64,000 bases of DNA from Histomonas meleagridis 2922-C6/04-290x (taxonomy: Eukaryota; Protista; Parabasalia). Position 1 is the stretch's first letter; every line of letters starts with the position of its first letter. The notes beneath the pieces are model-generated. The model was not told where the DNA came from, did no database searches, and saw nothing but the letters and a program-made list of their open reading frames with translations. The DNA is taken from the NCBI GenBank assembly GCA_020184695.1, contig JAANOX010000214.1, positions 1 through 64,000 on the forward strand. The letters are read 5' to 3'. Both the position numbers and the translations under genes were made by a program. Below are positions 1-64,000 of the stretch, piece by piece.

Positions 1-40
1 AGCATTGAGGTCTTAAGCACGAAGAATATTTTTAGAAGTA

Positions 41-100
41 AACCTAACAACCTAACCTAACTTAACTTAACCTAACAAAAAACATTCGAGAAAGCCTTTT
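41..100 (+). repeat. Island intergenic motif copy (AACCTAAC..TAACTTAAC..AAAA..TCGAGAAAGC)
   Basis: Also at 1694-1751(-), 6600-6657(+), 8741-8784(+) and 9617-9672(-); not noticed outside the island. Confidence 0.8.
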
Positions 101-357
101 ATGAAATTCAGCATTTTGCATAGTATGTGATTTTCTTCTTGTTTCTAACGGTTGATCTTTTATTAAAGTGTTCTTTAACGACTTTCAATAATGAAAAGCT
201 TCTTGTTGTTAAATCTGTTCCGAAGTAATTATTATACATATCACACAATTCACCAATCTCTAATTCTCCGTCAGGAACTGAAGCAAGAAATGAATCAAAA
301 CTTAATTCAATACTCTGAACTTTTTGTTTTTACTTATTGTTTCTCTTCTGTATTAAT

Positions 358-1476
358 TCATAAATTCTCCATTAACGTTTGAATATAATCGGAAAATCTA
401 CTTTCTAATACTTCCGGTAAGTCTCTAATTAAAATTTGATTTATATCTCTTACGATTGACTGAGCATAAACTTTTATTGCAGTTGAATTTTCAAATGTTA
501 TTGAACTTTTAGCTATTGAACCGATGGAGTTTTTCATAAAATTATAAATGGTCATAAAATGATCAGAAATAAATTTTTCAAATGATTTCTTTAAATATTG
601 TTCAATTGTTAAATACTCTTCTGTTTCATTAAATTGTATTTTTGCGATTAGAAATTGTAATCTATTAATTAAAGTTTGATTGTGTTCGGTAAACGCTTTA
701 ATTACTTTTTGTGATGACTTAGTGTCAAATACATTTCGTATAGTTTTTTCGTATTTGTTTCGGCTGATTTCATCAAAAGCATTTTTATACATGTCATAGT
801 ATTCATCCAACAATTCCGTATAATTCTTATTGACAAATTCATGAACAAATTCATTAAGATTTCTTATAACATCTTTGTTTGAATGAGGAATCGACAAAAA
901 CTCAATCAATCTTTTTCTTTCTTCTTCTTGCTCTCTCTGTAAACATTTTTCTTTCCATTCAACTAATGTAAATTTTTGTTGGTGAGCTAATCGATCGTAA
1001 ACTACTATTTGCTCTTGGAGTTCTTGTTCCATTTCTTTGTATATGTGATTCTCACGATAATATTTATTTATTAATCTATCTTCAATTATTTCGGGAAGGT
1101 TCTTTTGCATGTTCTTTAAATTTTCAATATCTTCTAAATCATCTTTATCTAATTCATATTTTCCGATAATAGCGTCGTATTGTTTTAATTTCTTTTCGAT
1201 TTTATGATCTAAAGTATCGTATTGTTCATCAAAGTTTTCATTAACGTAAGTTTCAATTGCTTCTTTGTCGAATAGTTTTAATTTCTCTTCACTGTGTTTA
1301 ATGACGCTTTCGAAATGCTCTATGTTCCATAAAAGAGAATTATAATAATTTGATTGTGGTTTGAAAACCTCAATCGGACAATCATTAATAGTACATTTCA
1401 TTAAACTTTTGCCGTAAACGTAAACGTAATTTTCAAGAGTTGTTGTTGCAGTAAGTGGAACTAACTTATCACACAT
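358..1476 (-). CDS. Intact 372 aa acidic coiled-coil protein of the viral island, function unknown
   Basis: Uninterrupted ORF; a decayed paralogue lies at 6867-7524 on the opposite strand with many synonymous differences. Confidence 0.75.
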   Translation of the reverse strand: MCDKLVPLTATTTLENYVYVYGKSLMKCTINDCPIEVFKPQSNYYNSLLWNIEHFESVIKHSEEKLKLFDKEAIETYVNENFDEQYDTLDHKIEKKLKQYDAIIGKYELDKDDLEDIENLKNMQKNLPEIIEDRLINKYYRENHIYKEMEQELQEQIVVYDRLAHQQKFTLVEWKEKCLQREQEEERKRLIEFLSIPHSNKDVIRNLNEFVHEFVNKNYTELLDEYYDMYKNAFDEISRNKYEKTIRNVFDTKSSQKVIKAFTEHNQTLINRLQFLIAKIQFNETEEYLTIEQYLKKSFEKFISDHFMTIYNFMKNSIGSIAKSSITFENSTAIKVYAQSIVRDINQILIRDLPEVLESRFSDYIQTLMENL

Positions 1477-2008
1477 TTATATACAAATAAAAATTAAATT
1501 TACTAACTTTATTTTTTCTGAGCAGACAAGCGTTTTCTGAACTACAACATCAAGAAACAGCACTAAATACAACATTCAACATAAAAATAAGCCTTTTCCG
1601 TCAATTAATCATCATCAGCAGCAGTAAACATGTAAAATTCACGTCATATCATCAAGTTAGAGCCTCAACCTCAAAAATATATGGACTTTTACGAAAAGGC
1701 TTTCTCGAATTTTTAATGGTAGGTTAAGTTAAGTTAGGTTAGGTTGGTAGGTAGTAGTATTAAATTTTAACAACAAAACACTAAAATCCACATAGGATTA
1801 ACAACAACTCAGCCGGATTAATGCCTCACACATTTTAAATATAAATGTCATCATGAATTTAAATATATTTTATTACTTTCAATCAAAACCAACCGATTTA
1901 TGATAATTCAATCGATTTTAGCCGTTCATCCTTTAGTTTATGTAGCGCGAGTGGGAGCGAGTGCGTAGCACGAAGCTCACATAGCGCTGTGTGTGTGTGT
2001 GTGCTATA

Positions 2009-2405
2009 ATGGATGCTCCACAACAATTCAAATGTAATACTCAAACAACAGATAAAATAAAAATTAAACTTGCTAAATATTATGATTAAGATGGATGTTT
2101 TTAATGCATTACAATATAAGTATATTGATGTTCCTTAATTATAACCAATTCATGTTTGTCAAATCAGAAATTTTACACAATCACTTAAAAATGATGATAC
2201 TGCTGCTACTATAGAGTTAAAACATTGTGATTTATTTACAGTATTTAGAATAAATCAATATAATAGAACTTGTTTTATTAATCCACAAATCGATTATAGT
2301 TTTAATATTAATGGTCATATATACCCAAGAGAAGTATATAAAACAATTGATGATGCTTGCAATCTAAACATGTTGTTATATGCATTGAATCTTGAGTTGG
2401 GAATC
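2009..2405 (+). pseudogene. C-terminal fragment of candidate major capsid gene (copy 1)
   Basis: Manual translation MDAPQQFKCNTQTTDKIKIKLAKY..MDVFNALQYKYIDVP..PIHVCQIRNFTQ..IELKHCDLFTVFRINQYNRTCFINPQIDYSFNINGHIYPREVY aligns with the 8287-8537 frame; contains stops and a frameshift. Confidence 0.6.
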
Positions 2406-2519
2406 GATGAAAATCGAATAAACGGTTTGCTTTTATCGATAAAAATCGATGAATAACGGTATTATCTGTAAATGGCTTAAATGATACAGTGGTTTTGTCA
2501 TAAAAGTCATTATTTAACT

Positions 2520-4021
2520 AAATAAATCTACGAGGTGATCTTTAACATCTTCAAATGAAAATTGACTGGAGTCATTAGTATTAGCAGCTGACTTATATAT
2601 ATAAAACATTTTTAATGTATTATTTCTATTAAAATCATATAATTATGTATAATTTGTATTATATGAATTGAATTGATTACACATTTCTGTTAATATTTCA
2701 CGTAATGGATCATTTGTTTGAATATATAGGGTGTCCGGTAGAGGTGTTAGCATCTCAACATAGAAAAAGAATAAATGAAAACAAATAATATCATTTTGTT
2801 CTATAGTGAATGTATTCACCTTTGATATCGATAACTCTTCGAAATCTCTCTTTCCAGTTATGAAAAGCTCGGTATAATTCATCTTTTGTAATGTCATTAA
2901 AAATTCGATGAACCTGATGTATTAACTCTTCAGGAATTTCAAATGAATAACCCTTGAGCTTTTCTTTGACATTATCCATTAGATAAAATTCTGATGGTGC
3001 TACGTCAGGTGAATATGGTAGATGTGGAGCTCTTTTCGTCTGGTTCGAGTCAATAAGATTTGTGGTGATGCGAGCAGTATGCGGTTTTGCATTGTCAACG
3101 TGCAAAATTAATCAACAAGAGCAAAACCATTTGGATTAAAATATATTGACAACATTAATTTCTAATAAAAAATTTACTTTAATACAATTTCTTATGAGTT
3201 ATCTTCTATTTGTACCCATTTTTTCTAATAATCATAGTTTAAATAGGACCATGATTCATCCACTGTAACAAAATGCCTCCAGGAATCTTTTTTTGCAGTG
3301 CTAATGACTTTTGATAGTTTAGTACATAATCGAACCCGCATTTTTTTTGCTCTGGTGTAAGAGAGTTGGGTACCCAATGAAGGTGTCTGGAAACAAATTC
3401 AATTTTGATTAGGTGATCGTAAACAGTTGACCTTGAGATATTTGTCTCCTTCATATCATTATAAATTTTAACAGCTGTCCATCCTTTAAGGCTGTTGTGA
3501 TATTTTGCGACAATATCTCGATCAATCATTTTTTGTGTTTAAAATGTGACAAAAATTGAATTCTCAATTTTTTTTTGAAGAAAAATTCGAGATTTCCCAA
3601 ATCGTCTGATATATTTAATAAATATTATATATATATATTTATATTGTATGGAAGATGCTCTATTATAATATAATAATTTTAATTAAATTAATTGCTTATA
3701 TATAGAGATGCTGACATTTCTACCGGATATCCTATATAAAGTAATTTTACGTGGGTCGAATTTAGTTGACTGTGGATTTCCTTTCCCACCTATTTTTTAC
3801 ATAATAGTATGGCTAGTAGGTGTAATTTTTAAACGTCTTAAACTTGTAACTTTATTCTGACAAGGTATTTCTATCCAAAATGGGAATCGAAAAGTATATC
3901 CCTTATATATATCCAATTTATCAATATTATTATCATTTTCTTGTATATCGTGGTTAGTGTAGATTTCTTCAATTGGCAATTGTGATACTCTACTACTCAT
4001 TTGACGTTCATTTTTATACAT
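2520..4021 (-). pseudogene. Island gene of unknown function split by the mariner insertion
   Basis: Removing 2727-3734 plus one TA joins ..KFDPRKITL to YIQTNDPLREILTEMCNQ.. in frame; further stops on both sides. Confidence 0.6.
2727..3734 (-). mobile_element. Tc1/mariner element, internally deleted, transposase pseudogene
   Basis: 30 bp TIRs TAGGGTGTCCGGTAGAGGTGTTAGCATCTC (2727-2756) and 3705-3734, 25/30 identical, flanked by TA. Transposase motifs HWVPNSL, VTVDESW, DNAKPH and PYSPDVAPSEF lie in broken frames. Confidence 0.92.
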
Positions 4022-4576
4022 TATTTATTTATAATGAAATATGATAAATAATAGAATTGATAGAATTGAAAATGTTATATAATCTTCATCAAATAAAAAT
4101 TCTGTAATATATTTCAATCATAGTAAGACTTCAGATACTCTTTTTAATGAAATATGTTCATTAACGATAAATAGTATAGATAAGTCATTTATATTCACAT
4201 GATTTCGGCAAAAATCGAATCCCGATTTTAAATATTTTTCACTTATGTATACATAGGATCCTTTACACTCAAGTATAATATAGTGAGCTGTTCACTTTTT
4301 ATATTAGCTCATACACTTTTTGAATGCTGATGCCACTTTTTGAAAAGCGACATTTTCAATTCAAAATTTTTAATGAGGTCTCGCAACTACAAATTTCAAT
4401 TAAAAGTTTGTCCCAAATTCCTCACCAAAAAAAACTTATATAACTTAAAAATGTCATTAAATTTCTATAAAAATCTTACTTAATAATCTTAATAATTTCA
4501 AATGAAAGAAAGTGCATTAAAAATAAAATAATTTTTAATATTAATCCTTTTATAAATTAAATATGGCCACAATTAT

Positions 4577-5704
4577 CTAATTTGTAAAATTCTTGCTTGG
4601 TTTTTTCTTTTTATCATTTATACTACATGAAATATATGAATCCATTGGCAATTTAAGAACAGGGGCTAAATCATTATAAAACATATCTGCAATAGTTAGA
4701 CAATATTTATGATGCATATAATATTGGTGCACTATTTTCGGGAAATAAGATTTATTATAGTACAAATACGGATATTTTAATTTTGGTTTTGGCATATATC
4801 GAATGGTAATGAATTTCGTTTGATAGCAGAATTCAATTGTGACTTTTCTGAATAAATATCTTTGATAATAAAGTAGATAATTAATATAAATCTGATCAAA
4901 TATACCGAAATCTTGTGAGAAACCTGCTTTTGTTTTTTCTACCAAAGCTATATACTGTTCTAAAAACTCAATCATTGAAGTATAATCGCCCCAAATAATG
5001 CCAGCATTTATTACAGGCTTTTTCGCTACTTCTGGTGGAATTTCTGTTATGACTTTTAATCGTTTATAAGTCCATTGATTTTTCTCAATTGAATACACAT
5101 GTGTAGAAAGATATATTCCATCAAAAGGTTCACTGAACGGATCTGCTTGATAAACACTATCAAAAATATCAATATATATTACCTGTTTTAGAAAATCACA
5201 GAGTTTTAATATATAATAATAATAAATATATCTGATTTCACAAATTTTTGCAAAATTAAATTTGGGGTTAATTATGCCAATATCATCAAAATATATGTTA
5301 CATAATGAAAGATTGCGTATAAGTTCTTGTGGAATAGTTTCTAGAAGTTTTTTATCTACTTGAATGATATAGGAAGAGTAATTATTAAAATATCTAAAGC
5401 TCTGAATGGCGGGAAAGAAACTGTAATATTTAAACATCATTGTAGAAAAAACGCATGAATTTGTGATGGATTGATTGACTAAATGATATTCTCGTGTACC
5501 AATGTAACATTTTCCAGAATGCCATTTTTTATATTTTGCTAACTTGGTTAAAGAAGATGTGAAATCGATTTGATTAAGCCTATTATAGGGGTAGAATATA
5601 TTGTACATCAGCAGTCCTACCACAAATATTATATTAAATTGGATTACGCGGCTAAGAATTGGTTTATAAGCCATGAAGTATTTGTCGAGCTTTTTCATAA
5701 GCAA
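4577..5704 (-). CDS. Type II membrane protein, putative GT-A-like glycosyltransferase
   Basis: N-terminal hydrophobic anchor (IQFNIIFVVGLLMYNIF), IYIDIFDSVYQADPF (DxxD..Q.DPF), INAGIIWG and DQIYINYL motifs; intact 375 aa. Confidence 0.6.
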   Translation of the reverse strand: MLMKKLDKYFMAYKPILSRVIQFNIIFVVGLLMYNIFYPYNRLNQIDFTSSLTKLAKYKKWHSGKCYIGTREYHLVNQSITNSCVFSTMMFKYYSFFPAIQSFRYFNNYSSYIIQVDKKLLETIPQELIRNLSLCNIYFDDIGIINPKFNFAKICEIRYIYYYYILKLCDFLKQVIYIDIFDSVYQADPFSEPFDGIYLSTHVYSIEKNQWTYKRLKVITEIPPEVAKKPVINAGIIWGDYTSMIEFLEQYIALVEKTKAGFSQDFGIFDQIYINYLLYYQRYLFRKVTIEFCYQTKFITIRYMPKPKLKYPYLYYNKSYFPKIVHQYYMHHKYCLTIADMFYNDLAPVLKLPMDSYISCSINDKKKKPSKNFTN

Positions 5705-6866
5705 CCGTTTGTTTCAATACATCAAAATTAACGTCTTTTTACAATTACCATTAAACATATGAATGTAAATATATTGAATTTAATTAATTAACTAGATTCA
5801 CATCATATGTATCGTTATATACTCAGAATTAATCAGTTAATATATATTAGTGATATCAGTCGATTTTAATAAATAAAAATCGTTTAATAAAATCGTGTGT
5901 GTATTGAAACCATTTCCATTAATGCAACTTTCTAATTGATATGGAAAACAGCATTATTTATTGAAAATTTTCGAATCGAATAAAATGACTTTAATCAAAA
6001 GACCTCCCTGATTATTCATGATGTTAATGACACACAAACAGCACAACTATTGGGTCCTTAAGGGTTGACGCCCCAGGCCCCTTCTTTGTAAACTGTTAAA
6101 AGCCATTATGTTAAAATAAATGATTAATATATGATAAATATACTGATGCTAATTTTTTCCAATTCTACAGGGATAATGAAAACACAACCCAACCCAATTA
6201 ATGAAGTCGAATTCAATACTTTATATCAAAAATGAGATAATCTTAGTTCACTTTTCTTCATTGAAATTTTATTGTTTGAATAAATTCACTTTTTATTTTA
6301 ATTTTTGTATCAACCGTAATAACCTAATAGCGGTTTTACCTGTATCGGAAATGATATTCTGAATATAACTCTTACGTGTAACGACATGAACTAATTGAGT
6401 GATTTTTAATCGTATTATCATTCAAATTTAAATACAGTGAGTGATAAAATATATTCAAATTCATGATATTAATTATTCTTAATGTGCGCTTATCGTGAAT
6501 TCGGATGGAGTGCTTTAGATAATCCTCTGTGGATTTTAGTGTATTGATGTAAATTATCTGTGGATTTTAGTGTTTGGAGCTTAAGATATTTCTTTGCAGC
6601 CTACCAACCTTTTCTAACTTGACTTAACCTATCATTAAAAATTCGAGAAAGCCTTTTCGTAAAAGTATATATATTTTTGAGGTTGAATTCTAACTTGATG
6701 ACTTAACGTAAATTTTGCATGTTAACGGGAGTTGCTGACTATAAGCTGATGGACAAGGCTTGTTTCTATGTTGAATGTTGTATTTACTGCTGTTTCTTCA
6801 TGTTGTGATTCAGGAAAGGCTTGTTTGCTCAGAAAAAATAAAGGTAGTTTTTTTATTTGTATATAA

Positions 6867-7524
6867 ATGTGTGATAAGTTAGTTCCACTTACTGCAACAA
6901 CAACTCTTGAAAATTACGTTTACAGTTACGGTGAAAGTTTAATGAAATGTACCGTTAATGATTGTCCTATTGAAGTTTTTAAACCGCAATCAAATTATTA
7001 TAATTTTCTATTATGGGATATAGAGCATTTTGAAGATGTCATTAAACACAGTGAAGAGAAATTAGAACTTTTCGACAAAAGAACAATTGATATTTACGTT
7101 AATGAAAATTTTGATGGATAGTACGATACTTTAGACCACAGAATGAAAAGAAATTAAAACAATACGAATAGCTATTATCGGAAATTATAAATTAGTTAAA
7201 GTTGATTTGGAAGATATCGAATGAATCTTATTGAAATCATTAAGGGTAGATTAATAAATAAATATCATCGGAAAATCACATTTATAAAGAAATGGAACAA
7301 GAACTTCAAGAACAAATTGTCGTTTACGATCGCTTAGTTCACGAACAAAAATCCACATTGGCTGGATAAAAAGAAAAATGTTTGCAGAAAGAACAGGAAG
7401 AAGAGAGAAAAAGATTAATTGAGTTTTTGATATTTCATCATTCAAACAGAGATGTTATAAGGAATTTAAATAAATTTGTTAAAGAATGTGTCAATAAGAA
7501 TCATACGGAATTGTTAAACGAAAT
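6867..7524 (+). pseudogene. Decayed paralogue of the 358-1476 gene, truncated and fused to the capsid-like frame
   Basis: Identical N-terminus MCDKLVPLTATTTLENYVY; TAG at 7119, frameshifts and a ~20 nt deletion; homology stops abruptly at about 7524. Confidence 0.9.
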
Positions 7525-8537
7525 CTGCAGGATTGGTATAATGAAGATGATGAAGCGGTAAAAGGTTCTGAGATTATTCCTGGAAATTATGAGTACACGA
7601 CTGCTACTTCTTACGGCAATGTTGGAGATATAAACGTAGGAAATACTACATACGTTGACATCCTCACAGATAGATATAAAATTATTGGTTTAGATAATTT
7701 TTATATTACTTTATAACAAGAAGTACCAATTACCGTTCCGTCACAATCAAATTTTTCGTATAAAAAATATTATGTCGGATATGAATGTTCATGCGATGGT
7801 ATAGATCAATACAGAATCCATTCAAACATAGATAAAATTCAAGACGTTTATAACGCAAGGTATGAATGGTTCATGCTTTTTAATTCATTATCTGACGAAG
7901 CTAAAGCATATAATGATTGTTTCGCAACTATCGATAAAATAAGAGCTCACAATTCAATGGTTCCAGGAGTTCATTGTGATTTCAGCGCTATCACCTCAGC
8001 AAAAGAAGTTATAGTTAAGATTCAGTTAAGAATTCCAATAAGTTATTTTATGATGTTATTTAATATGCGATATTATCCAAACTGGAGCGGTAAGCTTTCA
8101 ATCTAACTAATACCCACATAACAAAATCTTGTTATTGCGCCTGTATGCGACCATGAATCGTTAGTTGCTGCAAAAGCCGTAGTTGAAGAAGATTATTTAT
8201 GCGACCTTGGATTTAGAAATGTTAATGAATCAGTAAAGAGCAACATTAAAGCAACAACAGGAAGCGGAACAACAACTTACGCAACAATGGATGCATCACA
8301 AAAATTCATTTGCAACAGTCAAGTTATAAAAGAAGTAAAAATTAAGCTTGCAACATATCTTTTAAAAATGGATGTGTTTAATCTTCTGCTGCGAAATATA
8401 TTCAAGTTCCGATGCTATTTCCAATTCACGTTTGTCAAGTAAGAGATTTCACACAACCACTCGGCAGTAATTCAACAACAGCCTCAACATCATTTAATAC
8501 TGCTGCAACAATAAGACTTGAACATTGTGATACTTGA
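7522..8537 (+). pseudogene. Candidate major capsid protein gene (copy 2) of a trichomonad Maverick/Polinton-like virus
   Basis: One frame runs 7522-8400 with three TAA stops (7714, 8104, 8119), then a frameshift: DWYNEDDEAVKGSEIIPGNYEYTTATSYGNVGDINVGNTTYVDI..YYVGYECSCDGIDQYRIHSN..VKIQLRIPISYFMMLFNMRYYPNWSGKLSI*LIPT*QNLVIAPV. It is beta-rich and resembles, from memory, the repeated trichomonad Maverick structural gene. Capsid identity is an inference. Confidence 0.55.
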
Positions 8538-8954
8538 ATACTGACACGAAATTTTGTTTCCCCGCGGGGTGTTGTATAAGCAGTTTATATTATTATGTAT
8601 CAAAAATTTATGTCAAGGATAGCGGCGATACTTCCAATTTAATGTATTCTTACTCTGACGTCTGTGAGTTCTTATATGAATAAAAAATATCTACAGAATT
8701 TGTTAAGAGTTCAGAAAATATATATTATAAATATATGCTATCTAACAAACTCAACATAACTTGACAAAAATAAATCGAGAAAGCGCTTCATTTATCAAAT
8801 TCTGGATGATATTTTTTGATAAAATAACTCCACGAATCAACTATTTACTTTACTTTTTCAGAACTATTTATAATTTTTTTGTATTCTTAAATATTTCACT
8901 CGCTAAATCTTCTTGCTCTCATTGATTCAATATTTTGCCTGAGTCTCTATAATC

Positions 8955-9440
8955 TTAATATGGTTTATTCACAAACTTTCTGTCGATTGTTGTCGCTATT
9001 GATTTTGCGAATTCAACAAATACAGGTTTAGCATTTTCAACTGTATCAGGTAATTGTTTTTCATTTAATACTTCGTAAGCTTTGTCATTAATGATATCCA
9101 TTATTATTCCAACATAAATTGCATATCTTGGCGATACCCAAAAGCTAATATAATTTATTATACGCTGGTCCACGTACGTTCCTTGAACCTTTGCGATATA
9201 TTTTTTCGATAGATATAGTGGGTCGCCCGTTTCGGGGCTACCATAATATTCTTTGCAAAATTCTTCATAATATGCCTGCCACGAGTGATACTCAAAAATC
9301 TTTTCAAATCTTCTGTTAAATTGATTACACATTATTGTGGCGTTAATAAATCCATCTTTCTTAATTGCTACTGCAATTCTATTATAAGTTTCAAGGATGT
9401 AATTTTCACCGTTGCAAAAAATTTTTAACTGTTCAACCAT
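8955..9440 (-). CDS. KilA-N domain protein (probably C-terminally truncated)
   Basis: DGFINATIMCNQFNRRF..GTYVDQRIINYISFWVSPRYAI is a typical KilA-N/APSES signature; coding-like sequence continues past the stop to about 8870. Confidence 0.9.
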   Translation of the reverse strand: MVEQLKIFCNGENYILETYNRIAVAIKKDGFINATIMCNQFNRRFEKIFEYHSWQAYYEEFCKEYYGSPETGDPLYLSKKYIAKVQGTYVDQRIINYISFWVSPRYAIYVGIIMDIINDKAYEVLNEKQLPDTVENAKPVFVEFAKSIATTIDRKFVNKPY

Positions 9441-9684
9441 GTTCTTATATTAAAAATAAAATATCAAATTTTATAAAAATAATGATATCTGTTTCTGAAA
9501 TTTGAGCCTGTGTCTTATGCTCGCCCTTTTCTGGGATAGCGAGCTCCTAAGCATTTTTCGGGTGATTTGACACAATCAAAAATGAAGGTTCGTTAGAAAC
9601 TGCTATTTCCGCAACAGCTTTTTCCGATTTTTTTGTTGAATTAAGTTAGATTTGATTAAGTTGGTAGGTTGCAAAAATATATTT

Positions 9685-11810
9685 TTAGCTCAACTTCTTT
9701 ATCGGATTACTTGCATTTTCACAGTATTCTTTAATCTTCGGTGTGCAATGGTTATAATAACTGCCGTCTTCATGCTTACCGATATAATTTTCAGCAGATT
9801 CATAATATATTTATGTAAATATATGTTCAACCTTGAATTTTCCTAGTTCATTACCAATTAATCCTTTATCTTTCAATAACATAAAATCTTCTTCTGATAT
9901 TAACGCAGAATCTATCTCAAAATAATAAACTTCAACAAGATTCTTTAATGAATTCATTTCGTTATTAAAAATTATCTAAAACACTTTTTGCGAATTGAGG
10001 ATAAGTGAAGCTTTCAACATAAGAATTTACTGTATCAACAAGTTCTGAAATTCCATCTGCGTTATACGTATACTTCGAGACATAAGGAACGAATTCATCA
10101 ATATAATTTTTCTATTTACTTATTTATTTTTGTGTTTTCTTGTTTGAAGCTTCCGTTAGCATCAGGCAAACCTGGAGGGATAAATTGAACACTTGACATA
10201 TACGCACCGCATTGATAAATATAATAAAGTTTTCGTTTTAAATTGATCTTACTCCAAATAATTTTCGGAAAATGAATTTCAGATTTAATTTTATCTGCAA
10301 TGGAGGTGGAAAATGAATATACATCATCAAAACATCCGAATTCAAACATTATCTTATGCATCAGCTCAGAAAATTTATGATATCTTAATACATTAAATAT
10401 TTTTCTTAATTTCAACGAATCAATGACTTCTTGATATTCTTTCAATCTCTCCGGGATTTTTTTTTCTTCCGGACTGTATCCATAAAACCTTTTTGTTTGA
10501 TTAACTTTTCTAGAATAATTTGATAAATGTTTTTTATCAGCAACAAATATTTTTCTGTAAGAATTGAATGTTCTTTCGTTTGATATCTCATAACTCCATG
10601 AAAGCTCATATATTGTTTGTTGATTAATTGGAATTAGAAGTTTATGTTGTATCATTAGATATATTAGACTTCTTATACTCAAACATTTCTCAGAAAATAA
10701 ATATCATTTGTCATTGAATTTCAATAACATCATTTTTCTGTTATGATTTTTATATCTTGAATCAGCATTCTAACATTCCGATACATTAACTTTAGAATTT
10801 AGCATATAATGGTCTTTTATAATTATTAGTTTTATTTCTCTGTTGAAATTCACACCAAATATCTTGACACGCGTATGTTTGGTTCCTGGATAAGCTATTT
10901 TGAATTCAAATTTTGAATTTTAATAAGTCAGAAATTCTTCTTAACTCACTTCTTGGAACAGTTCGCGTTTGAATAAAACTCTTCAATAATTTTATTTCAT
11001 CTTCTTTCAATACTTCCTAAGCAATAAATGTTTGAATTAAACATAATTCATTTATATTAGAATCATTAACGTCTGTAAATATTCCAAATCTTATTAAAAA
11101 AATATCTGGCGTGTTGATGTAAGGTAAGTATCTCGGATTTATTCTTTTTCCTTTATTGAGATCTTGAAATTCAAAATAAATGGTTTTAATAAATAACAGG
11201 TGTTCAAATACAACATCGTTTGTATCACCGATCACTCTATCAGTATTCAAGCCAGCACGTAAAAATTCAACGGTATTTTTATTTGCATGTTAATATTGTT
11301 TTCTTCAGTCCTCATCAATTAAAATCATTCTAATATCTTCATTAATTTCAGGTCCTGTCGTTTCAATCGCGTACATCATAGCAGAAAGAAAGCCATCAAT
11401 ACTTCCTTCGTTTTCAAACGTAAAATTATTATGTTTCATTAAATTTTTGATAATTTTACTTATTATTACATTATATACTTCACGTTTGAAATCTTCGGAT
11501 TCATTTTTGAAAGATTCATCTTTCTTTTTACTGAAACGTTCAAATAAATCTCAATTTTTCGGTTCATTATCACTTAATGGAAGATTCATTAAATTATTAA
11601 TTTCCTCGGGGATGTATTCTGCTATTCCTCTTGATATTTTAATTGACTAACACTTAGTCTTAAATAATTTTGATATTGTTCGTCGTCATAAACTTCAAGT
11701 GAAGTTGAAGTATTCCTATAAACAAAATTTTTCGGTAAAGTGTATCCATAATTTTCGAATAAACTCTAACTTCTTTTTTGCTCAATCTTTTTGGTTTTTT
11801 ATCGAAAATA
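9685..11810 (-). pseudogene. Highly divergent family-B DNA polymerase-like gene
   Basis: Motif-A-like LYYIYQCGAYMSSVQFIPPG (about 10190-10230) and motif-C-like EVYYFEIDSALI..LIGNELGKFKVEHIF (about 9810-9933), read manually on the minus strand; broken by stops and frameshifts. Confidence 0.65.
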
Positions 11811-11854
11811 AAAAAATAAATTTATTTTAAACTAAGTTTAATTTATTTCTAAAA

Positions 11855-12394
11855 TTAATTCTCTATACTGCTCCATAGAGGAACAAATATATGATCATTT
11901 TGTAAAGCACAAACTATTTCTTGATTTATCGCATCAGCTATATCATCTTGCTTTTTATATTTTTCATAATAATATGACATCTGAAATGAACGCCACACTA
12001 AAATATTTTTCTTCAACATTCTTTAATAAATTTCTTGCAATATTAACGCTCAATTTTATATGAGCTTTATTTTTGGTGTTATATTCTGAATCTAAATATG
12101 AAATTTTTTTTTCCGGTTGTAATAAATGAACATTTACTTCAGAGATTAATGTAAGAGTAATGATACTATACATTAATTCCATAGCAACAGTGTTTACCGG
12201 GAACCGTTTTTCAATTACTACTGTATCAATATTATTATCTCTTATAATATTGCCAATATATCGATTAATCAATTTGCATCTTTCGATAGCATTTTTGGCT
12301 TTTGATATATCGATAACGTCAAAAGTAATAGCCGGAAATATAATGATGGTGTAGCGAGATTTTTAACTCCAATATCAATTGATGATATCGGCAT
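11855..12394 (-). pseudogene. Poxvirus A22-type RuvC Holliday junction resolvase
   Basis: Three RNase-H-fold motifs in order across frameshifts: MPISSIDIGVKNLA (from 12394), DTVVIEK (ORF 11964-12272) and KKQDDIADA (11930-11956). Confidence 0.85.
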
Positions 12395-12540
12395 CTTTAT
12401 AAAATAAGGGAAAAATTTGTTATTCATTATATTTTTGTAGCATAAAGTGTATTATGAACGTTTGCTATTTTCCAATTTTTTGTTTCCTCAAGCATTCCTT
12501 TTATCTCATCTTTCCGAATCATGCACTTCTTGACAGCTTT

Positions 12541-13119
12541 TCATATTTTGACTATTGACATAACAGGAATTCTTTCTTTGTTTGGAAAATATGCCTCAAC
12601 AAGAAAATTGATATCTTCTGATTCTTCAACTTTTTCTTGAATATTTCTAATTTCATTTTGCAATCTTTCTTTCGCTTCTTTTCTTCTATCTTCTATATCT
12701 TTGATGAAATATTCATATTCTTTCATCATTTTTTCGCACTTTGCACACTTCAGTGAGTGATATTTTGCATTAAATTTATAAACTTTAGCCGAAAAATTCA
12801 TCGAAGCTTCAATTACTTTATCAACATCATACATTTCAATGTTAAATTCATTAAATTCTTTACCGCGTGAATCTTTGTTATTAATCCTCCAGCAATACTC
12901 AGCTAATAATTTATAAAAATCATCAATTATCTTTAATTCAGATATTTTACGTAATTTTAAGGTGTCAGCATTATATGTTAATGCTTTACTTTCAAGTATT
13001 GAGTGATTGCAAAAAAAGGTTTGTGTTTTTCTGTTAATTTTTTTAATTAACCCTTTTATTTCTGTTGGATCATTTTTTTTCAATTTCAATTTTTGCAAAA
13101 CTTTTGACCGAAACATCAA
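12541..13119 (-). CDS. Basic/coiled-coil protein of unknown function, probably part of the island
   Basis: 192 aa open frame on the same strand, directly upstream of the resolvase; the start codon is uncertain. Confidence 0.5.
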   Translation of the reverse strand: MMFRSKVLQKLKLKKNDPTEIKGLIKKINRKTQTFFCNHSILESKALTYNADTLKLRKISELKIIDDFYKLLAEYCWRINNKDSRGKEFNEFNIEMYDVDKVIEASMNFSAKVYKFNAKYHSLKCAKCEKMMKEYEYFIKDIEDRRKEAKERLQNEIRNIQEKVEESEDINFLVEAYFPNKERIPVMSIVKI

Positions 13120-13522
13120 GCGTTAATTCAGGAATACATAATGATGGAATACATTTTGCAAATTCTGAAATTTGCTATAAATATTGTTGATTTCTTTCTA
13201 ATTTAACTTCAACAGGAGATTGATGATTCAAGATTTTATTTTTATATTCTTTTATACGAATTTCATGCTCATTAGCGATGTTGATGTGTTAAAAACAGTT
13301 AATAATTTTACAATCGCATGAACATAAAAAAAATATCAGTCAAAAAATATTTCATTTAGACATAAATTGATGAAAAGTACATAACTCCATCGTTTAATTT
13401 CCAGAAGAAAAGCAAATCAATCTTACCAATATAAAATTTAGGCTAACTTGTGACTTGCAAGTCATTTTAAAATATTAATTTTTAAATCATTAAAATAAAT
13501 ATGAAATAAAACAAATTGATAT

Positions 13523-13966
13523 ATTTTTCGCATTAATATCAATTCCTTTTTGTTCAAGAAGTATTTTAACAATTTCTATATAACTATTTTTAGATGCAAA
13601 CATAAGTACTGTGTCAAATAGTTAAAATAGTTTTCAAATATTATTTTAAAATATAAAATTATTATAACAAATATCAAATAATACAAATAAATATCTTTAG
13701 CATTAATATCATTTTCTTTTTGTTCAAGAAGTATTTTAACAATTTCTATATGACCATTTTTAGATACAAACATGGATGCTGTTTTAAATATTTTAAATAG
13801 ATTCCATATATTATATTATTTCAAAATATCAAATCATTAAATTAAATCCTAAATAAAACAAATTGATATTTTTAGCATCAATATCAATACCTTTTTGTTC
13901 GAAAAGTAATTTAACAAGCTCTATTTGCTAATTTTCAGATGCATAATTAAGTACTGTTTGAAATAA
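13523..13966 (-). pseudogene. Three ankyrin-repeat modules separated by 85 and 80 nt AT-rich spacers
   Basis: 90 nt units at 13868-13957, 13693-13782 and 13523-13612, each T(V/A)xxxxS(K/E)NxxIExVKxLxEQKxxDIxAK(D/N); the first unit has an in-frame TAG. Confidence 0.8.
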
Positions 13967-15299
13967 GATAAATAATTTTCGAATATTATTATGATGTCCT
14001 AAATTATTAAAATAAATTACATTAATTGATTTATATCTTCCTGAATTTCTCCTTTACAGAATTATCATTAACATCCTCATTCTCACCTTCACAATTTGTG
14101 ACTTATAATATATAGAAAAAATTTAAAGAAAGAAATTGACATCAATAAATCAAATGAATATAATATAAAGAAAAAAAAAAAAAATATTAAAAAACACAGA
14201 TATGGAATTTGATGATTTAAAAATTATTCTAGCTATAGTGAGATAAAAGGATATGAATTTAGTATAATGTTTCTTATCATTAACAAATTTTATTATGATT
14301 GTTTTGAACATTTTAAATTTTTCTTTTTTTTTTTTTTGAAAAAAATTTATACTATGTAGTAAATAGAACTTCCTCGTGGGGGCCCCGAACACATAGCGAT
14401 CATTTTTTTGACAGTTAACCATTACCATCAAACCAAAAATTTAGGGTTATCGTTTTTTTGCTACAGACAAACCTTGTCAATTTTAGTCGCAAAAAAAATA
14501 ATTTAGATGTCATTTTACTGTAATTAAATTTGTTAGATAAAAATTAGATGGAACAAAAAGTCAGATTTTGATGAAAAAAATTATGATATTAGGATATGAG
14601 ATAACAAAATCATATAAATTATTGATTTTTATAATTTCTTCACATTTTTTAAGTTTCATTTACTGGTGAATGCCCTTAATTAGAAATTTTATAAATATCA
14701 TATGCTGAAAAAGAAAGAGAATAAAAGATTTATGAATAATAAATAAAACATTATAATATTTTTAAATTCACATATCTGTTTAAAGAATAATAGTAAAATA
14801 ATATTGGATGGGGGAAAAAAATGTACATTTTAGCATAAGGATATTTTTAATAAACTGGATGCAGATTTCCAACGATAGAATCAAATGAATAAAAAATCAT
14901 CAGATTTATATTCAAAAACTGAAGTAATAAACCAAGAAAGTTGTAGAAAAACAAACAACTTACAAAAGATTCAAAAACACAAAAACTATTATAAGATACA
15001 TACTAAAAAATTAAACAAAATAGACAAAAATGCTAAAAATGATTAAGTGAATCACAGGTGTTTGAAAGAGAGAAATAAATTGAAATTATTTAACATGTTA
15101 AATAAAATACATTTCAAACACTAACAAGAAAACTTGGGTATAATTTCCCGGGGTTTTCTTTTGTTATTAAAATGTCATTTTGCACCCCCAATTTTAAATA
15201 TGTTTATCAATGACTTATTCATTTAAATTTAATAGACCCAAAACGTCATTAAGCACTAAGCCGCCTACCAAGTGTTAACTCCTTTGCTCATTTCCATTA

Positions 15300-15719
15300 A
15301 TGGCACGTACCAAACAAACAGCACGTAAGTCAACCGGTGGTAAGACGCCGCGTAAGTCACTCGGCGCTAAGGCAGCACGTAAGTCAACACCAGTTGTTGA
15401 TTCGCAAGGCGCTAAGAAGCAGCATCGTTTCAGACCGGGTACAGTTGCACTCCGTGAAATCCGTAAATATCAAAAGAGCACAGACCTCCTTATCCGTAAG
15501 CTTCCATTCCAACGTCTTGTTCGTGAAATTGCATCTGGATTCCGCGGAGATCTCCGTTTCCAATCATCAGCCATCGCAGCACTTCAGGAAGCCTCAGAAG
15601 CATATCTTGTTGGTCTTTTTTTGAAGATACAAACCTTTGTGCGATTCATGCAAAACCGTGTTACAATTATGGAACGCGATGTCCAACTTGCACAAAGAAT
15701 ACGCGGTGAACGTAACTAA
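15300..15719 (+). CDS. H3: Histone H3 with an apparent compensating frameshift (15616-15655)
   Basis: [33 protein letters not shown]. Removing 2 T from the T7 run and 1 A from the A4 run restores [18 protein letters not shown]. Confidence 0.95.
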
Positions 15720-16175
15720 ATGTTTCCTTGAACTTATTTTTTTAGAATTTATTAAAAAAATGAATTCGATTTAAAAAGCAATTATAAATTACAAGATTTG
15801 CTTCGCGTGGTTTACGAAGCGTAGCGTAGCAAACCAACAAATTATTTAAAAAAATAATGTTAAAGCAAAAAGCACTATTTGATAACTTACTAATAAATAT
15901 TCTAAAAATTGTATATATTTAAGAATTATAGAATCACAAAATAACTTTTAATTTTAATAAAACAAAATACCAAAATGAATTATCGCTTTTGACTTGTTAG
16001 AAAAATATTGGGAGTGAGAAAATTAATGATTGAGTTAATTTCAATGAAACGCATGATCATATATTGTTTGAAATACAATGATCACCATATAGATGATGTT
16101 TTAATCGAAAATAAAATAAATTTTATATAAAAAAATGAGTGTAAAAATTATTATTTTAAAAGATAAAAGAAAATA

Positions 16176-16238
16176 TCAAAAACATGAGGTGAGCGGGTCG
16201 TTATAATATACTTTCCCAAATGGGCATCAGATAGCCGA
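16176..16238 (-). repeat. 63 bp conserved non-coding element, copy 1
   Basis: Ungapped 55/63 match to 61156-61218. Confidence 0.85.
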
Positions 16239-16529
16239 CAATATGAACCGAATGTTTTTAAAATTTTTTTTTCGATTTTTTCATCACCAAAAAGGAATCT
16301 GTTTTCATTGAAATAAGATGACAGAAATAATTTCATTGAAACAAAACGGTTTTTATAATTTTTAAATTCAAATATCTTTATTAATTATCATTAAATCAAT
16401 TATTTTTTTAAATTATGATCTAAATTTTAGTTATTAAGTGTTTTTAAATCATTCATTATTTTCAAGATAATCTATTTTTCGAGATACGTGAAATCGCATT
16501 CAATTTTTTTGACGGTTTTGAAATTTTAA

Positions 16530-16706
16530 GATGTTGATCATCGTACCATCTTTCCACCCATTGCATTGCCAACCTATAATGCAAATGCGCTTGAGTTTCA
16601 TGTTATTAATATTGCTGGGTTATCAAATCAATTCTTATATGTTAACGATGATTTCTTCTTTGCACGTCCAACCAAAAAAGACACATCTTTGAGCTCAAGT
16701 GAATAG
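16530..16706 (+). pseudogene. Stealth-family (CR2) fragment
   Basis: DVDHRTIFPPIALPTYNANALEFHVINIAGLSNQFLYVNDDFFFARP matches the Stealth CR2 pattern H..IF...LPTFN..AIE....IPGL...F.Y.NDD.F..RP; no in-frame start. Confidence 0.8.
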
Positions 16707-16736
16707 AAACTTATTTTATATATATATATAATAGAT

Positions 16737-18584
16737 ACATTAAAAAATGAAAATTAGAGAAGCATATGTTTTATTTAATATAAGTATTGAGGAGCCTTAT
16801 AAATTTGAGAATTTATTCCACTATTAATAATATCATTATAATTTGAAACATAATTCTCAAATATATCAATTCTTCTTCGAAATTCTTTTGCTCTTTGAAT
16901 ATCTTCTTCTGAATTTAAGATAAAGTTTAATCGAAATACATCAAAACCATTAATATTCTTTCTTTTAGAATCAAAATAATTAAAATAATTGAAATGAATT
17001 TCAGATGTTCGATTAGTTTTTGAAACAATACCACAAATTCGTAATCCAATGCCAACTGTATATAATTTGCGAAGCATCGTTTTATATTTACTTTTCCCTT
17101 GTGAAAATAATTTCGCAATTTTATGTAAATTTAAACAATTCTTGTTTAAATAAAAGAATAATTTAATAACTAATATTGATATATTATCAAGTCCTCCATT
17201 AGAACTACAATCAAATAGCATTAATATTTCATTGTTTTGTGAACTTTTTTCGATTTCTTCTTTAAATTTTTTTATAGTATTTTGAATATTATTAATACCA
17301 ATCCATTGAAACATATCATTCGAACATCTTCGACATACTTCAATACCATCACAAACTGTGATGAAATCTTTCACTGTTCTTTTACTAACATTAAATTTTA
17401 TACTAAGTTCTGAGATGAAAAATAATTTATTATTATTGTTTTCTAAATATTCTGATAGTACTTTTAATATTGTAGCATCATTAACATTCATATTTTGTTG
17501 AATCATTTAATCAAGTGAACTCAAATATTTTAAATATACTTGAAAAATATATCATTAAAAATCTTAAAATTATTATTTCCTTTGAATAAAATTTGAATAT
17601 TTGAAAAAAAACAAATATTTATAATATAATTAATATGAGAAATATTATATGAAAAATTATAAATCTTATATTAATTTTATATTAAGATATTAATATTTTT
17701 ATAAAAAATGTTGGTTTGGTCTTCTGTATCGAATTCGAACGTTATTTAAATTTTATGAGGGCAAATACATCTGGTTAAACAGTCAATTTATGAACTTTTT
17801 AAGAATATAAAATTAATTTAACGTTGGAAATTATAAATTTTATGATAAAATTTCATGTCTTATGAATATGTTCAATTGATCAGCGGTATTCAAATAAATT
17901 AGTGAATATTAACTTATTAATTTATATGATCACTTACTTTCCTATTTTGTTTTGTAATAAAATGATTTTGAGAGTATACAATGTCATAAAAAGCACATAA
18001 TATTTCATACATAACATTTCATAGATTTAGCAAATTATTACTAAATTGTTTGCCACTCATAAGAATTTGCACATCATGCAATCTAGGTTTAGTATCATTT
18101 AGATTTAGGGTTTTTGTATGTCTTAATGTTACTCATATCATTTTCTTAATTGTATCATTGATTTTTATGATATATTAAAATTCAAATGTGAATGTTGTGG
18201 TAAAGAAACCGTTATTCAATGCATGTTTTTTGATCTGTTTTGCCATGTTGAAACAATAACTTTCACTTGTTAAGTTTGGAGACAACCATTTGTAACGAAT
18301 TATGGTAAATCATGTGTTAATTATAAATAAAGCATATTGTTGAAGAAAATGATTTGTTAAAGTAAAAGCTTTAACGTACAGTGAAAAAAACGTTTATAAA
18401 CGTGGAAATCTCCTCTCTTGTTCATTACGATTTTGTTGTATTTCGATACTCATATTCTTTTTTAATTATTTAACAAAATTCAGCAGGAACGAATAAAGTA
18501 AATACAAGATCAATTTTTGAAATTTTTGGAATAAATCTTTTTTATAATTTTAAGCACATTATTAAACAATTTAGTTCTCTTTAT
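16737..18584 (-). repeat. Left arm of ~1.85 kb inverted duplication
   Basis: Near-identical reverse complement of 26103-27953; the ATG-to-boundary distance is 1078 bp in both arms. Confidence 0.95.
16775..17506 (-). CDS. Atypical E2F/DP-like protein with two winged-helix domains
   Basis: KRTVKDFITVCDGIEVCRRCSNDMFQWIG and LRKLYTVGIGLRICGIVSKT resemble the E2F RRxYDxxNVLxxxGxxxK...W.G motif twice. Confidence 0.7.
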   Translation of the reverse strand: MIQQNMNVNDATILKVLSEYLENNNNKLFFISELSIKFNVSKRTVKDFITVCDGIEVCRRCSNDMFQWIGINNIQNTIKKFKEEIEKSSQNNEILMLFDCSSNGGLDNISILVIKLFFYLNKNCLNLHKIAKLFSQGKSKYKTMLRKLYTVGIGLRICGIVSKTNRTSEIHFNYFNYFDSKRKNINGFDVFRLNFILNSEEDIQRAKEFRRRIDIFENYVSNYNDIINSGINSQIYKAPQYLY

Positions 18585-18705
18585 GGTGAATTGAAACGCA
18601 ATATGCTAATAATTATTAGAAGTTAAGAAAGGTATTTCTTGCAACAACAGATAAAAAATTTTTTATGGTGACCGTTTGAGCAATGTTTTGAATAGTTTAT
18701 TCATT

Positions 18706-19932
18706 ATGATACCGCCGAAGAAATTCCAAGAGAAATATCTTCATGTTGATTTTTTAAGGCAAGCATTCGACGCTGATATGACGCATATTCTTAACTATTT
18801 CTTTGCGATGTCATATGCCCTTGGAGAATTAAAATTCAATAATGATGTTTTACCTCAGTCATCAAACGGAATTGGTAACACAGGGACTCTATACGATGCT
18901 TATACTAGCATGGATAAAGAGTTTGATAAAATTCAACATAATATCAACGAAATGGCAAGCTCTATCGTAAACACCTTTACAACAAGCGTTGGCTCATTTG
19001 CATCCAAGAAAAACGACAAAGTTTCCAAACTATCCAAAGAACTTTTTGAATTAGTTACAAGTCTTGATAGTGTGCAACAAGTGATGGATGGATTCACTGC
19101 TTCTCATTCTGAGATGATACAAAAGTTTGCAAAGTCCACAAATGATTTAGTACGTCAACCTGATAATTCTGGAATCCTCAAAAAGCTTCAATTACAATTT
19201 GGGAAGATTGTCGAAGCTCGCGCTAAGAACGAAAAGGCTAGAGCCACCATGATAACCACGGGCAAAACCTCCATTATCAAATACCGACAAAATCTCGAAG
19301 AAATTTCGCAAACATTTCTTCAAAGAGAGAATACGTTTCATGACCTTTTCATATGGGTATCAGATTCTTATCAAGATCTTTGCACAAAATTACTCGAGAG
19401 TATCAATAACATAAGAACAGCTGTTGATAATGTCAATTTTGAAAGTGACTTCAAAGCATTTATCAATGATAATTCCATTTTCAGGCAAGAAGTTATAGGT
19501 GAAGACTTTGAACCTTTCGACACGAGTGGACCAGCATTCGAAGGAACGGACACATCATTTTCAATTGAAATTTCAATGGATTATCCTATCGGCTTGGCGA
19601 ACGTTATACATGATCACAGAGCAGATGGAACAAACGAAATTAGCTGTAAGGCTGGGAAGAATATTCTTATATTGGAAGAACCAACTTATCCTTGGGTTTA
19701 TGTTATGAATCCTAGGACTCGTGTAAAAGGTTTTATTCCATCATCTTGCATATCAAAGATTGGCAAAAAGTTCGGTGTAATTATCCGTGATTTTAATGGT
19801 GCTGACGCTTCAATGCAAGTTGGCGAATATGTTGCTATCACTGATGAAAATAAAGTTTCATATTTCATTGAAAACACATTTTGTGTTAAGACAACAATCG
19901 AAAAGAATTATGTTGGAATCATTTACATTTGA
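18706..19932 (+). CDS. BAR/F-BAR-like coiled-coil plus SH3 domain protein
   Basis: Helical N-terminus; SH3-like HDHRADGTNEISCKAG..WVYVMNPRTRVKGFIPSSCI; ATG 18706 follows a TCATT initiator. Confidence 0.7.
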   Translation: MIPPKKFQEKYLHVDFLRQAFDADMTHILNYFFAMSYALGELKFNNDVLPQSSNGIGNTGTLYDAYTSMDKEFDKIQHNINEMASSIVNTFTTSVGSFASKKNDKVSKLSKELFELVTSLDSVQQVMDGFTASHSEMIQKFAKSTNDLVRQPDNSGILKKLQLQFGKIVEARAKNEKARATMITTGKTSIIKYRQNLEEISQTFLQRENTFHDLFIWVSDSYQDLCTKLLESINNIRTAVDNVNFESDFKAFINDNSIFRQEVIGEDFEPFDTSGPAFEGTDTSFSIEISMDYPIGLANVIHDHRADGTNEISCKAGKNILILEEPTYPWVYVMNPRTRVKGFIPSSCISKIGKKFGVIIRDFNGADASMQVGEYVAITDENKVSYFIENTFCVKTTIEKNYVGIIYI

Positions 19933-21410
19933 AGCTGCACAAGCTAAATAACAATATGTTTCACTAAAAATTAATTTTATTTTTCATAAATAATTTTTAA
20001 GAAAGCAAATATATCTTTCTAATCAAATTGCTTTTTTTTGCTCACTTTAAAATGAGAAAAATGTTAAAAAATGTTTTCTCTATTACAAAAAAAAAATTTA
20101 AAAACAGAAGATGAAAAAACAAAGTTATATGTGAACAATTTAGAAGGTTATGAATTACATTTTAAAAAAGACGCTGTCAACCAAATAAACGGTCTTTTCA
20201 AATCAGAAAATCAATTTTTTTCATTTTCAACTGAATCAAATTTAAAAAAAATATAAATAAATAAGTATACACATTCTATTCAATAAAATTATCTTAACCA
20301 AATTTTGTTATCTTGTTTTTTTTATGAGCAATCTCCAAAATTCCAAAATGCTTTTTTGGGCTTTAGGATTAAATACAGAAGTTCGAATTAAATAAATACA
20401 TAGAACTAATAATAGTCAATATTAATTTATATAATTTTTCTGTAGTTTTCATTTTGTTTTTAAGTTATACAAGATTTTCAATATCTATAGATCAGAGCAA
20501 AAATTCGAAAATCTGTCTTTGCAATTTTTTAAATTTTTATGTTCTATAAATAGGATAATTCTTGAAACAATTTATTCATTATTGGAGGCTCTGGACAAAA
20601 AAGAAAAATTAACTTTTTGAATTAATTTTGCGGTTACAGATGTATCAAGATTTGAATGTGGGAAGTCAAATTTTAATACTTTACAAAAAAAATTTGAGAG
20701 CAAATCCATCAAGATTCGTTCCTCCACGAGTGAGCGATAGTCACAACAAGTAATCACAAAATTAAACAGAAGATAAAAATGTTTCAAACATTTTTTCAAC
20801 AATACTTGTATATACTGGTTTAGATGTGGTTAATTGATATATCCAGTCTTTACTTAGATGACCGTTTGTGTATTGTATCGACACGAATTTAAATGGAAAG
20901 TGACTAAATTCAAAGGAAATTTTAAAAAAAATTATTATATCTTCATAAAAATTTGTCTACTGTTCTTATATGTTAAAATCTGATATGTATTAAATACATT
21001 ACAAATAATTTTAGAATTAAAAAAAATTTTATAAGAGGGAAAATTGGTTGACAGTGTCTTTTTTAAAATTATTGCCCAACAACGCACTCAATAGTAGTTG
21101 CTGATAATCGGGATGTTCGCATACATCACTTACGACCACCAACGATGCCAATTTACAGCAAAACTTTCAAAGATATTTGGTCTTTCCAATTTTTCACTTT
21201 TTTATAAAATAAAAAAGAATTGAAACCACAAAAGCTTCCTAATAAAATTTTTTTGCTGGTGGAAAAGGAGGAGCATTAACCGCAATAAAAATATAAAAAC
21301 ACAAAATGAGTTTATTTAAGAGGTCATCATTTGCAATTTTTCATTCTTTAAAAAAAAATTAATAATAACAATTATTTATTAAACATTCAAAGTATAATAA
21401 GACAGTGTTT

Positions 21411-21686
21411 TTATGACGTAAATAATAAAGGAACAGGTGGAAAATTATTTGTATTTTGATCTCTAAGTTGAAGAATAATATTTTCTCCATCAGAAATATA
21501 AACCATTTTCAGCGTGCTTTCATTCCGAAAGGTTTTGTTGAGATATCTTGGTAATAATAATCTCATATCTTTAATTTGACGATTAACAAATTTTTTTAAA
21601 AGCCTTTTGATTTTAAGGCACGTTGTATCCATTTCTACATTCAGGTAAATTATATTGTTTTCCCATCTTATCTTAATGAAAACCAT
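21411..21686 (-). CDS. Ubiquitin-like protein, Elongin-B-like
   Basis: MVFIKIRWENNIIYLNVEMDTTCLKIKRLLKKFVNRQIKDMRL resembles the Elongin B N-terminus (VF..IR....I......++KR++..++.R...+.RL); no C-terminal GG. Confidence 0.5.
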   Translation of the reverse strand: MVFIKIRWENNIIYLNVEMDTTCLKIKRLLKKFVNRQIKDMRLLLPRYLNKTFRNESTLKMVYISDGENIILQLRDQNTNNFPPVPLLFTS

Positions 21687-22577
21687 CTTTTTTGTTTCAA
21701 CGATCATTAACCGCATTTGTTGACAAAATGATCGGCAACAAACGGTCGTTGAAAATGTCTTCCATACCATTTTGATCAATGCTAAAATTTTTGAATTAAG
21801 GTATGCAGTGTGTTGCCTTAGTGTGTCCCATTAGTAATTTTAAGACTTATTTCATGTTAACAACAATAAATGATTTTCACAAATTGATATCTGATTGAAT
21901 TTTATATTAAGCATAAAAGCTGGAATATCGTATTCATGTTTAATAGTTTTAGTGTCTTGCGGATCTTATTTTAATTTACTTTATGTATTTTTTTGACTTC
22001 ATCAAAATCAAAATCAAGTTTTTTGGATTCACTATATAAAAAACCGTACAAACACAAAACTTTCAACGTGTCTAATCAAAAAATTCAGTCACATGTGACA
22101 TTTTTTAAAATATGTTTCTGTTTTCTTGATTTCTTATAATAATTTACAGTATTGGACAAGTAAAAATACCCCTTGATTTGAACATTAGATATTAAAAATC
22201 TTGTATCATTTAAAAACATTAAAAAATAATTATTTTGATTTTTGAAATTTAATTTAGAGGAAAATGAAAAAAAAACAACTTTTTTGGATTTGAAACGAAT
22301 GTTTCTTTAATTAACTTTAACCTTCCTGATTCGGTTATGTTTTTTAAAAAGGTTGATAGGTTCCTTAATATATTGAATCACAGAAAATATTTTTGTCTCC
22401 GTACTTTTATGAAAAACCTAATAATTTTCAAATAAATCATACAAAAATACTAAAAAACACCGGAATGATTTGAGTGGTTCATATTCAAAAAACTAAATCA
22501 CAATTGAATTTGAAAATGCAAAACAATAATAAAAAGATAAAAATGGTTTTCGAATTTGTTTTAATTCATTTTTTTAA

Positions 22578-24428
22578 ATGTATCTTTCTCTTCTGATCAT
22601 TCTTTGTTTCGAAAATTCTTTAGAGAATGACATTTCAAAGAGAATTAAAATAAGGGAGAAAAACATCCAAATCAAGAAAGAAAATGTATTAAAATTTAAA
22701 AGGAATGTAAATTCAAAAACTGAATCTTCATTTATTTCTCTTGAAAAAGAAAACACAGAAGAATCAATACCATTAGATACGCAATTGGAAGAGAGTTCAT
22801 CAATTGAAACAAGTTCATCAAGTGAGAAAGGAGAAATAACAGAAGCAACAGAATTCCCAATCACACAAGCAAAAAGTTCAACAATAGAATCGATTGAAAC
22901 AAGTTCATCAAGCGAATCAAGTGAAACAAGTTCATCAAGTGAGAAAGGAGAAATAACAGAAGAAACACAATTTCCAATCACACAAGCAGAAAGTTCAACA
23001 ATAGAATCGATTGAAACAAGTTCATCAAGCGAATCAAGTGAAACAAGTTCATCAAGTGAAAAAGGCGAAATAACAGAAGAAACACAATTTCCAATCACAC
23101 AAGCAAAAAGTTCAACAATAGAATCAATTGAAACAAGTTCATCAAGTGAGAAAGGAGAAATAACAGAAGCAACAGAATTCCCAATCACACAAGCAAAAAG
23201 TTCAACAATAGAATCAATTGAAACAAGTTCATCAAGCGAATCAAGTGAAACAATTTCATCAAGTGAGAAAGGAGAAATAACAGAAGCAACAGAATTTCCA
23301 ATCACACAAGCAAAAAGTTCAACAATAGAATCGATTGAAACAAGTTCATCAAGCGAATCAAGTGAAACAAGTTCATCAAGTGAAAAAGGAGAAATAACAG
23401 AAGAAACACAATTTCCAATCACACAAGCAGAAAGTTCAACAATAGAATCGATTGAAACAAGTTCATCAAGCGAATCAAGCGAAACAAGTTCATCAAGTGA
23501 GAAAGGAGAAATAACAGAAGCAACAGAATTCCCAATCACACAAGCAAAAAGTTCAACAATAGAATCAATTGAAACAAGTTCATCAAGCGAATCAAGTGAA
23601 ACAAGTTCATCAAGTGAGAAAGGAGAAATAACAGAAGCAACAGAATTTCCAATCACACAAGCAAAAAGTTCAACAATAGAATCGATTGAAACAAGTTCAT
23701 CAAGCGAATCAAGTGAAACAAGTTCATCAAGTGAAAAAGGCGAAATAACAGAAGAAACACAATTTCCAATCACACAAGCAGAAAGTTCAACAATAGAATC
23801 GATTGAAACAAGTTCATCAAGCGAATCAAGCGAAACAAGTTCATCAAGTGAGAAAGGAGAAATAACAGAAGCAACAGAATTCCCAATCACACAAGCAAAA
23901 AGTTCAACAATAGAATCGATTGAAACAAGTTCATCAAGCGAATCAAGTGAAACAAGTTCATCAAGTGAGAAAGGAGAAATAACAGAAGAAACACAATTTC
24001 CAATCACACAAGCAGAAAGTTCAACAATAGAATCGATTGAAACAAGTTCATCAAGCGAATCAAGTGAAACAAGTTCATCAAGTGAGAAAGGAGAAATAAC
24101 AGAAGAAACACAATTTCCAATCACACAAGCAGAAAGTTCAACAATAGAATCGATTGAAACAAGTTCATCAAGCGAATCAAGTGAAACAAGTTCATCAAGT
24201 GAGAAAGGAGAAATAACAGAAGAAACACAATTTCCAATCACACAAGCAGAAAGTTCAACAATAGAATCGATTGAAACAAGTTCATCAAGCGAATCAAGTG
24301 AAACAAGTTCATCAAGTGAAAAAGGCGAAATAACAGAAGAAACACAATTCCCAATCACACAAGCAAAAAGTTCAACAATAGAATCGATTGAAACAAGTTC
24401 ATCAAGCGAATCAAGTGAATCAAGCTAA
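22578..24428 (+). CDS. Secreted mucin-like Ser/Thr/Glu-rich tandem-repeat protein
   Basis: Short hydrophobic N-terminus, then 14 units (13 of 39 aa and one of 30 aa); no C-terminal TM segment. Confidence 0.8.
   Translation: MYLSLLIILCFENSLENDISKRIKIREKNIQIKKENVLKFKRNVNSKTESSFISLEKENTEESIPLDTQLEESSSIETSSSSEKGEITEATEFPITQAKSSTIESIETSSSSESSETSSSSEKGEITEETQFPITQAESSTIESIETSSSSESSETSSSSEKGEITEETQFPITQAKSSTIESIETSSSSEKGEITEATEFPITQAKSSTIESIETSSSSESSETISSSEKGEITEATEFPITQAKSSTIESIETSSSSESSETSSSSEKGEITEETQFPITQAESSTIESIETSSSSESSETSSSSEKGEITEATEFPITQAKSSTIESIETSSSSESSETSSSSEKGEITEATEFPITQAKSSTIESIETSSSSESSETSSSSEKGEITEETQFPITQAESSTIESIETSSSSESSETSSSSEKGEITEATEFPITQAKSSTIESIETSSSSESSETSSSSEKGEITEETQFPITQAESSTIESIETSSSSESSETSSSSEKGEITEETQFPITQAESSTIESIETSSSSESSETSSSSEKGEITEETQFPITQAESSTIESIETSSSSESSETSSSSEKGEITEETQFPITQAKSSTIESIETSSSSESSESS
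22804..24420 (+). repeat. Coding minisatellite, 117 bp unit
   Basis: Unit ETSSSSEKGEITE(A/E)T(E/Q)FPITQA(K/E)SSTIESIETSSSSESS; period confirmed (23941 vs 24058). Confidence 0.95.
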
Positions 24429-24922
24429 GTAAAAGCTCTTGAAACCATTTTTTATAAATCATTTTACATTTAAAATTTTAACCATCAAACACAAATATTT
24501 GAAATACTTAATCAAATAATTCAGGAAATTTAGAAGTTTTTAATTTTAACATATATCAACTAAGTAAATTTAGTTAGATATTTAAATGTGAACACCTTAA
24601 AGTTGTAGTATGATGAAATTTTATCAGTTTTTGTTTATTAGGTTCATAATCAACCTAATTGATGAAGATTCCACATTTAGGAATCAGATTATAGTTCCCC
24701 AACAATTGTTTTTTTCCCTGTGGATAACAGTTCACTGACCATTGATTTTGGATATCAAAAACGCCTAAATATATATAGGGATTTATGGGAAACATAAAAA
24801 TACACCGAAATGAAAAACAATGATATTATTTTACTTTCTAAATAATCTCACGATTTATTCCTTGGGAAGCAATAATTTTCATATATCATGTGAACAAGAT
24901 GAAAAAGGAATAAATATTGTGT

Positions 24923-25435
24923 TCACTTCCGACGATAATTCTTGTAGAAGTCTTGGGCAAGCCTACCCATCCCTGATGTGCTTGAACTTCTGAGTCTAGA
25001 TCCATGTGTACTGTTCTTTCGCGTACCTTGATTGATTTCAGAAGGATCAATAAATTTCTTTGTTTTGGTTTCCTCTTTAATGTGCTTTTTAATTATAGGC
25101 CTGTGAATTTTTTCTTGAAATTCTAATTCTTTTTGATCATAGTATTTACGCCAAGTGGCTCCAGGAGGAAGAACTAAGGGATCGCGTTTACCAACCCAAA
25201 ACTTTTTTAACACTATAACACGCCAAAGTTCTTCTAAAATATCATTAAATCCAGGAATTTTGGAATTAGGTGAATTATCTTGAATTTCAATTAAATCTTT
25301 TGGACCAACGTTTCTTAATATTTGACGAATTAAATGAGGAGGAACACCTGTAAATATTATGTTTCTTGGATTAATTGTAGCTAATCGATTGAGACAAATC
25401 TCTTTGAGAGTTGGGAAGTGATCACTTGGTTTCAT
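24923..25435 (-). CDS. Elongin-A-like protein (BC-box)
   Basis: FPTLKEICLNRL..GVPPHLIRQIL..LEELWR..TWRKYY follows the Elongin A SIII-activation-domain pattern. Confidence 0.7.
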   Translation of the reverse strand: MKPSDHFPTLKEICLNRLATINPRNIIFTGVPPHLIRQILRNVGPKDLIEIQDNSPNSKIPGFNDILEELWRVIVLKKFWVGKRDPLVLPPGATWRKYYDQKELEFQEKIHRPIIKKHIKEETKTKKFIDPSEINQGTRKNSTHGSRLRSSSTSGMGRLAQDFYKNYRRK

Positions 25436-25614
25436 TGTCGGTTTAAGGACCGTTAAGGAGGGTCTGCTATGAGCAGAAACTTTGCAGGGAATTTAACAGA
25501 CATGCTGAAGTACTTTGTAAACCAACATTCCTTCTAGATTCTTTCAACCGGGGGCAATCGTGCCATATTGCCATTTTCAAAATCTCTTGCCATATGGCAA
25601 CAGACTTAGTTAAA

Positions 25615-25755
25615 ATGGCAACAAACTTAGTCAATTAAATTGTATATCATTCAAATGTGGCAACGATAGCTCTCAAATATGGCAACAAACTTAGTCAATT
25701 AAATTGTATATCATTCAAATGTGGCAACGATAGCTCTCAAATATGGCAACAAACT
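25615..25755 (+). repeat. 64 bp tandem repeat (2.2 units) within a TGGCAAC/TTGCCA-rich tract
   Basis: ATGGCAACAAACT starts at 25615, 25679 and 25743. Confidence 0.9.
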
Positions 25756-26102
25756 CAGAAAAGCTCTATCGTATTTCTATCGTAAAAGTGACATCGATGT
25801 AAAGGAATTGAATAGTTTACATCTAATATAAAGTATTGAAAAAGATTAAAAGTATTTTGACTCATCGACTTTTTAGATAAATTTTAATCTCTAAATATTT
25901 TGTTACATATAATTATATGTAAACTATGCAAAAAGTGGCGATATATCGACCGTTAATTTCAGCAACATCCCGACTACAACATCTGAAAAACTTCACTTAT
26001 CAATAAATAAAATACAAAAAATTATCAAAATTCTCAAAGTTTAATAAAATATATCAACCTAAATTGCATTACTTGGCTATTTGAGTTTATTCATATGTGT
26101 GA

Positions 26103-27953
26103 ATAAAGAGAACTAAATTATTTGATAATGTGCTTAAAATTATAAAAAAGATTTATTCCAAAAATTTCAAAAATTGATCTTGTATTTACTTTATTCGTTC
26201 CTGCTGAATTTTGTTAAATAATTAAAAAAGAATATGAGTATCGAAATACAACAAGATCGTAATGAACAAGAGAGGAGATTTCCACGTTTATAAACGTTTT
26301 TTTCACTGTACGTTAAAGCTTTTACTTTAACAAATCATTTTCTTCAACAATATGCTTTATTTATAATTAACACATGATTTACCATAATTCGTTACAAATG
26401 GTTGTCTCCAAACTTAACAAGTGAAAGTTATTGTTTCAACATGGCAGAACAGATCAAAAAACATGCATTGAATAACGGTTTCTTTACCACAACATTCACA
26501 TTTGAATTTTAATATATCATAAAAATCAATGATACAATTAAGAAAATGATAAGAGTAACATTAAGACATACAAAAACCCTAAATCTAAATGATACTAAAC
26601 CTAGATTGCATGATGTGCAAATTCTTATGAGTGGCAAACAATTTAGTAATAATTTGCTAAATCTATGAAATGTATTGTATGAAATATTATGTGCTTTTTA
26701 TGACATTGTATACTCTCAAAATCATTTTATTACAAAACAAAATAGGAAAGTAAGTGATCATATAAATTAATAAGTTAATATTCACTAATTTATTTGAATA
26801 CCGCTGATCAATTGAACATATTCATAAGACATGAAATTTTATCATAAAATTTATAATTTCCAACGTTAAATTAATTTTATATTCTTAAAAAGTTCATAAA
26901 TTGACTGTTTAACCAGATGTATTTGCCCTCATAAAATTTAAATAACGTTCGAATTCGATACAGAAGACCAAACAAACATTTTTTATAAAAATATTAATAT
27001 CTTAATATAAAATTAATATAATATTTATAATTTTTCAAATAATATTTCTCATATTAATTATATTATAAATATTTGTTTTTTTTCAAATATTCAAATTTTA
27101 TTCAAAAGAAATAATAATTTTAAGATTTTTAATGATATATTTTTCAAGTATATTTAAAATATTTGAGTTCACTTGATTAAATGATTCAACAAAATATGAA
27201 TGTTAATGATGCTACAATATTAAAAGTACTATCAGAATATTTAGAAAGCAATAATAATAAATTATTTTTCATCTCAGAACTTAGTATCAAATTTAATGTT
27301 AGTAAAAGAACAGTGAAAGATTTCATCACAGTTTGTGATGGTATTGAAGTTTGTCGAAGATGTTCGAATGATATGTTTCAATGGATTGGTATTAATAATA
27401 TTCAAAATACTATAAAAAAATTTAAAGAAGAAATCGAAAAAAGTTCACAAAACAATGAAATATTAATGCTATTTGATTGTAGTTCTAATGGAGGACTTGA
27501 TAATATATCAATATTAGTTATTAAATTATTCTTTTATTTAAACAAGAATTGTTTAAATTTACATAAAATTGCGAAATTATTTTCACAAGGGAAAAGTAAA
27601 TATAAAACGATGCTTCGCAAAATTATATACAGTTGGCATTGGATTACGAATTTGTGGTATTGTTTCAAAAAAACTAATCGAACATCTGAAATTCATTTCA
27701 ATTATTTTTAATTATTTTGATTCTAAAAGAAAGAATATTAATGGTTTTGATGTATTTCGATTAAACTTTATCTTAAATTCAGAAGAAGATATTCAAAGAG
27801 CAAAAGAATTTCGAAGAAGAATTGATATATTTGAGAATTATGTTTCAAATTATAATGATATTATTAATAGTGGAATAAATTCTCAAATTTATAAGGCTCC
27901 TCAATACTTATATTAAATAAAACCATTCTTCTCTAATTTTCATTTTTTAATGT
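26103..27953 (+). repeat. Right arm of ~1.85 kb inverted duplication
   Basis: Reverse complement of 16737-18584. Confidence 0.95.
27181..27916 (+). pseudogene. Second E2F/DP-like copy, frameshifted by 4 extra homopolymer bases (possibly sequencing error)
   Basis: 736 bp vs 732 bp for the left copy; +1 A, +2 A and +1 T in runs. Confidence 0.8.
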
Positions 27954-29674
27954 TTTAATGTTTGAAATGTATTTTATTTAATATGTTAAATATATATTAA
28001 ACAAAGAAAGTGATAATTCCAAGTAAGTATTGATGTAGACCTATACATTAATGTTTATTTCAAACAATAAATTCAAGTGATTGTGGAAATCAAATGAACT
28101 TTTTTGTAAAATCCAAATGTTTTTATGTTTAATACTCTTCTTCCATAAAAATTGATGAAAAGAAAACAAACACACTCAAATCCTTCAGACACAATTGTGT
28201 TGCTAAAACCATTAAATACTATAACAGAAGTTCAATCATCATCAACATTACGTTATCGATTGTTATTATTAATGTTAACATTATTACAAGTACCAAACAC
28301 AGAAAATTATGATGAAATGTTAAATAACTTAGCAGAATTTGTTGGAGCGTTAAAAGAACATAAATCAAAAACATGTGAAGAAGCTAATGAATGTATTAAT
28401 ACTATTCCGAGTGGTTTCATAAAACGAGGGCAATCATCGTATGTATAGCATCAAACACAAGTAATTTTGTAAGTGCTATTGAATGTACCATGGTAACAAA
28501 TTTGCAAAAACATTAACATTGAAAATCTCGTATAATTATGTTTAATATGTTTTAAGGCTCATCCTATTCAGGATCAGAAGTATTTCGAAGTGCATTACAA
28601 TTTTCGAAAACATTAATTCTTCGATTACCGAAATTTGTTGAATCTTCACGATTCGGCAATGTGATAATACTTGAAATTAACTTTAGAAAAAGGACAAATT
28701 GGGAAACTAAACACAATAAATTAATAAAGAAATGTATATCAATTTTTGATATAGATTAGATCACCTAACGAAGAGAAACTTTCATGTGACGCATGTAAAT
28801 AAGTTAATAAGAACTTAATACATTGAAACAATAAAACAGATGAAACGCAAAGTTTAGGTAATAATAACATCGAATTAGAACAGTTGAAGTGTACACGTTT
28901 TAAATGATCCACGTGAAACTGTATAACGAATAATGAAACAGCCACAGAATTTTGAGGATGAAGAACTAGAATTCGACAAAAGAGGTTGACTTGTGCTAAA
29001 AGAAGCGCCGAAGAAAAATCAAAAAATGAAAAATGATGGAAAGAAGTGATGAATCAGAATAAGTGAATGAAATAGCAGAGAAAATTGAAACAAAAAGAAC
29101 CACAAAGGAAAAGAATCGAAAGCTCAATCTTATTGCTTGGAACAACGCATTCCACTTAATGAGAGTTTAAGAGTATAATGCTTCAAAATGGAAATAATTC
29201 AAATTTTTTTTATAACAGCGTATTTTTCGTACGAAAAATTATAATAATAATAATAAAGATAATTCTTAAAGTATTAATCTTTTTTTTTATAAATATTTGA
29301 AAATTATCAAGACCGAGTGGAACATTTTTTTCTTAATATCGTGCGTTTTTCGAAAAATTATCATTGTATATTAAGTTATCAACAAATTCTTTCGAGTAAA
29401 ACAAATATGATTTATTAATAAATCAAAAGTCCGAAAGTTTAATCTGTTTCTATTTATACAATAAAATAATATGAGGTAAATAAATATCACATAATGAATT
29501 ATTTGATTTTAAGATTTGGGATATATTGGAAATGCACATCAAAAATTAAATGAATTTTATAAAGAAGTTAAAAACACGTTACTTACTAAAACATGATTAC
29601 AAAAACCGTAAAATGCATTCATTTCCATTATCAAATTGAATTGACTTGGTTCTCAATCGGCCATCGTTCAACAA

Positions 29675-30910
29675 ATGGCGCTCCTAAACAAGTCCCTGGA
29701 TTCGATACTTGAAAATGAGAACAAATCACTCGAAGAGGTTCTAAAGTTCGATTCCGTAGTCCAGCTTTACACACAAAGTTATCCATCTTTAGTCCGTTAT
29801 TTGATGAACCATTTAAGAGAGATTCTAGATTTAGCATTGACAAGTGAAAACAATTTGATAAGGGCAAATGCTACATTGCTTATTGCATCTTCAAATTCTA
29901 TGATTTTAGAAGCGTTACTTTCTCAAGGTATATTTACAGAGGTATTTTCAATGTATTTCTTTCAGGAGAATCCAAAATTTGCAATTATAGGAAGAATAGC
30001 ACACATAATGGAAATGTGCCTTCTTGATTTCTTTGATGAATCATCATCACAATTTTATTTCATTTCAGAAGCTGTTCGCTTCTTAGATAACCCGACTTTG
30101 GTTGAGGCGTTAGTTAACTGTATCAAAAATGAATACATGGGGAAAGATTTTATCCAATGGATAAGTGATCTGGAAATTGATTACAAGTTAGTTGATGCAG
30201 TTGATCAACTTTCTCGCTCCAAAGAAGTTAATACACAATATGCCATTGGTCTTTTTGAAGTACTTGATGAACTTTTAAAAAATGAACAAGTATTATCTAA
30301 ATTTTCCAACCCATCAAGTATATCAATGCTTGTAACACCAATCGAGAAATTGCCTCTTTATGTTAAATATTATCAATGGCAACTTGTTCTGGATATTGTT
30401 AATGTTTACACGATTCCATTTATTACTCCATTGAGTTCATTATTCACTAACTTGCTAACTGATACATCTAACGGAGTCCACTTTCACAACATACTTGGAT
30501 TCCAAATCCTCAGTAAAATCCTGGTGATTTGCCCCGAGAAGCGCAAAACGATCGGCATTGAAACGATGTTTGATTTTGCATTCAAAATTCTGTACAACTT
30601 CCAAGGCCATTCAATTGCGTTGAATGCGGTTTCCGACTTTTTGATAGACTCAGCCCAGAAAGCAGAATATCGAAATCTTGTTTTGGATAAGGTTATCCCT
30701 TTTGCTGACAATGTCTTTCAACAAAACGCAATCACAACAATCCAAGCCACTTGCTATAAAATGTTTAAAAATATGAAATATAAAGTGGATTGGAATGGAT
30801 ATGAGAAAAACACATTTGATAAGCTTTATTTGAAGTACGTTGCTCGGTTGTTTGAAATAGAAAATAAAGAATATGGACAAGCTTATGACGTGCGCGATTT
30901 CCAAATATAA
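29675..30910 (+). CDS. SAPS / SIT4-associated (PP6 regulatory subunit)-like protein
   Basis: N-terminal LDSILENENKSLEEVL..SLVRYL..ILDLAL pattern; helical 411 aa. Confidence 0.65.
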   Translation: MALLNKSLDSILENENKSLEEVLKFDSVVQLYTQSYPSLVRYLMNHLREILDLALTSENNLIRANATLLIASSNSMILEALLSQGIFTEVFSMYFFQENPKFAIIGRIAHIMEMCLLDFFDESSSQFYFISEAVRFLDNPTLVEALVNCIKNEYMGKDFIQWISDLEIDYKLVDAVDQLSRSKEVNTQYAIGLFEVLDELLKNEQVLSKFSNPSSISMLVTPIEKLPLYVKYYQWQLVLDIVNVYTIPFITPLSSLFTNLLTDTSNGVHFHNILGFQILSKILVICPEKRKTIGIETMFDFAFKILYNFQGHSIALNAVSDFLIDSAQKAEYRNLVLDKVIPFADNVFQQNAITTIQATCYKMFKNMKYKVDWNGYEKNTFDKLYLKYVARLFEIENKEYGQAYDVRDFQI

Positions 30911-31055
30911 TTTTAATAAAACTTTGTGTCTAATTTGACCGTTTATTTCATGTCAAAATAAACCATTCAAATGTTAGCATAATAAAAAAAAATTTAATGA
31001 ATCTACAAGCTGTAAGTGGATTTAAAAAGCAAATTTAGATAATTGTGTTTAGTCT

Positions 31056-31832
31056 TTACTCTTGTGTTTCGATATCAATTCCTTCAAGAATTGATGGACG
31101 GACACCTGCACGGCGTGGAAGGCTGATAAGTGGGTTCTCACCTTGGCCAATGACGAAAACGTTTGGAATACGTGTGGCAAATTCGGCTCCAGATGCATCT
31201 TTGATATGGACAATTGAGAATCCAACCATTTGTGGTTCGATGGATTGGATGACACCAACACGACCGACGTTACCACCGGATGTTACCATGGCAACGTTGC
31301 CCTTTTCGAACTTGATGAAGTTATCAACTTCATGTGTCTTGAGGTTGTACTTGACTGTGTCGTTCATACGGATTGATGGATCAACATAACGAAGTGTGTG
31401 GCCATCATGGGCAACGAGATGTGGAACTCCGCGTTCACCAATGAAATATTTGTTGATACGAAGAAGTTTGAATTCGGCTTCCTTTGGTTCGATCTTGTGG
31501 GCGACAAAACGTCCCTTGGCATCATAAAGAAGACGGAATTGTTCGTTGGATTTACCGAGTTCAATTACATCCATAAGACCTGCTGGGAAGCGTGGATCAG
31601 TACGTACCTTACCATCAACTTTAACAAGTCTACGAGCAACAATGGCTGTAACTTCACGGGCATTAAGGGCATACTTAAGACGATTACGTAAGAAAATGGT
31701 GATTGGAAGGCATTCTCTAAGTTTGTGTGGACCAGAGGATGGGCTTGTAGCAAACTTTCCTGCTGTCTTTGCAAGCATCCAGTGGTGTGGGGCTGCAAGG
31801 CGCTTTAAGTGCTTACGTTGGCAACGTGGCAT
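31056..31832 (-). CDS. RPS4: 40S ribosomal protein eS4
   Basis: MPRCQRKHLKRLAAPHHWML..GPHKLRECLP..DGKVRTDPRFPAGLMDVI; high-expression codon usage; true ATG at 31832. Confidence 0.98.
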   Translation of the reverse strand: MPRCQRKHLKRLAAPHHWMLAKTAGKFATSPSSGPHKLRECLPITIFLRNRLKYALNAREVTAIVARRLVKVDGKVRTDPRFPAGLMDVIELGKSNEQFRLLYDAKGRFVAHKIEPKEAEFKLLRINKYFIGERGVPHLVAHDGHTLRYVDPSIRMNDTVKYNLKTHEVDNFIKFEKGNVAMVTSGGNVGRVGVIQSIEPQMVGFSIVHIKDASGAEFATRIPNVFVIGQGENPLISLPRRAGVRPSILEGIDIETQE

Positions 31833-32031
31833 TGACCAAAAGGAAGGACCAAAACCGTCGAGGCCGTTTAATACAATAAACGGTTTCTTCATAACTTTGG
31901 TTTTTGTACATTAACTTCGTGAATATATCCTATTTATCAATACTATTTTGCGTTTTCTTGGATAATAAATTTTTTAATATATGATAAGGTTGAAAAAATG
32001 TTAATTTATAATTCAATAATGATAAAAATGT

Positions 32032-32508
32032 TTATTTGTTAAAATCTTTGAACTTTGGTATAGTTGGGTCTAACTCTTCAGCAAGAGCTTCGGCTCTGCT
32101 AATTTGTAATTTAAGTAATTCTGTTGTTTCTTTAACTTCATTATCAACCTTTCGAAATGAAGATAACATTGAAGCTAAACGCCCATCAAGTTCATTCTTT
32201 CTTTTTTCCAAAAGTTGTGCCATTTTAATGTATTCTTCTAATTGCTTTTTAACTGTGCTTGAAAGTAATTCTTCGTTCTTATTAATTGTATTTATGATCC
32301 TTTTATAGTATTCTGATGCCATTTCGTCTGTCAAAGGAAGAAGACCACTTGTTATTTGAATATCTTTCGGATACTCTATTTTTGTATGATTTCTGTGGAT
32401 AAAAGGCTCTTCGGATTCACTTACCTTATTTTCTTGAGGAACATTATGTGTTTCTGGTTGTACTTTTTGCGTTTGGCTCTGTGCGGGAAGAGATTGATCT
32501 TGTCCCAT
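32032..32508 (-). CDS. N-myristoylated coiled-coil protein (BORCS5/myrlysin-like?)
   Basis: MGQDQS myristoylation consensus; C-terminal coiled coil ending LDP. Confidence 0.45.
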   Translation of the reverse strand: MGQDQSLPAQSQTQKVQPETHNVPQENKVSESEEPFIHRNHTKIEYPKDIQITSGLLPLTDEMASEYYKRIINTINKNEELLSSTVKKQLEEYIKMAQLLEKRKNELDGRLASMLSSFRKVDNEVKETTELLKLQISRAEALAEELDPTIPKFKDFNK

Positions 32509-33466
32509 TTGCCACTTTTTTAGATTAGATACTTTACAAGATATTCAATGCAAAACTTTTTCTATGATTTACAAATCAAACGATAAGTGCTGTTTTGTAT
32601 GGTGTTTCAAGATTTATAATTTTTTTAAGAAATTATTTTTTGCTTGAGGAAAACATTTTAAAAACTATTTATGCAACTATAAAACTTTGAACGTAAATAC
32701 AAAATTAAGAAAACTTCACTTCAAGATTACGAAAAATTCCAAGAAAGTTTATCACATATTTCAACAATAATCAAAAATTGACCACCATGTTATAGAAGAT
32801 ATTGTTGTCAATGCCATGTTTTCATTAATGGTTAATGAAGCATTTTTTGATCAATTAAAATGAGAAACTGAAATTTCAAAATATTGAACTTTTTATTCGA
32901 TCTCGAAAGAATAAAAACTAATGAAGAATTATTTTATTTTTATCATTTATTTTTGATGATTGAATTTTTCAATAATGCTATTTTAATGAATTTTCATTTT
33001 TTGCTTGTGCTGCTTGTGTTTGGTCATGACAATTTTATGGTGATTACAAAGATCTTTGTATTTAAATACATTTTTGTTGATATTATCAACTTGTTAACAT
33101 ATTCTAGTCATGAATTGTTTTTGTTTTTGAACAATGTTAAAGATTTTTAGTACTTTACATACATAAAATTTACATAAATTTATAATATTGAACCTAACTC
33201 ACAAAGAGACAATTATCTTAATTCCATCTTTTTCTGTGTAAGGTTTTAATGTTTGTAATATCTAAATTAGTTAAAAGTTATTATAGACATTCAATGCAAG
33301 GGATTATAAGCAAAATATGGTTCATCTTCATCTCCTAAAAAATGGTTTACATCTGATATTAATTTCATGTAAATAAGAAATCAGAAAAAAATTCCCAGTT
33401 AAACCTTATTTAATTTACACAAAGCAATAAAACAAAAGAATTTTGATTATGATACAGATCTATTTT

Positions 33467-34750
33467 TTATACATCAGATTCGACAAATTTAAACAATTCT
33501 CTGTCATTTTTCTCGCTTGTATCCGATAAATGTTTTACTTTTTGGGAAACTTTCTCGTGGTGAATTTCAGGTTCAAAATTTATCGATACACTTTCAATTT
33601 CATCCATGTGTAAAATCCGCGCTTTCAGAGAGTCCACTACAACCTGAGCGGCCTCTAAGCTTGTTCCGTCACGGAAAACTATACTTAATTCCGCAAAATA
33701 GTTTGGTCCAATTTGATATGCAATAACATTTGTAATCGATTTAATCAAAGGATTATGATGAGCAGCAATGTATGTCAAGTTCCTTATTAATTCTGATGGG
33801 GCTCTTTCTCCCATTAACATTCTTGCGTTTTCAGTTGCATTTTTTACCCAAGATTGCAAAACGAAAAGCGAAATAAGAAGACCACCTGCTGAATCCATCC
33901 ACCATTGAAGCTTTGCCCCTCCCCAATACATGAACAACCCAAAGGAATTGGTCAAAACATCGTTTCGATGATCGGAAGCAAGAGCCAGCGTTATGGGGTG
34001 CCCCAAATATGTGTAAAAAATCCACATCAAAAGCTTTACGATGATTGTCATGATCATTACGATGACAGCAACGTTGGTTGTGTCAGGCGCAACTTCATGG
34101 GAAAGTAAAGAGCGAAGACATTGAAGAATTATTAAAATTGCACAACAACTCATTAATACAGAAAACACTAAAATACCTACGGTGGAAACACGTGACTTCC
34201 CGACTGGATACTTGACCTTATCTTCTTCTGTAAGTTGGGAACTAGCGGCAGTTATTGATATAATTATTCCGCCAATAATGTCAAGGCAAGAATCGGCAAG
34301 AGAAGACATAATTGTATAAGAGGCGGACGTTGAAATGGCAAAAGCTTTCGAAAGTAAAAGAAAGCAATTTATTCCGAAAGAACAATATGTTGCAAGACGA
34401 ATAGAAAATCCCGTGTCATTTGTGTTTTCAATATCGCTTGAGTCATCTGAGAGTTCGTCTAATTTTTGAATTGTGTCAAGCCATTCATTCATTGAATGGT
34501 AATAATTTCGAACATGTGCCCTAGTTCTGAAACCCATTTTTGGGCGATTGTTAATTCCTTCAATAACACCAGAAAGCTCTTCTATTGACTCTGAAGGAAT
34601 TATTTTTTTGAATGGGGTGTTTGCTAAATCTGTTTCTAAATCTTTATGTTTTTTTACGTTTTCCATACAACTTTCGCAAATTTGGAATGGCTGGAGATTG
34701 TCGCTTTGCTTCATACAGATATTGCAGGTAGGATCCTTATGATCTTCCAT
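33467..34750 (-). CDS. Cation diffusion facilitator (Mn-CDF/MTP-like)
   Basis: SLADSCLD, KYPVGKSR, DHRND and WWMDSAGG motifs; 6 TM segments; Cys-rich N-terminus. Confidence 0.88.
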   Translation of the reverse strand: MEDHKDPTCNICMKQSDNLQPFQICESCMENVKKHKDLETDLANTPFKKIIPSESIEELSGVIEGINNRPKMGFRTRAHVRNYYHSMNEWLDTIQKLDELSDDSSDIENTNDTGFSIRLATYCSFGINCFLLLSKAFAISTSASYTIMSSLADSCLDIIGGIIISITAASSQLTEEDKVKYPVGKSRVSTVGILVFSVLMSCCAILIILQCLRSLLSHEVAPDTTNVAVIVMIMTIIVKLLMWIFYTYLGHPITLALASDHRNDVLTNSFGLFMYWGGAKLQWWMDSAGGLLISLFVLQSWVKNATENARMLMGERAPSELIRNLTYIAAHHNPLIKSITNVIAYQIGPNYFAELSIVFRDGTSLEAAQVVVDSLKARILHMDEIESVSINFEPEIHHEKVSQKVKHLSDTSEKNDRELFKFVESDV

Positions 34751-35566
34751 GGAAGCAAAGTTTTCCTACGAGGGATAACCATACCGAAAAGTGTCAATGT
34801 AAAGTGTTTAACCGTATTTTAATTGAGCGTGTTTTGATTGAAATTGGCAGAAAAAAAAGTTATCAAATTTGTAACTCTCTTTTGCCTAAGTTGTGCTCTC
34901 TTTTGATGAAAAATTGTTGCATACATTTGTAATCAAATATTTAATGCTCCAATGTTTATACCCATCTCAACTTAGAAAAATGTTGATATTAACAAATATT
35001 CTTCTCTTTTATAAAAAAATAATCCGCATGTATACGAGCATATTCAAATTAATAGTTTTTGTATATGTATAAATAGATTGCTCGATTTGTAAATATGTTT
35101 ATCTTTAAAAAATAATTAAATCTCAACATCCTTTATGATATTTCATGACAAATAATAAAGTAATTCATTGATTACTATAATAAAAACTTGTCACTAAATA
35201 TCCTGAAAAATCTCTCAGCATACAAATCTATAGATCAAAAACATAACATTGTAACCCTTCGCAGAGTCAATTTGACCATTCTCGATAAGATTGTCACTTT
35301 TCATCCGGACCACCCCATTAATCCCTGTCAAATCGGATTCCCCACAAACATTGAGAGCAAAACGTTTATTTTGAGCGTCGGCACAACTGTAAACTGGTTG
35401 TAAAGTCAGCCGCTTTTTGAGTGCATTTCTATTGAAGCCGATCAAAAAGTGCCACAACTGTTTGGGCCCAACGTCTTTGAATTTTCAATGTATTGGAGAG
35501 CGGTTATATGTATGAAAAAGTCGATAAAATATGTCAAATATTTATTTATTTATTTAAAAACAAAAA

Positions 35567-36544
35567 TTAGACAACAAATGGGAACGTAAACGCAGACGAA
35601 GCCAAAATTTTTCTCTTTTTCGACACAACAGGGGAGTATCTATTCATTGAGTCTGGCAAAGAGATACTTGACTTCAGTTGTGATTGATATGGGAATACAA
35701 ATCGAGGCCTTTGGTCAACGACTTTGGTATCTTTGTTTGACTTCCTAAAGACGGGCGACTTCAGGATTTCTTCGTACGAAGCCCTTTCTTTTGGCTCAAT
35801 TTTTAACATTGATCTGATCACATTCGCAAATCCTTTGTCAACGTCGTCAGGAATGACAACGAAATGCGTTGATATGTTCGACAGAAGCTGCGTCGGGTTA
35901 TTGCCATAGAAAGGAAGTCTTCCAGTTGCCATTGCGAAAAATGTAATACCGAGTGACCAAACATCTGCTTTCACGGGGTCATATGACTGCATATGAAGAA
36001 CCTCGGGCGGTAGGTAATGAAGGGATCCGACGAACGAAGTTACTTTTCGATTTGTTAATTTTTGAGCGAATCCAAAGTCGGCCAATTTCAATCTATTGTA
36101 TTTGTCGAGAAGGATGTTACAAGGCTTTATATCTCTGTGTGCTATTCCAATGTTCTTACAGAACTGTAGCGCTTCCAGTATTTGTTTTGCGAATTTTATC
36201 AGATTATATGTTGGAACTGTTCCATGTCTTTTAATATAATCTCCTAAAGATCCATTTGGGCAATATTCCAGAACGATATAATATATATCGTTTTCTCTGA
36301 AGTGGTCGTATATCGATATAATATTTGGATGACGAATTCCGATCAATGCGGAGACCTCTGTTTTTACTGTGTCGTATTTCTCTTTGTTTTTGCAATATAT
36401 TAAGTTGATTGCTTTTGCCACGAAAAATTGGTCGACATAACGATTTGACGAAATTAAATATACTGTCGAAAAGCCACCAGACCCTATTTCTTCCAACAGT
36501 GTGTATTGGTGCTTCGCGAGGTCTGCACGGCATTCCAATTCCAT
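35567..36544 (-). CDS. CAMK-group Ser/Thr kinase
   Basis: GSGGFS, HRDIKPCN, DFG and GSLHYLPPE motifs. Confidence 0.95.
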   Translation of the reverse strand: MELECRADLAKHQYTLLEEIGSGGFSTVYLISSNRYVDQFFVAKAINLIYCKNKEKYDTVKTEVSALIGIRHPNIISIYDHFRENDIYYIVLEYCPNGSLGDYIKRHGTVPTYNLIKFAKQILEALQFCKNIGIAHRDIKPCNILLDKYNRLKLADFGFAQKLTNRKVTSFVGSLHYLPPEVLHMQSYDPVKADVWSLGITFFAMATGRLPFYGNNPTQLLSNISTHFVVIPDDVDKGFANVIRSMLKIEPKERASYEEILKSPVFRKSNKDTKVVDQRPRFVFPYQSQLKSSISLPDSMNRYSPVVSKKRKILASSAFTFPFVV

Positions 36545-36763
36545 CGGAAAAATGACCCGAATTGAGTACCATCCCACAAAACCGGCTTTGAACGTTCAAA
36601 GTTTCATTCAAAATTTTTATGCCAATTGACACTTATTCAATTCTGAATGGGTGTTACGGTTTGCTTTCAATAGAGTCCTTTCAATGTAAATCGCACAAAA
36701 AGTAGCTCCGATAGGTGAACATCTTTTTTGTGATAAAAAATTGAATGTCATAAAATGACTTTA

Positions 36764-39700
36764 TCAAATAGTTGAACACAAATGTGAGACAGATTGAAAT
36801 AAAGTTTCAATGAAGTCGACGGTTTCTTCGGGAGTTTTGGATACTTTTGCGGCTATTGAAATTTGGATATCGTTTGGTAATTTTGTGTAGATGTTAAGTA
36901 AAGAAGTGTTTAATATCCGCGAATTCCTTTCTTTCGTTGGTAAATATTTCGATATTTCTGTTGAAACAACATTCAATAAACGGATTATGTTCCTATCGTA
37001 CTTCATTAATGTGAATATATTTCCATTTCTTGAAGTGATTAATGAAAATCCATTTCGAATATATTGGAATGAAGAAATTGGAGCTTCTAATTTCATTGTC
37101 GACAATACTTTAATTTCAATTAAATCATTTGTTAATTTTAATAAGTAAATAGTGAGTTCATTATTTAAATTAACAGTAAATAAATGATATGAATTATTTT
37201 GTAAGTTATTACCGACGAAACCATTTTGAAGTTTCGCGTTAATTATATATTCATAAACTTTCTCTAACGTTACAATTGTATCGTTTTCAACAAATTTTAA
37301 AATTAGAATTGAACGTAATGCTCCGAAATATATTAAATAATTATTAATTATCGAAATCGATCGTGGAATTACACCCATTGGAACTATTTGGATTTGATCT
37401 AATATTAACATACCGCTTAATGAGAAAATGATTTTATATAAAATTATTTTACATGTACTTCCAACAATTAATAAATTTTTATATGAATTAATTGTAAAAA
37501 CACTTCCATCGACTTCAATCGTTTTAATTACTTTAAATGTTTGAAATATTTCTTTGATAACACATAATTTACCATTAGTTTTAGTAGCAGTACCATAAAA
37601 TGTAATATTTAGTTCTGGATGATAATAAAAACAAGTTAACTCTTCATTATCATTTAATTCTTCAAAAAAAACTTGTGAATATGAAGGTAATAATAATCCT
37701 AAAATCAAAAACTTCGATTTATAATTAATAAATGATATAAATAACGTTAATGGGTTCTTATGTACTTCAATTAATATTGGCTGTGAAATACATTTTTGTT
37801 TATCAAATATACATAATGATTTGTTTTGTAATTCGCCGATAATTAAATTCATATTATTTATTAATATGATGTAATTCTGAAGTTTACAGGAATGTGAATG
37901 TTCATTACATATTAATGTCAAACTACTTCCATTACCATATAATAATGTTGGATTAGTTCCATTAATAAATAATGTGTTGTTTTGATATAGAAATACATTT
38001 TTGATTAAATATCCAATTTTGATTTCTGTGAGTTTTAGAAGTTGTGGTAAAGAATATCGTTGAATAATTCCATTTTCATAACATATTACTATACGTAAAT
38101 GATTTTGATAATTAGTAAATGTTAATGATTTACATATAGAATCATTACTTAGAACAATTTCTTTTAATAAATTTTTGTTTTCATATAGTCGTAAAATACC
38201 TGAAAAGAAATATATAATTATATATTCATTATATAATTCTGCTATTAATGGCTCATCATTTATATCATCGAATATTATATTATAAAGAAGATCGAAATTA
38301 AATGAATAAATTTCGATCATATTCGGAAATAATAATAATATATTTGATTTATAACTTGTCGAATATATTATATCATTTTCAAATACAATAAATTTATTTC
38401 GTTTACATCCAATCGAATGAATTGAATTAGAACATATTTGATAAAATGAATTTTGATCATTAAATATTATATTAAAAGTCTTTTGTTCATATTGGAAACC
38501 ATTTAATTCATTTTCTTCTTGTGATGTATTAATATTAATAACTATACTTTTGCCATTTTTTAATGTTAATATTATATATTTATCACATGCATTAAATACA
38601 TTTTCAGCTTGTAGAGGAATTTCAATTTGACTGATAAATATCGAACCAGTTTTCATCGATGTAATTGTTGAACATTTATCAACGCCTTGTGTTAAATATA
38701 TATTTCCCATTTCTTCACAAAATGAAGTAAATGAATTAATTGGCGTAAATTGATTTATTGTATTTAAAATATGAATTTTATTGTTTATAAATTGTACAAA
38801 ATATGAATTTGTCATTTTAGATCCAATGAAATATATATTTCCATCAATTTCATTAATCGTTGATGGCATTGAATTTTTTAATGTTCCAATTTCAGTAAAT
38901 ATAATTTTGTCTTCAATAGTTATATAAAAGATTTCACCTAATGTACATATAATTAAATATGTCCAACCATTAATATGAGAATATGATATCGGAGATGAAT
39001 ATGTATCAAATGGTATGTTATGATTAATAATTCGATTTTTATATACTGAGGTAATTAAATTGGATCCAACAATTAAATAAATGGGTTTCTTGGTGTCGCC
39101 TAATGGTAATGGTATGATAAATGTCGATGTGTTATCAGGTGTTTGATTGACACATAATGAATAAATACGTTCAAGTGTTAATACTTTGCGATCAAATGTA
39201 TACGAAATTGAACAACATGAGCCTGCATTGGTACTATATAATATAACTAAACGAACATTTTGTTGATGATTTAGAAATTTCATATCAAGAATTTTCATAT
39301 CTTCACAACGTATGTCATATGATACTTTAGGATTGTCTAATGGACTCCAAAAACTTAGAAACCCTGGCTTGTTTTGTATAAATAATATTGGAAATAATTG
39401 ATTGACATCTGCAATTAAATCATCAGAATAATATCCGGTTTCGGGATAAAATGCATGTTGAATTCGCTTTGGATCTGAGAAACATATATATGAATAATCA
39501 TAAAAAATAACTATAATCGTGTCTGATCCTGAAGGTTTACCAAATGATTTTGCTGAAAATTTTCTTAATCCGATAATTGTTTTTTGAAATGGCATATTAA
39601 ACATTGGATTTAACCCGTTTTGATTAATTTCAAAAAATACAAGTGATTGTCTTTTGGCTAAAATAAATGTTGCTATACAATTTGGTGCTAATTTACACCT

Positions 39701-39769
39701 TAAAGAATTGGATAAAGGAGATCCTTCGTTTAGTTGCTGCAGTGCATAACCAACGTTGGAAGATTCCAT
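36764..39769 (-). CDS. DDB1/RSE1/CPSF160-family multi-beta-propeller protein
   Basis: About 1000 aa, beta-rich; FIGSKMTNSYFV..NQFTPINSF and a helical C-terminus; ATG follows a TCATT initiator. Confidence 0.65.
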   Translation of the reverse strand: MESSNVGYALQQLNEGSPLSNSLRCKLAPNCIATFILAKRQSLVFFEINQNGLNPMFNMPFQKTIIGLRKFSAKSFGKPSGSDTIIVIFYDYSYICFSDPKRIQHAFYPETGYYSDDLIADVNQLFPILFIQNKPGFLSFWSPLDNPKVSYDIRCEDMKILDMKFLNHQQNVRLVILYSTNAGSCCSISYTFDRKVLTLERIYSLCVNQTPDNTSTFIIPLPLGDTKKPIYLIVGSNLITSVYKNRIINHNIPFDTYSSPISYSHINGWTYLIICTLGEIFYITIEDKIIFTEIGTLKNSMPSTINEIDGNIYFIGSKMTNSYFVQFINNKIHILNTINQFTPINSFTSFCEEMGNIYLTQGVDKCSTITSMKTGSIFISQIEIPLQAENVFNACDKYIILTLKNGKSIVININTSQEENELNGFQYEQKTFNIIFNDQNSFYQICSNSIHSIGCKRNKFIVFENDIIYSTSYKSNILLLFPNMIEIYSFNFDLLYNIIFDDINDEPLIAELYNEYIIIYFFSGILRLYENKNLLKEIVLSNDSICKSLTFTNYQNHLRIVICYENGIIQRYSLPQLLKLTEIKIGYLIKNVFLYQNNTLFINGTNPTLLYGNGSSLTLICNEHSHSCKLQNYIILINNMNLIIGELQNKSLCIFDKQKCISQPILIEVHKNPLTLFISFINYKSKFLILGLLLPSYSQVFFEELNDNEELTCFYYHPELNITFYGTATKTNGKLCVIKEIFQTFKVIKTIEVDGSVFTINSYKNLLIVGSTCKIILYKIIFSLSGMLILDQIQIVPMGVIPRSISIINNYLIYFGALRSILILKFVENDTIVTLEKVYEYIINAKLQNGFVGNNLQNNSYHLFTVNLNNELTIYLLKLTNDLIEIKVLSTMKLEAPISSFQYIRNGFSLITSRNGNIFTLMKYDRNIIRLLNVVSTEISKYLPTKERNSRILNTSLLNIYTKLPNDIQISIAAKVSKTPEETVDFIETLFQSVSHLCSTI

Positions 39770-40399
39770 TAATGATTTGATGTTGTTTTGATGCTGATTT
39801 TTGGGGTGGCCCACATCGATTCACATGGCACTTTTGTTATTTCATCAATACAAGTTGGTAGTTTTGCTTTGTCTGTTTGTAAATTCGAATTAATAAATCA
39901 GATTGATAGTATTCCTTCATAATTTATTTAAATAATGAAAATTTGTTGAATTGTGCAATTGCTTATTATGAAATTCAAATATACCTATTCGAAAAACGCT
40001 AAAAATGATATTGTTACTCTCCTTGTGTATAAAGAAAATAAGTTTTCAAATAGATTTTATAAATAAAAACAGAGTAGTAAATTAATTTCGCTTCTTCTCT
40101 AAAAGCAAACTAATAAAATCATTTTAACTTATGTGGCATATTTGAGGATATGTAGAGATTATTATTAGCTTTGATTTTAAGAATTTCCTCAAATACTATT
40201 TTTTTTTTCTTGTGTATGAGAATAAAAGTAAAATTCTAACAATAAAAATATTCATTTTCAATGATGAGTACAACTTTATAAAGATAAGTTCCTTCATTAC
40301 ATGCTTTTATCACTATATAGTGAGACTTATAATATCCAAAAAATAAAAAGAATTTTTTTCGTTTGCATCACTCTATAAAGAATTATGTGTAATAAATAT

Positions 40400-43192
40400 T
40401 TATTCAAAAGCGTCTGATGAAGAAAGGAGTGGCACATTATCATCCCCAGACTGTGATTTTGGTTTGTGTACGAATGTATTACTCCTCGAAATTGGTGGTG
40501 TGAATCTGCAAATCACACCCAACGGCAGAGATATCGAAGCGATTAATATTGCTGATATCCATTCTCTCATACATAACTTAGTACAATTACAAAACTTTCC
40601 CAAGACTTGCACCAACAGAAACTGCACTACGCATATTAATGACATTATAAAGAAGAACAAAGGCGTATCGCATAAACCTGTTATCACTGAATCTGTTACT
40701 TCAGTTGCTCTTGCGTTAATTAGATTAAAAACTTGGCAAAGCACAAACACTGTAAACAAATACGTAAAATGATATTCGCCATAAGAAACGGCATCTTTTC
40801 TCGGAAATATTATAATCAAAATGATTACAATAATTTGGAAAGTTGCTTGAAATATAATGTTCTTTAACATAAACGAAGTAATTAAAGGGAAATTCTTTTG
40901 GTTTTCTCTTTTCTTTAACATGTATTTATGAGGTTTGCCAGTAGCTAAAGCTAAAGCACCGAATGAATCCATAATTAAATTAACCCATAAAAGTTGTACT
41001 GCACTAAAAGGTGTTTCATTTAAGAAACATGCGGATAAAAACGAAATGAATAATGTAGAAACATTTGTAGTTAATTGGAATTGTAAAAATCGTTGAATAT
41101 TATGAAATATACAACGACCCCAAGCAATAGACTTAACAATAGACTTAAAATCATTATCTAAAATCACTATATCAGAAGCTTCTTTCGCGAGCTCGGTGCC
41201 ACAACCCATAGCTAATCCGACATTCGCTGCCATTAATGCCGCTACGTCATTAGTACCATCACCTGTGACACCGACAATTTCCCCATTTTCTTGTAATGAT
41301 TTCACAAGCAAATGTTTATCCATTGGCGTAGAACGTGCTACAATAGCAAGTTTCGGTAATATATTCAATAATTCATCATGATTCATATGTCTTAATTCTT
41401 CGCCTGTAATTGCAACTTTCCCTTCTGTTAAGATATGACATTCTTTAGCTATAGCTTTAGCTGTTATCATATAATCGCCAGTAATCATTATAACTCTTAC
41501 GCCTGTCTTTTGACATTGCTTTACTGAATCAATTGTGTTCTTTCGTAATGAATCACGTATACATAAAACAGTAATTAATATTAAGTCCGATTCAGATATT
41601 TCATTTGTTTCCGGTATGAAATTAATATATTTATATGCAATTCCAATAGTTCGATATGATTGTTCACATTGTGCATCAATAAGTTCATTTATATCCGTGT
41701 TAAATTCATCTGTGATTTGTTCAATATGTCCATCTTCACAAATATAATGTGTACAACGTTTTAATATTTCTTCAGGTGCACCTTTAACATATACTATATA
41801 TTTATCATTTTGTTGTTGTTCAATTGTTGACATTATTTTTCTTTGGCGATCAAATTGAAAACATTTGACGATTTTCGATTCGTTTCGGATTTTTTCATAA
41901 TTAACATCATATGAATTAACTAAGCGGAGAAGTGCGCATTCTGTTTGTGATCCAATTTCATCTTTCTTATTAATTATTGCATTAGTATTAATTGAGATTG
42001 AATTGATAAGTAATGATTTAAGATCTGATGAAATTTCTGATAATTCTTTAAGATCAAGAACTTTGTTATTTATAATTGCTTCTTCGACATTCATTTGGTT
42101 CTTTGTTAATGTTCCTGTTTTATCTGTACATATTACTGTGGCTGATCCCATTGTTTCACATGATGAAAGATGTCGCACAAAATTATTATCACTCATCATC
42201 TTACGAATTGAATACGCTAGTGATATTGTTACTGCTAATGGTAATCCTTCGGGTACAGCACATGCTACAATTGTAAGAGAGACGATGAAGAAATTCAATA
42301 CTTCTCTAAGGGCACCCCAATGCCAACCGTTTTTGAAATTTTTGATGATCCAAAAAATTACGAGAACAATGAAAGTAAGTGATGCTGCAAAGAATCCCAT
42401 AGCACCTATTTGTGTTGCTAATGCTTCTAGCTTCTCTTGAAGTGGTGTGGTTTCTGGATCTTCATTGATAAGTTCAAATATTCTTCCATGATAACTTCTG
42501 AGGCCAACACAGAGAGCCATCATAGTACCACGTCCATCTGTTACTATCGTGTCTGATATCAAAAATGGATCATTCTCATCTTTTGGAGCTGATTCAGATT
42601 CTCCATTTGCTGATGATTGATCAACAAGAAGTTGATCTCCTTCAATTAAAACACCATCTGCTGGTATTTTGTCTCCAGGTTCTAGGCGGATAATATCACC
42701 AACAACAACATCAATGCTTTTGATTTTTGAAACACTTCCTTTTCGAACAACGGCTACATCAAAGATTGATTTAATTCTGTTTAAAGCAACAAATTGTAAT
42801 TCTTGTTTGCGGTTAGAATATGCTTGAACAAATGAAACAATAATAACTGCTGCTAAAATTGCAGTTCCATCAATCCAAGAAGTTGATCTTTCATCTGGTG
42901 GTGCAAATATCAACTCGAGAACCAAGCTGACAATGGCACAAATAATTAAAATGACAATTGTATCATCACTCATAGCTTCTTTGACTAATGTAAAAAATGA
43001 CTTTGCTTCTCTCTCTGGAAGGTCGTTGTTTCCGTATAGTAATATTCTTTGTGAAATTGTTTCTGGATCAATTCCATGTTGAAGATCAGTTTGAAGTTCT
43101 TTGCTCAAACCTTCAACACCACCATAGCTTTGAACTCCACGAATATTATTTGAATCAAAGATGTTCTGGAGTTCTTCTGGTGAAATGTTCAT
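40400..43192 (-). CDS. P-type IIB Ca2+-ATPase (PMCA-like)
   Basis: VPEGLPL, ICTDKTGTLT, MITGD, GDGTND and QLLWVNLIMD motifs. Confidence 0.97.
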   Translation of the reverse strand: MNISPEELQNIFDSNNIRGVQSYGGVEGLSKELQTDLQHGIDPETISQRILLYGNNDLPEREAKSFFTLVKEAMSDDTIVILIICAIVSLVLELIFAPPDERSTSWIDGTAILAAVIIVSFVQAYSNRKQELQFVALNRIKSIFDVAVVRKGSVSKIKSIDVVVGDIIRLEPGDKIPADGVLIEGDQLLVDQSSANGESESAPKDENDPFLISDTIVTDGRGTMMALCVGLRSYHGRIFELINEDPETTPLQEKLEALATQIGAMGFFAASLTFIVLVIFWIIKNFKNGWHWGALREVLNFFIVSLTIVACAVPEGLPLAVTISLAYSIRKMMSDNNFVRHLSSCETMGSATVICTDKTGTLTKNQMNVEEAIINNKVLDLKELSEISSDLKSLLINSISINTNAIINKKDEIGSQTECALLRLVNSYDVNYEKIRNESKIVKCFQFDRQRKIMSTIEQQQNDKYIVYVKGAPEEILKRCTHYICEDGHIEQITDEFNTDINELIDAQCEQSYRTIGIAYKYINFIPETNEISESDLILITVLCIRDSLRKNTIDSVKQCQKTGVRVIMITGDYMITAKAIAKECHILTEGKVAITGEELRHMNHDELLNILPKLAIVARSTPMDKHLLVKSLQENGEIVGVTGDGTNDVAALMAANVGLAMGCGTELAKEASDIVILDNDFKSIVKSIAWGRCIFHNIQRFLQFQLTTNVSTLFISFLSACFLNETPFSAVQLLWVNLIMDSFGALALATGKPHKYMLKKRENQKNFPLITSFMLKNIIFQATFQIIVIILIIIFPRKDAVSYGEYHFTYLFTVFVLCQVFNLINARATEVTDSVITGLCDTPLFFFIMSLICVVQFLLVQVLGKFCNCTKLCMREWISAILIASISLPLGVICRFTPPISRSNTFVHKPKSQSGDDNVPLLSSSDAFE

Positions 43193-43860
43193 GAACACCG
43201 GTTGGATTTGAAGACGTTAATTTCAAATTCAATGGCATACAAACTGAAGTAAAAAATCACAAAATTTTTTGTTCTTGAAAGAACATTATAAGCAATCTTT
43301 TAGAAAAAAAATTTGTCATACATAATGAAGAAAAAAATTTTTTGAAATAAAAATTGTTTTTTTAACTAATATTTCGAAGAAGAATAATAAAAACTCATTT
43401 ATAAAAATGCCATGCATCTTAAAGAGCTAAGAAATATTCTGAAATTTAAAAATAGATGTCATAAAAATTTTAATTAGAATATTTGATTATTTGAGGGAGA
43501 AAAAAAATGGAAGCAAGCAAATGTTAAGCAACTTCCGTACGTCGTTGTTTTGATGAAGGTATTGTGAATTAATGAAAATTTTCTTTTAATGATTTAATTA
43601 CAAAGATGAATTCAAAAATTAATACTCTAGCTCTTGGATACTCATAAGATTTTCATATCTTTTTAGAAGATATTTAAAAATTTTCATAAAAAGAGATAAG
43701 AAGATGAATTGCTTTTGATTAGTCATAAAAAGAAAAAAATTGAATTCAACGAAATTTAAGGTGGCATTTTATTTTGTCTCAAAAATTGGTCACAATTGGT
43801 TGAAATTTCAGAAGGAAAAATTTACAAAATTTAGTTATTTGGTCAGATGGTGAAACCAAA

Positions 43861-44346
43861 ATGATATTTACAATCTTATTCCCTATAATTTGCATATTAT
43901 GCCTTGCAATGATTTTTTTGTTTATTCTTCCTTTCCCATTTTCATATAGGGTGAAAGTTATCAGAAATGCTTCACGCTTCTTTAAGACATTCCTCATAAT
44001 ATTTGTAATTCTACTTGTATTTTTCATACAAGAATACTTCAATCAACGAAAGCTTGGAAAGCAATTAGAAGGAGAGAATATTGGCGCTAACTCAAATTTT
44101 ATTGCCTCAAATTATTTTCGTCACCAAAGAAATATGTATTTAATTTCAATTGTTATTGTAATGTGCATTGTTGTTTTAACATTGACGCGTGTTTCTTCGG
44201 TTTTAGCTGAGCAACATAATATTTTATTGGAACAACAAAGAATACTTGAAAAAGAAAAAAAGAAAGAAAATAACGATAAGCAATCTGAAGAAACATTAGA
44301 AAAAGAGCAGAAAGTTCAAGAAAATCATAAACCAAAAACAGAATAA
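43861..44346 (+). CDS. BAP29/BAP31-like ER membrane protein
   Basis: Three TM segments, FRHQRNMYL motif, coiled coil and C-terminal KPKTE (KKxx-like). Confidence 0.75.
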   Translation: MIFTILFPIICILCLAMIFLFILPFPFSYRVKVIRNASRFFKTFLIIFVILLVFFIQEYFNQRKLGKQLEGENIGANSNFIASNYFRHQRNMYLISIVIVMCIVVLTLTRVSSVLAEQHNILLEQQRILEKEKKKENNDKQSEETLEKEQKVQENHKPKTE

Positions 44347-44662
44347 AAATATGTTAATGCAAATGAAGTAAACTGTGATTAATTACATTTTTGAATTATT
44401 ATGAAATAGTTAAAATAATTATAAACTAAAAATGCAAAAATTTAATTTTGTGATGAATTATGTTTTTTTTTTTTCAAGAATCCAATTATTCAATAAAATT
44501 TCTCATATTTGCGAAAAGAAAAAGTAAAGGCAATGAAATTTTAACACAATGCGATTTTCATACAATTTTGATAATTTTTTTGAAGTAAATGAAGAAATGC
44601 AAAAATGATTATAATGGAAATTTTATTGAATTTAATGCATCCTTTTTATTAGATAATATAGT

Positions 44663-45193
44663 TTATTCATTTGGAACAATAGATTTAAGCCATGCACCGA
44701 GCTTATTAAGAAATGTATTAAGTGGAATTCTTGGTCCGCTCTTAGATTTTTCTCCAAGGGTTTCGGATCCACGAGAAAGCTGTACGAGTTTGATAATTGT
44801 CGGTATGATAACAAAGATTGTAAAATCTCCACATGTTTGAAGGAATATGACTTTATGACTTGAATGATATTTAATCCAGAAAATTAAAGAGATAACGAAA
44901 GTAGCAATTCCCTGAATTAATTCGAAAAATGGAATTAGTCCAAATAATTGTGCTCCCCACCAAAAAGCTAATAAAGTTCCAAAAGCTGATACTTTTCTGA
45001 AAGGAAGGAATAGGCCAAATACGGCAATTACAATCGCTACAATTTTTGATAAACGAGTGAAAAGAATACGATTTTCATTTGCAATAGCAAGAAGACCAGC
45101 TAAAGCGCAAAAAACGGAAGCAATTGCAACAACAATAAAGAAGGTACCACCAAAAATACCAGTAATTACGTTCAGAACCTGATCAGTCGACAT
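44663..45193 (-). CDS. TEX261/Svp26-like membrane protein
   Basis: Four to five TM segments; CALAGLLAIANENRILFTRLSK resembles the Svp26 SLAxGLYYLxExxEE pattern. Confidence 0.5.
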   Translation of the reverse strand: MSTDQVLNVITGIFGGTFFIVVAIASVFCALAGLLAIANENRILFTRLSKIVAIVIAVFGLFLPFRKVSAFGTLLAFWWGAQLFGLIPFFELIQGIATFVISLIFWIKYHSSHKVIFLQTCGDFTIFVIIPTIIKLVQLSRGSETLGEKSKSGPRIPLNTFLNKLGAWLKSIVPNE

Positions 45194-45449
45194 GTCGATT
45201 CCAAGTGCGCACTTTTCAAATAAAACCGCAAATACGTTCTAAAACTTTTTTTATGCTTTTTCTCTTTTTGAGCATAAAGTACAACAAAAAAATCATAATA
45301 AACACATATTATGTGCTAAATATGTAACTAAATTCTCTAAATATTCATAAAGTTTTTCTGATCTCATATTTACAAATGATAATAAATTTGATAGAATTTC
45401 TATATTTAAGGAAAAATATGAAAAGCTCGAGTTGTAACTTTTTTAGAAT

Positions 45450-46397
45450 TTATTTTTTATTAATCTGTTCAATCATGAAGTTTAAGAATTTTTCCCATAG
45501 CCCATCAACGTTTTTGTATCCAGGGAAATAGTTCAAGTCCACAAGCCAATAGTGTTTATCTTTATCAATCAGTATGTCAAATCCTATTAATTCCATTCCG
45601 AGTTCTTTTCTTAACACTTTCGATATCTTCTGAAAGTCTTCAATTGGCATTTCAACGTTCGATAAATCTCTGTTTGGCGTCCAAATTGACTTCGCGGCTT
45701 CAGATGGTTGAGAAAAGAAATCGATGTTCAAACATTCGCCAGGTTCAACATTTCGAGTTGATGGTCTAACGCCGGGTATAATGTTGTCTCCTAATGCATA
45801 GAGTTTATATACGACTCCATTGTGATTAATGTATTGTTGAAGAAGAGATGGAGATCGAACTCCAACAAGTTGGTCAACTGATGTAGCAAGACGCAACGTA
45901 TGAGCTTGAACTGTGGATGAAGCATCTTTTGGTTTGGCGAGAATTGGAAATGGAATATTTTCTGTGATTTTGATTAGATTTTCTAATGTGGGTTCATCAT
46001 TAAACATGATTGCTTGTGGCACAGAAATTGGCATATCGCTTGGCCATTTAATTGATGATAATTTGGAATTTAATTCTTCACGATCAAGTGTAACTGCTAC
46101 ATGATCTAAATCATCAATAAATCTAACTTCTGGATGTGATTTTGAATAATTGTAAAGCTCTTCGATTTCTTTATTGCAGTGCATATCATGACCTTTCATT
46201 GAATAAGTCATTTTATGAATTATTAAATTAAATGGACCTTGTGGTTCAATTGGTTTTGTCAAATCAACCCACACAAGTTGAACATTATTTTTAGCTGCAT
46301 ATTCAACAAATTCATTCCATTTCATTCTTTCCCATTTTTCTTTTGGACCACAATAGCCAATTCTTAATTGTTCCATTGATAATAATTCACAGAGCAC
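45450..46397 (-). CDS. ITPK1: Inositol-tetrakisphosphate 1-kinase (ATP-grasp)
   Basis: LIIHKMT, QQYINHNGVVYKLYALGD and VDLNYFPGYK motifs. Confidence 0.9.
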   Translation of the reverse strand: MLCELLSMEQLRIGYCGPKEKWERMKWNEFVEYAAKNNVQLVWVDLTKPIEPQGPFNLIIHKMTYSMKGHDMHCNKEIEELYNYSKSHPEVRFIDDLDHVAVTLDREELNSKLSSIKWPSDMPISVPQAIMFNDEPTLENLIKITENIPFPILAKPKDASSTVQAHTLRLATSVDQLVGVRSPSLLQQYINHNGVVYKLYALGDNIIPGVRPSTRNVEPGECLNIDFFSQPSEAAKSIWTPNRDLSNVEMPIEDFQKISKVLRKELGMELIGFDILIDKDKHYWLVDLNYFPGYKNVDGLWEKFLNFMIEQINKK

Positions 46398-46530
46398 TTA
46401 AAAATTCACAAACGTCATCATGAAATGCCACAAAATTTTGAATGGAAATAAATATGTCACATCAAACAAAAGTATTAAAGTGTCAATTTTAATTTGATGA
46501 AAGAATAAATTGATTTGACACTCGTTTAGT

Positions 46531-47709
46531 TTAGGCCGTGCTTTGCCAATGCTTTGCTGCTCTATCAGCGCCAATTTCCTTGAAATCATTCTTGCTAATC
46601 CAAGAATTAGATTTATCGGCAGTCAAATTTGCAAGAACGGTAGCACCAAGATAAACAAGGTAACGACGATTAGGTGGATCTTCTACTTTGATCTTATAGC
46701 TCTTAAGTTGCTTTCTGTCATTCTTAAGAACATTCTTTAATACCAAATTCTTGAGATCGTTCTCAATACGAGTTGAGAGACCTGGGAACATTGTTGTACC
46801 TCCAGAGACAACAATTGATTGGAAGAATTGCTTACGAAGATTGATATCAGCTTTCATGATAGTCTCGAATATGAGATCAGAAAGACCTGGTGTTTCAAGA
46901 CCGAGTTGGTATGGTTGGAAGAGAACTTCTGGAGCTTCGAAACGTTCACCAGAAACTTTGATGACACGACCATCTGGTAATGTGTATGGAACAACATATG
47001 TTGTTGTTTCCTTGGCAATACGACGATCCATTTCGATATCGGCTGAGATGAAGCACATCTTTTCTTTGATTTCACGAACAACATCGAAATCTGATGTCTT
47101 ATGGAATGTATAACCACGAAGTGTAAGAAGCTTAACCATATGTTCTGTGATATCACGGCCAGCAATATCCATACGACCAACAAGATGTGGGAGAAGATAG
47201 TTTTCACAAATTGGCATAATATGAGTAACACCATCACCTGAGTCAACAACAACGCCTGTGACTAAACCTTGTGCATAAAGAACAAGAATAGCTTGTGGTG
47301 AGATTTGGATTGCTGGGAAGTCATATTTTTCAAAGAAGATTTCCATCATCTTCTTCCTGTTTTCAAGTGGGTTGAGTGGTGCTTCAGTTACAAGAACTGG
47401 GTGCTCTGAGCAGTTGATCTTGAGCTTGTTCTTCCAGATGTATTCAAGAACTAATTGTTCATCATCCCAATTCTTTACAACACCGTGCTCAACAGGAAGT
47501 GAAAGATCGAGATATTGACGTACGTCGTTGATTTCATCGCAAATCATTTGGTCCTTGAGCTTTGCACGTGAAAATGATTCATCTGAACGAAGAATTGGAC
47601 GACCAACTGTGTTTGGGAGAACAAAGTCTGGAATCTGTGAGGTACTCATACCAACTTTAAGGAAACCTGTTCCAAGGTCGAGAACGACGGGCGTTTTGTT
47701 TCCTGACAT
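46531..47709 (-). CDS. ARP2: Actin-related protein 2
   Basis: DLGTGFLKVG, VGRPILRS, LLPHLVGRMDIAGRDIT and GERFEAPEVLFQP motifs. Confidence 0.95.
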   Translation of the reverse strand: MSGNKTPVVLDLGTGFLKVGMSTSQIPDFVLPNTVGRPILRSDESFSRAKLKDQMICDEINDVRQYLDLSLPVEHGVVKNWDDEQLVLEYIWKNKLKINCSEHPVLVTEAPLNPLENRKKMMEIFFEKYDFPAIQISPQAILVLYAQGLVTGVVVDSGDGVTHIMPICENYLLPHLVGRMDIAGRDITEHMVKLLTLRGYTFHKTSDFDVVREIKEKMCFISADIEMDRRIAKETTTYVVPYTLPDGRVIKVSGERFEAPEVLFQPYQLGLETPGLSDLIFETIMKADINLRKQFFQSIVVSGGTTMFPGLSTRIENDLKNLVLKNVLKNDRKQLKSYKIKVEDPPNRRYLVYLGATVLANLTADKSNSWISKNDFKEIGADRAAKHWQSTA

Positions 47710-48283
47710 TTTACGAATGAGCAAAAGAGCATGGTTTCACTTTTTGAATCAAACCGCTGTTTTATTGTTTCACATAACTTACTGAAGAAAAATTGATCTT
47801 GTAAATTGTTTTTGAAGTTGTAAAAAAATGTATATTTTTAAAAGAGGACATGAAAAATGTAATTAAAATGAATGATATTATTTAGTTTTGTAATACGATG
47901 TTTGATTTTAGAATATTTTAGTTTTGAGTGATTCTGAGAATATCTGGTCGCGCCAAACATGTATCATCTTGAATGATTTTAATTAACCCATAAAAATTCA
48001 GACTACATTCAGCTCATAATATGAAAATTAGAATATTAATAATTTTGTATATAAAATATTTATCATTTTCTCCAAAGATTTTATGGAATAGAAAAAAATG
48101 ATTACTTCAATGTGAGCACTGTTGAGATGAGTCAATGTGACCGAATTTACATATTTAAAACGCATAATATGTTTTACGTTTTAAAATATACAAAATTATT
48201 TATCTAAATTTTTTATTTAATAACAAATGATTTAACTTTATTATTTTATATAAGTCCGATACCCATTCCAACAAATGTTATCA

Positions 48284-51200
48284 TTATCTTACGTCATCAC
48301 GCAAAATCATAAACAGCTCCTCGATACTTCCGATTGTTTTTTCGATCATATCAGATCTGTAAACAATCTTCATATTTTTATGTGTATTTTGTGTAGTAGA
48401 CCTTAGCACGAAATGTTTCTGCCCATTAAATGCCAATGAAATCGTTTTTTGTTTTATATAAAATGATTCCATTGTATCCTTCAAGTCGTCCATCGTATAA
48501 CCGAAATTGTCTCTGAATTTTTGAAATATTTCCAAAATTGTGAGCAGTGCATTCAAATCCGCTTGCACGCCTTGGATTAAGAACTTTACGAACGGCTCGA
48601 AACTTTCTTCGGTGTAAACGTCCGAAATCAAGCTACAAACCAAGTGGTTCAAAATTGACATATTTACATTACGGTTATTATTATTCGTTATTTCTATTTT
48701 TATCACTTTTGTGTAAATATAAATTTGAATGTAACCGTTCCCGTAATTTTTGACAAAGCAAGCGCTTGTTTTGACAAACCTATCGCCCATAATAAAGTTG
48801 TCAAATTTGAATCCATATTTCAATATCATTAAGACGATATCACAAAACGTTGAAATGTGATTTTTTGCAATTGGCATTTGTTCCAATCGATGAAAACGTG
48901 TTTCTGATAATATTTGGCTTAATTTAATTTTTGGTATTAATAACGTACTACTTAATGACGTTGAAATCAATTTCTTTTCTCCTTGATACAAAAACGGGAT
49001 TTTAATTTCGAAGTTTGAAACCAATAAACAAATGTTAAAAGTGAATTTTTTCTTATATATCACAACGATATCATTCGAGTTCTTTGACGAATAATATATC
49101 CAATCATCATTTAATGAATGAAACAAATTGTTCATTGTCAACACTGGATAAATAGTACTATTAATGAAGATACTTAACTCATGTGAGAAATGTTCATTGT
49201 CGATATAACCCTTAAAAAATTTATGATATAAATATTCGCGTGAAAATTGTAACTTTAACTTCGACAACAAACAACTACAGAAGTTAATTTTGTTTTCACT
49301 TTCAAACATTAATTGTAAATGTGTATGATATTTATCTTTAAACTCTATCTGAAGATGATAATTATCATACATTATATAGTTAGAAATTATTGACGAACGA
49401 TTAATAACTTCAATCATATGAATGACAAAGCCGCGCCAATTATTAAGATTAGCAATGAATCGTGCAAACAAACATGCAAAACGTGCACTGAATTCATTGC
49501 CATGAATTGTAATCGATGGCTGTAATTGTATTGTGTTAATTGATGAAGCTTCAACTAAGATAATCTTCCAGCGATCTTTTTTGATTTCAACTTTACATCG
49601 TTTATATGAGGTAAGAATGATCTCAATGATATAACCTGTGCGGATGTTAATGATGCCGAGTTTCCGAAGTTCTTTTTGGAGTTGTAACATAAATAAAAGA
49701 CGTTTCGACTTGGTTAATAATTGTGAAAATTTCGACCATACTTTAAATGAACTGGATGTGTTCAACGCGGCGATCTCAGGATCTGTGTATTCTTTGCCAT
49801 TCGTGTCAAATATGTAGATCTTGGGATGACCTTCGATACTCAGAACATACATCTCAAAATCGGGCGCAAAGGAAAAGGTTCGCTTGTAGGAATGTGGTGT
49901 TGATAAATATGTTTGTAAATCTGAAAGTCTGCCATATGTATGCGCAATATGTGCATTGATCATGACATTGGTAAAGATTTGCAAGATGAAATTACGGATC
50001 TGCTTGTCATCTATAATGATATCGAAGCATGTAGAGTTTAATCCAATGTCAGAATGTATATAAAATTTTGTAAGACCTGTAAATGGATTTATTTTGACGG
50101 TGATTAGGTTTAAAGGAATTAGATATGTTTCAATACGACCAAATGTCGCAACTGATTTATCAAATATAAGCTTTGATGAAAAAAATGGAAATGAGACTGC
50201 TCGTACTGTATGAATTAAGCTTCGCCAAAGCTTTAAGATTGAAGTAAAATAACCTAAGTCGCGAAGATTACCAACTAGTCTTTCAAAATTGGTATCATTT
50301 GGTAACTTTGAGGAAATGCCAACTTTCATCGACGGTTCAAACGGTTCGTTCTGGTCAAAAAGTTCGTAGCGGTTAAAATTGGCTAAATATTGAGAATCTT
50401 TGTTTACAAATGGAAGAACTTGATCAGGAAAACCATAAATTGGCTCTCGTGATGAAACTACCAATATCCCATGTTGTAAAGAGAAGTTGTATGTGTTTTT
50501 AACACAGAAATATTTAGGATAAACAAGTTGGATTTCACTTGGTTTGGTTTTGTTGATTGAATATGCAAATGCTGATTGATTTTGTGAAATAACTTTGGCA
50601 CCTTTAACAAAAATACCAATCATGTAAAGGTTGTGAAGTAATTTATCAACTTTGATAAGAAAATTAGACGGATCTCGAAAAAGATAATTTATATGTCGGA
50701 AATATTGCTTAAGAATATGTGGAGGAAATTTGATGTTCCGAGGCCACTTGAATGCAAAGCGTTTTATTTTGAAATAACCTTTACGTGAATATACAAATGA
50801 AACATAATACTCATTGTCAGCGTGTATAGTTAGGTAATTCTTCTTATGTTTGATTTTGTTAATTCTTCTAGGAATAACAGATTTAAATATTTCGGATAAA
50901 ATGAATATTTTCTGTGTATCATTATCATGAAGTGGAAGTTTAAGTCTGTTAATAGGAACGGAATAATGAAAACCTTTAATTGGCATAAGTCTCTGTATGT
51001 TTTCGATTTGTTGTTGGAATTCACGAATCCTAACATTTGGACCTGGAATTATCTTACTTGTAATCATAGAACTTCTGGAATTTCTACTATAACGAAATAG
51101 GACAAGAAGTCTTGCCATTTGAAATTTAATTTGTGTGAGTTTATTCATTAATTTCATTCGATTTGTAACCAAGCTCTGTGATGATGAAATACATGAATTT

Positions 51201-51286
51201 AACTGCGACTCGGCAAATATTAAAGTTTTGTGTAGAATTTCATTAAGCTTCAATCCAGAACTTGAAGCTTTATTACCAAGCCGCAT
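48284..51286 (-). CDS. Large protein, possibly Mediator Med14-like
   Basis: 1000 aa intact ORF; the N-terminal KFQMARLLVLFRY weakly resembles the Med14 R..F.KLLALV.W motif. Confidence 0.4.
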   Translation of the reverse strand: MRLGNKASSSGLKLNEILHKTLIFAESQLNSCISSSQSLVTNRMKLMNKLTQIKFQMARLLVLFRYSRNSRSSMITSKIIPGPNVRIREFQQQIENIQRLMPIKGFHYSVPINRLKLPLHDNDTQKIFILSEIFKSVIPRRINKIKHKKNYLTIHADNEYYVSFVYSRKGYFKIKRFAFKWPRNIKFPPHILKQYFRHINYLFRDPSNFLIKVDKLLHNLYMIGIFVKGAKVISQNQSAFAYSINKTKPSEIQLVYPKYFCVKNTYNFSLQHGILVVSSREPIYGFPDQVLPFVNKDSQYLANFNRYELFDQNEPFEPSMKVGISSKLPNDTNFERLVGNLRDLGYFTSILKLWRSLIHTVRAVSFPFFSSKLIFDKSVATFGRIETYLIPLNLITVKINPFTGLTKFYIHSDIGLNSTCFDIIIDDKQIRNFILQIFTNVMINAHIAHTYGRLSDLQTYLSTPHSYKRTFSFAPDFEMYVLSIEGHPKIYIFDTNGKEYTDPEIAALNTSSSFKVWSKFSQLLTKSKRLLFMLQLQKELRKLGIINIRTGYIIEIILTSYKRCKVEIKKDRWKIILVEASSINTIQLQPSITIHGNEFSARFACLFARFIANLNNWRGFVIHMIEVINRSSIISNYIMYDNYHLQIEFKDKYHTHLQLMFESENKINFCSCLLSKLKLQFSREYLYHKFFKGYIDNEHFSHELSIFINSTIYPVLTMNNLFHSLNDDWIYYSSKNSNDIVVIYKKKFTFNICLLVSNFEIKIPFLYQGEKKLISTSLSSTLLIPKIKLSQILSETRFHRLEQMPIAKNHISTFCDIVLMILKYGFKFDNFIMGDRFVKTSACFVKNYGNGYIQIYIYTKVIKIEITNNNNRNVNMSILNHLVCSLISDVYTEESFEPFVKFLIQGVQADLNALLTILEIFQKFRDNFGYTMDDLKDTMESFYIKQKTISLAFNGQKHFVLRSTTQNTHKNMKIVYRSDMIEKTIGSIEELFMILRDDVR

Positions 51287-52354
51287 TAATTACCTTTTTG
51301 AACAGGACATCTCAATTTTGTTAAAAGCCACAAATGGATTCAATTTCAAGCAGAAAAGGGTGGTAGTAAATAACAGAAATTGAAGAGTTATCCAGCCAGA
51401 TTTAGAGGTGATAAAATTGCTGATTTTAAAATTTAATCTTTACAAGAACATTCCAATTTATTAAAGATGTATTTTATTTTTTTAAAAAATAATATTGATA
51501 TCCTAAAAAATGACTTTCTTTATCCTTACTGAAAAAAGAAAATTCAAATGAGAAAAAATATAAACATTTAAAAAAAGGAAGTTGGTAAGATTTGCAGCAT
51601 CGGAAAACAAGTTTTATAAAATGAAAACAAAAAACAACTTCTAAATTTTTTGGCGCAAGATGTTATCACAAAAGAGATGTTAACTTTTTGAACTTCAATT
51701 GTAAAGCTAGCTAATTTACAACCATTCAAAAAATTTATTTTGAATGGAAATAAATTGGTTGTAAAAAACCGACGTTATAATTTTATTTTTTGAGCTGTGA
51801 TGAACAATCTTGGATTAGGCACGATCTTCAATAGAGATGAAAAAATTAAAGTTATTCGTTTAATAAGGGGTGGTATCAACTGTTAATAACTCAATAAAAA
51901 AATATATTTTCAATTTTAAAATTCAAAATTTCATGAAGTTTATTGCTAATTAATCTTTCAGGTGTTTTGCATTTGAGTGTGACTTATTGAACTTTGTTTA
52001 TTATGTTCAATAAAATAAAACTTTAATCATTAATGTTAAAGTAATCTCAAGATTTTTATTACAAGTTGGAACTTAACTTTAGTAATCAATAAAAAATGTG
52101 CACCATTTTGATAGCTTAAAGAGTGAGTATTAAGATCACAGTATGAACGAGTTTGAATAGTCAAAAAAATAAATTTATTGTATCTAATGAAGATGTTAGT
52201 TAACTAATATTAGCAAATGAAATTTTTTTTACGTGTTAGATGATAAATCCAATGGCAATCGTAGGATTATTTTTCTGAGAAGTTAACAACGTTTTGTTAA
52301 CTTTTTCTATATATCAAATGGTCGTCTGACTTTTCCCAAAATTATTAATCACCA

Positions 52355-52858
52355 ATGATCAAAAAATCTATTGTTCCAATCAAAGATAACATCAATGATC
52401 TTGCAAACTTTGCAAAGCCAATATTATTAGAATGTTATGAAAGATTCTTCAAACCAGGTGTTACAATACAATGGGTCAATAATAATCAATCAGCAGAAGC
52501 TATTAAAAGAGACATAAAAGATGGAATGGAATACTACTATATAAAGTCAGATAATGAGGTTGTAGGTTATTTTGCAATTAAGCCTGACAATAAAGATCTT
52601 CTTCTCAGTAAACTTTACATTGACAAAAAGCATCGAGGGAAAGGATTCGGCAAATACGCATTAGATTTTGCAAATAATTATGGAAAAGAAAAAAATCTTC
52701 AAAATGTTTATTGCTATTGTGCCGATTACAATACAAAGTCACTTGAAATCTATGATAAGCTCGGGTTCAAAGAAAAAGGGGATTACATATATAAGGAAAA
52801 GTTACTTGGTGAAATTGTTGCTGAAAGAGAAATTATATTAGAGAAGCCTATCTTATGA
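52355..52858 (+). CDS. GNAT acetyltransferase, bacterial-like
   Basis: LSKLYIDKKHRGKGFGK acetyl-CoA motif A; N..SLEIYDKLGF motif B. Confidence 0.88.
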   Translation: MIKKSIVPIKDNINDLANFAKPILLECYERFFKPGVTIQWVNNNQSAEAIKRDIKDGMEYYYIKSDNEVVGYFAIKPDNKDLLLSKLYIDKKHRGKGFGKYALDFANNYGKEKNLQNVYCYCADYNTKSLEIYDKLGFKEKGDYIYKEKLLGEIVAEREIILEKPIL

Positions 52859-53854
52859 TCACTAAATATATTTTTGTAAACATAACTTACACTTATATAA
52901 TTTTTTTTTCAATTTATCTATTCTGTAAATTTATGTTTTATATCACTGAAAATAAATATTTATTTCATCATTCGTTAAAAAAAAATTTAGAACAAATTTA
53001 TATAGTCTTTTTTCGTTTTATTAACCATATAATCGTCATAGTATAATCCATAGTTTAAAGTTAAAACGAAATTTAAGGATTTTGAAATTTCGTATTATAT
53101 CCCAATAACATCTGATTAAAACCTGAAAAATATTTTTTCTATATTCATTTTATTTTAACTATTTTTGTATACAAAGAAGAATATTGTGTTTTTTGGGGTA
53201 TTATATTATTAAATAAGGACCCTTTTATGAGGAAGAACGAATTTAAAATTAGGATATTTCCAAGGTGTATAATATAAAGGAAAAGTTTGATATTATAATT
53301 TTTCCTGATATGATAGATTCTTTTTTTTGATTTTTCGAGATATAAAAATTTACCGCTAGTATTCTTGAACATAATTTTTGATAAGAACATAAAAACATTC
53401 GCACTTTGAATTTTTTTCAAAATATAAAAAAATGTTCACGATAATGGTTATTGTTTTGATAATTCTTTTTTCACTTTGAGCAATGTACAAGTATAAGATT
53501 TTTCGTCATTTCAGTGATGTATCATATTTATTTTGGATTATACATTAATTTAACATTTTCTAGTCTTTCAATCGTGTGTTTTATTTTTTTTACAACTATT
53601 ACAATAATTGAATGTCTGTCTTTTCCAAATAAATTAATTAAGTTTGAAAAAAAAACAAAAGGAAAATAAAAAAATTCTATGATTATTTTTGGAAGGAAAC
53701 AATTCATTTTAGTGTTGAATACAAAAATAATAATTGGAAAATTGAACATATGTATAGAAACTTTTATACTTATCAAACAAAAAGCAAATTTACTAACCAA
53801 TATAATTAATATTAAATTATCTCATCAATAAGTAACATTCATCCATTTTTCAAA

Positions 53855-54673
53855 ATGAAAGGAATGTTGAGTTCGCCATTACTTGATATCGCAATGGCTT
53901 CTGTTCATGATGTTTGTTGTAATATCGATGTATCTTTACAAAAGAAGATTAGAAAGTATTTTTCAGATTTTATAGATGGAAAAATTACACATAACCAAAT
54001 ATATTCATTTTTGTTTTCAACGATTCATAGTGTACAACCATTAGAAAAAATAGAAATGATACTTTCTATACCTGATGAACCTATACCAGGAAATCCAGAT
54101 ATTCTTGAATCAGATAATTCATCACGAAAGAAGACGAGAACTTGGTCTCAATTTGAAGATCTTAGATTACTTGCATCAATTCATCGACATGGCCATGAGA
54201 ACTGGGCAATAATAGCAAAATATGTTGGTAATGGTAGAACGAGAGCTCAATGTTCACAAAGATGGCATCGAGGATTAGATCCACGAATATCTAAAGAACA
54301 ATGGACTCGTAAAGATGATGAAAAACTTTTAATGTTAATAAAAAACAATGGACTTAAGGGATGGACAAGAATAGCTCAAGCAATGGGGAATCGAAGTGAT
54401 GTACAATGTCGATATCATTATATTCAACTTAAAAAGGAAATGGAATCAAAAGGACAAGTAATCCCAAACGTAGAAGTTTTTTATCATAATTCTGGAAAAC
54501 AAAGTTCTGATTCAGCTACAAAAAATAAATGTACAACACAAGAAAAACTGTTTAATGATAATAATCCATTTATTTGGCTCAAGGATGATGAAATGGAGCA
54601 AACTTTGTTTGGACAGTCTTCGCTTGCTGAAATTCCTCAAGCTGAAGGGAATAATATGGTTTTTTGGTCATAA
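53855..54673 (+). CDS. R2R3 Myb transcription factor
   Basis: WSQFEDLRL..RTRAQCSQRW..WTRKDDEKL..RSDVQCRYHY. Confidence 0.95.
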   Translation: MKGMLSSPLLDIAMASVHDVCCNIDVSLQKKIRKYFSDFIDGKITHNQIYSFLFSTIHSVQPLEKIEMILSIPDEPIPGNPDILESDNSSRKKTRTWSQFEDLRLLASIHRHGHENWAIIAKYVGNGRTRAQCSQRWHRGLDPRISKEQWTRKDDEKLLMLIKNNGLKGWTRIAQAMGNRSDVQCRYHYIQLKKEMESKGQVIPNVEVFYHNSGKQSSDSATKNKCTTQEKLFNDNNPFIWLKDDEMEQTLFGQSSLAEIPQAEGNNMVFWS

Positions 54674-54708
54674 AAAAGAAAAATTATCAGGAGATCTCAG
54701 ATTTAGAA

Positions 54709-55314
54709 TCAACAGCATGAGTTCTTTTTGTCCCTAACTTGTGGGTTTTTGACAAGGTTTTGTGGACCTGGTTCAGGAGATAAGTCCTTCGATGCATCTT
54801 CGGCAATTTCTTCGATCATTTTATTGATAGAGTCATGATTTTCTTTTGCACTAACTTCATAAAATTTAGCGTTGAGTTTAGCGGCCAATTCTTTTCCTTG
54901 TTCGGTTTCAACTTGCCTCTTGTCAACTAAGTCAACTTTATTTCCAATAAGAACAACATGTGGCATCTCTGGGCAATCGTCAACAAGACCCCTATACCAG
55001 GTTTCAATTGCATTAAAACTATCTGGATTATCTATAGAATAAACAAGTAATGCAAATTGAGCATCTCGATAGTACATTGGTGCTAACGAACGAAATCTTT
55101 CTTGTCCAGCTGTGTCCCATATGTGAAGTTTTAGAGCTACGTCGCCAATTTTCATCTTTTTGATATGAAAACATGCGCCGATTGTTGCTGTTTGATCAGG
55201 AATAAATTCTCCCCCATGAACTACATTTACTATGCTGGTCTTTCCAACAGTTGACTCGCCTAAAAGTACAAGCTTAATGTTTGGAGCGTTTTCGAAGCCA
55301 GTTTGGTTGTTCAT
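54709..55314 (-). CDS. Rab GTPase (Rab5/21-related)
   Basis: GESTVGKTS, TIGA, WDTAGQERF, NKVD, EVSAK and a C-terminal CC. Confidence 0.96.
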   Translation of the reverse strand: MNNQTGFENAPNIKLVLLGESTVGKTSIVNVVHGGEFIPDQTATIGACFHIKKMKIGDVALKLHIWDTAGQERFRSLAPMYYRDAQFALLVYSIDNPDSFNAIETWYRGLVDDCPEMPHVVLIGNKVDLVDKRQVETEQGKELAAKLNAKFYEVSAKENHDSINKMIEEIAEDASKDLSPEPGPQNLVKNPQVRDKKNSCC

Positions 55315-56243
55315 TTATTGCTCTGTCAATTAAGCCGTTGGCTATTGAAAATGTACAAAAAGTGCAATTGTAAATAACGGTTATTATAGGTTAAGTACGA
55401 TATTTTTTTTCGAGATAAAAATTTTATTTACACTATTATACAATGATACGATCGTTTATTATATCGAAGATTATTAAACTAATAGTCACATGTAATAACT
55501 AAGTTATGATTTCTATTCTCAGGTTTGATTAACCAAAAAGATAAAAGAGAATATCATTTAAAGACAACAAATTCTGGTGGTTTAACGATAAACTTCTCAA
55601 AAGCGTTTTTTGCGGGTTATCATCAGTATTTGCTGCTTTACTCCGATAATGAGCATGTAACCTACTACAAAAAATTATACTTAATCAAAACATATCAAAT
55701 TTAAGATAAATTAAACTCTAGTAAATTGTAAATAATCGTTTTGTTACATGTTATAACACATTTTAAATTTCAATAAAAACGTTTTTCTGCAGAAAAATCA
55801 AAAACTTTTTGAATAGATTACTTGAAGTAAAAAACCGATATAATAAGTTTATTAAATATTACACAACTGACTATGTCATCCACTCTACGTAATAACTCAA
55901 TATAAAACAAAATGATCCAACTCTCTTGTATAAAAAACTGTATATTGTAAAATCGTATTTTACTAGAAATATCAAGTAAAATATTTGTATCAATTAATTC
56001 TTTTCCATTATTTCAAAAATTTATTTCCAGTTTTAGCACTATTTGTTGCTAACACAACATATAACTAAACAGGAAACAAATTTTAAAAATAAAATAATGC
56101 AAATGTTTCATGAAATTCGTTTATTCAACAACTGTTTTACTAATTTATTTAATGCAAAAAACATTTTTCTTCATTAAAATATACATTTTGTTTATAAGTT
56201 CTTAAAAAAGTGGAAAAATTTCAAGATTTTGAAGATGCGCAAT

Positions 56244-58166
56244 TCAATTTTTCTTCTTTGCCTCCTTTTCCATAGACAATTTCATCATCTCAGTAGTGTC
56301 AGGAAGTTCCGGAAATGTTGTTATGAGTTTTCGTATGTCTTCCACTTCTTGAAAAACATATCGCGAATTTTGAAAACTTTCGACAAGCTTCAACAGACTG
56401 ACGCAAGCTTGGCACTTCTGCACATTAGTGAGTCCTTCGATTTTATTTGGGTAAGAATTTTGAACATATATCAGATCTCGTTGAAGTGACCCGATAAAAG
56501 GCACGCATGGCTCTTTTGCAGATTTTAGCTCCTCTCTATAGTTATGAAAGTCGTTTTGGAACATACAAAGCTCGACAAGATTATCATATATTTTCTTTGT
56601 AGATCGATTGAGAAGTTTAAGCGATGCTTTGATGGTTTCTTTCATTCGTTGAACTGAGCGATGCGTAAGTGCGCACATTACTGTGAACACGCCATGGAAA
56701 TTATTCATTTCACGAAATGCAATAGCAGTATCAACCCAATGCTTGAAAACCTTTGCACGCGCCTTTGCATCTTCTCCTTGGATAACAGTAAGTTGTACGT
56801 AACGGGAAAACATGTCGAAATGTTGTGTAAGTTCATCAACATTATGTGAGCCTCCTCCTTTCTTCGTTCCCCAAATAGCAGTTAGAAGCTCTAGTGAACC
56901 TATACGACAGAAAATATCGTTGTGATAAAGTGATGCTTGCCTTGCAAGTTCGACAGGGTCCACATCCAATATAGTTTGGGGTGGCTCGTCGGTTAATATC
57001 GGTTGTGGGGTGACCAAAGAACTTTTCCTAACGGTCCTAAACGTTTGTTTTCCTTTCAAAATGTCGAGCGATGCACTGAGGATTGCAACCTGCATTTTAC
57101 AGTTAGGATCTTGCTCGAGGACTTTGACAAACTCTTCGACGGCATGTATCATGTCATCCGTAAATTGACTTGGTGACATCTTCACCCATGATGAAAGAAT
57201 ACGAACAACACGTGCTCGAACTTGTTTACGTTGTGATTCGGTCTTAATGTTTGAATCAGGGTTATTAATATCAACGTAATAACGAGTTAAAAGAGCACCA
57301 AGAAGTTTTGCAGGTGTTGCAAATGATGAAAATGTCATCAAAAACATTTTTTGGAATTCAATATTAGCAGACTCGGGATTTGTTAAAAACAACATTAGTT
57401 GATTGAAAGAAGCAGCTTGTGGAGCTGTACTATCGCCAATGTATTCAGACTTTTCCATAAAGACAGCTGTGTTTAAACGTTCCAGTTCATCGTGAACTTC
57501 ACCCTGTATGTCTAAGATGTTGTAAAATATTACAGCCGGGTTGACGTTTGGATTTATAATTGAAATTCCAAGTGGGCTGTCTTTTTCATCATCTGCGTCA
57601 TATCTTTCATTGTTAAATGGATTGAGTGACATAATGAGAGAACTATGGGGCATAGAAACATGAGGTTTTTGTGTTTTGGAAAAATCAGTGGTTTTTGCAT
57701 CTACTCTTCGAACTTTCCTTCGTGATCGTTTCTTCCGATGAGTAGTTGGTTGCTTAATATCATTTTTAGATGTGAATGGGTTCAAAGACATTACACTATT
57801 TTGTGGCAAAGACATTAATGTGAAAAAATTGGAACCATTTTGAGGGGAATCATTTTTCTTTAAAGGCCCAAGTGGAGTATGAGTGCTTTGGGTTCTTGGA
57901 GGAAATGGAGAAAAAGGTTTGGATAATAACGGATTATTTGTAGGAACTTGCAAACTTGTAGGAATACCGAGTTGCCCTGAAAACTGAGTTTTTGGAAGCG
58001 CGCCAGTAAGTGGAGAAGGTGCTTGTGAAAAATTTAATTGTGGAATACCTGCTGTTCCTGAAAATTGGGTTTTAGGAAGGTTGGGTTGGTGCGCATTGTG
58101 GTGTCCTGAGGGAGGGAGTGGTGGTCTTTTTTTATGAGGATGTTTTGGAACCTCTGTTTGTTCCAT
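56244..58166 (-). CDS. RasGEF domain protein
   Basis: REM region (FLMTFSSF) and CDC25 region (NNFHGVFTVMCAL, PCVPFIGS); Pro-rich N-terminus. Confidence 0.92.
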   Translation of the reverse strand: MEQTEVPKHPHKKRPPLPPSGHHNAHQPNLPKTQFSGTAGIPQLNFSQAPSPLTGALPKTQFSGQLGIPTSLQVPTNNPLLSKPFSPFPPRTQSTHTPLGPLKKNDSPQNGSNFFTLMSLPQNSVMSLNPFTSKNDIKQPTTHRKKRSRRKVRRVDAKTTDFSKTQKPHVSMPHSSLIMSLNPFNNERYDADDEKDSPLGISIINPNVNPAVIFYNILDIQGEVHDELERLNTAVFMEKSEYIGDSTAPQAASFNQLMLFLTNPESANIEFQKMFLMTFSSFATPAKLLGALLTRYYVDINNPDSNIKTESQRKQVRARVVRILSSWVKMSPSQFTDDMIHAVEEFVKVLEQDPNCKMQVAILSASLDILKGKQTFRTVRKSSLVTPQPILTDEPPQTILDVDPVELARQASLYHNDIFCRIGSLELLTAIWGTKKGGGSHNVDELTQHFDMFSRYVQLTVIQGEDAKARAKVFKHWVDTAIAFREMNNFHGVFTVMCALTHRSVQRMKETIKASLKLLNRSTKKIYDNLVELCMFQNDFHNYREELKSAKEPCVPFIGSLQRDLIYVQNSYPNKIEGLTNVQKCQACVSLLKLVESFQNSRYVFQEVEDIRKLITTFPELPDTTEMMKLSMEKEAKKKN

Positions 58167-58840
58167 ATCGAAAAACGAACGAAATTGTGATAACTTTTTC
58201 TGAACGTTGTTGTGCAGTTTTCATGTCATTTTGACCAATTATGTGTACAATTGAACCTTCTGATTTGAACGTTTTGGTTTTTACTGGTATTATCGGTTGA
58301 TCACGCGCAAACAATTTTTTAGAGCAGAAAATAATCTTTGGTCATAAATAAACTCGTGGCATGTATTTAACAAATGAAAACATTAAATATACTGAGAAAT
58401 GGTATCGGTAAAACTAATTTTAATCCTCTAATTCTGAAATTAGTTTGTAAATTGTTCATATATTTTCAGAATTTAATCACATATTATTACTCGGTTTATC
58501 GGTTTAGTATATTAATTATATAATAATTGCTTATTATTTTTAAAAAAATTTTAAATTTCGTTTTTTATCAGAATTTACGATAACGGTCACTGGCGGGGAA
58601 TTTTTTTTAAATTAGTAATCAACATATCTGATTCTCTTTTCCTTTGTACAACTAAGTAAAAGATATAATAATAGAAAATATGTCAAAAGCTGAAAAGAAA
58701 TTTTTGAAAATGCAAAAATACATTTACAGCTAATTATTCAAAATTTAGCTTAAGCTAAATTTGGCTTGAATTAGTGTGAAATTTCACAGCGTTAGTTATT
58801 TTCGCTAAGCCACAAATACTTATGAATCAATTTTTACTTG

Positions 58841-59848
58841 TTACGCGTTATTTCCCCAGCCTTTTCTTTTTGTTATTCTCTCTGGAAGTCCCTTCTTGCA
58901 GAACCCGAGTGCCGGATCTATTTCTTCCATTCCTGGGAACCCGGCCATTGACAACCCAAGCAATGAGAAGTGTGTGTGAATGATGTCAGGATCACTTTGC
59001 AAATTTGGTCGGAACATTCCAGAATCTTCTTTATAATTCGACATTATGAATGCAATAAGGCGCTCCTTGTCGACAATATCATCGTACCAGCCGAGAACTT
59101 TCAATGGTGATCCAATCCAAAATGAATAGCATGTATCGGTAAGCTTGTGTGTACGGCCATTGAACCCATCATCCTGGCGCTGGCTGAGCCAGTAAGCAAG
59201 CATTTTCTTGTCGCGGATGCGATCGAGAGCATCCCATAAATCAAGTGCTGCTATTGCACAATAAGTGGCACCACCGTGAGCTTCGTCACCTGGCTGATGT
59301 GCAAAGCCACCTTCATAAGTTTGACAATCTAAAAGATATTCAATTGACTTTTCAACATCAATTTCTTTTTCAGTTCCAAAGACTTTGGTAAGAAATGCAG
59401 CGCAGAAAACAAAACGAACATCATCTTCAGAGCCAAGATGATGGCCTTTGAAAGAGCCATTTGGTAATTGAAGTGATTTTACAAATTCCATAACACGAGG
59501 TACATTGACACGTGAAAGATCATCACCAAGTAAAAGAAGGATAGCAATAGAGCTATAAGTCATTGCAATGTGTGACTCTTCAACTGTATGATTTGGAGTG
59601 TAATGTGCTCCAGAATGTCGAAAACCACCATAAAGTGGAGGCTCTACTTGTTGTGAGTAAACCCAATCAATGATTTTTTGCTTTAGCTCTGGTTTAATTA
59701 CTTTATCAAGCTGACCAATTACAGCAAGACCATTAATGCAGAAATAAGCGATGTTATTAAGATTGATTTCTTGAGTTTCGTAATCGGCCGGTATACCTTT
59801 GATTAAAAAGGATAAGTAGCGAGAGATTGCTTTGGTATCAAGTTCCAT
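58841..59848 (-). CDS. PGGT1B: Geranylgeranyltransferase type I beta subunit
   Basis: SHIAMTYS, DVRFVFCA, EAHGGATYCA, GFNGRTHKLTDTCYSFW and DIIHTHF motifs. Confidence 0.85.
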   Translation of the reverse strand: MELDTKAISRYLSFLIKGIPADYETQEINLNNIAYFCINGLAVIGQLDKVIKPELKQKIIDWVYSQQVEPPLYGGFRHSGAHYTPNHTVEESHIAMTYSSIAILLLLGDDLSRVNVPRVMEFVKSLQLPNGSFKGHHLGSEDDVRFVFCAAFLTKVFGTEKEIDVEKSIEYLLDCQTYEGGFAHQPGDEAHGGATYCAIAALDLWDALDRIRDKKMLAYWLSQRQDDGFNGRTHKLTDTCYSFWIGSPLKVLGWYDDIVDKERLIAFIMSNYKEDSGMFRPNLQSDPDIIHTHFSLLGLSMAGFPGMEEIDPALGFCKKGLPERITKRKGWGNNA

Positions 59849-60027
59849 CCGGAGTGTGACGGTTTACAATTGTCAATGTTTGTCAGGTTGCAAAAGCGTT
59901 GGAAATAAACGTGCTCCAAACTGATGGAGTTCTTTTGGCCACAACTTGCTTAAGTTTACATGATTATAGTCAAATTTGCAATTTTTTAACGCATATTTTA
60001 TTAACAAAAAAAATTGATCGAAAGGAA

Positions 60028-60990
60028 TCAATTGCTTTGATATGGTGGCATTATGGGATTAGGCAAGCCTGAAGGAAGACGTCTTTTCTCAATATCATTT
60101 GATGGTGTCAATGGAATAGATATCTCTTGTACCTTTTTTGGGTCAATGTTTTCCCAATCAAACTTATCTTCCCAGCTTGCTCCGCATTCTTTCATTGCTT
60201 CAACCATGAAGGATATTATCAAAGAATAATTTGGTTGGTCTTCAAATTTCAATCTTCGAATCAGTCGATAAATACTCAACATCTGAGGTGGGAAAGTAGA
60301 CAATAAACTTCGAACGTCCGTAGTCACTTTCACATAAAAGAGCTTTTCCCTGTCAGAAAAACTCCATGGCAAACGACCAACTCTCATTTCAATCAAAGAA
60401 TAAAACCAACTATACAAATCGTCTCTTCGGCTTAATTCTTTCCCAAAATGAGCATTTGGAGAAGCATATTTTGCTGTGCCAACAAATCCATGATGAAATT
60501 GATTATTTTCCACTTTATAATATTTGCACGAAAGACCAAAATCGACAAGTGTAATAGGGTTAGATCTACTTGGGCGAATAAGGAAATTAGATGGCTTAAT
60601 GTCTCTATGAATATAGCCATGTTTGTGTAAAGATTCAATAGCAAGTAGCATTTCAATTCCAGAATGTAAAACAGTAGATATAGAAAAACGCTTATTGGGA
60701 AGTATCTTGCTTATTGATTTTAGTGAAGCTCCGCAAAGTTCCATAATTAAGAATCTGTATTCATTTGTTTCTGAGTATTTAATGAATTTAGGGAAAAATG
60801 GTGAATGCAAAGTTTTATATACATTAGCTTCTCTTTCTAAAGCTTTCTTTTTGGCCAACTTATCTTCAAGTTTCATAGCGAAGACTTTATTTGTTGAAAC
60901 ATCGCAAACTTGAAGAATTTTCCCAAACCCACCTTTTCCAATGAGTTTCGCAACAGCATAATTACCAATAATTTTCTTTTCATCCCTCAT
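60028..60990 (-). CDS. CK1-family kinase
   Basis: GKGGFG, HRDIKPSNF, DFG, GTAKYAS and SRRDDLYSW motifs. Confidence 0.93.
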   Translation of the reverse strand: MRDEKKIIGNYAVAKLIGKGGFGKILQVCDVSTNKVFAMKLEDKLAKKKALEREANVYKTLHSPFFPKFIKYSETNEYRFLIMELCGASLKSISKILPNKRFSISTVLHSGIEMLLAIESLHKHGYIHRDIKPSNFLIRPSRSNPITLVDFGLSCKYYKVENNQFHHGFVGTAKYASPNAHFGKELSRRDDLYSWFYSLIEMRVGRLPWSFSDREKLFYVKVTTDVRSLLSTFPPQMLSIYRLIRRLKFEDQPNYSLIISFMVEAMKECGASWEDKFDWENIDPKKVQEISIPLTPSNDIEKRRLPSGLPNPIMPPYQSN

Positions 60991-61155
60991 AAGGATGGAA
61001 ATGATTCAAGCAGTTGCTCCAACGTTACCAAAAAGTGACCAAAGCAATGTAAATAAATCAAAAAGTCCACGCAAAAAGTGTCAATAGATCCGAATATTGT
61101 CGATTCAAAAAGTGGGAATTAAAAAGTGCTCTTTCTATAAGAATAAAATAATTTT

Positions 61156-61218
61156 TCGGCTAGCCGATTCCCATTTAGGAAAGTATCTAATCACGACCCG
61201 CTCACCACATGTTTTTGA
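61156..61218 (+). repeat. 63 bp conserved non-coding element, copy 2
   Basis: Matches 16176-16238(-) at 55/63 without gaps. Confidence 0.85.
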
Positions 61219-61624
61219 AAATTCTAATTTTTACTTTTTTTTTTATAAAATTATTTTCCATTAGCATCACTGTATATCAAATATGCAAAATCAGAATTTA
61301 ACAAATTTTGTCCATCACAATATTTTTCCATTACACTCTTTTATTTTTATATTTTTATATCTCTACCTCAATGAGTTTCTTATTGTTTGCGGAGCGCATT
61401 CATTGTCTGAACTAAAATTGACCACACAACAGCAAAAGATTAAATTTTATTTATTCCAAATTTGGAACATGGAACTGATCGCCGCAACAATACATCTGCC
61501 GCAAAATGCATTCGCCAGCGCGAAGTATCATTATGAACAACGAAATATTTTGTCATTGCGCGCACGAATTTACATTTACATTAATTTATTTTTATTACTA
61601 CAAAACTTATTTCGATTTTACATT

Positions 61625-64000
61625 TTATTTTGATTTAAGGAATACTGCAGTTTCCTTTGCCTCTTGGTGTAACTTTGGATATTTACTCCGAGTTCTTGCA
61701 ATTCCAATACTTATTACTTCATGAATTTTTCTTCTATTTAATATCACGTTATTTCTCCTTGTGCAATGTTCACCGAATTGTCTTGCCGTCTTCATAAAAG
61801 CCAAAATTAAATCGTCATCGATATTATCCCTACCAATTTGTAATATGCTTTGAGCCAAATTATCCAATTCCAATAGTTGTGTTCTTTCTTCTTGTAATTG
61901 CTCATGAGATCCATCACCTTCAAAAAGGATTGCATAAAAGTTCTTTGCATAAGCACTATAACAATTAGCGATTGATATATACAATTGATTTGCATATTCT
62001 ATATCCGATTCATTTTCAAAGTTTAATACGCTTGAAGCTTTTCTAATTGTCGATAAAAGGTTTTCAAGTTTATGATGATGTTGTTGAAGAATACCAGCAG
62101 CTTCAGGTACATCACGTAAAGCTTCGAACATTGTCGCAATTGTTTGTATAATATATGGATGAATATCTTTTTTAGAAGGGTTATTCATAATTAAATCACA
62201 TAATGAATTAAATGCATCATCAAAAACTTTCATCATTAACATATTACGATTATATTTTTCGAATAATTCTCTTAACAATATAACACTTGCATTAATAACT
62301 CTTTCATTTCGTGAACTTAATCCTTGTTGAATTAATCCTAAACAATGATTAATTTGTTGTTCATTAAGTGCAGGTGGGAAACATTTAACTAATAATGATA
62401 ATGTCATTAATCCTTCTTCATAGATAAGACAATTTTGTTTTTGGATTAAACCAAATAGTAATTGGACAGTAGCTTGGAATTGATCTGGTGTAACAGTTGT
62501 TTTAATTTTTAATATGAATGAAGTGATTATCGAACAAAGTCCTGCTTGATAAGAATATAAAACACCTTCAGACATAAAACCATTTGCTGATTTCGCTAAA
62601 GTTTGAAATGTTTGTCCAAATAAGACTGATAACATTGGAATGTTCTCAGATTTCATATTCGATATTAAACCACAAACTCCTTCTGTTATTGATGTGATAG
62701 TACTAATTTTACTACTTTCATCACTACTTTCTGATTTGAGAACAAAATCTAACATACATTGGAACATATTATAAATTTGTTCAAAATATTGTGGTATGAT
62801 TGATTCATATGAATTCTTTTGAGAATATACACCTGATAAATAATATAATATCGTGGAATATCGTCCGATGATTATTAGTTCTTGTGGTGGTGGTAGTATA
62901 ATGTCTAATATGATTTTAATTGCATGGCGTGGATCAGATGCATTAGTGACTAAATCTGGATAATATTTTAATATTAATGACAGAACAAATAACGCTGTTT
63001 CTCTTAAATGTGGGGGTTGTTGTGACGAACAACATTCAACAACTTGATCAAGTACACTTGCTAAAAATGGTATAAATGCATTCGGATTTGTCGGACGTTC
63101 TAATATCGAATATATAAGTAATAATGCTGTATGTAAGTGTACCCAATTTTGTCCATTATTAATTAATTCCTTTGCTCGATTAGTACATAGATTAAATACA
63201 ATATCTGGCTCGACTTTATATATGGCTTGTAAAGTAGATGCAACAAACATATGTGGCTTTCGGGTTGTTTCGGTTTCAATCTCGATATCATTAGGATCAA
63301 TTGAAAGTAAAATGTTATAAAAGTTTTCGAAATACTCTTGAACAGCTGTTCTTGATAAATGTAACATTTCGCATTTGAATGTTGGGTTTGTTCGATATGA
63401 ATTTTCAAATTTTGCAAGTTCTTTCCAGAAATATATCGAAATGCTTTGATAATTAGGATCGATCATACTCATTCCTTGTGATACATAACCACTTATAATA
63501 TTCATGAAATTAGGTGAAAGAGGATAAAATTTCTTAATAATAAGAAGCATAATTTGATGAAGCGTTTTGAAAAGGTTCAAACTTAAAATAGAAATTGAGG
63601 GCTGAATACTTTGAAGAATTAGTGGAATCTTTGCTTGAACATTGTCATTAATTAATGAATCTGAAAGATGTAATATTGATAAATAGATTCCATGGCCTGC
63701 TGCTTGTCGAACTTCAGATGTTATAAGTTCTGGCATTTGTTCACTTGGTGTACTAAGTACTTTCAAAGCGCTAGCAAAAAAAATATTATAAATTGGCATG
63801 AGCTCATCAGTTTTAAGTTCTTGTTCGAAATTGGATAAATTAAGAATTTCCGTATAAATTTTGAACGATGTAATTAATGCATGAACGGAATTAACTGTGA
63901 GTGTCACAACATTATTTGCAATTTGTTGAAGAGTTTCAACCCATTGACCTGCTTCAATACCAAAAATAAATGCAAAGATTTGACATGAAACTTCTTGAAT
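61625..64000 (-). CDS. Importin-beta/karyopherin-like HEAT-repeat protein (5' end outside window)
   Basis: The frame stays open to base 64000; HEAT repeats; acidic loop IDPNDIEIE; W..L motif (GQWVETL). Confidence 0.75.
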   Translation of the reverse strand: MQEVSCQIFAFIFGIEAGQWVETLQQIANNVVTLTVNSVHALITSFKIYTEILNLSNFEQELKTDELMPIYNIFFASALKVLSTPSEQMPELITSEVRQAAGHGIYLSILHLSDSLINDNVQAKIPLILQSIQPSISILSLNLFKTLHQIMLLIIKKFYPLSPNFMNIISGYVSQGMSMIDPNYQSISIYFWKELAKFENSYRTNPTFKCEMLHLSRTAVQEYFENFYNILLSIDPNDIEIETETTRKPHMFVASTLQAIYKVEPDIVFNLCTNRAKELINNGQNWVHLHTALLLIYSILERPTNPNAFIPFLASVLDQVVECCSSQQPPHLRETALFVLSLILKYYPDLVTNASDPRHAIKIILDIILPPPQELIIIGRYSTILYYLSGVYSQKNSYESIIPQYFEQIYNMFQCMLDFVLKSESSDESSKISTITSITEGVCGLISNMKSENIPMLSVLFGQTFQTLAKSANGFMSEGVLYSYQAGLCSIITSFILKIKTTVTPDQFQATVQLLFGLIQKQNCLIYEEGLMTLSLLVKCFPPALNEQQINHCLGLIQQGLSSRNERVINASVILLRELFEKYNRNMLMMKVFDDAFNSLCDLIMNNPSKKDIHPYIIQTIATMFEALRDVPEAAGILQQHHHKLENLLSTIRKASSVLNFENESDIEYANQLYISIANCYSAYAKNFYAILFEGDGSHEQLQEERTQLLELDNLAQSILQIGRDNIDDDLILAFMKTARQFGEHCTRRNNVILNRRKIHEVISIGIARTRSKYPKLHQEAKETAVFLKSK

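Follow-up and report, generated by a model that had tools for sequence, protein, structure and literature searches.

Fragments of a probable Polinton/Maverick in the Histomonas meleagridis genome: a poxvirus-type resolvase gene beside a shortened DNA polymerase gene of predicted protein-primed type

The first 13,330 nucleotides of the window (the whole stretch analysed, 64,000 nucleotides of H. meleagridis contig JAANOX010000214.1) carry the remains of a dead, rearranged, multicopy element. With high probability it is a parabasalid Polinton/Maverick, in which an A22-type resolvase gene is likely an optional extra.

Organization of the region

Four fragments of a high-copy Polinton/Maverick family, all decayed, share positions 1-13330 with a mariner-like remnant and a host gene:

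43..100, + strand: motif M, a ~60-bp repeat; further copies at 1694-1752 (-), 6600-6657 (+), 8732-8789 (+) and ~9612-9670 (-)
108..329, - strand: 73-aa open frame in fragment A, no significant family match
358..1476, - strand: intact 372-aa ORF adjoining the element end, multicopy
1987..2002, - strand: (AC)n-AG terminus of fragment A, abutting the capsid fragment
2003..2450, + strand: capsid gene fragment (residues ~283-427), fragment C
2723..3738, - strand: Tc1/mariner-like remnant with 43-nt inverted ends, inside fragment C
3803..4199: head-to-head gene starts, family genes '20' (-, 4021-3803) and '21' (+, 4044-4199)
4577..5713, - strand: single-copy host gene, not element-derived, interrupting the region; glycosyltransferase-like by eye
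6030..6660, + strand: terminal region of fragment B with a degenerate (AC)n terminus
6867-7522, + strand: broken second copy of the 372-aa ORF
7522..8534, + strand: predicted double jelly-roll major capsid gene, residues 18-355 of 537
8567..8713, + strand: 3' end of gene '6', which sits after the capsid gene in intact relatives
8955..9440, - strand: KilA-N gene (Pfam), flanked by two inverted motif M copies
~9690..11798, - strand: minimal PolB of predicted protein-primed type, broken
11838..12394, - strand: predicted A22/RuvC-type Holliday-junction resolvase gene, frameshifted, its stop ~40 bp upstream of PolB
~12427..13273, - strand: DUF3839 gene (T. vaginalis Maverick gene 11), broken

The fragments differ in orientation, their copies being broken, nested and rearranged, and the end of fragment A lying against the capsid fragment is likely a nested insertion. 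The preliminary description had read 1-13330 as one element; a single intact 13-kb element is ruled out by the intervening host gene and the opposite orientations of the separate fragments. Its account of a co-oriented minus-strand run of DUF3839 (at the orf(12541) position), resolvase, PolB and KilA-N, facing a plus-strand capsid frame, is borne out by the coordinates, and the fragments and their breaks agree with its view that a virus-like element, now endogenous, is decaying in this parabasalid genome. It was also right that the genes are broken: all of these, capsid included, except KilA-N are disrupted by stops, frameshifts or deletions. Chance ORFs are ruled out by the E-values of the gene matches.

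The remnant at 2723..3738 we take to be Tc1/mariner-like from its transposase motifs, its Pfam match reaching E 0.21. The '20'/'21' arrangement matches that of intact locus L033. No family was assigned to the 372-aa ORF at 358..1476, for which an Atlas search gave no usable match, and motif M may mark either the inner boundary of a terminal repeat or the limit of a cassette. A search of the window for the 5' start of DUF3839 and for an element end beyond it found neither. Integrase, ATPase and other core genes gave no match in the 64-kb window (425 queries), so that membership of the element rests on relatives that are 64-67% identical in the capsid gene.

Capsid gene and intact relatives

The window's capsid gene is truncated at both ends, its main frame having three stops, one frameshift and a deleted 3' part. 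That frame is 88% identical to H. meleagridis proteins, and the model of one intact relative at this identity, P0007 (pLDDT 83.5), matches iridovirus, Sputnik, PBCV-1 and mavirus capsids (E ~1e-13 to 1e-11); the gene earlier called capsid-like is therefore predicted, from this modelled fold, to encode a double jelly-roll major capsid protein. Among 90 capsid matches, most of them without names, none was named for T. vaginalis, and a literature search found no paper combining Histomonas with an endogenous major capsid protein.

The relatives are 80 gut-metagenome loci, none of which spans both element ends, the right ends being missing, so that neither terminal inverted repeats nor target duplications were seen in them. 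An integrase-like gene is present in 68 and PolB in 60; an A32 ATPase (Pox_A32 E 1.7e-6, above the cut-off) is found in 11, most contigs ending before the ATPase position. All four genes, capsid included, occur together in nine loci. The integrase-like gene has D-D-D motifs, the second and third acidic motifs being present in 68 of 68; one of three variants matches rve at E 2e-4, below the Pfam cut-off, and the other two have no rve match. An (AC)n-AG end pattern recurs in 29 of the 80 loci, the same end standing in the window at 1987-1998, and in all 23 loci with enough flank the flanking sequences differ. The element is most likely a Polinton/Maverick, as PolB, capsid, A32 and scattered (AC)n insertion features indicate.

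The search for further structural genes recognised no maturation protease among 13 scanned ORFs of L033, and candidates for minor capsid protein or maturation protease had no Pfam or PHROG match; the Pfam scan of the relatives covered L033 and one ORF of L001. Viral contigs scanned with capsid, resolvase, polymerase, P0006 and DUF3839 gave nothing, a prokaryote genome scan gave no match and a phage collection gave one, at E 0.8. The literature search found no paper combining Dientamoeba fragilis with Polintons.

A shortened polymerase

Protein-primed polymerases are diagnosed by two parts, TPR1 and TPR2, and loss of the exonuclease has been proposed to accompany gain of a helicase. The PolB of the window has 13 stops in its matched segments, several frameshifts and a deleted motif B region. 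Its layout comprises an N-terminal domain, an OTU protease domain, an exonuclease remnant and a palm without TPR1; by motif spacing, ~170 exonuclease and ~80 TPR1 residues are gone, which upholds the earlier description of an atypical PolB. No variation was seen across 32 of 32 sequences in the OTU Cys/His pair or in the residues of motifs A, B and C. The N-terminal half is homologous to PF03175 polymerases, yet Pfam does not match PF03175 and misses the family altogether.

Structure comparison places the intact-relative model nearest to phi29 (Z 17.5, rmsd 3.5, 292 aligned), the top-scoring RNA-primed PolB reaching Z 13.1; in a further comparison of the model phi29 scored Z 16.5, ASFV 7.3 and vaccinia 7.2. 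The nearest polymerases are those of phi29, mavirus (the second-best viral structure match) and bidnavirus, not the RNA-primed ones of giant viruses. Residues 233-332 can be aligned with some 15 OTU structures (Z 3.8-4.8), and the model thus predicts an OTU domain joined to a phi29-like palm. An RNA-primed PolB is ruled out by the phi29-like structure scores and the OTU-fused layout. A profile of the family matched E. coli Pol II in the fingers helix only (E 0.002), and single-sequence PDB searches with PolB and integrase gave nothing useful. Judged from the model, PolB is a derived, TPR1-less form of the protein-primed type, its mode of priming being predicted. The proteins, 700-830 aa long, stop right after the palm, without the fused superfamily 1 helicase of Tlr1/OmPLV-type Polinton-like viruses; 59 of 60 loci have no helicase next to PolB, and a D5-like helicase is present in only three of the 80.

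The mavirus-type polymerase (TP-vOTU-palm) likewise has an OTU domain followed by only an exonuclease remnant and has lost the first aspartate of motif C, as here; it is reported with TPR1, TPR2 and a helicase, whereas TPR1 is here shortened by ~80 residues (10.1101/2024.03.18.585575). In phi29, where the terminal protein is a separate molecule, TPR1 is the part that holds it (10.1101/2024.03.18.585575).

The preliminary description proposed a lineage standing midway from Polinton-like viruses to Nucleocytoviricota; in such a lineage hairpin ends or concatemers would be cut by the resolvase and protein priming would be dispensed with. Loss of TPR1 and of most of the exonuclease would suit this, as would the resolvase's nearest solved structures, which are poxviral, and the ends of 18 of 23 relatives, in which the (AC)n run is followed by a short palindrome. 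Yet these palindromic-end relatives have no resolvase, and the window's own end lacks the palindrome. The palm resembles that of phi29, the Cys/His pair of the OTU domain does not vary, and an integrase with scattered insertion sites is a transposon trait. Neither the ORF clusters that recur in the 80 loci, whose right ends are missing, nor the Pfam scan of L033 yielded a recognisable giant-virus core gene (RNA polymerase, late transcription factors). We consider an intermediate lineage very improbable; the relatives are most likely Mavericks, their integrase being rve-like and their PolB of protein-primed type.

The resolvase and its neighbors

Intact relatives of the resolvase, 63-73% identical, match Pox_A22 (Pfam, E 1e-14), and a resolvase profile searched against the PDB retrieved poxvirus resolvases and nothing else (E 5e-7), so the earlier label of poxvirus-type stands. 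The acidic motifs (RNase H fold, four acidic residues) are retained in the window across the frameshifts and align with those of fowlpox and canarypox resolvases (6p7a among them). An Atlas search matched RuvC/A22-like clusters, and a single-sequence PDB search with the resolvase fragment gave nothing useful. The gene is of A22 type, and a Holliday-junction enzyme is predicted from sequence.

The resolvase is multicopy and lies directly upstream of PolB, an adjacency seen directly in this copy only. Its summed depth is 114,000, whereas the host gene has 790-1,100; such depth comes from one study and is not a copy number. Intact resolvase and intact DUF3839 each have a longest contig of 2108 bp (chance ~0.016), a circumstantial linkage. 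The resolvase stop coincides with the stop position of gene '6' in the relatives, preceding a homologous spacer. KilA-N (Pfam E 4e-17) has a summed contig depth ~5-10 times below the PolB block.

The resolvase and DUF3839 (Pfam E 4e-20) might instead be a mobile cassette of their own, or a piece of a virus such as an egovirus-like one, that came to lie beside a Polinton polymerase in this copy or a few. Resolvase, DUF3839 and KilA-N occur in none of the 80 intact relatives, and comparison with 60 of them shows PolB inverted here relative to the capsid gene. The accessible part of a report on egoviruses, large viruses with an RNA polymerase, names them as KilA donors to parabasalid polintons, reports resolvase homologs in Parabasalia and Trichostomatia genomes, sporadically transferred from egoviruses in the parabasalid case, and places KilA, not the resolvase, inside polintons (10.1101/2024.03.23.586382). 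Against a cassette stand the short spacers (~33 bp between DUF3839 and resolvase, ~40 bp between resolvase and PolB, the PolB upstream spacer being native), the similar, very high summed depth of DUF3839, resolvase and PolB, and the gene row KilA, DUF3839, KilA, PolB of T. vaginalis class 3 Mavericks, where DUF3839 adjoins KilA and PolB (PMC12289875). We regard a cassette as unlikely and favor a Polinton/Maverick with the resolvase as optional cargo.

The T. vaginalis Mavericks TvMav1-3 (PMC12289875, Supplementary Tables 3-5) likewise have a parabasalid host and nested copies, and share KilA-N, DUF3839, PolB, integrase, A32 ATPase and capsid-like genes with the elements described here. Their PolB is annotated as an ordinary organellar/viral type, in contrast to the family here, which PF03175 does not match, and their gene list, unlike the window, has no resolvase (PMC12289875). 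What the preliminary description took to be a distinctive combination is largely routine in canonical Mavericks: KilA-N and DUF3839 are regular T. vaginalis Maverick genes (PMC12289875), and the resolvase is the part that is not routine. A literature search found no paper combining T. vaginalis, Maverick and KilA-N.

Absence of the resolvase from all 80 relatives and from the TvMav list makes it likely to be lineage-specific cargo. Since it is missing in 80 of 80 relatives sharing PolB, replication of the family does not depend on it. A resolvase beside a protein-primed polymerase has already been described in a dinoflagellate virus (PMC12721341): OmPLV of Oxyrrhis marina, an endogenous double jelly-roll virus, has a Pox_A22 resolvase that adjoins such a polymerase, as here, and that groups with poxvirus homologs. 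OmPLV lacks an rve integrase, has a tyrosine recombinase and joins its polymerase to a helicase (PMC12721341), whereas in the family here the integrase is rve-like and the short polymerase stands alone.

Proposed mode of replication

The intact form would copy linear DNA with its shortened protein-primed polymerase and insert by means of the retrovirus-like integrase. The N-terminal domain (candidate residues ~100-208) may be a terminal protein fused to the polymerase, priming in cis before the OTU protease releases it, in which case TPR1 could be dispensable. DNA would be packaged by the A32 ATPase. In this lineage resolvase and DUF3839 would fill a variable slot upstream of PolB, the resolvase cutting branched intermediates when many copies replicate or recombine and not forming part of the core machinery. 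It is doubtful, though conceivable, that the family is a widespread gut-protist Polinton clade with a stripped polymerase (TP, OTU and a palm lacking exonuclease and TPR1, no helicase) whose Histomonas branch acquired the resolvase and uses it on branched or hairpin intermediates, a small integrating virus thus converging on poxvirus-style resolution.

Implications

As the locus is a fossil and the pairing of resolvase with protein-primed polymerase has a published precedent, the surprise is limited. The resolvase would be the second giant-virus gene, after KilA, acquired by parabasalid Polintons. Integrated copies occur in many gut metagenomes, where they could be mistaken for free virus. The polymerase family seems to break both the TPR1/TPR2 rule and the rule joining exonuclease loss to helicase gain, over at least 29 divergent sequences, and it allows a direct test of the role of TPR1 when the terminal protein is fused.

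Composition of the block

Positions 1-13330 are probably a mosaic of decayed pieces from a Polinton/Maverick variant; the window as a whole is eukaryotic DNA, rich in AT, in which host genes are compact. Mapping of the relatives' proteins and self-comparison of the window resolved four fragments:

1-2002: fragment A, a 372-aa ORF, with an (AC)n-AG terminus abutting a capsid fragment
2003-4199: fragment C, comprising that same capsid fragment, a mariner-like remnant whose inverted ends are 43 nt long, and the beginnings of two further family genes
about 6030-8713: fragment B, with a degenerate terminus, a second and broken 372-aa ORF, residues 18-355 of the capsid, and the 3' end of gene 6 (a small family gene)
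8955-13273, minus strand: fragment D, KilA-N, PolB, resolvase and DUF3839

A host gene at single-copy depth comes after fragment C. The preliminary description had proposed one decaying element; the decay is evident in stops, frameshifts and deletions, but the four separate fragments and the intervening host gene rule out a single element. Mavericks of T. vaginalis, too, are described in PMC12289875 as nested, and also as concatenated. Within the window no element end was found beyond DUF3839, and mapping of the relatives' proteins located no family integrase or ATPase anywhere in the 64 kb.

Motif M, a repeat of ~60 bp, lies at 43-100, 1694-1752, 6600-6657, 8732-8789 and about 9612-9670, and CCTAA-like units are abundant. 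Inverted copies flank both the 372-aa/73-aa ORF pair and KilA-N. Contig junctions between 6584 and 45 and between 6791 and 9555 are a hint of cassettes that can be exchanged, or of short derivatives that are non-autonomous. At the block's border (13465-14022) are three ~170-bp repeats of very high depth, ankyrin-like by eye; further along are a histone H3 gene that seems to be frameshifted close to its 3' end (15300-15719) and a 99% identical inverted duplication of ~1.9 kb with an E2F-like gene (16718-18584 and 26103-27972), between whose arms lies a gene containing tandem repeats of 117 bp (22664-24574).

Capsid, resolvase and adjoining genes

The capsid-like frame, searched as 7498-8439 with its three stops read as X, has 90 relatives, the best 88% identical and named Histomonas meleagridis, which makes this parabasalid or a near relation the likely host; exact matching of five window proteins found no record. 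The fold model of an intact relative, P0007 (pLDDT 83.5), matches double jelly-roll capsids, and by that model the frame is predicted to be such a capsid gene, in keeping with its first assignment.

The poxvirus-type resolvase and KilA-N genes first noted here are likewise confirmed. Five relatives of the resolvase fragment were found, four at 63-73% identity; the intact protein P0002 matches Pox_A22 (E 1e-14), and the only PDB matches to the profile are three poxvirus resolvase sequences. The window copy (12394-11838) has frameshifts near 12350, 11990 and 11890, retains the acidic motifs, and stops ~40 bp before PolB, where gene 6 stops in relatives. KilA-N and DUF3839 are direct family matches (E 4e-17 and 4e-20). 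In T. vaginalis, KilA is carried by 82-87% and DUF3839 by 63-77% of Maverick copies, and both adjoin PolB in class 3 elements (PMC12289875). The terms "Resolvase", "Holliday" and "A22" are absent from all eight supplementary files of that paper, whereas fragment D has a resolvase.

Two read runs from one study, possibly the source of the assembly, gave similar summed contig depths, which are not copy numbers. In X1 these were 786-1,098 for the host gene, 185,000-291,000 for capsid, 94,000-207,000 for PolB, 119,000-161,000 for DUF3839, 21,000-30,000 for KilA-N and 114,000 for the resolvase bin. The resolvase is multicopy, because its depth stands so far above that of the host gene. For both the intact resolvase P0003 and the intact DUF3839 protein P0295 (79% identical to the window copy), the longest contig listed measures 2108 bp. 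The gene pair requires 1518 bp, and the exact coincidence arose in 1.6% of simulations, which is suggestive of linkage in other copies. A 218-aa resolvase relative of 37% identity (P0006/P0102) sits on a 37-kb contig, whose context could reveal the donor virus.

Relatives in gut metagenomes

Scanning metagenomes with the capsid alignment yielded 132 confirmed stretches, the best 80 of which were kept; many of their record titles name human gut. Gene order is conserved: an integrase-like gene and then three unknown genes precede capsid; two small genes separate capsid from PolB, and another two lie between PolB and the ATPase, after which more genes follow. Among these best 80 of 132, an integrase-like gene is present in 68, PolB in 60 and ATPase in 11, all three accompanying capsid in nine. 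The ATPase exceeds the Pfam cut-off for Pox_A32. The integrase matches rve in one of three variants (E 2e-4, below the cut-off), and its second and third acidic motifs are present in 68 of 68. The intact relatives are most likely Mavericks. Resolvase, DUF3839, KilA-N and the 372-aa ORF occur in none of the 80.

The (AC)n-AG terminus is present in 29 of the 80, and in all 23 loci with enough flank the flanks differ, some of them lying within another transposon or another copy. A short palindrome can be read right after (AC)n in 18 of 23 left ends (L015, L033, L053, L068 and 14 more); the other five and the window's end lack it. Both ends were not found together in any of three loci examined. 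The loci look like a young, highly similar Polinton family with many integration sites; eukaryote-type transposons flank the copies, and the host is likely a gut parabasalid. Copies inside other family copies (L067:2130, L045:45, L070:995) resemble the junction at 2002/2003. Where genes of phage-like and bacterial-like type adjoin the element (L018:1-7400, L043:1-1314, L052:8152-9345), the assemblies are probably chimeric.

Gene 6 directly precedes PolB in 59 of the 60 loci having both, a D5-like helicase intervening in one. In three of the 80 (L001:7171-8556, L003, L007) the gene after gene 6 encodes a D5-like superfamily 3 helicase and sits in the slot occupied by the resolvase block in the window.

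A reduced polymerase

Searched against 1.84 billion representatives, the polymerase had 414 matches, 150 of them listed. The model of P0127, the closest to the window PolB among the matches listed (pLDDT 87), is best matched by phi29 polymerase (Z 17.5, rmsd 3.5, 292 aligned; next Z 13.1), and bidnavirus-like and mavirus polymerases head the viral structure library. Residues 233-332 align repeatedly, if individually weakly, with OTU proteases (Z 3.8-4.8), consistent with the TP-vOTU-palm layout described in 10.1101/2024.03.18.585575. On this model the family PolB appears to be of protein-primed type, though reduced; the different replication strategy first envisaged for the block is unlikely, and none of the 80 relatives carries the resolvase.

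In an alignment of 32 (30 of the 150 listed matches and two locus proteins), the five catalytic positions are invariant. Motifs A and B are 48-58 residues apart in 31 of 32, against 131-141 in 16 of 17 full-length matches (one unparsed), and between the OTU His and motif A there are 154-234 residues, compared with 351-511. Because of these shortened spacings the polymerases, rightly called atypical at the outset, are read as having lost TPR1 (in phi29 the grip for a separate terminal protein) and the greater part of the exonuclease. The window copy is equally short (198 codons from His to motif A, 27 to the fingers helix), and it is dead: its matched segments contain 13 stops, the reading frame is shifted, motif A is altered and the motif B region has been deleted.

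A FastTree tree of 50 rows, with P0157 and L008 excluded, unites 29 short polymerases (support 99) next to an intermediate-length group; long branches make this grouping tentative. Intermediate-length polymerases (P0190, P0193, P0204, P0208, P0217), with motif A-B spacing of ~120 where measurable, are possible steps in the reduction.

Relation to known viruses

The preliminary description placed the block in a lineage between Polinton-like viruses and Nucleocytoviricota, which is unlikely: the relatives are most likely Mavericks with a polymerase predicted to be phi29-like. Resolvase paired with protein-primed polymerase is already published for the Polinton-like virus OmPLV (PMC12721341). In 10.1101/2024.03.23.586382, the KilA of parabasalid polintons is reported to derive from egoviruses, and resolvase homologs are reported to occur sporadically in parabasalid genomes; the window resolvase may already be placed in Figure S7 or Table S10 of that paper. 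General background is found in PMC4028283, PMC5718144 and 10.1101/2025.04.19.649669. A literature search, with subscription papers (including the original Maverick/Polinton papers) outside its reach, found that neither this family nor a Histomonas Maverick nor a polymerase lacking TPR1 had been described. What keeps its interest is the reduced polymerase, together with the probably lineage-specific resolvase, rather than the window locus.
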